A DNA stretch of 54,592 bases, the filler included, from Streblomastix strix (taxonomy: Eukaryota): the NCBI GenBank assembly GCA_008636045.1. It is 2 parts of 2 records of this genome, joined end to end, with 100 filler letters (N's around TTAATTAATTAA, not from the genome) between each part and the next. Parts side by side here need not be neighbours in the genome. Positions count along the whole stretch, not along the records: positions 27,380 to 54,592 come from SNRW01000148.1; 1 more part is not named here. One strand, given 5' to 3'. The notes beneath the pieces were generated by a model. The model saw only the letters and a program-made list of their open reading frames with translations. It was not told where the DNA came from and did not search any database. A program made the translations under genes and the position numbers. Below are positions 1-54,592 of this stretch, in pieces. How positions within the stretch are numbered: the first letter of the stretch is position 1; each line of letters begins with the position of its first letter.

Positions 1-625
1 CCAATTTCTTTTATTATTAATTATGAGTTTGATATATTGAATCAGAAGATTATGATTATTATATGTTCTATATCATATTATTATATCTGAAATATAAAAG
101 AAATAAAAATTGAAAAGATCATTATTATATATAGAAAATAATTAATTAATATTCATATATTCAAACCTAGTTTTTCCAAGATATTTGAATATAACAGGAA
201 GATGTCTCTCAAATGAACGACAGAATATTTTCAATGAAGAATGTGAATAAGTATGAAATGAGGATTATTGCTAATTTAATGGAGTAATATTATTATATTA
301 AGAATAAGGTTTTGGTATCGTGTAAGCTAAATTAGAATAAAAACAAAAATAAATAATAAAACATTGCATTTCCTAAGTCCAGGTATATTTATAAATGTTG
401 TTGCTTAATTTAAATCATTTAATATTACTAATTTAACATAAAAATAATTTAAATTAAAAAAATTTAATATAATAAAGCATGAATATCAAGCTGGAAGAAA
501 ATAATGTTATTTTACCAAATTTCGTATTATAAAACCTTTGATTGCTTTATTATGGTTAAAATTATAAATCAAATTTTCATAATTAACCAAAAGTTTGTTA
601 ATTCATATCTAAAATATCTTTTATT

Positions 626-1375
626 AATCAAAATTTTTAAGAAAAAATAGAAAGTTAGGCTTTTGAGCAAAAATACGCCCGCTAAGGGGATCGAACCCTT
701 GACCGTCAGATTAAGAGTCTGACGCTCTACCGTACTGAGCTAAGCGGGCTGATTTCAAGTTAAAAAGACCTCACAAACACTATTAGTCTGTGTAATTATT
801 GTAATTGTTCCATGGATTTCTCGAAGTTCAACCATCATTCTTAAACTATTTCCAACATTGGATCATCAATAAGCAACCATACAGGGAATGTAATATTGTA
901 TGCATATGATTATATTATTTATAAATATGTACTTAAAATGAAAATAGTCATTAATCAAACTTACATAATCCAAATTGTTGAATAAACAAACAATAACATA
1001 AATTTTGTTTAAAAGTCTTATAAAAATGTCAAAATTATTTTATAATAATATTTATTCAATCATCCAACAATTTTAAATTATTTCAATCATTTAAATATTA
1101 TTTCAAATCAATTCAAGCAACTTCAGCACGATTTAACATTGAAAAAGAAAAACTCATTTATTATACGAAACATTTAATATTAAGTAATTATTTTATTAGA
1201 TTAATATTAGGCTTATTTTACTGATCTATATCTAATGCTTTGTTTATTTTCATTTTTTCTGGTTGGTAGATGCAAGATTAAATTGAATCTCTGCCAATTG
1301 AATAAAAAGTTGCCTTTGTTCGTGGTGCAGATATGTGGCATTCAGGAAGCATAAATATTGATGGTAAGCACATAA
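626..1375. repeat. Left arm of ~750 bp inverted duplication (partner 4735-5488)
   Basis: Reverse complement matches 4735-5488 from aatcaaaatttttaagaaaaaatagaaag to ggtaagcacataa, with scattered substitutions and small indels. Contains the tRNA, the GH3 upstream region and its first ~35 codons. Confidence 0.95.
676..749 (-). tRNA. tRNA-Lys (anticodon CTT)
   Basis: Reverse complement GCCCGCTTAGCTCAGTACGGTAGAGCGTCAGACTCTTAATCTGACGGTCAAGGGTTCGATCCCCTTAGCGGGCG: acceptor stem GCCCGCT/AGCGGGC, anticodon arm TCAGA-CT-CTT-AA-TCTGA, GTTCGATCC T-loop, downstream T-run. Confidence 0.97.
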
Positions 1376-4300
1376 CTCCATTACTGATGACGGATGGACC
1401 ACATGGATTGCGACTTGCAGACGAAGAATACAGAAAGAAAACAGGAGAATCAACAAGAAGGGCAACTGCCTTTCCACCTGCTGTAACACAAGCATGTGGA
1501 TGGAGTGAATAACTGTCATATCGAATAGGAAGAGCGATTGGTGAAGAATGTGTTGCTAACGGAGTAGGAATGATACTTGGACCTGGAATCAATATTAAAA
1601 GAGATCCTCGAAATGGACGAAACTTCGAATATTTCTCTGAAGATCCATTTTTATCAGGAGAACTTGGATCTTCATTTGTTCTTGGAGTTTAGAGTTGTGG
1701 AGTTGCATCTTGTGTTAAACATTTTGCAGTCAACAACTAAGAAAGTTGGAGAATGGGAATTAATTCAATTATTGATGAAAGATCATTATTTGATATTTAT
1801 CTTCGAGGATTTGAAAGAGTAATATAAAAAGGGAAAACATCATCTATTATGAGCAGTTATAATAAACTGAATGGAATATTAAATAGTTAGAATAAACGAC
1901 TTTTGAAAGATATTCTTCGTGATCAATTTGAATTTGTCGGAATGGTTGTAAGTGATTGGGGAGCTGTTTATTAGAGATGTGAAGGATTAATTGCTGGATT
2001 AGATTTAGAAATGCCTTCAAGTGGGAAAATGAATGATTATGAAATCCTTGAAGCTCTTAAAGTTGAATCCGAATAATTGAATAAATCAGGATTATAAAAA
2101 TCAGGATGTCTTGAATGTGCATTAAATGAATCATGCAGAAATGTATTGAAACTTGTTATTGATCATAATCTTGATTCATCTTCATTTAAGGATAAACTAG
2201 TAGAATGTGATTATGAATCTCATCATTCACTTGCAGTAGAAGTTGCAACAAAGAGTATTGTTCTTTTGAAGAACACTAACAATTCACTTCCAATTATTAT
2301 TCATTAATAATCTTCTTCTCAATCAAACACTGGAATACCAACAGTTTTAGTTATTGGAGAAATGGGAATAAATAAAAACAGGATTAGAATTTAAGGAGGA
2401 GGAAGTTCATTTGTGAATGCGCGGGTTGTTATTCCATTTATTGATGCACTTTGTCTTCTTGGTGATCAATTTGGATAATAAAAAGAAGATTGGGTAGAAT
2501 TTACTTAAGGATATGATATGAGTGATCATGATGAGATGATGAAGGAATTGATGCCAAAAGAATAATTGAATAAAGATAACATCAAAAGAGAAGGAGAAAA
2601 AGAAAAAGAATCAAGTAAATCTTCAGAAGGAGAATAGCTTAATTTGCGTACCATTTCCAGATGCTAGCAAATACTCATTGATTAAGCTGTATAACTTGCA
2701 AAGAAAAGTTCTTCATAGAATATTATTGTCTTTTTAGGATTACCAGAAATTCTTGATATGGAAGGTAGAGATAGAAATCATTTATAAATACCATCATGTC
2801 ACATTAAATTACTTAAATCAATATATTAAGCATTGAGAAACAAAACAGAAGGAGAAGAAGAAGATGAACAAAGAAGAAAGAAGATTATTGTTGTATTGAG
2901 TTGTGGAGGTGTTGTAGAAGTGAGAGAATGGATTAATTGGTGTGATGCACTCATTTGTTGTCATCTTGCTGGAGAAGGAGCAGGTGAAGCTCTTGTGAAT
3001 GTCATGTTCTCTGAAGAAGATCATCAATCGAAGACTTCAGATGAAGAATCTCATTAACACAAATAATTCAGATTTGCTTCTCCAAGTGGAAAATTAGCTG
3101 AAACATGGCCAGTTTCATTATATCATTCACCTTCATTTAGACATTTCCCAAGTGGACCACGTGAAGTCACATATAATGAGAGCTTATTTGTTGGATATCG
3201 ATACTTTGATACGTTAGCAACACGCACCAGAACAAAAATTGGAGATTAAAATGATGTTGTTTAATTCCCATTTGGCTTTGGCCTGAGTTATACCAACTTT
3301 GAATACAGTGAGCTGGAAGTAACTGTTAAAAAGAAATCAAATGAAGCAAAAACTCAATCTTCATCATCTTCAGATTAGAATGAATTTGATGAAGATAGTT
3401 TATATGTTGAAGCATAATTGACAATTACAAATACTGGTGCAATGATAGGTGAAGAAATAGTGCAGTTGTATGTAGAACGTGGAAATATAACATCTCTTTT
3501 AAGTGTTGGATTTGAAGGAATGAGCCAAAATGAATCAAAAGATACAAAATATATTCCAATTAATATTGCTCCATCTTCACATTCATCTAATCTTCTTCAT
3601 TAATATCATCCAAAACATGAACTTTTAACATTCACTCGAGTTGGACCAATTGGGCCTGGAGAGAAGAAACGTGTTATTCTTCATTTCCCAGTTTCACGTT
3701 TATCTTTTTTCCATCCAATTATTTCTCCACTTTTGGGTACAACTGCTAAATTTCTTCGAGAATAGAATAAGAAAAAAGAAGGATTATTGAATACATTAAA
3801 TATCAGACTTCCTGCACGTGTTCTTGGAGTTGGGAATTACACGATTGAGATTGGAAGCAACTCTCGGGATATTAGGCTACAATCTGATATTGTTATTAAT
3901 CCTGAGGTTATTGCATAGCCTATCAAAGATCCAGTTTTAGAAGAGACATAAAAACCATTGGAATTTGTTTCTTTATTACGAACTACAGAAGAAGAACTTA
4001 TTGCTCATAGTTCATTGGGATTCTATGGATCATTTACTGATAATGAATTTCCTGATTAAGAGTTTGCAAAGATTTTCAAGATAAGTAGTGAAGAAGAATA
4101 GAAAAGTTTGATTTTTGTTTCTCATGAAAAGACTGAGCAAAACTCTTCTGATTTGAATGTGAAAGTTGTCTGCACTCAGAAGAATAACAATTTCATTACA
4201 ATTTAAGTAGAAATTGAAAACAATGAATAGGTAAGTGAGGATTAATAGAATACAATTGTGCTCAAAAGACGTGGATCCGAATTCTTTCAAGGCAACGAAT

Positions 4301-4608
4301 CACTGAAATAAGGTGATTTTTCTTTAACAACTCCCTTAGGTTTGATAAAAGATTCTTTTCTTATTAAAATGCTTGCAAGTGTTACTCGTATTGGGGCAAA
4401 ACAATAACTTAAATAATTCTGTAATGATAGTTTGGTACTTGATGTATTATCCCAATGTGTAGTTGATAATCTTCCTTTGAATGCCTTAGCAACAAATTCT
4501 CAAGGATAAGTATCACGTGCTGCACTACAGAAACTTGTAGATAAGCTTAATGGTCAGGGAAGCACATTTGGTTTTATTCGCGAACTCATTCGGAAAGCCC
4601 CTAAATGA
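1270..4608 (+). CDS. Glycoside hydrolase family 3 beta-glucosidase (BglX-like), intronless, 1112 aa with TAR=Gln
   Basis: One open frame ATG(1270) to TGA(4606-4608) when TAA/TAG=Gln. GH3 motifs TDGPHGLR, GPGINIKRDPRNGRNFEYFSEDP, KHFAVNNQE, MSSYNKLNG, VVSDWGA (nucleophile Asp 1954-1956), QGGGSS, EGRDR, PSGKLAETWP, FVGYRYFD, FPFGFGLSYT, then an Fn3-like C-terminal part. Confidence 0.95.
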
Positions 4609-4696
4609 ATAATTGATTTAATATTTTGTACTTGTTAATAAATAGTTAATTGAATAAAATTATGTCGCAAGTAGAAAAACTATTACTCTTGTTGAT

Positions 4697-4840
4697 TCAT
4701 AAAACATTATGCCTATCTAACATAACAAATAGCATTATGTGCTTACCATCAATATTTATGCTTCCTGAATGCCACATATCTGCACCACGAACAAAGGCAA
4801 CTTTTTATTCAATTGGCAGAGATTTAATTTAATCTTGCAT
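4697..4840 (-). pseudogene. Truncated inverted copy of the GH3 5' end
   Basis: Reads MQDQIKSLPIEQKVAFVRGADMWHSGSINIDGKHI, then 12 unrelated codons to a TGA at 4697-4699. Confidence 0.85.
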
Positions 4841-5488
4841 TTATCTATCAACCAGAAAAAATGAAAATAAACAAAGCATAGTATGTTGACTAATAATATA
4901 AACCTAATATCAATATAATAAAATAATTAGTTAATATTAAATATGTCGTATAATAAATGAGTTTTTCTTTTTCAATGTTAAATCGTGCTGAAGTTGCTTG
5001 AATTGATTTGAAATAATATTTAAATGATTGAAATAATCTTAATTTTTTGGATGATTGAATAGATATTATTATAAAATAATTATGATATTTTTATAAGACT
5101 TTTAAACAAAATTTATGTTATTGTTTGTTTTCTCAGCAAATTGGTAAATGTAAGTTTGATTAATGATTATTTTCATTTCAAGTACATATTTATAAATAAT
5201 ATAATCGTATGCATACAATATTATATTTCCTGTATGATTGTTTATTGATGATCCAATGTTGGAAATAGATTAAGAATGATGGTTGAACTTCGAGAAATCC
5301 ATGGAACAATCATAATAATTACACAGACTAATAGTGTTTGTGAGGTCTTTTTAGCTTGAAATCAGCCCGCTTAGCTCAGTACGGTAGAGCGTCAGACTCT
5401 TAATCTGACGGTCAAGGGTTCGATCCCCTTAGCGGGCGTATTTTTGCTCAAAAGCCTAACTTTCTATTTTTTCTTAAAGTTTTTGATT
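4735..5488. repeat. Right arm of inverted duplication (partner 626-1375)
   Basis: Reverse-complement match to 626-1375. Confidence 0.95.
5365..5438 (+). tRNA. tRNA-Lys (anticodon CTT), second copy
   Basis: Same 74 nt as 676-749, followed by tattttt (Pol III terminator-like). Confidence 0.97.
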
Positions 5489-5845
5489 TATTTTAATCGG
5501 TTCTGATTCTTAATTTATATACTTTAACAGATAAATAATAAATTATAAGTATAATTTTAAAAGGCTTTCTTGGGATGTTATAAATCGTTAAAAATATTTA
5601 TAAATTTAAATCTATGAACTATTCCATAACCGAATTGAGTTTTTATAAGTACATAATTAAATTTGTTATTTTTTGTAACATAATAATTGAAAATTATATT
5701 AATTAAAAATATTATTTTATTGTTATGCCACAGTTCCTCCAGGAAATTAATATTTCCATTAATTTTTAATTTTCTTAGCCATTAGAATACATTTATATTT
5801 TCATATTTTTAATTTTATTTTTAATTTTAAAGAATCACAAATATT

Positions 5846-8800
5846 ATGACAGAAAAGGGTGAATTATATGAAGTAACTGCTGACTTCTCAGGCAAAGTTG
5901 GTGATCCCCAATTCCTTCCAGTATCTAAAGGTGATATTATTCATGTGCTCAAAAAAGAAACTGGATGGTTTATAGTTGAGAAAAAAGTGAATGGGAAAGT
6001 ACCTCAAAAAATCCTTCGTCCATATACATTAACTCTTCCATTAACTAAAACTAAAGCAAATTCTCCTTAATAAGGTTTAAAGATTTCAAAATCAACAAAT
6101 ATAATTTAGAATACACCAAATTCAAAAAAGATCATTTAAATAAATCCCATATCAAAATTGAATTCATCTTCTGCTAAAAAAATTTCATCTTAATCTCTTA
6201 TTCCAAACATAATAAATAGAATTTAACCCAAAGAAGCTAAACAAAATTCATTACCAATCCCGAAATAAGAAAAATTAAATATTCAATAGGAACCAAGTGT
6301 AAATTAAACAATTGCATAATCTTTAAATTTGACTCTAGATACTTCTTCTTAAAATTTATAATAAGATTATACACCAAAATTCGAGGAATGTGTGCATTTT
6401 TTATTTTATGAACAAAAACAAATTATTTATCATAATTTTATTTACAATCGAGATTCTTAAAAGACTTGTCGGAGGTATGATGGGAAAGACATATCTTGTG
6501 AGACACAACAAACTTAATACACTTTTTGTAATGAAGAGAGTAGATTATCTTGATGATCATGAGAAAAAATTTGCATTGGAAGAAGTTGAGCAGATGAGGA
6601 GGCTTTCTTCATAATATACAGTAAATATAATTTTTTAATATTTAATTTCACTAATTTTATTTTTTATTCATTCTTTATATTAAATATTTGTATTTTTGTT
6701 TAATATTTTATTTATTAGGTTCGTTTGATTTGGACATTCCCTCGCGATACAGATTTGTGCTTGATTTAAGAATTTTGTAGTGGTGGTGATTTGCGAAATT
6801 CCATTGCAGAACTTTAGAAAATATCTGAAGAAGAACGACTGAATGTTTGTTACAAATATTTATTATTTATTCTATCATTAAAATATTGATAATTATTGAT
6901 TTTTATTAGCACGTTTGGGAATTATTTGCTTAAATTATACTTGCATTGAATCATCTCCATTCTCATAATGTATTACATCGGTTTGAGCTCAATACTTTAA
7001 TTATTGATTTTTTTCACGCTTTTTTCTTTTATAATTTAAAATATTAATTTTAGAGACATAAAACCTGCAAATATCTTTATTATGGAAGATGGTACTGCAA
7101 GACTGGGTATGTAAAAGTATTCCAATATAAATTTTAATTATTTTTTTTATAATTAATATATATTACAGGAGACTTCGGATTAGCAAAAGATCTTAAAGAT
7201 ACATATAACGCAACAATGGCTGGGACAAAGTTTATTTTTATTTAAATAAATTTTTCATTATTATTAAATTCATTAATAGATTTTATATGGCACCCGAAGT
7301 ATTACTGTAAAAGACGTATGTAAATCTTAATTTAACTGAAATTAATTTTGAAATTATTATTTATAATTTTATATTTATTAGAATGGGTTTCAATGCAGAT
7401 GTTTATGCAGTTGGCATTGTGATCTGCGAACTTTTGACTGGAAAGCATCTGTTTCTTATGGATACAGAATTTGCTACTATTGCAAATATAATTGAAGGTA
7501 AAACAGTTGTATTACCTGATTGGGTACCACCTGAAATGAAAAAAATAATTTTACGGATGATTAATTCTGTATGGTTATTTATTATTATTTGTTATTAAAT
7601 TATTATTTTGTTTTATTAAATAATTTTCATAATAAAGGACTAATTAAAACGACCAACAACCAAAGAATTGATGGAGGATGAAAAATTAAAAATTTATATT
7701 AAAATCCAAGAATAAAAATTGAATGAAATTAAGGATAACAATCTAGCCAATCAAGGGTTTAAGTAATCAACTATTCAACACAAATATGAAGATTGTATGA
7801 AATAAATAGTTTTATTAAATAAATAACAAAGGATTCATTTTGAATTTTATATATCTCTTAGATGAGTTCGTTGATGAACTTTCAAGCGGTGCATTTGGAA
7901 GAATTATTGTTATGAAACTGAAAATAACAGGTCAAATTTATGTAATCAAACGAGTACCATATGTAAGATCAAATGCGAAATAGGCAGCTGATAATGAAGT
8001 TGCTATGCTGAAGTCAGCACACTCTAAATATACATTGAGTTTGATTGAAACTTTTCCACACGACCTTGACTTATGTATAGTAATGGAATATTGTTCTGGT
8101 GGTAATTTGAGGATGCAAATATAATAAATGAGAAATTTATCTAACTGAGAAAGAATAAAAGTTTGAATAATGAAAATTCTAACAATTTTTTATTTTTGAA
8201 TCTTTTTTATTTTTATTATTAATTTAGAAAAGTTTGAAATATATGTTCCAAATTTTAAAAGGAATTTAGCATCTACATTAACTCGACATCATACATCGAG
8301 ACTTAAAACCAGAAAATGTATTAATTGACAAGAATGGAAATGCAAAATTAAGTTATCAATTTATTAGTTTTATTATATGAATATTAATAATAAATATTTC
8401 ATTTATTTATTATAATTTTATATTTGAAATTAATAAAGGTGATTTTGGATTAACTTTGAGCATAGCAGACAAAAGTTATGCTACTTTTGTGGGGTCAAAG
8501 TATTGTTATTAATAAATAATTATTTTATTATTAATTAACAAATACGCATGGATTATATATTTTAATTATTATTTATATTACTGTAGAGTTTATTCACCTC
8601 CAGAGGCACATATAGAAAAAAAGTAAAGAATAAATACTTATATATATATATTGAACAATTAATTAAACTTTATTATTTATATTATTTTAAGAATGACAAA
8701 AGAAAGCGACATTTGGGCAGCTGGCATTATCATAATAGAGATTATTACAGGTGTTCATCCTTTTGAAGGGAAAATGCAATAAGAAACAATAGATAATATC

Positions 8801-9011
8801 ATAACAGGTAAATATTTGCCATTTCCTGATTACATTTAAGGTGACTTGAAAGATATGCTTATAAGCATGATAAATACAGTTTGCTATTTTAATTTTTATA
8901 TTTTCAAATTTAATGTTTATATAGTACCCAAACTTAAGACCTTCAGCTGGTGAGATTTTAAATTCACTGTTAATGTAATAATAAGGAGATATTCAAAATG
9001 CAAATTAATGA
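5846..9011 (+). CDS. Multi-exon protein: N-terminal SH3 domain plus two tandem NEK-like Ser/Thr kinase domains
   Basis: SH3: YEVTADFSG...LPVSKGDIIHVLKKETGWF...GKVP. Kinase 1 (~6450-7690): VMKRV, EVEQM, HR/DIKPANI, G/DFGLAK, YMAPE, DVYAVG. Kinase 2 (~7860-8980): SGAFG, VIKRV, HRDLKPENV, DFG, YSPPE, DIWAAG. More than ten GT-AG introns. In-frame TGA at 8146-8148; terminal TGA 9009-9011. Confidence 0.88.
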
Positions 9012-10044
9012 AAAATCAATTAAATGAGTTCAAAAATAATTATATTCATATTCATCTTATCAATTTGATATTAAACTATTTCACTATTTTTTTCTATTTG
9101 AAATTATCTTATTCATCATTCTCTCATCAATTTAATATTCAATTATTTCACTCTTTTATTCTATTTGAGATTATCTTGTTCATATTCACCTTATCATTTA
9201 TAAATTAATTGATTTTAATTACTAAATAAATATGTATCAAGTTAAATTTCAATTCATTAAGTCTCTTAATACTAAAAGAGACCCTTCCAAGAACTGATAT
9301 ATAAGAAATTTATTATCTCACCTGAAGTTTTGGTAGACCTTTGCTACATTATTTCACAAACTAGCCAAAACTGTGCGTTTTTTTTTATGAAATTATGAAA
9401 TTTATTTTTTATTTTTTTTTATGTTAAATCAAAAGTTGCATGGGTAATATGGTAAAAATGGAGATTAAATGGAAATATGGTGATATATAGAATTCAAAAT
9501 TAAAAAGTTTTATTAGAAGAAGAAATGAAATATTATTTAAATTTTATGATGAAATAAATATATAATAATACTAATAATTAGTAAAACTTACTCCATTTAA
9601 AAGTATTGTAGATATTGAATTTTCATAAAAGAAACAGTTCAAAATTACAGTGGGAATAAATCAAACTTTCAATCGAATAAATCAAAGTTTTGCAAATGCA
9701 CTTTTTTCAAAATTATGAAAACTCACTTATATAATGTTACTAAACATCATATTACTATAACTTTTCAACTCGGGCATGTTCTCAAAATTTTCTTGGGTGA
9801 GGCAGTAAATCGATATTTAATATATTTATAGAATATTAGAAATGTGGTATAATAAATATGATAAACAATTAAAGTTATAAAGATATAATTTATATTTAAA
9901 TATGATTGAACAATAAAATTTAAAAAATTTCTATGATTCATGGAGATTTTCAACTTTTAAATTTTCATGCCCCATATCACCAATATTTTTTTAAATTTTT
10001 TTTATATAACATTAATCGAATTAAAATATAAATATTTATTATTA

Positions 10045-10483
10045 CAGTAAAATCCGGCTAATTCGCACTACCATCGGCGAAAAAAATGCGAGTGCGAATT
10101 AAGTTAATTCGCACTTTTATAAGTAAGAAATTCAAAGAATTTTTTTAAATTTCAAAAAAATAGCTATTTTTTCGATTTTTTTTAAAACTAAAAAAAAATC
10201 TTTGGATTTTTGAAAATTTTATGTATGATATTGTATAAACAGTAATTTATAATAATAAATTTTAAATACTCACTTTAAATATTAAAATTTTTCATAATTA
10301 ATTTAAGAAACAAAAATTATTTTTCTAAATTTGTTAGGTTTTAAGTGCGAATTATAAAATTTTTGTGCGAAATATCTATAAGAAATTATTAGAGAAACAG
10401 TGACATTTCCTAAAATAATATAATAGTGCGAATTATACATATGGTGCGAATTAGCCGGTGTGCGAATTAACCGGATTATACTG
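10045..10483. mobile_element. pogo/Tc1-mariner-type MITE (439 bp)
   Basis: TIRs CAGTAAAATCCGGCTAATTCGCAC ... GTGCGAATTAACCGGATTATACTG, TA on both flanks, several internal GTGCGAATTA repeats, no coding capacity. Confidence 0.9.
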
Positions 10484-10800
10484 TATTATTTTATTTATAT
10501 GTACTTTATATATTAAATTCTCTTCAAATGTTATTCATGATTGAAATATTAAAATTAATTATTGAAGGCTTTAAAACATTTCATTCTTCATGTGTTTGAT
10601 GAATTAAATATTGCGAATTTTATTTTAACTATATACTATAATAATATTTATGAATTGAAGTCAAATTCTCTATATTATTTTATATTTCTTTGAAATTAAT
10701 AAAATTTAGTAGGTTTTGTTTATCTAACAGTAATACTAATATTTTTATTAGTTTTAAAAAAATAATTATTTATACATAAAATTTAAATAAATATCACGTA

Positions 10801-11226
10801 AAACTTGAAGGAAGAGAGTCATCATTAATTTCACCTCCTTCAAAAAGTTGGGCGCAGAAATTTGTGAGCTTTCGAGATAAATTACATGCAAAAAACCCCG
10901 CTGAAGTTGAATTGACTCGCATCATCGCATCAAATCAATAGAATTTAGAAAACTATTTCAATATTCTTCATAATCTTTATACATTGCATCTATATCCAGC
11001 AGGATTAATAAAAAATACTGATGAAACATCTTTATTGATTAAGTTTTTCAATAATTGAATGTACAGAATTTGTTCTTCAAAAATAGATATAATATCACAA
11101 GCACCTGATCAACATATTCATTGAACAACTGCAGCATTTTGTGTATGTGCAGACGGGCAGCACTTCCAAACTGCTCTCATATTTTCAGAGTCTATGGATT
11201 TATAATATCCGTTCATTAATTAATGA
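10801..11226 (+). pseudogene. pogo/Tigger-type (CENP-B HTH + DDE_1) transposase fragment
   Basis: PSKSWAQKF (HTH end), LIKNTDETS (first catalytic Asp motif), TAAFCVCADG..FQTALIF. No intact N- or C-terminus; ends where the PolB fragment begins. Confidence 0.75.
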
Positions 11227-11264
11227 CAAAATGAACCTCATTGTTGTTTATTCATGATGAATTT

Positions 11265-12130
11265 AAGTCTTTCTCAAGCTAGTATCTTTGGATATTAATT
11301 GATTACTGTCATTTCCTTATCGATAATGTTAAAGAGATAGTTTTATTCAGCAAACATACCGCGTTCAAATCATTTGTAGAAGTGATGGCTGGGAAACGTT
11401 AATAAACGATGAGAGAGGGTAACTATGCAAAATAACTTTATTTCAAAAATATAGTGAATATTTCAAATGGGGCAGATCGATAAAACAATGAGAAATTTGA
11501 TAAGATTAGAATCTATAATAAACAATAAAATTTTCTAAATAATTGAATAAAGGTTTTACTAACACACGAAAGATTTGTGAAGACCGTTATTTAGTATCAA
11601 TTAATCCAGACACATTTTCTGCTCATAAGTGATTACAAGAAAGTATCTTCATATAAGATAATTCAAAATTCTGGTATTTGTGTTTCATTTACTTCTTCCA
11701 GTATAAGTATATTGAAATGAATCGTGTTCATTTTTGTCGTATGGATACTTATTCGATGTACCTAGCAATAAGAGGTTTAACTATCGAAGGATACAAACAG
11801 TAATTCAAACATGTAATTAAAGATTAATAGTTTTGGGATGATCATTATAAAGAGTGGCTTCCATTGGATGGTTGTTTAATCGCTGAAGAAAAGAAACTAC
11901 TTTGTTGTGTTTTCGAATCGTAAAGAGAAAGTATCATCTGTCCTGCTCCTAAATGTTACTCAACAATTGGTGATATATAAAACGGAGACGTTGTAGATGT
12001 CATAAGAATGAAAGGTGCGAATGAAAAGAATAGTGGTTTGACAAGAGATGACTACATTAATTGTATTGAAAATAATTCAAATATATCAGTTCCTTTTATT
12101 AAATTTAATTGAAAAATGGAGTTATATCTT
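11265..12130 (+). pseudogene. Protein-primed family B DNA polymerase, C-terminal (palm/thumb) fragment
   Basis: YLWILIDYCHF; KRQQ..REGN..KQLYFKNIVNISNG (region III, KxxxNSxYG, degenerate); HFCRMDTYSMY at ~11741 (DTDS motif mutated); CPAPKCY; IRMKG. Disrupted. Confidence 0.8.
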
Positions 12131-12282
12131 TGATAAAAAACAAAGTCTGCATTATGGGGAGTAGTTCATAAAATGATAGTGATTGATAGCGATATTTCCA
12201 AAGGTTATTCATATCCATGTGCACTTCAAATGATGAATGTTGATGCTTCTAGTTATCATTATGTTTGGTCTTTTCTAATTTT

Positions 12283-13572
12283 TCAAATTTTTAAATTAAG
12301 CTTTTATAAATAAACTTATGGTAATGAATCTATGTTCTCACTAACTTTCTTGCAATAGTATTTCGGTATTTCTACAATAGATAATTTCTAGTGTTATGAT
12401 ATGAATTATCGTAATAGTTTACATACAACATTACCGTTGCTATATTCTATGAATTCCGCAAGCTCATTGAACTATCTTCTGCGTTTCATGTAAGAGAAAG
12501 CAGTCTTTGATAAATCAAGATGAATCATCAATATTTTACCTCGTTTAAAATTTAATAATCCTTCTGATTTCTATTTTTATTTAATATCATTTAACTCTTA
12601 TTCTTTCATTCTGATGAATATTCCATCAGTATCGGGGTTATACTATACTTCATCAGGTGAGATTTTATTATCATACGCTAATTGTGGTGTCTTATTATAA
12701 ATATTGACTAATTATTATAATTTTTAAGGATCTTCGAAATTATTACTGCTAGTACCAAATCCATTACGAATAGTCTTCACTACTGAATCAACTATTCTAT
12801 TGAGCAATGTAAATTGTGAACCTGTGAAAAAGAACTAAATTCCTTATTCTTCTAAGAACTATTGTACATCCTTTTCTTTGAATGATCTTTCGCCGTCTCC
12901 TCTTATGATAATTACGTGCTATTAATTTATAAATTTTTTCTATGCATTTATTACTTGAGATGCTGACTTATTGATTATTGTAAATACTATCGAACATTTT
13001 GTATTAATATTAATTGCAAATAAATAATTCGCTTCTCTATTTTTGTTATTGCGTTCATACACTAAATCTGTCTCCCAAGAACCAAACTAATTACTAAAAT
13101 ATGGTCTAAGAAATTAGTTTAATATCTTTATTTAATAGTCATGGACTCTTTGTTATATTTCTTATGGTTCCATATTATTGATTTTAGCATATGCTTTCAG
13201 TTTAGTTTTCCAAGGAAATTTAATAATCTTAACTGACTCATTTTATTTGCTTGCTTAGCCTTTGGCTTCATCATTTTATTATTCTGCTTACTATTCATCT
13301 TTTAATTTTATCAATTTAAAACGACGACTTTTCCCACGTTTTAGTATATTTTATTATCTAGCTTCTTATTCATTAATTTCATCCCAGTATGCTATAAATT
13401 TTTCTCCAATTAGTACGTTCTCTATGTTATTCAATATCACTTATTATTCTCGTTTGGTTTTAAATATTTTTAGTTGTATGATGAAGCTCTATAGATTTAA
13501 TAATTCCTTCGCTCTAGCTAGATGTTTGATTTATTGTTATATATTTAGTGCATCATTATCAGACTAATCCAT
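12283..13572 (-). CDS. Retroviral-like (rve) integrase of Polinton type, 429 aa, open frame
   Basis: ATG 13572 to TGA 12283-12285 uninterrupted with TAR=Gln: RPYFS..GSWETDLV, YLFAININTK, IRGDGERSF, NRIVDSVVKTIR, VNIYNKTP. Confidence 0.85.
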
Positions 13573-13899
13573 ATCTATAAAATAATATTTCTTAATAATA
13601 TCGAATAAATTTGATTGCTCTGTCAGCGCTTTTTGCATTTATTTCTTAGTAATTTATCTAAATCAAAATATATAAATAATGGTAAAATGGTTTAAAATCA
13701 TAGTTATTTAATATAGATTTTCCACAACTTTCCATTTTTAAATATTCGTAGAGATTTGCATTATTCTGAACAAATTGTATTAATTACGATAAAAATATGC
13801 TAGAATTATTGATTAATAGGGTTAATTTTTCAAAATGACCATATTAGCTAGAATCGTGGAGAATTGGGTCTGAAACATCGGAAAAAAGTTAAGGCTCTG

Positions 13900-15800
13900 G
13901 AAAAACACCATCGTATAGTAGTAAATTTGAAGAATTGAAGCTAATAACTGGTACTTCATAATGCTATGGTATTGACTCATCTTCATATTTGTTTGAATCA
14001 ATAACTTTTTTGGCTTCATTAAATAATCATTTTATCCATACATTAATGAAATTAGTGGTTCATATATCAAAATAAGTGGAATAAATTTAGTCAATGTTTT
14101 TATTTATTATTTTTTATTGTACTTGCAATTGATAGATGTTCTAGAATTGAAATTAATTTTGAATTATCATTGTATTTTTCATTAACGATTCTTTCAATGG
14201 TTTCAATGTCAAATGTTATATAATATTTAGTGAGTTTAAATTCATCCTCTCGACCATGTGCCAAAAGATAATTAGAGCTAATGCTATTCAATGTATGAGG
14301 AACGTTACGTATTGGAAATCTTTCAAAATATACTTTTTTACTATCTTTCCTCAATTTTTCTAACATTTTATATGAGCCTTCTTAGTTTAGATTATAAATT
14401 TGAATCTCTAGTTTTATAAGCCTGCACATCACAGATAGGACAATGTTCTAAACCAGTTAATGCTTCAATATCACTTGTATAAAACATAAGCTGTTTGTTG
14501 TTCAATAGATGGGTTAATTAAAAGAACATTAAATTCTTTTGTTTATTCGTTCTATTCGATTCTTCTGTACTATTTCCATAAATAATAACTACTTGAAGTG
14601 CATCCACTGGTTGCCGCTGTCTCTTCATAAGCGAAATCATTAATATTTAAATTTTCGTTCCAAATAAATTAATCTACTTCTGTTTAAAAATTAAATGTCT
14701 ATTAATTATTATCTATTTTCTTTCCATAGATTCTATAAAATAATCACTTTGCTCCTGCAATACGTGAATGTTCCTTATAACGCTTAGCTAACACTAAATC
14801 GTCTGTTTTAATTTCTGGAATTGCAATAAATGAATATGTTTGAAAGAAACATAAATTATAATTATTCTTTCTGTGAAAATATTTCGAATCTCACGCCTCA
14901 TAATATGATTCTTTAATGAAGGTATAGTTCGACCACCTGCTCCTGCATGTTGTAGTTTGAATACTTGAATCATTATTGAAAATATACCTAAAATTTTCTC
15001 TTTGGTGTCCAAGATGGTTTTCTCTTACATTTGAATAATGTGGTTTCTAATGAATTGTTTATACTCAGCTAAATCTAAGTGCGTGCGTATGGTTGTTGGT
15101 GCTCTCATCTCTGTTCTAGCTTCAAGAGGATGATTAATTTTATACGTTATTTGTTAATCATTTTTTTAACCATCGACTTGTTCAATAACTACTCTAAAAT
15201 CAATAGTAATTTTGAATGCGAATTTTTATTCTCGCTAATATATTTCATCTAAGTAAGCATCAACATCTTCAATTGTTTTCAAATCATTTTTATAATATTC
15301 TTTTGTATGACTATTAGTATGAATATAGATTGGGTCATATTTTATGTGTTAATTTTATATATGTTTTCACTCAAAATTACTTCTTCTTCTTTCATATTCA
15401 TGCTCGAGTTGTGGCTCACATAACATAATCGTACTCTGCAAGATGTTGAGAGCATCAATTGGCCTAAAAATCTTGCCTTTATTTTCGCTACTAAATTCCT
15501 TTATATTATCATTACTATTTTTGAATATATCCTCATTTTATTTTTATTTATGTTTAATTTCTTATTCTTTAATTTCGTTTAAAAAATTTGCATGTCTCAC
15601 TCGTTATTCCTCCATAACCTGCACCTATTATTAATTGTTCTGTTTGTTCTATTCATCTTAAGTGTTCATTTGCTGAGAATTATTCTATTCTTGCACATAT
15701 TACTAAGCATAAGCATCACCGTTAATTTATTCATTTTGAAGGCCTTATTGAATGTCCTATCTGATTCGTCTTACGAATGGTTTTGAATATATAATTGCAT
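13900..15800 (-). pseudogene. pPolB N-terminal region and start of exonuclease domain, frameshifted
   Basis: AGG.TIPSLKNHI, NLCFFQTYS, ALTGLEHCPIC (Cys pair), YYITFDIET (ExoI-like), HLSIASTIK, YEVPVISFNSS (ExoII-like). Several frameshifts; ends approximate. Confidence 0.7.
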
Positions 15801-15958
15801 TTCTAACTTTATCTCTACTGTTTCTACCCATCTCTAAACCGATTTTATCTAAAATAATGAAAATTAAGTCTCTGATTCATTAACATTTATTTTATTTATT
15901 TATATATCATATAAAGTCAATAATTCTCTTATAATTTATAGTATTTATTTTTTGTGTC

Positions 15959-16420
15959 TTAAATCCAATTGATACTCCTCACGCACTTCGTGAGCTTCGC
16001 GTTGTTCGGGTAGCTGTTCAGGTGAAAATAATGGTGACGGCTGGTAATTACATGCATGCATTTACGTAATATAATTCTACATTTACATAAATTTTTATTG
16101 TCGTTGCTCCATTTATAATACATGTGATAGCTAATAATTACGCGCTTACATCTATCCAATATATTCTTACAAATAAATCATTTAATATTATTCAGTTTAT
16201 AATTATGGTATTGGCTAATAATCACGTGTTTGCGCCCATCCAATACATTCTTGCATTTAAGTTGTTTATTACTGTATTTATCAGGATGATTGAAAAGATG
16301 TTAAATTAAGTGGTTATAGATCAGGTAGTGCTTAAGTTGTAGGCATAATTGGAGGGACAATAGGAGGCACATTTGGAGGCACAGGTCGTCTTTATGAGTC
16401 TTACCCCTATTTATCTGCCA
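15959..16420 (-). pseudogene. Viral-element hypothetical protein: Pro-rich N-terminus plus three ~27-29 aa Cys/His repeats
   Basis: MADKQGQDSQRRPVPPNVPPIVPP, then after an apparent frameshift CKNVLDGRKHVIISQYH / CKNILDRCKRVIISYHM / CRIILRKCMHVITSRHH. The repeat is visible in the DNA (gctaataat.acg..). Confidence 0.4.
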
Positions 16421-16575
16421 TTTATTAAAAATAAAAATAAATAATAATTACATAAATAAATTGTATTGTTGGGTGGATTGAGTCGTAAAACATTAAAGAA
16501 TTTTATGAAATTTGCACGAAGAAATGGAACAGGTAATAAATGGCTTATTACTGGACCGTGTGGATTGGGTGGATT

Positions 16576-16623
16576 GAGTCAAAAACTTTTATAAAAAGCT
16601 GTGGCCAACTGGACAACTGGCCA
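16576..16623. repeat. 48 bp motif, inverted partner at 18592-18639
   Basis: gagtcaaaaacttttataaaaagctgtggccaactggacaactggcca versus reverse complement of partner gagtcaaaaacttctaaaaaatgctgtagccaactggacaactgacca. Confidence 0.85.
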
Positions 16624-16651
16624 ATAATTGAGGAAAAATAAATCTCTTAAA

Positions 16652-17740
16652 TCATTGGAATTTATATTTAGCTAAATCGAAACCACCTATTTATTATTAT
16701 CTCTACGTTAGCCTTTGACCATATAATTACATGGCTTGAGCAAGTGCTTCTCTAATTCTAGCATCGATACCTTCGACTTGATATAGTTGGGTAATAGCGG
16801 CAGCCAATTCTTTTTTATACAATCTTTTAGCAAGTGTCAAATATTCGTAATCTCCTTTTTATATATTTAATTTATTGCTTCTATTATATATGTCTATTTT
16901 TCCGTCTTATTATTCTAATATTTCTACTGCAGGATTAACAAGAACTGAATTCCAAACAGATGCTATTACTTGATGTTTGGTTGCTATTGGCAATTATGCG
17001 CCTCCATTATCGTTTATATATTTTTTTGCCATATTTGCGAATTTTCTGAAACTATGATCCTTTATTTCTCTTACTTTATGACGCTTCGTTTATGATAACT
17101 ATTTCATGTAAGGGCCGCCTTTTATTCTTGATTATTTTAATTTGGTTGCCAATGCTGTTCTTTCACCATCATCAAAATTTGTATAATATTATTTCTTCTA
17201 ATTTCTTTTATGTTAATTTTCTTATTCACCAAATCCTACTGCTGTTGCATAACCATCGACGGAATAAATTGCATTCTTTTTCTTACCATAAACAACTACA
17301 TTATCAGGAGTGGCTTCATTATCATCTAAGTCTTATTCACGCATAATCGATTACTTAAATGTTTAACATATATATATTTGAGCACTAACTGCTGTTGATA
17401 ACCTGCAAATTTTCTTAAAATATCTGTTTAAATAACAAACGAGTGCAGCAAGAAAATCACCTGTATATTTTCTAAATTATAGGCCAGCATGCTTTTTTGT
17501 TCTTTGAATAAGAGATGGATGGAATGGTAGCCATCTAAACGCTTTTTCTCGTGATTTCATTCTGCCCTATCTTGCAGCTCGTGATTCATGACAATTGTAA
17601 TCATCCTCCATACCATCAACGTCCATCAAACCACCACCTGCACCACTACCACCTGAACCTTAGTTTTTTTCTGCAATGAATTCTCGCTTTGCGTTTGTTT
17701 CTTCCTCGTTGACTATTTATAGAATTTATTATTCTGAAAA
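16652..17740 (-). pseudogene. Viral-element hypothetical protein, frameshifted
   Basis: Long TAR=Gln coding stretches (QGSGGSGAGGGLMDVDG; DLDDNEATPDNVVVY; AIYSVDGY; HQVIASVWNSVLVNPA) ending at TGA 16652-16654. Start uncertain. Confidence 0.5.
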
Positions 17741-17789
17741 TAATGATATTCTATATCTTAACGATAAAAAAAAGTTTTATATAATAAAA

Positions 17790-18577
17790 ATGGCGAGTTT
17801 AACATAAAAAGTAGATAACATGTTAAAAGAAATAGAAGTGAATAAGCACGAAATTTAAACTATTATTCATAAAGAATTAAATTTTTTAAATAATTCTGTA
17901 AATATTTTGATAGGTTAGCGTCGTAGTAGTAAGACATACAATGTCCTCAACGAATTAATTATATTAAGCCAATTAAAAAAACATTGCTATACTCTATTCA
18001 TATATGTCAGCGACTCAAATTATGACTCCACATATAAAAATATTAAAGATTTAATAAAAATTCCAACAAAAATTGTTCCAAGTGCCGAAACGGATTAAGT
18101 GTTGAATGATTTGATTGAACTTAAATAAGCGTTCGATTAAATATAAAAAAGTAATTATAAAAAGAACTAACGTAAGAGTAAAGGGATGCCAAATTAACCA
18201 ACGAGTTCGGAGGTAGTGAAGGTAGTAATTTTAACGTTAAATTTCCTCATACTTTTGTACCATTTGATGATGCAATGAGTATATTTAAAAATAGAAAAAA
18301 TCCATTGTTGAAGAAGCTATTTAAGAACCGATAGACCAGAATAACGTACTTTCTTTGTTTATAAAACATCATTGGTTTAGATGCTACTATTAGATCAAAT
18401 TTTGATTCATTATGGTTCTTCGGTTCATTTATAAGTTTAAAATTTAATTAATTTTTCTATTAATCCTCTATACCATCAGATAAAGAAATAATATGGAATG
18501 AGTATGTACGACTAACTAAATAATAAGCATTAGTGGGATAATATGAAATGAGTGGAAGAGTTGTTAAAATAATCTGA
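17790..18577 (+). pseudogene. A32-like (FtsK/HerA family) genome-packaging ATPase
   Basis: VNILIGQRRSSKTY (degenerate Walker A), PHTFVPFDDAM (Walker B), KNRQTRITYFLCLQ (Arg/Gln motif), IRSN. Span of 788 nt implies a frameshift between Walker A and B. Confidence 0.8.
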
Positions 18578-18591
18578 ATTCATTAACAATC

Positions 18592-18639
18592 TGGTCAGTT
18601 GTCCAGTTGGCTACAGCATTTTTTAGAAGTTTTTGACTC
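18592..18639. repeat. 48 bp motif, inverted partner of 16576-16623, followed by about three 10 bp repeats (CTCGGAACA-like)
   Basis: tggtcagttgtccagttggctacagcattttttagaagtttttgactc|ggaacactcgaaacactcggaacact. Confidence 0.85.
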
Positions 18640-18999
18640 GGAACACTCGAAACACTCGGAACACTTAAAAGTCATTCATTTCAGCGTTTCAACTAAATGA
18701 CTCAGCACATCTTAAAATTAGTCTAATTTATACTCAATCCTATTTAATTTATCTTTAGAACAAGTTCTTACACATACTTGACCTTCTATTGTCGATAATT
18801 TATTGCCATATAATTTATATAATTTATTTAATTTTTGCGTTGATAGCATAGATAATTATTATTAATTTTAGGAAATAAATTGTTTGAAATCGTTTAGACT
18901 CTCAAAATATTTAGTTCTGTTAACGTTTACGTTAATTAGTCCTTGGACCGCTCTTCGAGTGGAGTTTCTTATTATTCATCCGTTTCTATTTATAATTTT

Positions 19000-19813
19000 G
19001 ATGAGAATTAATTGTTTTTTGTTGTTTAATAATATTCAATCCGTTTTATTTCTACAAAAATAAATTTAAATATTTTTTGATGGCATCACTTTTGGTCATA
19101 ACAATAAAATTCTTAATCATAATATTACAATGTATCTCTTAATTCTTGCATCAATTTACGACTAATCCATTTCATGTTTCTTCTAAGAACTTCTAATGTT
19201 GTATTATTTTCATCATCAACCTCTACATATTTAACGACTAGAACATAAGCTTCTTCTTTGCCCTGAGGTACCAATTTTGGTTTTAATTGTTTTATTTCAT
19301 CATCTTATTAATTTATTATTATTTTTTATTCTTCAATTATTATTTAAACCTTTTCTTTCTCAAAATTTGCCATGGATATCTAATCGTCTTCTGCTTAGAA
19401 TTCGACCTATATATATGTTCATTAAATAAATTCATTATCTAATTAATAAAATATAAATATTTTATTGATGTTTTTATACGTATTATATTTAATAAATCTC
19501 TATGTATATATATTCCTCTTACATAATTTATATATTCATTAATTAATTGATACTCATGAAGATGCTGGCTGGATTTCTAGCCAGCACATTATTTCATTAA
19601 AAACTATTTATACTCTTTGAACATTGAATTGCATGTTATATTTTTAAGTTTCTTATTAAAATTCTCTCGTTCATTTATTTATTAAATTAATTTTGTAGCA
19701 ACTACGTACTCATCCTTATCACGAGTTGTTTTTTCGAACATCATATAAGTGCCAAGAGTGAAAGTTTCATTGTTTGAAGTAATTTTCTGTGTTGTTGCTG
19801 TTTCTGCTTCCAT
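19000..19813 (-). pseudogene. KilA-N domain protein, degraded
   Basis: MEAETATTQKITSNNETFTLGTYMMFEKTTRDKDEYVVATKLIQQIN...YIHRDLLN matches the KilA-N pattern (D.YvNATKl ... YvH.dL). Downstream coiled coil and LKPKLVP region lie in a shifted frame; 3' end approximate. Confidence 0.65.
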
Positions 19814-20001
19814 TGTATATAATGATAAAAAGTTGAATTTATATAAAAACCCAAAACGATAAATTTTAAAATCATATTTGCTTGAACATTAACTGTTTTT
19901 ATTATTTTTCTAGGGGGTGATTTTACTCCCTAGCGTGGCCCGATGATTCATACAAAAGTATATGCGTCAATTCGTCAAGCTAATTCAGCCCATCAACGTT
20001 T

Positions 20002-20397
20002 TCAGTATTTCAGCATTAATTCAAGAACAAATTTTAGATAATTTTAATTTATATCTAATAACTATTTGTTCTAACGAAACTATACATATAAATATCTATT
20101 ACGGTTGTATTGGATGAAAGGCTTATAAACACTTTATTCGTTGCAATAGCCAACAAACTAATCGAAATATTATTCCTCTTGAACCATCGAACTATGAAAG
20201 CTTATGTTCTCGTTAGTGCCTTAGTTTGAACAATGACATTAGCAGAATATTATTTTTCTTTGATTATCGGAATTTACTAACGCTTATGGTAATGCAAAAC
20301 CAACTCCATTTTAACTATTTTCTCCGAAAACAACACCATCATTTTATGTTAAAGTGTAATATTTTAAGTTTTATGCCGAAGTCATATTTGAAGCCAT
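20002..20397 (-). CDS. Small beta-rich protein, putative minor capsid (penton-like), 131 aa
   Basis: Open ATG 20397 to TGA 20002 (FALPQALVNS..RKIIFCQC..ISFHSSMV..YFDQFVGYCNE..YLYVQFR..KFVLELMLKY), directly downstream of the putative major capsid gene. Function inferred from position and composition only. Confidence 0.5.
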
Positions 20398-20505
20398 TTA
20401 TTATAAAATAAATAAAAAATAATTAATGGCCTAATTAATTAACTATATTAATGCATAGGTGTTAGTTATATATATAAATAAAAAAATAAATAAAGTTTAA
20501 TTATT

Positions 20506-22780
20506 TCATGCACTAAGTGGTCCAATAACTTCATCAAATGAATGGTTTGTATCATATATGCAGCTTCCGCCCGCAGCTGGTGAGAACAACCTAAATGTAT
20601 CATGAACTGTGCATAAAATAGGTGGCGGTGGTCTCATTCCGCTGGTATCGACATTATAGAACGAATCAGTTTCTCCTTGATATATTGGTGCTCCTATGAG
20701 TTCGACAGAAATATTTTAGTTCTTAATGTCTAGTCCGCCAAATGTTAATGCTCCATTACTATTCCTCCCATATTAAAGTGTTTCTATAAAGCAACTTAAA
20801 TCACTGCGAAGATTAAGTCTCCGAGTAGCTGTATTTCTTGGTATTGTTAAAGCATCTTCGAATTCACCAGTAGCTTCGAATAATAGGTCAAGATTTGACG
20901 CGTTGAGTTGTAAATAGAAGAATTATTAGTCAAGCATATATATAGGCATATCTGGAAAGTTGCGACCACAGGTAGTTACTTAAAATGTTCTGATAGCAAG
21001 GATTTTCAAAGTAAATCGTTGCTCTTGCATCTTTCGGAATTGGAACACAGAAGTCGGTTACATGAGACAGTGGAATATTTTAAGATGTTCGTTTTCCTGT
21101 TAGTGTAGCCGACGTTGGAAATGGCTATATTTCTACTAGCTGTGCTAAAACAACAAATGGACGTTAGCTGTAGAATTAACAGACTAAACTAAGGCATGCA
21201 TCAGTAGCTTTATAACCTGCCATATTAGCCGTTACCTCGGTAATGACATAATTTTTTATACTCATAGAAACGGGTTTGATGTCGCATATTAAGTTCTTCA
21301 ATCCTGGTTCAGTTAGTTGTTCCGCATGTAGTCCTGTTATCAAGTCAGCAGTACATACAAGTTATGTAAATTGTTTAGTGTATTAGAACGTCAGACTCCA
21401 ATTTCTGATCATCAAATCGATATCCATTAACTTCTACAGACTACTACTCATTAACTCATCTTTATTCATTGTATAATATACAACCATTTAAATAATTGGA
21501 TTTACTTAACAGAAAACGAATGCATGAGGATTTATTTTTAATTTTATTTTTAAATCTCCAAATAAGCCATTAGGATAATCAAAAAATGCATAGAATATCA
21601 AGAGGCCATTAAGTGGAATACTAATTTTGAAATATATTGGAATTGGTTATGGAATAGATGTTTTATTTCCTATTAGCTATTCAATCTCTCACATACTTAA
21701 ATATGTTCCACACGCTGAAGTATAAAATTTGTGAATATTCTCATATAAAGAATGTATAAGTTTTCTATTATTTTTCTCACATTTTGGCTTGATTGTATTA
21801 TAAATAAATGATTCTGTTGTTGCGTCAATTTATAGACTTCCATCAATGGTTTTACTTCTGTGATAGATGGTATATTTTCTTATAAGATTTGAACCTGATT
21901 TGAGACCTATAAATAGAACTAATCAGTCTTAATATGATTTGTCAATTTTATCAAATTTATCATCGAGTTAAATAGTAGCAGTTTACACTACCGACAAAAA
22001 CGAATTTTATGTCTATGTGATGTCATGGTCTGTGTCTGATAAACTAATGATCATTTTTTTATCAAACTACGGTGGCTTTTATGATTCTAGTTTAATTTCC
22101 TTTATAGAATAATGATGATCTACTTCACCAGTAAATGGAAAAACCGCATAACCTAATTATTTTTCATGTTTTATTATTACTTCATCGATGAATGAATCTG
22201 TTGATGCTTCATTTGGTGCTGACTCGTTGGTGTTTGTACTGTTCGTGTAATTATCAAGGATATATGTTCCTTGAAATTCACAATCAAACATATTTAATTG
22301 TCCACTAACGGCTACCTATACAGCTGACGACTTATCATACATATCCTTGAACAGACACATAGCAGAAAATTCCTATTGTTCGACATGAACAAGCACATAT
22401 TTCGTATTAGATGGTAGTAGTTTTTTGCTGATTGTTGAGAATAATTTATATAATGTTTATTATGCTACATAATTAGCGCCTAATTGTGCCAATTTTGCTC
22501 CAAAGCTTTATACGATAAATGGACCGTCTTTAATAAAATATGCTGATATATATGCACTAAATATCGCTAATTCATCCACGAGTTTTATTTCACTGTTCAA
22601 ATAATTAGTTCTATTTAGCCCTTTCACTCCAGCCTCGACTAAATCTGTTTATTTTTTAACTGTTTCATAGACATACGATTATGCTTCAAATTGTCCTTTT
22701 CCATTTATATTCTATGTGTCCATAATGTCAACCTTTCCGTCATTATTTGGCATCATAATTTATTTTCTTTAATGGTTCAT
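20506..22780 (-). pseudogene. Putative double jelly-roll major capsid protein (~757 aa), one +1 frameshift near 20983
   Basis: Long beta-rich frame (LFIGLKSGSNLIREYTIYH, DYPNGLFGDLKIK, FVFCQVNP, CGRNFPD, RPPPPILCTVHDTF). In-frame TGA at 21923-21925. Identity inferred from size, composition and the neighbouring ATPase, integrase and PolB. Confidence 0.65.
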
Positions 22781-23333
22781 AATTTTTATAATATGTAATG
22801 TTAAGCACTAGAGCAGTATTTGATGGAATATGCCTGTAACATATAATATATGGTCCGTTTTAGTCAATATATCAAAATATGACATATGAATTAGGAGCAT
22901 CGGTTCTAACTATTGCAATCACTTAATAACCAGATTTTGATCTTGTTTTGGAGGGATAACTTTTGAATAAATATCCATTAGAAAATAGACCTGTTGTTGC
23001 AAATGATGCAGTCAACGTAATTCTATCGCCATAAACGATTGATTATAGTTCTGAACCACAGGATGATAAGAAACTTTATCGCTCTAATTATGAACTCAAA
23101 TCCAATTTTGTTATTGCATTCGGCACTGGTGGCTCGAACTCTTCATTAGATGCGTAGATAATATCATCATTATTTTTCACTTGTTATTGCAGTGTTTGGT
23201 CCCCAATTGGAACAGGTTGTGATATCTCACCAATAGGCCTAATATAACGTTTTTTGATATATGCGTATAATTCTGGGAAATAAGATAGTCCAGCAGCGTC
23301 TAATTATCTTTCATCGATATAAACGTTCGACAT
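22740..23333 (-). CDS. Putative fibre/receptor-binding-like protein (197 aa if the internal TGA is read through)
   Basis: MSNVYIDERQLDAAGLSYFPELY... with beta-rich C-terminus (SIVYGDRITLTASF..LFKSYP..YVIF[TGA 22872]YIDQNG..IPSNTALVLNITY). Confidence 0.45.
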
Positions 23334-23372
23334 TTATATTCAATAAAAATAAATAATTAATCTAAACAATTA

Positions 23373-23567
23373 CAGTAGAACTCGGTTAATTCGTACGCCG
23401 TTTAATTCGTACCTCCGCTTAATTCGTATGTTTTTTTTGATAAATAATTAGAGAAAAAGATATTTTTTGGAAAAATATTTCAAAATTAAATAGGAAATAC
23501 GAATTAAATTTAATTCAGATTCACATTTTCAGAAAAAGTCACCCTGCGAATTAACCTAGTTCTACTG
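23373..23567. mobile_element. pogo-type MITE (195 bp) inserted in the viral element
   Basis: TIRs CAGTAGAACTCGGTTAATTCG ... CGAATTAACCTAGTTCTACTG, TA on both flanks, three tandem TTAATTCGTA motifs at the left end. Confidence 0.9.
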
Positions 23568-23569
23568 TA

Positions 23570-24795
23570 GAAGCATTTATTGATTGAACGAATAAAAGCA
23601 TGCACCTAAATTATATGTTAATTACATCTTTAATGCCCATGATGTTGTTGAGTCGGTAAACATTCAAATATCTCTAGTTACTAATGCTCCAATTAAAGTC
23701 TTTTGCCTTGATGCTATTGAAATAAGAAATACAGTTGTTGGTGGTGTTGGAGGAGTTATGGTGTTATCGATATTTCCAATTGTGCAACCATAAGTTGATG
23801 ATGAAATATGGATTTATGTTTTTGGTTGAAAATCAATCATTAAATGAAAAAAATTACCTATTCGAGCAAGTTTTAAATAATTGAATGTAATATTAAAATT
23901 TAAATTAATGATTAAGTTTATTATATCTTCTACTTATACTCCTCCTAATGAAGATAATAATTCATAATCTTCTATTTTCGAATATGCATCAATTTAATCA
24001 GATATATTTATTTTTTCATCGAGTAGGGCATCGACTTCAGTTTTATTGTACGCATCAATTTAGTCAGTAATATTCAATTTTAATGCTAACATCTCATCAT
24101 CTTCTGTCTTTGAATAACTATCTATAATATCTGCAATATTTGCTTTAAGGTCTAATTTTTCGTCTGTTTCTGTCATCGAATATACATCAATTAGCTCTGT
24201 TTTATCAGTTTTCAATAATAAGAGTGTATAATCTTCTGTTTTCGTGTAAGCATTTATTTAATCAAATATATTCAATTTATCGTCGAGTAGGGCATCAACT
24301 CCAGTTTTATTGTACGCATCAATTAGCTCAGTTTTATATGCCTTCAATAGCAACAGAGCATCATCTTCTTATTTAGTGTATGCATCGAATAAATCAGAAA
24401 TATTTAATTTTTTATCTAACATTTCATCAATTTCTTCACGATTATAAGGTTCTGGTGCTTTATTAATAATATTTATTAAATTTTCAATATTTTTGACCTT
24501 AATAATTAAGCCAATGGTATTATATCTAGTCGAACCATAAAGTATTCAGTTATGATTTAGAATAACATCAAGCATACATAAATCTCCGTCATTTTATAAA
24601 ATTATAGTAACTGGGTCATTTTCATGGCAGAAAACAATTTTTTGTTTTATTTACTATTTAAATATAGCACTTATAATGCTGTTCCCTGATCTAGTTATTA
24701 CTCTCAAATACTCGCTCTAGGCAAAGATATTGAGTTTTTTTTGCTGTTAATAAAATCTAAATATGTTATTTTAGTAAGATCGATGATCTATTCAT
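23570..24795 (-). pseudogene. Fibre/spike-like protein with eight 22-aa (66 bp) repeats and a C-terminal beta-rich head
   Basis: Repeats at ~23960-24452, e.g. AYTKQEDDALLLLKAYKTELID / AYNKTGVDALLDDKLNIFDQIN / SYSKTEDDEMLALKLNITDQID / AYNKTEVDALLDEKINISDQID. N-terminus in a shifted frame; 3' end abuts the MITE. Confidence 0.6.
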
Positions 24796-24899
24796 TTAAA
24801 TTTATATAACTCAAGTAAGTGAAGTGATTGAACAATTTTTGTCATCGAGAGATTCTTAATTTGATCAGCTAACATCAGAGAATTTTAGACGATTTGATA

Positions 24900-27100
24900 C
24901 AATTTCAACTCATGATTGAAGTGGTAATATGATTTTTTCTCCCTTTTCTGGATTTGAAAGGGTTGAAGATACAAGTTATCCATTTAAGAAATGAACGTGA
25001 AGCATTTATCTGAATCACTTGATTGTTAATTTTTTCGCCGTTTTAGCCAATTTTGTGCAATTGAACCTGTAATTTTTAAATATTAAAATATATTTATTAA
25101 TTATATTAATTAATATTTAAATTGTTTTCATACTACAAAAACTTATACTGGTTATCACCGCCAATTGCACGGCTTGCAATCAAGTCTGTCTCATTTTAAA
25201 AGAACTTTATCAACGAATCAATTGATGCTAAGCCATCCTTTGGGAGGCTCCTATTAAGTAGCCGTTAAAAAAACCGAATGCACTGTCGCATTCGTTTTTC
25301 CCATGAGATGGGATAAAGAAGTTTAAATCAAAAGTCAATCCTGAATTAAATTTTAATTATTCATTGTTTAATTAGAATGTTAGTTGTTCATTATGGAAGT
25401 GTGGCCCACAGTCAGACCACCACTTCACATAATTTATATTCTCAAAGTCTTGATCCGCTAAAATTTATTTAAAACATTTTAATGTGATGGATGCAGTATG
25501 TGTTAGGACTCTTTAAAATAATGTAAATACTCTCTTAAAAGTTTACCCTTACGTGGGACAAATGTGGCAGACAAAGGAGATGCAGCTTACAGGAAGTTGA
25601 TCGTAAAATTCCTTTCTCTCTTATTCTTTTCTCTATGGAAGCTTAATATGTTCCTTTTAGTCTGCAATAATCACTGCGTTACCTGGTTGAATGTTATATA
25701 TATTAGAATGCATTTGGTCTCGTTATTCTGCAGCTTATCATTTGTGCAATAGATACATTTAATAAAATGTTTTTCTGGTTCCTTGTAAATCATTTACAGT
25801 TTTACCTTCTTTATCAATTGCATATTTCAATTATAGAGCTGTATGACATATCTGGCATAAATCAGTACGATTCTTAAGTTGCTTAAAAAAATATTTCTTT
25901 CTATAGAAATTAGTTTCATTCAACGGTATTTTAAAAAAAATCATATTAATCATATAATGTATTTTACTCTTTGGACCGTAGCAAAATCGTTTTTCTGATA
26001 TAAATTAATAGTCGTCAATAAAGCACTCATTTGATTCATCAGGAACTTAGTTATAACGTCCACTTTGTAATAATTGAATGAATTGATGCGGATGTGAAGG
26101 TGAAACTGTAATAACTGTTTTAACTTATATAACAGGCTGTTGGAAGTCAGAATCGACATTGAGTGATGTTTGAGGTTCGAAAGAAGAAGTCTTATTTTCA
26201 CTCTATGTTTCAGTGATGGAGGTACAATCATTACTTTCAGTGCAGTTCTCTCCATATCTCCATGATTTTGCTTTTCTTCCTTTTATTTATGCAAGAGGAG
26301 ATGTTTCTTCAACTTATTTATCCATTAAAATTGAGGCATTTATATTTATATTATTTGTTTACTGTTGTTCTTATGATAAACTTTGTTTAACATCTTTAAT
26401 CATTTCTATTAAATCCATTTCTTACGATGGAATTTATTTCTTTGCTCATTGTTTACTAGATTTGATTAATTAACCCCTTAAACCTTTTCTTTATTTATTT
26501 GAATCTTTCTTATTTTATGTTTTAGTTTATTTAAGATCCAAATTATCTTTTTCGTATCCATCATGTTTTAAATCATCACACATACAATCTAACATTATTC
26601 TCTATTCTAATGCTCTCTTTTCTTATGTCATAAACTTTTAGTGATAATAATTTATTCAACTCTCCAATGCTTAATCTTCAATATATTCTTCAGTTTTTAC
26701 TAAATGAAAATAAAAAAATTTTAATCAAAATTTCATTAAATTAACAGAAACCTTTGTAAAAACTCGCATCTGCTGCTTCAACTGTTGTCATTTAATCTGT
26801 AATTCCTTTTTTTTTGAAGAATTTCACCTAAATTATAAAGTTACATCGAATAATTTTAACAATTTAAGAGAAATTTGTATTTCATTCATACCGTCCGAAT
26901 TATGTCCATCCGATGATTAATATGAGTTATTAACAATTATTGAATGAATAATCTTCAACTGATGGCAATCTAACGTATCTCCATTGATTGGAACTGATGT
27001 GTTTCTCTTTGTACTCCCATAATCTTCCTTCTATAATCGTTTTTTTGCTACTCTGTATTGAGCCCTTGGAGTAGTAGGCAAAAGAACCCCACTGCCCTAT
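24900..27100 (-). mobile_element. Sola-like DDD transposase gene with introns, probably degraded
   Basis: In order: RTDLCQIC (~25850), NAVIIADQKEHIKL..EFYDQ.PVSC (D1), VKWWSDCGPHFHN (D2, ~25410), FIPSHGKNECDSAFG (D3, ~25290). GT-AG introns at ~25068-25133, ~26700-26751 and ~26828-26891. Ends approximate; TIRs not identified. Confidence 0.6.
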
Positions 27101-27207
27101 GGAATTAAAACTTAAAAATAACGGAAAAACAATAGTGGATATAATCAATCGTGATAAAAAATGAAAATAATTTATGGGGTAAAATGAGTGAAAAATAAAT
27201 AATAAGA

Positions 27208-27250
27208 ATGATTTACGGATATGATTTATGGGAATGATTTACGGGAATGA
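27208..27250. repeat. Three tandem 13 bp repeats ATGATTTA(C/T)GG(AT/GA)
   Basis: atgatttacggat atgatttatggga atgatttacggga atga, just upstream of the Sola-like gene. Confidence 0.75.
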
Positions 27251-27279
27251 TGTTTATATATAATGTTGATATATAGAAT

Positions 27280-27379
27280 NNNNNNNNNNNNNNNNNNNNN
27301 NNNNNNNNNNNNNNNNNNNNNNNTTAATTAATTAANNNNNNNNNNNNNNNNNNNNNNNNNNNNNNNNNNNNNNNNNNNN
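27280..27379. other. Assembly gap (N run with a 12 nt ttaattaattaa island)
   Basis: N characters. Confidence 0.99.
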
Positions 27380-29070
27380 ATTCTTCTTCATCTATTTTCT
27401 TCTTTAAAGATTCAATTTCGCGTTCACTGACAGATTTAAACTGAACAGGAGCAGAAAGATCATTATGTATTAATTCTTTTTTCTATTAGTTTTGTACTGG
27501 AATAATATCTTTCTTGTTCTTCTTTTCCAATTCCAACTTTTTATTATCATCTTCATCATCATCAACTTCAAATGAAAGCAACTCCTTGTTCTTCACTGAT
27601 ATAAAAGGCCCCTTCTTTGAATCTCCAACGTTTTATCCTTTCTGTCCAGTAATTTTCTCTATTCTTACTTTGCTGCGGTTCATTTCATTTCTCACTTTCA
27701 GTCATATAGTAGGATTTTATCAGCTATCTTAACATAGGAAGAATAAAAAATATAATTTCAAAATTTAAACTAATAGCACAATGAGAAAATAGATTTTATA
27801 AATATTATTTTAAAACAATGATAATTTATGTTGGGTAATAAGATATTTGGTAATAAGAGTTATAATGTTAATATATGTTTATTTATGTTAATAATGAATG
27901 ATTTAATACAAATTATATAAACAAGTTAGGCAGAAAAACAGTGCACAAGTTTTGTGCATATTTCAATTTTAAAATTAGTTCATGACATCTGAAACAATAT
28001 TAGCAAATAGAAACTAATTTATAATATCAATATGATAAATAAAACATGTAAGCCAGCGACAAAATTATTGGAAATTGATTTTGAATTGACTCATTAAACA
28101 ATTATCAGCCATATTCAAGTTTCTTAGCTAACTATAATATTAAATAATATTTCAACTGAATTACAACTCAACTAGCTAAGAATCGTACGTTAATTTGCTT
28201 ATTCATTCCTATCATATCAACAACTGATTAAACTAATATTATCTTATTTTTCCAATTTCAATATGTTTATCTTAATAATTCATTTGATCAATAACTGTTT
28301 TAATTCTTAAATACCGTGAAATAGGCTGATTATTTATTTTAACAAAATTTATCAATTACACGCCCTGAATCATATAACAGAACTAAAATTGTTATTGATT
28401 AATTGCAAATACAAAATTATCTTTCTAGAAATTAACATACAATTGACAGATAATAATATAAATAAAGTTAAAATTCCTAATAATTTTTTTGTCCTTCATT
28501 TTCTATCAAAATCTTTCAAACAGTTATTATTTATAAAGCAATTTTATATTATTTTACATTCTATTGTATTTTCTACTGTAGTAAATGGCATAACCTCTTT
28601 CAAACGTTGATCTCCTTACTGCTCTTGGCGTAGATCCAAATACTTTGGACGAAAAATAGCAATAATCAGTAATAAATCTTCTTCGTGAATCTGCTAGACT
28701 ACTTGAGGATGCAAATTCTGGTTAAAATAAAGATTAAATTGAAAAATCACTTACAGCCAATCTCGATTAAAATGCAGCGAAAATAGCAGCAAAGAAATTA
28801 TTTGTTGATTAATGTTTGTTTTATTTCACATTTATTCATTTAATTATTGTTTCTTTTTAATCCTTTTAACTAAATATAAGAACAATCAAAAGATTTTGTT
28901 ACTTAGAAAGATTTAAAGCATTTGGAAGAAGAGATAGCATCTATAATCGCTGATGTTTGCTACAATCAAATTTATCTTTAGCACATTTCACCCATATTTT
29001 CTTTTTATGTATAGACTGCACAATCGTTGGAATTAGCTGCCTAGCCAATCTAACATTCACTTCTTTAACT
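27380..29070 (-). CDS. Partial multi-exon hypothetical host gene(s), truncated by the gap
   Basis: Coding-like exons NLHPQVVQQIHEEDLLLIIAIFRPKYLDLRQE (~28560-28720, GT-AG flanked) and MNRSKVRIEKITGQKG...KNKELLSFEVDDDEDD (27380-27700). Whether they belong to one gene is unresolved. Confidence 0.35.
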
Positions 29071-29413
29071 TTATTAAACTGATTGATTAAATTCTTTAAC
29101 AATAAATATTTTTATTTCGAAGTACTTTTATATAAAATAAGACTAAAAATTCAATTCAGAGTTTGACAAAAATATAGATTTTCTGTCTAGCTATAGTTTT
29201 TAATTCTTTTAAAATATGTTTATTTTAAATAACATATAATTCTAAAATATTGTATATTATACAAGCAAAATAATCATTTATACGTACCTAGAAAATTAAT
29301 GATAAATTTTTTGTAAATTAAATTGCTTAAATCACACCGAAAAAATAAAAATATATTTTTATATGTTAATAAATAATTATATCTTTTTTATTTCATTTTA
29401 TTTATTTTATTAG

Positions 29414-32400
29414 ATGGAAGCTTTAAAACAGAGCATATTATAACGAGGTTAGACTAATTTTTTTTAAACAAAAAGTTCTTATTATCTTTTCAGCCACAAA
29501 AAAGAGACGTGGTAGATATTCGCCGGTTCGTGAAAAAGCACGCATTTCATTTCAAACTATATCTTAAACAGATTCATCTAAGGATAATCAAGCAGATTCA
29601 TCGAGATTAATTATGATTAATGATAAGAAAAATGTATTATTTGCATAATATTTTTAATTGAAAATCTAAAGATATTCACATTTTTTATTCTTTTTATAAT
29701 ATTTTATCATAATAAGGATAAATTTATGCGTTCAGTTGAATAAGATTAGACAGATATAGTCAACGCTATTAGTATATTGAACACCTAAAGTTAACAAGGT
29801 CGTACGATTGACATAAATGAAAGATCTCAAAGTCAGAATGATTATAAAGAACCAGATATTAAACAGTAGGATGTTGAAAATCAGATCAAGGATATTATGA
29901 ATATTCTGGAGAACAAAGACAAAGACCAATATCAAAACATAATGATGGGATATGGATGAGGTTTGAATTTCTTTATTATTAATATATTATTTATTTCTTA
30001 TACATTTTAATCACAGCTTCCCCACCAAAGAAACCAAAAGCCAAATCTTCTCAAAGTGGATAGAGTACAAATTAGTCCAATCAAAGGAACAGATCAGATG
30101 GAAGATCAACGCCCACTTTGATGTCATCACAAGATACTCACATTAGCAGTTAATTGGACAATGGAATGAAAGGACAACAAAAGAACACATTAGCCGAGAA
30201 GAGGAGGCAGGTGAGTCATAGCGGAGTTCCCTGGATTAAGAAGATGAATAGGAATATAGACAACACACTAAGATATCTGAAGGATAACCCAGAAGAGAGG
30301 GAGAAATATGAACCAAGAATTGAGAATTACTTGGAGAAGTAGAAAGAGAAATATGAAAGAGAAAAAGAAGCTCTATTAAAAAGAAGAGAAGAGAAGTTAG
30401 ATGCTCAGTTTCTGAAGGAGAAAGAAAGATAATCAATGATTAAAGAAGCTTTATATCATAATCTTCCTCTTCCTGTTGAAGCTACTGAAGGATGAAAAAT
30501 AGACATATTTTCAATACAACCATCTTCATAATCATAATAATCTTAATATAGAGAAGATAAAGAATAAAATGAAAGTTTTGGAAAGAGAACACCAAGTCCA
30601 TTATTTTTGAATGATAATTAAAATATTTAATTAAAACCAAGTATATCTCCAGCTATTAATATACGAACTAATTCACAATAATAACAGACAATAAAGATTC
30701 AATAGTTGTAATAATAGTAAATATAATAACCTTTATATACGTAGTCACAATAACAGAAAAAGAAGTACGATACAAAACCATATAAATTAACATATGTTTC
30801 TAATTCGTATCATTCGCCAAGTACTTATTCACCCAATCGATCATCCAGATCTCCATCTCCAAATCAATAATAATAATAGAAGGATCTTTCTCCAACATAT
30901 ATTATGCATTAACCTTCATTTGTTGCTCTATAATATACAATGCAATCTCGTTCTAAATCTTCTCAAGATTAATATTCTAATAATAAGAAAGATTAGTAAT
31001 ATAACATCTAATAATAATAATAAAGATAACAATAATAATAAAGGTCATAAACATCCCAATCTGATCGACCTCCTCTTTCTCCTTTATTTGAATAAGCTGA
31101 TTAATAACAATTTCAAACTCAAACTCAATAACATTCACAGATCAATTCCTCCAATTAATAATAATAAACCTTTCCTTAAATACACCAACATTCTTCTTCT
31201 TCTTCTTCCTCTTCCTCTTAATCATCATCTTTATCATCATAATAGCAATGGGATAATACATGGAAGGAGAGTGAGCTATAATATATTGATGAGGAGAGCT
31301 AACAGAGCTAAAAAGAATAATAAAGTATTTTATTTAGTATGAATAAGGAGTAACTTGAGGAATATGAGAAGTAAAGAAAGATTAGAAAAAAGTAAGAAAG
31401 AAAAGAAAGGAAAATAAGAGAAAGAATGAGAGAGATAGAATTAGAGAAATAACAGAGAGAAGCTGCTGGTATTATGGCCAAGGATGAGAAGTTGAAGAAG
31501 ATGAAGGATTATGTATGTAATAGAATATTAATATATAATATGATGTTGATTAAAAAATTATTTAATTTTCTATTTAATTCACATTATTTGTAACTTCTTC
31601 ACACAATTTATATTTATTTCCTTTTTTTTTATTTTCAGTTCATTGAAAAATAAATAAGATAACATATAACGGCTTAAAGAAGAGTAGACTAAGAAAAATA
31701 AGAAATTTAAAAACTATCAATTGCAATGATTAGATATAACTAAATTGAGAAAAAAAGTGCAGTATGAGTGATAAGAACGAACGAAAATATAGAAAGTAAT
31801 AAACATAAGATTTTAATATTAATTATTTTAATATTATATTTTAATTAGCATGAACGTAGATTAAGATCAAATCCAGAAATATGGAAGAAAGCTAATTTAT
31901 TCAGAGAATGGGATGGTCTGATAAGGTAAATTATATTCATTGTACTCATAAAAGTTTCTTTCATCATTATTTTGTTTTATTTATATATGTATATCATTTA
32001 ATGATTTTAGACTTTATGCACGATTAGCTGCATGGGCAACTGCAACAAAAGAATATAAAGCTGTTTAATTGTATATCGAATTATAGGTACTAATATGCTA
32101 ACAATAAACTTTAGTAATTAAATTGAATATATAAATTATTTAATTATTTTATATTTATTTATTTATAATGAAATATTTTATTTAGTAAAAAAAGGAATTA
32201 ACTGCACAATCACAATGGCGCATATAAGTTTGCAAATATTAATTTATTTAATCATTTTTTTACAATATTTTTCGTACATTAATCTTTAATATTTCTGAAT
32301 TTAAATTATGAACGTACTCTTATATATAAAGGCAATGATATCACGTTCAAAATAATCATCGTAATAAATGGCCAATAATTTAGCTGATAATGTTATTTCA

Positions 32401-35065
32401 TATATTGTTGCTAGGTATTATAAATGAAAATGATTAATTGATGCAAATTTGAATTTGAATAACTATTTAACTTATTATTTTAGGAGAAGAGCAGAGAAGA
32501 CAAACTCAGCTATTACTGCCTTAGAATTCTTAAGACATGTGAAGAGATCTGGGGTTTGAATAATGAAAAATATGACATTTTCACTTATTATCTTTTTATA
32601 TATAATTAAAATATCAATAATTAGCATATGGTTGCCATGCTTAAGAAGTATCGATTCACAGTCATTTAAGCAGAAAAGTATATAGTTGAGTATCATAAGT
32701 ATGTTTCATAGAATTGAAGTGACTGAAATAAGAGAAAACAAGATAAACAACTTAAAGAATACTACATATTAATTGTTATATTTTATTAATTTTTGCTCTA
32801 ATCATATTTTTTCTTTCTCTTAATCACATTATTTAATTTTATGTTATAATATATTTTATAGAATCACAATGTGTAGAACAGAACTTCTACTTCTTCAATT
32901 TGATAATTATTGGGAAAAGAAAATTTAAGAAGTGTATTTTATTTTATATATAATTGTATAATGAAATAATTTTATTTATTATTCAATTGTATATTTATAA
33001 TTCAAATTTAATAGGATGTTAGAAGTGAATTAAAAAGATTGATTGACTTATGTGATGGTATTAATAATACAATATATTTTTATAATAAATTTATGACAAC
33101 ACCTTTTTCATTAATTTATATTAAATTGATTTTATTTAGGAAATCCCTAAAATGTTCTTCGTAAATATTTGAATAGTGTAAAAACAAGAACTGTAGAAGA
33201 AGTACTATAATATAAATTATAATTATTCGTTTATATATTTTTAAAATTTTTATTTCTCTCTATTATTTTATTTTTAACCTTAACAGCTAGCAATATTAAA
33301 TGGAGGAGGAGAATTGCCTCCATAAGGTTAAACATTATTTATTACTTAATTTATGTAATAATAATCATAGAAATATTGGATTATATTAATTATTTGTTTT
33401 TATTAATTTATTATACAATATTAATTAGAAGATATTTCAATACCAGAAGGAGGTTAAGGAATTGGAGGGAAACCAAAGAGATTTGAAGTATTAACTAATA
33501 ATAAATATTTGAGATTATTATTTTTATTCAGAATTTCCAATAAAATGACAGTTTTATTATTCTTTAATTATCATTAATTATAATAACTAAGGTTTGTGGA
33601 GGTCCAGAATTTATCTAATGGATAGCTGTTATGATTATTTAGTTGTAATTGAGGTAATTATTTGAAATTTAGATATCATATATATATAAAGAAAATATTA
33701 TACTTTGCATAATTGTTATTTGTTATTTATTATAATAATATAGTCGTCTTACAGCAACTGCTTTAGCTTAACTTCAGTAATCATAATAATCAAGTATCAA
33801 ATAATTATCTATATTAAACATATCTATTAATATGTTTTTTTATTATTTCATTATTGATATAAATAAATAGATAATTTATAAGAGAGTAGATATTAATTAA
33901 TTTAATCATAAGTAGCTTCTCAATTTACTATTCCAAAAAGGTTGGTATTTCAATGAAATATTTAGAACGAATAATAGAAGAATAAGAATTTCCCTATCTC
34001 TTTTTCTAATTTTTAAAGATGATAAAAATATATTACTATTTGTTTATGAATAGAATTCCGTCCTTTCCAGAGAAACTTAGAGTAAATTTAATTAGAGAGA
34101 AACTTGGATAGCATAGAAGAAAGTATTTAATTCTAATATTTATTTATAAACAAGATATAAATAAATAATTAACTGCTATTACTATTTATTATATTCAGGC
34201 ATGCATCTGGTATTGTAGAGATGGAATACCTTGAAGTATTAATCTTAGAAATTTTTGAAATATTTAATAATATAAGTGCATAAATTTTTATTCACATTTA
34301 TTATTATTATTCATTCTCGTCCATATTTTTATTAAATTAATATTTTAAATGTTATAAGGATGAATTTTTGAATGATGCAGATAAAAGAATGAAAAACTTA
34401 TTTAGTGAAATGGAAATGAATTCTATTATAGAGGTTTGCTGTTCATAATAATATTTATTTGAATAATCATTCACATTTTATTTATTGTTATAGAAAGCAA
34501 TTAAAATTCTTTTAAAATAAGAAGTTGCTCCATAATCATTCATGTTTACTGGAATGTAAACATTATTGCCAATATTAAGGTGTATTTAAGAATTTATATT
34601 TAATAAATTATTATTGTATTTATTTTAATTATTGTATGTATTATTTTCTTATTAATTTATATTAGATTAATGGATTCCCCTCTAATTCCATATATTACAA
34701 TTCCTATTGTAAAGCCAAAACCAGAAAAAAAGGGTGATGATGATGATGACGATGATGATGATAAAAGTAAGAAAAGTGGGGATAGCGATAATAATAATAA
34801 TAAAGGAAAAGACAATGACAGTGAGAAAGATAATTAATAAAATGCAGATGAAAATGAAAATTTATTGATCGAAAAAGATAAGGAAATTAAAAAAGATGAT
34901 GATATAAAAAAAGATGATGATAAAGAAATTGATAAAGAGAAATCGTTGAAATAGTAATAATCCGTAAGAAATGTTAATATTGAAGATGATAAAAAATCTA
35001 TAAATTCAAAAATGAGTAATCAAAATACTTAACGAGTATAGAAAATAGACGGGGAAATGAAGTGA
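29414..35065 (+). CDS. Large multi-exon hypothetical protein (Gln/Ser/Pro-rich low complexity, coiled coil, acidic C-terminus)
   Basis: About 20 GT-AG introns; long exon ~30018-31512 with Q runs encoded by TAA/TAG; later exons such as MLKKYRFTVIQAEKYIVEYHK/ITMCRTELLLLQFDNYWEK. In-frame TGAs at 30493 and 31765; terminal TGA 35063-35065. The ATG follows an AG and could be an internal exon start. Confidence 0.7.
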
Positions 35066-35595
35066 TTTTCATTATTAAGTTGATATTTGCTTTATTATCT
35101 GTTTATATCTAATAATTCATATATAACATAATGCTTCTTTTATTTTATCTTATTTTTCATTTCTTTTATTTTATTTCAAAAGAATGAATAAATTATATTA
35201 AATCAAATGATTTGATCTCCATTATTTAAAAAGGTTAATTTTTACTCTACCATGATATCAAATTAATAATTGAATAAACAATTGAGATTGTATTGCATTT
35301 CAAAAATAAATTTAATTTATTGTAAACATGAAGAAAACAAAAATTTTAATGAAAGAAAAGTTGATTTTAATAATAAAATAAAATGGTGATTATTAATTTT
35401 TGAACAATATTAACATAAATTAAAATTAATATATAAAAATAATATTTGTTGTTCATGAAATATAAAATAAAATAAATTTTAATAAATAAATTTATTAGTA
35501 AGAAAAAGATATAAGAACAAAATTTTACAACAAAAAGTCAGTCCAATTAAAGATGTAATGAATCTAATAATTCAACTTTCATTTATTCAATTTTA

Positions 35596-38500
35596 TCATA
35601 ATGAAGAATTAGTGTTTTTCAATATATGTATATCAAAGCGTTTTTGCATAGATAGAACATCATAATCAAAAAATAAGAAGCAGCCACTTCTCACAAACTA
35701 ACTAAATCCTTCATCAAGAACTACAACTTCTAGTTCAGATGATTCTTTCATCGAAGAAGAGAAAATATCGGTGTATTATAGATATTTCATTTGGGATGAT
35801 TGAGTTAATTGATCATGTATGTTAATATTCAATACATCATTATCATCTTCTTAATTCGTAATTTGTGTTTTTTATGAAGAATAGGGTAAATTTGATCTTA
35901 TTTTTGATTCTTCATCTTAACTTTATAATTATTCTTTGGATTTATTTAATTGAGAGGATTTCTTACTATTGAGATTATTATTTGATTAAAAAAATTCGAA
36001 TTCAGGGAGTAACTTTGATTTAATCATCTTGGTTTCTTCATAAGTGTTTTTATTCACTTATAAATTATCTATTTAACTAACATTTTATAAGTCTTATTTG
36101 TAGCTTTAATGATACATTGTATGAAATATATCATAAGGAGGATATTAAGGATTAAATTCATCAATAATGTTTATTTCATTTTTATTTGTATGTATATCTG
36201 ATTAATATAACAGTGAAATTCGAATTATAGGAAACTAAGTTGCGGTTGATAGGAGATGATTTATTGACGAGTCAATAAAGCAACAATTTACAAAATCCCA
36301 TGCGAACCCATTCATGTGAATTCCAGACACTAAAATTGTGTTATTATAGAAATTATTTGGTGGTAAAGGTAGATCAGGATCATACGGAAGAAAATTTATC
36401 CCAATCAATGCGTCTTCAAGATATTTAATTGGCTATCTCAATAATTTATTTACTTTGTTATTTTAATCAATGCTAAGGAAATGCTTGATTTTGTGAGAAA
36501 GAAGAAATGAAAAGTTTTTCTCTTACATCTCAACAAAATGCATATGAGCTTGGATTTTGAAAGAATATATAACCGATGCTGGTGAAAGAAAGAGGGAGAG
36601 AGGAATAATATGTGAGTTTTAAGCATCTGGATTCATAATCCAATATTAAAAATATTCTTCTTTCATACGAATAAATGTTGAAAAGTCATTTATGCTCATA
36701 TTTAAATGCTTTGGAACTGGTAATGAAGAAATAAATTATTTATTTATTACTCCTTTTCTATCCATATAAAATGGTGATAATTAAGGAGTATATATAGTTT
36801 GAAAGTCATGATTGTAAAGAAACATAATTTGAACTATAGATTATGTGAAAATCTATGTTGATATTATAAAAACATTATGATATTTGATTTCTTCTAACAT
36901 AAGTATGTCCAATAATTGTTATTTTGATTCGATAATATGATCATGTAATTGTTTTATTAACTTTTCAGGAATTCCAAGTGAAATTTATTTAATCAGTTAA
37001 ACAGCATTTATGATAAAATTTTCTTTAAGATTTTTAGTTACTTAAGAAGGTCGAGCTTATTATTCTTATGCTATTTCTTGAGAAAGACGTTGAAGTTATT
37101 ATTCTAAAATTGATTTTGCAAGATTTGTAGATGATTCTTCTTATGTTTGAGACAAAATAGATAATGAATAAGATTATTAAGGTTGGTGTATAATACTTTC
37201 CATTCCAGAACATTTCTCGTATTTAGTCCAAAATCCGCAATTATCTTATTTTCTTACTTAACGGATTACAAGACTTATATCATTTAATAACCGATTAGAA
37301 TTTTCCAGTTCTGCTATTTAATTAATTGAGTTTTTCAATCCCAACAGATTACAAGGATTTATAAACTTGGGGAAGTGCAAATGAATGTAATTTATTATTT
37401 GTTATCTAGGAAATAATTTACCTTTCATAAATTATGGAAGTAAAAAAGATGCTTCTTCATTATTGGATATTTCTAAGTTCAATATATTAGTGTTTAAAAA
37501 ATCAAAATTAGTTGAAAATGATTGAGTGATAAAATATATTTTGAATAGATTTATGATTATTTCCACTTCTCGCTCATTAAAAACTGCAGCACGAGCAAGC
37601 TAGTGAATAATTGTTGTTCTTAAGGAGAGTAACCATGGCAGATTCAAAAAAGCAACATTATCTCTATTCAATAAATCAAACTATTCACTTTCTTAACTAG
37701 AAGTTTAAATGGAAGATTCAGAAGTGAGATTTGTTTTTTGAATAGATCTATTTTGAATTGTTTAATTAAGAATAGATGAAAATGCAGATTATTATGATTG
37801 ATTGAAGAATTAAAAATCACAATGGATGTTGTTTTATTTCTTAAAGGAAGGATTTTTCTTAGTAGAATTTATAATTTTTGGTATGATGAGGTTCTGGTGG
37901 GAAATAGCTATAAGTAAACTATCAAGAATAGATATAAATAAAGATTGTGAATATGTTTTTGGAGAAATTGTAGTAGATAATTTAGGATTTTCTATATTTG
38001 ATGCACAACATATTGGACCAGCAAGTGCTGTGTTAAACAATAGCAGTTATATAGATCGAAGTCGTAGTATACTAAAAATAAAACATAAAGCAAAGAGAAT
38101 TCTGCCCCATAAATCTGAAAGTTATTGAGATTCAAATGCTTATCTATGTTATTGACCTCTTTAATCAAAACAAACACTTTCCATATTTTGAGGAACCCAA
38201 GATATTGTACGAACAAGAACTGAAGAAAATTATAAATCAATATCATCCATTTGTGGATCAATTGTTTAAGAAATTGCATGATAAAATGATTTTGCCATTG
38301 CTTGATTTGTTCGTGCTATAAGAATAAAGTGCGTTGATGGAAAATCTTTTAATGGATAAATATAATCTATTTTCATTGTTTTTGAAATGAATGATGTATC
38401 AGTCATCAATGAAGCATTGTTTATTTATTCTGATGATTTTAAATATTAATTGTTATGAGTCATTTACCAAGCCTAAAGTTTTTTCCTAATCTTTACTGCA

Positions 38501-41500
38501 GCACTATCATATTTTTCATTATTTTCATCCATATATATTTATGAATTATCTACGACAGTGGGAAAATGATCTCTATACACTGGAAACGTTTTTAAAGAAT
38601 ATATATAATGCATCCACAAGTTAATTTATATTAAAGACATATTATTGTGGATATGATTAGTTTGTTTCTTTTGGTGATGTTATTAAATCTGTTGAATTTA
38701 TTCTTCAGATTATTAATTATTTTTTTAAATTTAATCATTTTCATGTTTATAATTTTCTTATTATTCATTGGTTTATAATTTCTGTTGTAAGTTATGTGAT
38801 GTAAATTGTAATGCTTTTCTTATATTTATTTTATTTTCAGAATTTTAATTAATAATTTCCATTTTTCTATTTCCATTTTTTTCTTTAACTTTTCCTTTCT
38901 TAAATATATTATAATATCTTTTTTAATTCATTGAAACTGATGGATGAATAAGACTGAGAGGCATAGTTCTGTATAAGCGAAAATATTTTGAGGATATAAT
39001 ATTCATAATGAATTTTATAATGACTTAAAATGACGGTTAATCGATCCAGAGGTTCTTATAACTGTTTGATAGGTTTGAAATAGATAAATTGTGGAAGAAA
39101 ATAGATATTTCTTATAAATCAGACGCATTAACAAGTAATGGGGGGTTTATTTGATACTTTTCATATTATTTCTTTTCAATCTATGGGTTTTAAATGTGAT
39201 TATATTTTGAAATGGATAGATTTGGTTTGCAAAATAGTTCCTTTTGTTAGTTTTATTCAAAAATTCTTTTCATTTTGATCTCAGAAGATTAATTATTTGA
39301 AACTATTGAATCTGGTGATGATGATTATTACTTGAAATCAATACATTATCTATAATCTGAATTAGAAAAGGATTATTGAAATTGGTTAGCAATTTTAATC
39401 ATTGAAAATGTTGCAGCTTCAGACATGGATACATCACCAAAAGTACCACTTGCATAACTAAATCCGAAATTTTGCAATAATTTGAGGAGTTGAATTGGTT
39501 TATGTGATTTTGAAGGTGTTTATGGAAGATTAAGGAATAAATATTGAGACATTTGAAAGTCATTTGGTTGCTTTGCAGAATGAAACGGAGTAAATAATAA
39601 TCCTTGTTCTAAAATATCTTCAGAATGATCATTTGCATTTTCATCTTATAATATATGAATGTATGGATTATTATTGAACAACTCTGTAGGTGAGAAAAGA
39701 ATAACAGGAAAATCTGGAGACGATGTTTGAATAATGCGTGAAAGTCTAATCTCTAGTGGAGTGTATATTGGAAATAAGGATCCTAGAGTGAGCTCAATAA
39801 AATGTTAAATTGACTAAATTGTTCTATATGGAAATAACTGTCTAATAACAATAACTTATTTAAAAGGTGATATTTGTAAATTCAGTTCATTTGGAATGGG
39901 TAAATAATAATTAAAAAGTTTCTTTAAAAATGATATCCAATTGTTCATATCTTGCTTGAATGACTCTAATAAATTAATATTATCACTTAAATTCATTTCA
40001 TTGTTTTGTGAAAATGTATTTTGGTTGTCTTTTATTTCATTTATATTTTCTTAAATGGTTTAACTTACGATAGTTTATGGTTTTTAAAGTTTCATTTATC
40101 TGAAAAATAATTGATTATCAATAAATTACAATGTTCTTGATATATTTTATAAAGGATATTCTGATGATCCTATTACAATTAGACTTGGCTAATCTTTTTG
40201 TGAATTTGATAAAATGTTTGTTTAATTAGGTAGTTTATCAGAAGATGAATCATATTCCTGAATATTTTGTGAATTCTAAAATAATTTTTCATGATTTTAA
40301 TATATATTCTGCTTTTTATAATTTTAATTTAATTGATCATTTTAGCCCATTTTTGCTTAATTAAAATCTTATAAACAGTCAATTTCATCTAATATTAGAG
40401 CAATTTTTGTTTTGCATATATGAAATATATAAGAATTTACTTCCATTAATAAATTTGATGTAGGGAAATAAATGTCATCTTGCATAAGAATTTCTATTGC
40501 TGGTTAAGTATCACTCCACAATACAAATTTCCTTTTCCCAAGTTCATTTTCAGATGCACGTTATATAACAATTTCACATTCTTTAACTTACTTATCCTTA
40601 TTTATATTTTATTATAAATTTGAATTATTTTTAAATTTTGAATTAGATGTTTTTAAATTAGATGATGCGTTTAAATCTATCTATTAAAGTTCAAAACGCT
40701 GCATCATATTAAAAGCAACAAAAAACAAAAAAATTTGTCGAGTATTCCTTAAAGGTTCAATATCAATCGAATCGATTGGTGAACAAAGAATTGCATTTGT
40801 CACACGATCTATGAATGTATGTGAAATAGATGCAAGGAGTTATTTCAGTTATTAATTTGGTATTTATTGGAATAATAAAGGTATTGAATCAAGTTTTATA
40901 TTGAAATCAAATATACTTTTGGTTAAAATTTCATTATTCACTTCAAATTAATCCTCTTCTGAATCAATTTCATATTCATCTGTGATATTTTTCTCGTATT
41001 CTTCCATTTCATTCTTAATTGCACAGGTATTTTTAAAGGAATATTATTACTATAAATTCAATTAGCTTGCATGTGAGTTATTGGATAATTTATTAAATCT
41101 CAATTTATGTTTTATTATCTTTCTTTTACTATCATTAAAATTAAATTTTGTTTTTAATGTGTATTAAATAGAAAAATAGAGATATGTGAAGATCATTCTG
41201 GCAGAAGGAAGAGCTGAATATGTTATTTATGATTCAAATATATTCGATATCAACAATGAAGGAAATAATTTTAGAATATCTTAACTTTAAATGCACTATA
41301 ATACTGAATATACATCAATAACTGTACAAGAAAGTGGTGAGAGCATTTCTATATCAGTTTCAACCGTATATAATTCAATCAAATTACTTTTAATAATATT
41401 ACCCTAATCCTAATGAATATTAATCAATGATTGGCATTATTCGAAAAATTTTAAAGATATTTGCTTTCTCATCTCAAATAAATATTACAAAAAATCTTCA

Positions 41501-44500
41501 ATGTGCTTATCTATTTATAATTTTGATTTTAAAATGTTTTGAAGTAAATCTTAACGTTTTGAAAGTAACCCAGGTAGAATCCCTGGTGCTAAAATTGAAT
41601 ATGTTATCTATTATCTAAACGCATTTGTTTGACCAAATGGAGTCCAATTAATGATTAATGACTGTTTATATAAATATGTGTCTATTATTGACTGATTGGT
41701 ATGTGGAATCAATGTAAGACTATCCCTAATGAAGAAAATAAGACGAAATCCTGGTTTTATTTCAATTTTTTATCCAAATACTAAAATATTTTGTAGTGGA
41801 CAATGTAATTGTAGTTCAACCATAGTGTCAATAAAATTGAAAATATTTTCTTGTTAAAATCCATCAAATTAATTGTGCATATCATCTAATTCCAATAGAA
41901 GTGGGAAACCAGAAAGCATAGCATCAAAAGAAGAAAGAATAAAATTGTTTGAAANNNNNNNNNNNNNNNNNNNNNNNNNNNNNNNNNNNNNNNNNNNNNN
42001 NNNNNNNNNNNNNNNNNNNNNNNNNNNNNNNNNNNNNNNNNNNNNNNNNNNNNNTCAATAAAATTGAAAATATTTTCTTGTTAAAATCCATCAAATTAAT
42101 TGTGCATATCATCTAATTCCAATAGAAGTGGGAAACCAGAAAGCATAGCATCAAAAGAAGAAAGAATAAAATTGTTTGAAATAATTGAAGAAACGACAAC
42201 AGGGCCTTAAAGTCGTAACCTATTTAGCACCCAGTGCATAGCAGTTCCAAGTGGATCAATGAATATCAATGGTTTATCAGAATGGATCATTGATATAGCA
42301 CTGCTTATTAATAGTGATTGTTCGTCTGGAGGCAAACCTTCGTGTAACTGTTACATTAATTATTATGGTCCGTGAAAAATCATCCAAATTGGCCGAAATA
42401 AAGGTCTGATTAATGTTGCATAATTTAAAGTTGAGTTATCTGCATGTGAAACGCTTCCATCATCTCCTACATCCAAGGCTCCATTATCAAAATCAATATT
42501 TTGTTTATTCGAAATTTAATTCTCATAATCAATCTATAACTAAGCAAATAGATCTTCATTTGCTTTTAAACTGGTATCTTTTGCCTAAGTCAGTGTTTTT
42601 TTGATTAGGTTAAAATTGTTTAATGAGCATAATTCTAATTATGAATTTCTTTCAACTTATGAATTTTTACTATCAATTTCATTTGAAGATGAATATGTAA
42701 CACCAATTAAATCTAGAATACATCGCCATCTCCGCATTGCTAGCTCCAATTCTTCAATTGGTAAAAGTCCATTGAAAATTAAATATGCTGCTGATAAAAC
42801 TGAATCTCCACGGCAATCCAATATATTTCGATTTAAAGCTAATAATTCTTATCTCCATTCAAAGATAAGGTGTGTAATAAAGGCTTGTGGATATAAAACA
42901 TCTTTTGTTATCATTATTTCCTAAACACTATTTTTATTCCATTCCTCTGTATTTGTTTCTTCATATTCATCTTCATTAGAGCTATTTTCATTTTCAATAT
43001 TTTTGTTGTCAGAAGAATTGTTTTCATGAGAATAATTCTACTTTGAAGGAAAATCATTCAAATTATTTTTCTTATCATTTTTTATTTATTCTTTTACTTT
43101 TTTATCAGAGAAGTTGATATCAGAAAAGTAAGGCATATAATTGAATATGATATTGTTTATTCGGTCAAGAAGATCTTCCAATTATTTATAAGTTTCTTTT
43201 ACTTTTTATAACTATTATGATAAGAATATTTATGCTTCTTTTTCTTTACGAATTGTTTCATAATATGATAAAACTCATTCAGATATATATGATCGCATTT
43301 TGTGTAGTTAAACAATTGAAATTATAAAATGATATATATTTGATAATGAATGACTTGTTCGTTCAATTTATTCTTCTATAAAGTCAGGCATATTAAAATA
43401 AGGTTCAATAAGTTCTATTTACTCTTCTGAAAGTGTATTTTCATTAAATTCTATCAAATTCTTGACGAAATTCAAATTTTGAAAAAGCCTATATGATTCA
43501 GTGAAAGAACTTTTTAACACAAATTATGGAAAGTTTTTCTAAACTTGATATATAGCTTGCGATTAAGTATTAGCTTTGTTTATAAATAAATTTGAAGATC
43601 ATGAAAATTTTTCAGTTTAGGTATGATTTGTAGATATGTCTTATATATTATCATGCCTTTTCATTTTAGTCAATGAAATAGACCAAGAACTTGTTACCAT
43701 TTCAACTGGTTAAAGTGGTTTGCGCAATAGAATCAATAGTATATCAAACATCCGCTTAATCAAACTATTAGGATGGGGCAATTTCCTTAGAAAGGACAAG
43801 TCTTATGGTTATATATTTCGCATTTCAGAATTTAAATAATTCATTTTTGAATTTTCCATTAATTCATTCCAAAGATTTTCCATAACTTGTAGGGTATCTG
43901 CAGTTTATTTTCTTATTATATTAAATTAATGATAAGCTTTTTAAAAATCATGAATATTTTGATTTAGTATCTCTGTTTTTTTTCTGATTTCAGCTACAAG
44001 ATTTTGAAAATTCTATTGTTCTCCTCCTTTTTCATATAGAATGTTAACTAATTAACGAACAAATACTTATTTTGTCACAACAGCTACATGAACTTAGACA
44101 AGTTTCTAAAGTAAAACGCGAAGTAATATCTATCGCCTCTACAATCCAACCATACGACTACTATAAATGTCTAGTACTGCTTCAACGAAGTTTTCAAAGT
44201 GGAATAAATGCAAGTAAAGAGCAATATGCATCTATTTTTTCATTTGCATTTATTTAAAATAGTATTAATAAGTCTCTTGAATTTATGCAAATATTCCAAC
44301 AAGGCCCCCAATAAATAAATCAACATCTGCTTTTCTTAGTAACCACTCTATCTATAATTTTGGGTGTAAATTTTAGATTCCCAGTGCATATCTCTCAGGA
44401 AATAGTGTTAGACGAGTTGGCAATCTCCCTAATCTTTATGGATCAGCATGTTTGTATATTCTTATATTTTCAATAGTTTCTTTTTTATCTTTTCGTTTTA

Positions 44501-47500
44501 TATCTTAATTATGGAATGGAATTAATAAATTTGTTAAAGTTTAGCTTCTTTAATTTTTCAACTTTCTTTAGCTATTTTAATTTTTGGTTAATTTTTTAAT
44601 CGATGAGTTATCATTAGTAATGCAATTTTAAATATTTTCTGTAATGTCTGGAACTGAATTTGCTATTTTGAAGATATTCATCAAAGTTTGCCCACAAGTA
44701 GGTTTTTTATTTTCTATATTTTCTGATTATTACATAACACTAGACACAGAAGCACAAGCAGCAAGAACAGAAGCTATAGCTTGACAAGAATTTAAATCAG
44801 ACATTTTTTATATTTCCGATTCAGTATTATCCTCTTTGTAATACATACCCAAAATACCTTGACGAAGACGAGTTTCAAGCAATGAATTGTAGTTATGTTT
44901 TTCATTTTGGATTGAATAATGTTCTTCAGCTTAAAAAGGATTAATTGGTTAAGCTTTAATTTCATTTTCTTTTAATTTGATATTATAATCAACAATTTTT
45001 ATATTAATGTTGTTTATTGATAACAAATTCGATCCAAAAGCCAATTATACCATATTTTAAGTATTATTTGTTGAAGGTTATTTTAGATTGTTGATTTTCT
45101 CTTCTTAAGTTCTCTTTCTTGTTTATTAAAAATTCTTATTATTTATTGTGCTAATATCTTTTCTTTAATTTATTTTTACAATTTTATTTGTTTGTTATTA
45201 ATTTTCTTTATTGAATAATTCATGTTATTAACTTTTATTATTGATTAAAATACAAATATCTTTCGGCTTAACTTTTATATTCTTAAATTAATTTTTATTG
45301 ATTATTTTTTTCTTTATTTTAATAACTTTATTGATAATTTGATTTAGATTAGGAAGAATAGGATAAATTCTAATAAATGGGGGAGGATGTGCAATTCTAA
45401 TTTTATCATAATATGAATCTTAATTAGTATTATTTTTATTGTTTTATAAATCATTAGATATTTATTAAATGGGAAATTTTGACATTTTAATTAGACTATT
45501 TTTTTATATTGTTGGATTAACTTTCTAAAATGTAGTAGTTGATGGAATTTTATTCATCAAAACTTTTGATTTATTCCCAAATGTACTTTCGCTATTATGA
45601 GATATTTAAGGGTTAATTTGTTCTCTACGTTTCCTCCTTTATGACGCCTTTTAATCGCGTTCTGCTTCAAACATCTGTTCAATAGTCAAAGGAAGGATTT
45701 TTTCTCTTGCAATATTTACCAATGTGACTAAAGGTACTTGATCTATCATTTCAAATTAAAAGAATCGTGAAATCCATGGAAACCATGAGATTCCAGGAAT
45801 TGTAGCTTCAACTATATATTTTCCATTCTAATAATAAGAAAAATCTTTACCAATTATACTTGCATTTATTAATGCTTATTATAATAGCTTTTGATGATCG
45901 TTCTATTTTAAAATCTATTCATCTTATCTCTACAATAACAATGCTATATTTTCAATATTTATATTAATATTATTATCATTTATATTAAGATCTGTTATGT
46001 TTTTGCATTTTAATAAAATATTATTCAGAAAATTTTTTTCTTTCATATCAAACTCACTTATACCATTAAATATATTTTCAAGCTAATTTCGTCGTTGTTT
46101 CAATGCTTTTACAAAAAGTTCAGCATGAGTTATTTCTTGTGTTCTTGCTGAAGATAAATAAATATCTGCAAAAAATAAAAAACGAATATTTTCTTCCAAT
46201 CTTTTTGAAATCCATCGCATATTTGTTGCATCAACAAAACCTAATCCGCGTGCCTCAGATAAAATAATACTAATTTCCTAATCTGAAAATACCCTAAAAA
46301 ATATTTTTATAGATTAAAAGTGTAAATAATCATATAAATATGAAAAATTATATAGAAAGTTAAAGCAAACATTATTGGTGATGAATCTGAAGTTAGAATT
46401 GAGAAAATGATATTACTTACATCCATTTCACTTAATTCTTTCTTCGAATCCCAAGATCTTGAACTTATTATTATGTTTTATTCTTATAATACTTATTAAT
46501 CACCAAATGTATCATAATTATTTACAACTTTTCAACTTGGCAATTTAATACTATTTATTTTTGGTAAATTAATATTATTTTGATGAGTGAATGAGGAAAT
46601 TGATTCAGAAAATTTAACATCTAAATCTTATTCATATTTTGGAATACCAGATTGAAATGATAGATTTAAAACATCTTACATAATTAATGCAACTATACTT
46701 TTTGATTTTGCAAATATAGTTTTCAAAATGATGATTTTCAATTATTTAATAAATTCTGAATAAGTCTTAGGAATTATCAGGTTAATTAACTAAAATTTGC
46801 AAAGAGCAGCTACTAATTATATGAAGGAGCTATTAAGTGAATGAGGATAAGATATTATACATGTATGTTAATCTTTGAGCTTTTAAGCAACTCTATAAGC
46901 TTGGACACCTAAATAATCTAATATAGTACGTGGAAGCATTTATAAATATTTTGAATGGTGAAGAAGTTTGCCAAGATGACTTTAATCATCCTCAAGAGCA
47001 ACAACAAAGTTATGATAATCTCCAGAGTCAAATTCTTCAAGTCTAATTTCTTCCTCTTTTTCATCTATATTTGTTACAGGAAGCCTCCAAATAAATTCAA
47101 ATAGAGCAGTGAAATTCAATTCTTCAGAGCTATCAAGATATGCAGCAAGATGGCAAGCAATTAGATCAAAAGAAACTTTTTCTCGATTTGTGAGGCGACT
47201 TGCAAAAACATTCCTACAGCATCTTACCCATAATATAGAAATTGATAGTGATTCACTCAGTTCATGTGGATCAAGGATTGCATTCTAACTGAATAACAAG
47301 ATGACTTTCAAACAACTGGAAAAATGAAGAGGTATCTAACCAAGAGTTGTGAAAATAGAAAATAGTTTATGACGAAGAAAGTGACAATAGTGATTTGTTT
47401 AATGTGTAATATTTGGAGTAAAAGAAAGCAGTTTGAAAAATATGTATGTGAGAGATGCTATTCTTCCTAAAGTTGATATACTCCATTTCCGAGCTTATTA

Positions 47501-50500
47501 TTATATTATAAAGCTACTCTAAATGATTGGAATTTGAAGAGATGGATTATTTCTGTATGATTACTCTTAATTATTAATTTCATCGTTATGTTCGTAATTT
47601 TTAAGCCAATTTCTCATTCGCTTTGTAAAATATTATTCTGCAATTAAATATTACTCCATCGGAGTCTTATTCCTAAGAGATAAACACGCAAAATGTCTGG
47701 TCAATCAATGTGGTAATAAACCTAAGAAAGGATTTTGAATTATACAAATAAAATCTAGTCCCTCTTGTTAATCTTAAAGTTTGGGAGGATCATTCATTAT
47801 AATTCGCTGTTTACGTTCAGAATATGCACGCAAGCTCTCTAAGATTTCCAAATTTAGTGGAGGATGAAGATCAAAAACCAATGAACCTTAAATTAATTAT
47901 ATTTTCTTTGTGCTTTTCTATTCTCTTAAATTACAATGTGAATATAATTAGGATTAATTGTGGGAACCACTGTGTGATGATGAGTGTTTTGAATATTAAT
48001 GGCTTGAATTTCTTTCTTTCTGTTATGAGTTATCTATGCTAAATTTTGAAAATTAATTTTAATATGAATTTATTTCTTCTTTATTAATAACTATTTTTGA
48101 TTAATAATCACTATTATTTTCACAATAAGATGAATATTCAGGAGAATCAAATATCATTTGAGAATAAATTCTTTTTTATTTAAGATGAACTTAACGAAGC
48201 AATGGGTTTAATTAATTTGAATAACTTTATATTTCATCAAGCTTAGATTAATTATAATTGATTGAATTCTTTTCAAACTGAACTGGAGAATTTTTTTTGT
48301 AAGAATGAGTTAAATTATTACTAATAAACTTTTATAATTTATTACTATTATGCTATTTTACCTTTATGAATTAATTTGTGAGACCATTATTATAAATTTC
48401 TTAAATATTTTTATGTATACTGTTAAAATAGTCTATTGTTCTCCACATCATTAATTAAGTTGTTGTTGAAAATATTGGAACATTGAAAATAATATTACAT
48501 CTATTGTTATGTTGAAATTTAGTAAATGTTAATGGGGTTGAAATAAGATTTTAAGTAATTCGTTTTGTTAGTTCATAATCTTCATATCCAAGTAATACCG
48601 GTCTTTGTACAGACCTATATAATGCAAGAACTTGATTAAACTGCATAAATTCCACATCGATGTTATTATATCCATCATTCACCTTGCTTTACATAATAAA
48701 ATTTTGCTAATCCATAAAAGTTTATTATTTTGATTTTTATTCATTTATTTCATCTCGGTTATAGTCTTATTTGTTTACCAAAGATAATTATTTCTAATTA
48801 TTTCTATCAACATTTAAAATATATTATTCTTCAATCTTTTCAATATCATTTTATTAGTCTGATTAAGACTATATTTTGGAATTGTTATCAAGTAAATATT
48901 TCATATTGTTATTAACAACTTAATTAATATCATTTTGTTTCGTTGCATTTTCTGAAGAATAATTTGAAAAAGAATGTATTTTTTCAAGATTATAATTTAT
49001 TTATGTTTATTTCTTTTCAGAAACTGCATCTTCTGATGTTTAAATAAATTCATTTATATTTTCCCATTATTGAGACTAAATGTTCACAAAGTAATTGAAA
49101 ATAGTAAGAATTGTTCCTTATTCTGGTTGAATGCCTAGAAAAATTTGTATATTATGAATATCTCGAAGTTCAATTGGAGTTGATTAATTGGGAACATCCA
49201 AGTATTTATGCAGGTTTGGATGATGTGGTATGTTTACAGAGTCAAGCTTACATAAAAATTGTGACAATTCACTTTCAAACGAAACATTTGCAATTGCATG
49301 TCCTCCCATACCCCACATTATAGAATATAAAGCAGTCTTTCTTACAATTGATTAAAAATCCGAAAATTTTTAATTAGCATCGTCATTCTATTATTAATTT
49401 ATTTATACTAATGATGAGTTAATATTTTAGTTTTAATCCACATTTATATCATACTTAATTTCTAATTAAGTAATTTCAATTGTTTGATTATCTTCTTCAG
49501 AGGTTTTGACTTTCCTTTTTTCTTTGTTATGACCAAGAAGAATTGGCTGATGCTTCCGTTCTGAATTTCTAGTGAAAATAGTAACAAGATTATTTATGAA
49601 ATTTGGAATTATATATTTAATTTATGCTAAAAAAAGTGTTAAAACATTGGAGAAGTAAGAATGCCCGATCATTTCAAAATGAATCTGACTTTTGTTTGGA
49701 TTTATATTCCCATTATTAATGTCTACTCCGTGAAAAAATCGATAAATAAAGTATCCAGTTTCACTCATCCAATAGACTAATAATGATGCAATTTTATTTA
49801 TTATTAAATAAATTATTGCACAAACTGCTTCATTCTGAGCAATATCAAATAGATGTGAACACAAGAATTTGAAATTTGCTAAGATAATCTTATATGTTTC
49901 ATTGAAGAGTATTGCAATATCGGAATTAAAAGGATGAATCTCTTGCCTTAATGTATTATAGAAAGGAAAAGAGATAAATTATGAAGATATTCTTACAAAT
50001 CTCAAATTTTCTAAAAGTTAAGAAGGGATGCAATCTAATGAATCCATTTCAAGAATTAAACGACAATTTGAAGGTAGAATGATTCTTTTAAGATTTGGAA
50101 GTACAAGCCCATGAAATAAATTCTTCACAACTCGAGTATCTTTAAGATTTTATTCAATATTCCTTAATTTGATTTAATCAAATCTCTTTTATTATTTCCT
50201 TTTCCATTTCACTTCATTACGAAAGACTTGTTCTATTTATTTTAATCGAAGTTTCTGTTAATATTTTTCATTCTAAAATCTGAATTTAAATGTTTACTTA
50301 TTAAAAACTCTATATTTTAAATTTATCTATTTATTAAATTATTTTGAATTAATAACGTTTTGAGATTAAATTTCTTGATGATTATTTGAATTATTTACTG
50401 GTTCTACTTATAAGCTTAAATTTAAAGTACTAGGGGAAATATGTAGATCAGTCTATAAAGAAATTGCCTTATTATGTAAAGGTTTTTTAGATGTTATATG

Positions 50501-53500
50501 ATATCGATTATGTCTATGAAAATTACATTTTTTATTAGCAATTAGGTTGAATATAGAATTTAAATCATCCACGCTACCATTTCCTCGCCAATGAAATTAA
50601 GCAGGTGTATTAAATGAATTTTTATTCTTCATAATGATATTGCTTATAAATTCCTCTTCAAGGGCAACATCTAATCTGGTGGACATTCGCAAAAAATCTT
50701 CCATTCAAGAAAGAATTCAGTTAGTAATCTTATAATCTTTTTCTGTTTCAATAAATCTGGCCTTTTTACCAAAATTTTTCCCTTTAAATATTGCTGAAAC
50801 ATCTTACATTGGAGTTGGTGTGAAGTTCTTACATGAGCCGAGATCAAGAATAATATACACATCTTCAATTTTATCAGATTCAGAATTATAATGAATTTTA
50901 TCTAATAACTTATGTTGTTTTTAATATAAATTTTTATCTTATTATTAATGTTCATGTTTGTCTATTGATTTTTATTATCTCTAATCTTATTTAATTTTTA
51001 TATTTTTTCTTTTTATCAATTCTGGTTCAGCAATCAACAATTAATCATTTTTGAATTTATTTGGTTATATATCTCTATAGATCTCCGAAAGTAACTAAGT
51101 GAATATTCCAGGATAAAATTCTCCAAAATTCATTTTTTCTTTTAAATAATTTGATATTTCATTATCTTCCTCTTAATTGTTATCATTTTATTCGTTTTAT
51201 TTATTCAATATAACACTACTAGATGTTTCATAATTTAAAATTATTTAATTAAAAATTGTTTTGTTATCTTGTTTTATTGTATTTTTCTTCTCATCTATTT
51301 AATTTGTAACAAAAGATTAATTCGTAGTATTCTATAAAGCAGATGTTAACTATTATTATTATTTAAGAAATTGCTTGACAAAATTGTTTTTTGGACCCAT
51401 CGGATTATTTGCTTCACCAGTTAAATTTTGATGGATAGATGCAAATGTTCCAAAGAATTGTGAAAGGTTTATAGCTGCAGGATTTAAATGAATCACACGA
51501 GTTGGAGTTCCACATTCACTCCGAGCGAGAGCCAGCAATGATATCAAAGTTGACTTTCCACATCCAGCTGGTCCCACTATAGCAACTGGACTAATTGGAT
51601 TAATATGTCCAATTTATATATCTCCACACCATCGAGAAGGTGATAAAAGTTCATGTAACTCCAAAGCTTTTTCTACCATTGTTGAAACAATTCCAGTATG
51701 TTTATTAAATCTGTTTATTGATTCAAATAATTTTTTCGAAAAAGACTTGGAATAATCATCATTTCCAACCTATACCAAAATATCTGACTCTAAACATGAG
51801 TTATCTTTTTCTTTAGATAAAATAGTTTAATGCTCACTATCTACTAGAGGTTTAAATGTAGTATCTGTTAATATAATTTATTTATTTTCTCATGAGAAAT
51901 TCGTAGATAAAGTTGATGATTATGCTTTTGTTTAAGAAATAATTGTTTGATTTAATGAAACTAATGGGTGATCAGTCTTTTTACTAATAGAATCATTATC
52001 ATTAAATAAATTACGAGTTAATCTTTAATTATTGTCATTGATATCAATCATATTCATATCAAGAGAAAACTTTTTATTATTATCTCTTTAATTATTAACA
52101 CTTTGAGACTATGATTTAATATTATTTAGAGCCATAATTATTTCAAATTCTTGAAATCTTGAGATATTTTTTAGATTGCTAAACTGACAAAGTTAATGTG
52201 CGCTCTATTCAATAAGAGAATTGAGAAATGAAGCTTTGTGTAGGATTCCTATTTAATTTTCATTAAATGTCAGTTGCGAACTTGTAATTTTTTTCAAATT
52301 TGAAAAAAGTCAAGCTATATAAGTTATTTCTTATTTCACAAACTTGTCAAAGTAATAATCTTCAAATTGCAAAGATTCTTTGCCTTTCCCATTAATGAAT
52401 TCTTCACTTATTTCCTTTTCATTTTCTGATATGGTATTTTGCTTGAACAATTCTTTCAAACTAATTTCATATGCTCTGTTATATTTAAGAAAACTATTCA
52501 TTACTGCAGGTCCAGATTCTGGAAATATATTAGTTATCAAAATACCAAACAATTATTTTTCTGATGGAATAAGATAACTTTTCATTTATTTAAGCAAACA
52601 ATTGCATATGGCTGTGCTTTCAATCAAAAAAAGCAACTTTTCCTACTTAAGAGTATATTTCATTTGATTTAGTATATCGTTATGTACATTTCCAGATTTA
52701 TTCAAAATATTCTAGGTAATAACATAAGGTTCGGAATTTTACCCTTAAAAATATGTATTATAATTCAAACTTTCAATTTCATCATAATAAAACATCCTCT
52801 ATTATATCCATTTCAGGATTGGGTTTTAAAATAATAATAATGAGTTTTAAAGCAATTCTGTTGTTTTAGGTTTAAAATATCGATTTATGGAGTAAATAAA
52901 ATATGTTCATGCTAGTAGTCCTACCGAATTTATAATACTGCGGATCTGCCCGTCATGACTTTATGTCAAAATAGCAAAATTATCAAGTAATGACATAACC
53001 CGTTTTGCAAGAATTTATGAATAATAGAATCCGTTCAGTAAAAGAGATACTTAAAGATCATATTGAGCCACTGGTGGTTATATGGTCAAATTCCTAAATC
53101 TTTGTCTTAAAGAAACAGGTATGTCTTCTGTGCATAGCTTTGCATCAGTTAAAATGAAAAAATGAAATCCAGATATAATACTGGTGCTGATATTTTCAGC
53201 TAAATGGCATCTGGAGAGTCCACTGTATTATGCAATAGCAATTTTGTCTATAAGTTTTCCAACCCAATTTAATAATGAATGGCTCATTCTAAATGCTCCT
53301 TTTAAGCACCCCCATGTTCCACTGCCAGCAATACCTTGAATATAAGGTATCAATGTGTAGAGAGGATGTGATTCTTCAGTTATGTCAAGAACAAATATAG
53401 TTCTTCCACAATAATTTGCCATCTCTCGCACACGGTCAAGCTGAACTGCTTTTGATTAACTTTATAACATTGTAAATACAGATATTTGCTGTAGCTAGTT

Positions 53501-54592
53501 TGAATTAAGATCATTTGATTATACTGATGAAAAGTTAGATGCTATATTTTTAGCCATTTCATTCCAAATTTCTGTCGATGCAAGTTAGTAATAATCAAGA
53601 TGAGATATTTCTCCTTATGCTTTTGTTATTTGGTGTGATGGAATTGGAGCTGGAAAGAAAGTGCTCAATGTTGACAATGATACAGATAAATAATCATATC
53701 CATATGGTATTCATATATTTCCAAATATAACATGTGTATCCTATGTAGATTAGGATTCTGCTTCATCATATCAATTAATTTTTATTCTGTTTCCTTATAT
53801 AAAATCATTCCAATTTTAGTCTTAATATCCATTTTTATCATATAATGATGAATTATTATTATTATTTTTTAGATTTGATTTCATTTAATCAGATTATTGA
53901 AGTTAAAATTTACGAATTGCATTTATTAAAGGCTAGTACATTTCTAAAATATATTATTTTGCGTATTGATTACCAGGAATATAAAATGTTGGTACGTACG
54001 TTGTGAAAAGGCCAAGGCTAGAAGTTAATTGCAATTATCAGAATTATTTAATAAGGTTTAATTGCGATAATCCTCGAATAATATTTAGAGAGGGTAATAG
54101 GGCAAGGATTCCATGTTCTGCTTTTATTCGCATTAGAATATTATCTGAACTTTCAATTATTGCTATTTGTAGCGAATTTAAAAGATGCAAAATTTCATCG
54201 TTCAATCCTTTTATTTCAAATGCAAGATCTGAGATATATTTACTTATTCTATTTCCTCTATCAAGAATCTCAGACATATTATTATAATGTACTTTATTAT
54301 TGTATAATATTTATAGATTATTTATTTCATACTATTAAATAAATCTTTTCTTGTTCCAATCTTCTTCTTCTTCCATCTCTGCAATAACAGCCAAATGATC
54401 AAGAATAATATTTGATTCCATGTTCCAATGTGCTGCAATTGTAAAGAAAACACCTTGAGAAATTGACGATCTCAGAAATGAATGACAATTAGGATGTTAA
54501 TTACGAACACAGGAAAAACAATAGAATTAATGTCTATACATATAATGTAGGTCATTTAAAATATTACCAGTAAATAAATGGAAACTGCAGTT
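35596..54592 (-). CDS. Highly divergent dynein heavy chain-like protein (motor domain; 5' part beyond the window)
   Basis: Motifs in order: PYGYDYL, GIAGSGTWGC (AAA1), GPAGCGKST and IHLNPAAI (AAA2), LVLPNLKRIILP..RLILE, MWGMGG, LTRHF, LWVRCCRNVFASRL, stalk IEPYFNMPDF, GDSVLSAAY, EGLPPDEQS, PLIFIDP, IKPGFRLIF (AAA5), VSGIHMNGFAWD, RSGCFLF. One intron at 46294-46370; 12 in-frame TGAs; terminal TGA 35596-35598. Confidence 0.9.
41828..42181. other. Assembly gap (N 41955-42054) with duplicated flanks
   Basis: 41828-41954 is repeated at 42055-42181; collapsing the two copies restores a continuous dynein frame. Confidence 0.9.

Follow-up and report, generated by a model that had tools for sequence, protein, structure and literature searches.

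Streblomastix is an oxymonad protist of the termite gut. The nuclear code of S. strix has been assigned to NCBI table 6, in which TAR is Gln and TGA is stop (PMC13002328, PMC1501061). In a 2026 oxymonad paper, codes were inferred from tubulins only, and UGA or TGA is nowhere mentioned. A few lineages (ciliates, Blastocrithidia, and Amoebophrya) are known to use codes without a dedicated stop codon, nearly always with UGA as Trp. The ambiguous table 27, with UAR as Gln and UGA as Trp or stop, is reported for Parduczia, karyorelicts, and Amoebophrya ex K. veneficum (10.1101/2022.04.12.488043, PMC4967479), while Blastocrithidia is described with UAR as Glu, UGA as Trp, UAA as stop, a 4-bp tRNA-Trp stem, and an eRF1 Ser74Gly substitution (PMC12153298). 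Non-Trp meanings of TGA alongside TAA and TAG as Gln are reported from spirotrichs (Arg) and from Peritromus (Cys) (Chen et al. 2023, PMC10089648). In the literature covered, which did not extend to PMC6765251, Keeling and Leander 2003, or their supplements, we found no report of ambiguous UGA in oxymonads.

We analyzed a window of 54,592 nucleotides (the whole stretch of DNA, filler included). It resembles S. strix in its use of TAA/TAG as Gln, its GC content (26.3%, compared with 26.6% for S. strix; PMC10703272), its introns with a GT-A-[AT]-G donor, and its homologues, the closest of which are from oxymonads, in agreement with the origin proposed in a first-pass annotation of this DNA. Unlike the S. 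strix assignment to table 6, one gene under selection carries 12 in-frame TGA codons. By homology, this gene encodes a giant and divergent dynein heavy chain, and its source is a Streblomastix-like oxymonad (Table 1). The 6208-aa model has the Linker-AAA1-4-stalk-AAA5-6 order of dynein heavy chains and is collinear from linker to C terminus with the giant divergent dyneins of Blattamonas nauphoetae (6 to 7 kaa; KAK2952531.1, 6782 aa). These are its closest proteins (E values down to 3e-40; 20 to 28% identity over most blocks), although they are deposited as uninterrupted proteins. Exon A also matched Pfam AAA_6 (E = 7e-11), Dynein_AAA_lid, and PDB dyneins. Word-index protein searches with the dynein gave no match, no dynein was matched by the AAA2 and AAA3 pieces in PDB searches, the six ATG-to-TGA pieces of the gene were absent from the protein collection searched, and scans for related loci found none in metagenomes (in the correct frame) or viral contigs. 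The catalytic AAA1 Walker motifs are degenerate (WGCFDEFNR reads WGCLKGAFR), no GxxGxGK was found upstream of the aligned AAA1 segment, and the protein is likely motor-dead. The gene had been described as free of frameshifts apart from the assembly gap. Instead, the frame changes between 46534 and 43601, at a predicted GT-AG intron; joining its donor (GTAAGT, 46420) to its acceptor (TAG, 46278) restores the dynein reading frame; the spliced exon A/exon B junction aligns with Blattamonas homologues.

Table 1. Features of the dynein heavy chain-like gene, with the homologue column or context of each in-frame TGA (aa, residue of the model)
Feature	Position	Strand	Description
TGA, aa 185	54038..54040	-	Column N/D/G/K or poorly aligned
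TGA, aa 274	53771..53773	-	Blattamonas T/S (poorly aligned); canonical dyneins W/Y/F
TGA, aa 294	53711..53713	-	Within conserved FGxI-X-IPYG; column S/Q/F/P/V
TGA, aa 562	52907..52909	-	Column S/K/H/T/P/R/F/G; present in other study's contig
TGA, aa 761	52310..52312	-	Column S/T/D/K; present in other study's 95%-identical contig
TGA, aa 901	51890..51892	-	Low-complexity region
TGA, aa 1292	50717..50719	-	One column ahead of conserved AAA2 Trp
TGA, aa 1296	50705..50707	-	Column Q/A/K/T/I/L/S
TGA, aa 2296	47705..47707	-	Invariant Arg of AAA3 P-x-R-L-x-R-H-F motif
TGA, aa 2687	46532..46534	-	Variable region
TGA, aa 3617	43599..43601	-	Insertion in stalk region
TGA, aa 3725 (last)	43275..43277	-	Column H/L/F/A; ~2480 codons ahead of stop
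Dynein heavy chain-like exon A	46421..54592	-	2724 codons, 10 in-frame TGA; linker, AAA1-AAA3 region; open at window end
Predicted spliceosomal intron	46278..46420	-	143 nt, GTAAGT...TAG, ~20% GC
Exon B	42057..46277	-	AAA4, stalk, start of AAA5; up to assembly gap; 2 in-frame TGA
Assembly gap	41955..42054	.	100 N; 127-nt duplicated overlap, 41828-41954 = 42055-42181
3' part of dynein gene	35599..41952	-	2118 codons, 0 TGA, 12 TGG
Terminal TGA	35596..35598	-	At homologue C-terminus position; 2 further in-frame TGA within 27 nt

All 12 in-frame TGAs reported by the first-pass annotation, which listed each by the last base of its minus-strand codon, were present, and the translations quoted around them were correct. 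The coding frame held 10, 2, and 0 TGAs in the three segments of the gene, where the two other frames held 49/125, 25/74, and 43/103. A second assembly carries every one of the 12 unaltered, in a 19,009-nt contig (depth 24) that differs at 14 other places and has no gaps, and contigs from another study kept TGA at the three sites that they cover (52907, 52310, and the last, 43275). Sequencing or amplification error was rejected on the strength of these contigs. Frame-preserving introns hiding the TGAs were rejected as well, with no candidate for 10 of 12 and weak candidates only at 50719 and 50707. As annotated, no fixed readthrough motif was seen, the +4 base being T, A, C, or G.

The eight gene ends that had been placed at TGA are all TGA codons; homologue C termini were compared for the dynein end (35596-35598) alone, where position 35598 matches the Blattamonas C termini. 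The internal TGAs all lie more than 7.4 kb from this true stop and are skewed to the 5' side (Kolmogorov-Smirnov P = 0.008, a kilobase-scale pattern in one gene). No internal TGA was found in a GH3 gene (1112 codons) or in an annotated S. strix paralogue piece (1332 aa). Protein searches with the GH3 gene returned only bacterial-type matches.

Codon changes between dynein haplotypes comprised 20 synonymous and 20 nonsynonymous changes, against an expected synonymous share of 0.21 to 0.29 (P = 3e-5 to 0.003), giving an omega of ~0.26 to 0.40 among haplotypes sharing the TGAs (one gene, small sample). The X1 haplotype by itself fell short of clear significance (6/7, P = 0.03 to 0.14), and the contig over 52312 by itself gave 3 synonymous and 7 nonsynonymous changes. 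A piece with 83% identity occurs in X2. The purifying selection makes a plain pseudogene, an alternative listed in the annotation, unlikely and read-through the best reading. A pseudogene or recently relaxed paralogue, with the TGAs as nonsense mutations in one dead member of an expanded family of dynein-like genes, would fit the degenerate AAA1 motifs and the at least nine such paralogues in Blattamonas, and a random nonsense spectrum (TAA 37%, CGA 10 to 19%, TGG 9 to 18%) fits the polar TGA columns almost as well as Gln does. However, besides the intron no frameshift interrupts the model, whereas 12 neutral TGAs would take ~600 substitutions (5%) to accumulate; insertions in the X2 contigs (depth 2 to 5) at 46742-3 and 47950-1 sum to 6 and 3 nt; and decay does not predict the uneven TGA distribution. 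We therefore regard it as unlikely. Expression as several polypeptides, through stop and re-initiation, trans-splicing, or hidden mini-introns, is very improbable: an ATG directly follows the TGA at 50707 and would open a 999-aa piece, and the two weak intron candidates also suit it, but the next ATG is 15 to 70 codons off at nine TGAs and does not occur before the next TGA at two. Well-conserved residues, moreover, fill stretches between TGA and the next ATG (for example, 51 codons after 53713), and alignments to Blattamonas dyneins are gap-free across the TGAs at aa 294, 562, 761, and 2296. On balance it is probable that the internal UGAs are translated through while UGA also stops at the true end. 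The annotation's proposal of no dedicated stop codon thus stands as the leading reading for the dynein gene, though not with Trp as the residue; no codon, judging from this one gene, would likely mean only stop in a Streblomastix-like cell.

The annotation had assigned UGA to Trp or stop, in support of which it matched one TGA to the AAA2 Trp and read others naturally as W. A Trp reading could come about through tRNA-Trp or, an alternative that the annotation listed, through A-to-I editing that turns UGA into UGG. The precedent of Parduczia, karyorelicts, and Amoebophrya is strong, and two sites speak for Trp: aa 274, the strongest, where 6 of 11 distant canonical dyneins have W, and aa 1292, where alignment to Trp requires the assumption of a one-residue indel. 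Against this, none of the 11 alignable TGAs, aligned as W, fell in a Trp column (W in at least 25% of nine Blattamonas paralogues), compared with 22 of 35 TGG codons (P = 2.4e-4; 21 of 35 when all codons were masked). TGA columns in these closest homologues are polar and hold no Trp, with a hydrophobic share of 0.11 versus 0.72 at TGG and 0.47 at nonconserved TGG (P = 0.015). Mixture models placed W 3 to 6 log units below Q or S, and TGG frequency is 0.67% before and 0.68% after the last TGA, indicating that TGA is not substituting for TGG. The residue is probably not Trp, and a Trp/stop code by either route, the editing failing on the same columns, is quite improbable. U-to-C editing of UGA to CGA (Arg) before translation, with the code itself unambiguous, is an equally slim prospect. 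The annotation's caution about 47705 was justified, Arg occupying the aa 2296 column in 6/6 Blattamonas and 8/8 canonical dyneins, and K/R occur among the residues at aa 562 and 1296; a pure Arg set, however, fits poorly (P = 0.028). We know of no such nuclear editing in metamonads. Streblomastix cDNAs are reported to retain in-frame TAA and TAG (PMC1501061), so its Gln change does not arise by editing.

Q ranked top for both TAA (235 columns) and TAG (46 columns) in cross-validation, as annotated. For TGA, leave-one-out column scores (5000 draws) were 0 for W and L, 0.0006 for G, 0.013 for C, 0.028 for R, 0.54 for Q, and 0.58 for S. Gln or Ser thus appears to fit best and Arg may also be possible, a weak inference from paralogues 20 to 28% identical; in the mixture models, Q, S, R, and the random-nonsense spectrum all lay within ~2 log units. 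Read-through inserting Gln is a tentative candidate with a modest chance. Insertion of Ser, which an S. strix paralogue has at the aa 294 column, or of Sec via tRNA[Ser]Sec(UCA) seems rather unlikely, Arg slightly more so, and mixed near-cognate insertion at tolerant sites a slight prospect. No SECIS match was found in 34600-36200 (fold z = 0.33), and a selenoprotein was rejected on this and the poor Cys fit. SelB and SEPHS are listed for S. strix.

We propose that UGA far upstream would insert a polar residue, most likely Gln, and that UGA at the gene's true end likely terminates translation. A presumably abundant UAA-reading tRNA-Gln (TAA makes up 333 of the 6208 codons) may misread UGA via a second-position U-G pair, which would have to be an efficient route of misreading, and could outcompete eRF1 where the codon is remote from the mRNA 3' end. 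TAA>TGA, the largest mutational route (~37% of flux), would then be silent. UGA read-through in yeast is reported to yield W, C, and R (PMC4967479). A nuclear code in which UGA is Gln (or Ser) only kilobases from the mRNA 3' end, with no dedicated stop, is possible, although we put it clearly short of an even chance.

The locus resembles the table 27 codes in having UAR as Gln, UGA both internal and terminal, an apparent lack of internal UGA near the end (one gene here), and rare UGA (0.19% here, 0.12% in Parduczia; PMC4967479). Unlike them, its internal UGAs lie off Trp columns, its UGA-free zone spans 7.4 kb, where ciliates are reported to have one of tens of nucleotides (PMC4967479), and it belongs to a different supergroup. 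As in spirotrichs and Peritromus, TAR as Gln accompanies a non-Trp TGA suggested by alignments, with one invariant Arg site here; most sites, in contrast, are not Arg columns, and Cys is poor too. An AT-rich genome, an apparent lack of a dedicated stop, no +4 context preference, and in-frame stop repeats after the true stop (here for the dynein only) recall Blastocrithidia, while the residues and the terminator differ.

If true, this would be the first such code in metamonads, an independent, non-Trp case that depends on the distance to the 3' end over kilobases, with a UGA residue (Gln or Ser) without report in the literature covered. It would provide a test of whether UAR reassignment predisposes to loss of UGA fidelity and of how eRF1 finds the true stop. 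Short genes with high expression, tubulins for instance, would not reveal the change, and the public S. strix proteome would be cut at sense codons. A tRNA-Lys probe against genome contigs detected no related locus; the window itself carries two tRNAs, both tRNA-Lys(CTT).

The minus-strand gene at the end of the window (see table) matched dynein heavy chains in Pfam and PDB, with degenerate AAA1 motifs. Judged from its sequence, the product is likely a non-motor dynein, because the AAA1 Walker motifs are lost. An index-free HMMER search returned 48 matches, of which the best 9 long ones (2,842 to 6,966 amino acids [aa]) were all from Blattamonas nauphoetae. These nine proteins aligned collinearly with the joined model (6,208 codons, 5′ end open) from the linker through the C terminus, where their ends coincide with the TGA at 35598. 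The gene belongs to an expanded family of divergent dynein-like proteins of 6 to 7 kaa, for which Blattamonas carries at least nine paralogues.

All 12 internal TGAs of the first-pass annotation were present on the minus strand, its coordinates marking the last base of each codon. Its claim of an unchanged frame outside the gap offset failed, as an intron had been overlooked. Ten TGAs lie in one frame (54040 to 46534) and two in another (43601 and 43277); the spliced junction of the predicted intron aligns with homologues, and the N gap is flanked by a 127-nt duplicated overlap. Over three segments, the coding frame holds 10, 2, and 0 TGAs, versus 25 to 125 in the other frames.

Sequencing error was ruled out as the origin of the TGAs, which were unchanged in a contig of run X1 and, at the sites covered, in contigs of run X2 from another study. 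An X1 contig (19,009 nt, depth 24), which may be the source of the window DNA, covers 42060 to 54592 with 14 differences, none at a TGA, and no gaps. Low-depth X2 contigs cover 3 of the 12 sites: one is identical to the window over 208 nt around 43277, one has 13 differences in 283 nt around 52312 (11 listed, none at the TGA), and one has 4 in 151 nt around 52909 (2 listed, none at the TGA). The latter two TGAs lie farther from the contig ends than the other rows listed.

The gene had been proposed to use UGA as both Trp and stop. When the gene was aligned to the nine Blattamonas proteins and columns of ≥4 residues were counted, Trp reached the 25% cutoff at 0 of 11 TGA columns versus 22 of 35 TGG columns with TGA entered as W (P = 2.4 × 10^-4); masking both codons gave 0 of 11 and 21 of 35. 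The hydrophobic share was 0.11 for TGA, 0.72 for TGG, and 0.47 for nonconserved TGG columns. Among the best-aligned sites, the homologue column is S/Q/F/P/V at aa 294 of the model and polar at aa 562, 761, and 1296; aa 2296 is an invariant Arg column, with Arg also in 8 of 8 canonical dyneins, drawn from eukaryotic contigs in metagenome-assembled genomes (MAGs). On the side of Trp, 6 of 11 canonical dyneins have W opposite aa 274, aa 1292 has a conserved W one column away, and crediting both to Trp lowers the upstream TGA/TGG contrast to P = 0.15. TGG frequency is the same on both sides of the last TGA. Leave-one-out scores rejected W, L, and G, left C and R marginal, and accepted Q and S; in mixture models with rough mutation weights, W fell 3 to 6 log units below Q or S, while Q, S, R, and random nonsense all lay within ~2 log units. 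As a control, W, Q, R, S, G, and C were each recovered for their own codons. A Trp/stop code is thus very improbable here, and the scores point to a polar residue. The gene behaves like one under an ambiguous stop/sense code, but the Trp test of table 27 (UAR=Gln, UGA=Trp/stop) failed.

Random nonsense is what a pseudogene would show, yet 12 TGAs would require ~600 neutral substitutions, and no frameshift is seen. Codon changes (synonymous/nonsynonymous) were 6/7 among the listed X1 differences (alone, P = 0.03 to 0.14), 10/9 in X2 (20 of 25 differences listed), and, from a comparison with 40 of 156 rows listed and one intronic row left out, 4/4 in a second X2 set and 7/6 in a diverged X2 contig. 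Pooled without the diverged contig, they gave 20/20, the synonymous share expected being 0.21 to 0.29 (P = 3 × 10^-5 to 0.003; ω = 0.26 to 0.40); the X2 contig over 52312 alone gave 3/7. Exonic X2 insertions total 6 nt at 46742-3 and 3 nt at 47950-1, and six single-base insertions all fall within the intron. Single contigs without assignment contribute two more insertions, 1 nt at 47310 (X2) and 2 nt at 45301 (X1). We therefore consider nonsense decay unlikely. RNA editing of UGA has as slim a chance as the Trp/stop code, and split expression of the gene a slimmer one still. X2 contigs ~83 to 88% identical to the window over 47789 to 48016 and 53385 to 53572 suggest that the X2 sample also contains a more distant Streblomastix-like lineage. 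They offer a useful comparison for the TGA sites.

On balance, we lean towards a sense UGA coexisting with a terminal UGA, a polar residue being inserted, an account drawn from one gene. Most likely, ribosomes would pass the internal UGAs and terminate at the last. Internal TGAs are skewed to the 5′ side (Kolmogorov-Smirnov P = 0.008), with no such skew for TGG, TAA, or CGA, and none lies within ~2,480 codons of the terminal stop. Gln would be the favored residue, because mutation from TAA is the leading route to TGA and the UAA-reading tRNA-Gln, necessarily abundant, would misread UGA by a U-G pair at codon position 2, a common misreading. Ser or Sec via tRNA[Ser]Sec would come next, as SelB and SEPHS are listed for S. 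strix, but no SECIS element was found at the 3′ end of the gene. Arg at UGA alongside TAR=Gln is reported in spirotrichs (PMC10089648). Compared with the poly(A)-proximity model, as outlined in PMC4967479 and 10.1101/2022.04.12.488043, the direction is the same but the scale here far longer.

The proposed oxymonad origin stands: a Streblomastix-like oxymonad is very likely, given TAR=Gln, termite-gut runs, and 26.3% GC (26.6% reported for S. strix; PMC10703272). Searches of the accessible literature on oxymonad, Streblomastix, and metamonad codes, which did not include the original S. strix papers, yielded no account of sense UGA in oxymonads; the available text of a 2026 oxymonad transcriptome paper, with codes taken from tubulins, gives TAR=Gln only (PMC13002328). 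A paralogous S. strix dynein, KAA6403757.1, is annotated as a 1,332-aa piece that starts and stops mid-gene on a 32.8-kb contig, and may have been cut at in-frame TGAs. Eukaryotic dynein heavy chain genes also occur as contamination on 25 contigs of prokaryotic MAGs, one (L020) being open under table 6 only.

Features of the window
Feature	Position	Strand	Remarks
Inverted repeats bracketing the GH3 gene	623-5491		757 bp, 93.5% identical, each with tRNA-Lys(CTT)
Bacterial-type GH3 beta-glucosidase	1270-4608		intronless; 8 TGG, no internal TGA
SH3/protein kinase gene cluster	5900-9010		intron rich
Kinase domain	8381-8950		confirmed
Polinton/Maverick-like element	12283-24600		degraded; rve integrase (E = 1.5e-6), weak terminase/ATPase-like ORF
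Presumed capsid ORF	20506-21688		split over two frames, no Pfam match
ORF presumed transposase-like	25210-26445	minus	no Pfam match
In-frame TGA of that ORF	25738-25740	minus	one
Dynein gene	35596-54592	minus
Predicted dynein intron	46278-46420	minus	GTAAGT...TAG, 143 nt, AT-rich

The best matches of the GH3 protein are bacterial or unnamed (identity up to 46%), and gene and repeats together are possibly a horizontally acquired cassette. We take the presumed capsid ORF to be part of the Polinton/Maverick-like element. Endogenous viruses of S. strix have been reported (PMC10120064). The TGA in the transposase-like ORF could reflect decay or a second read-through site.
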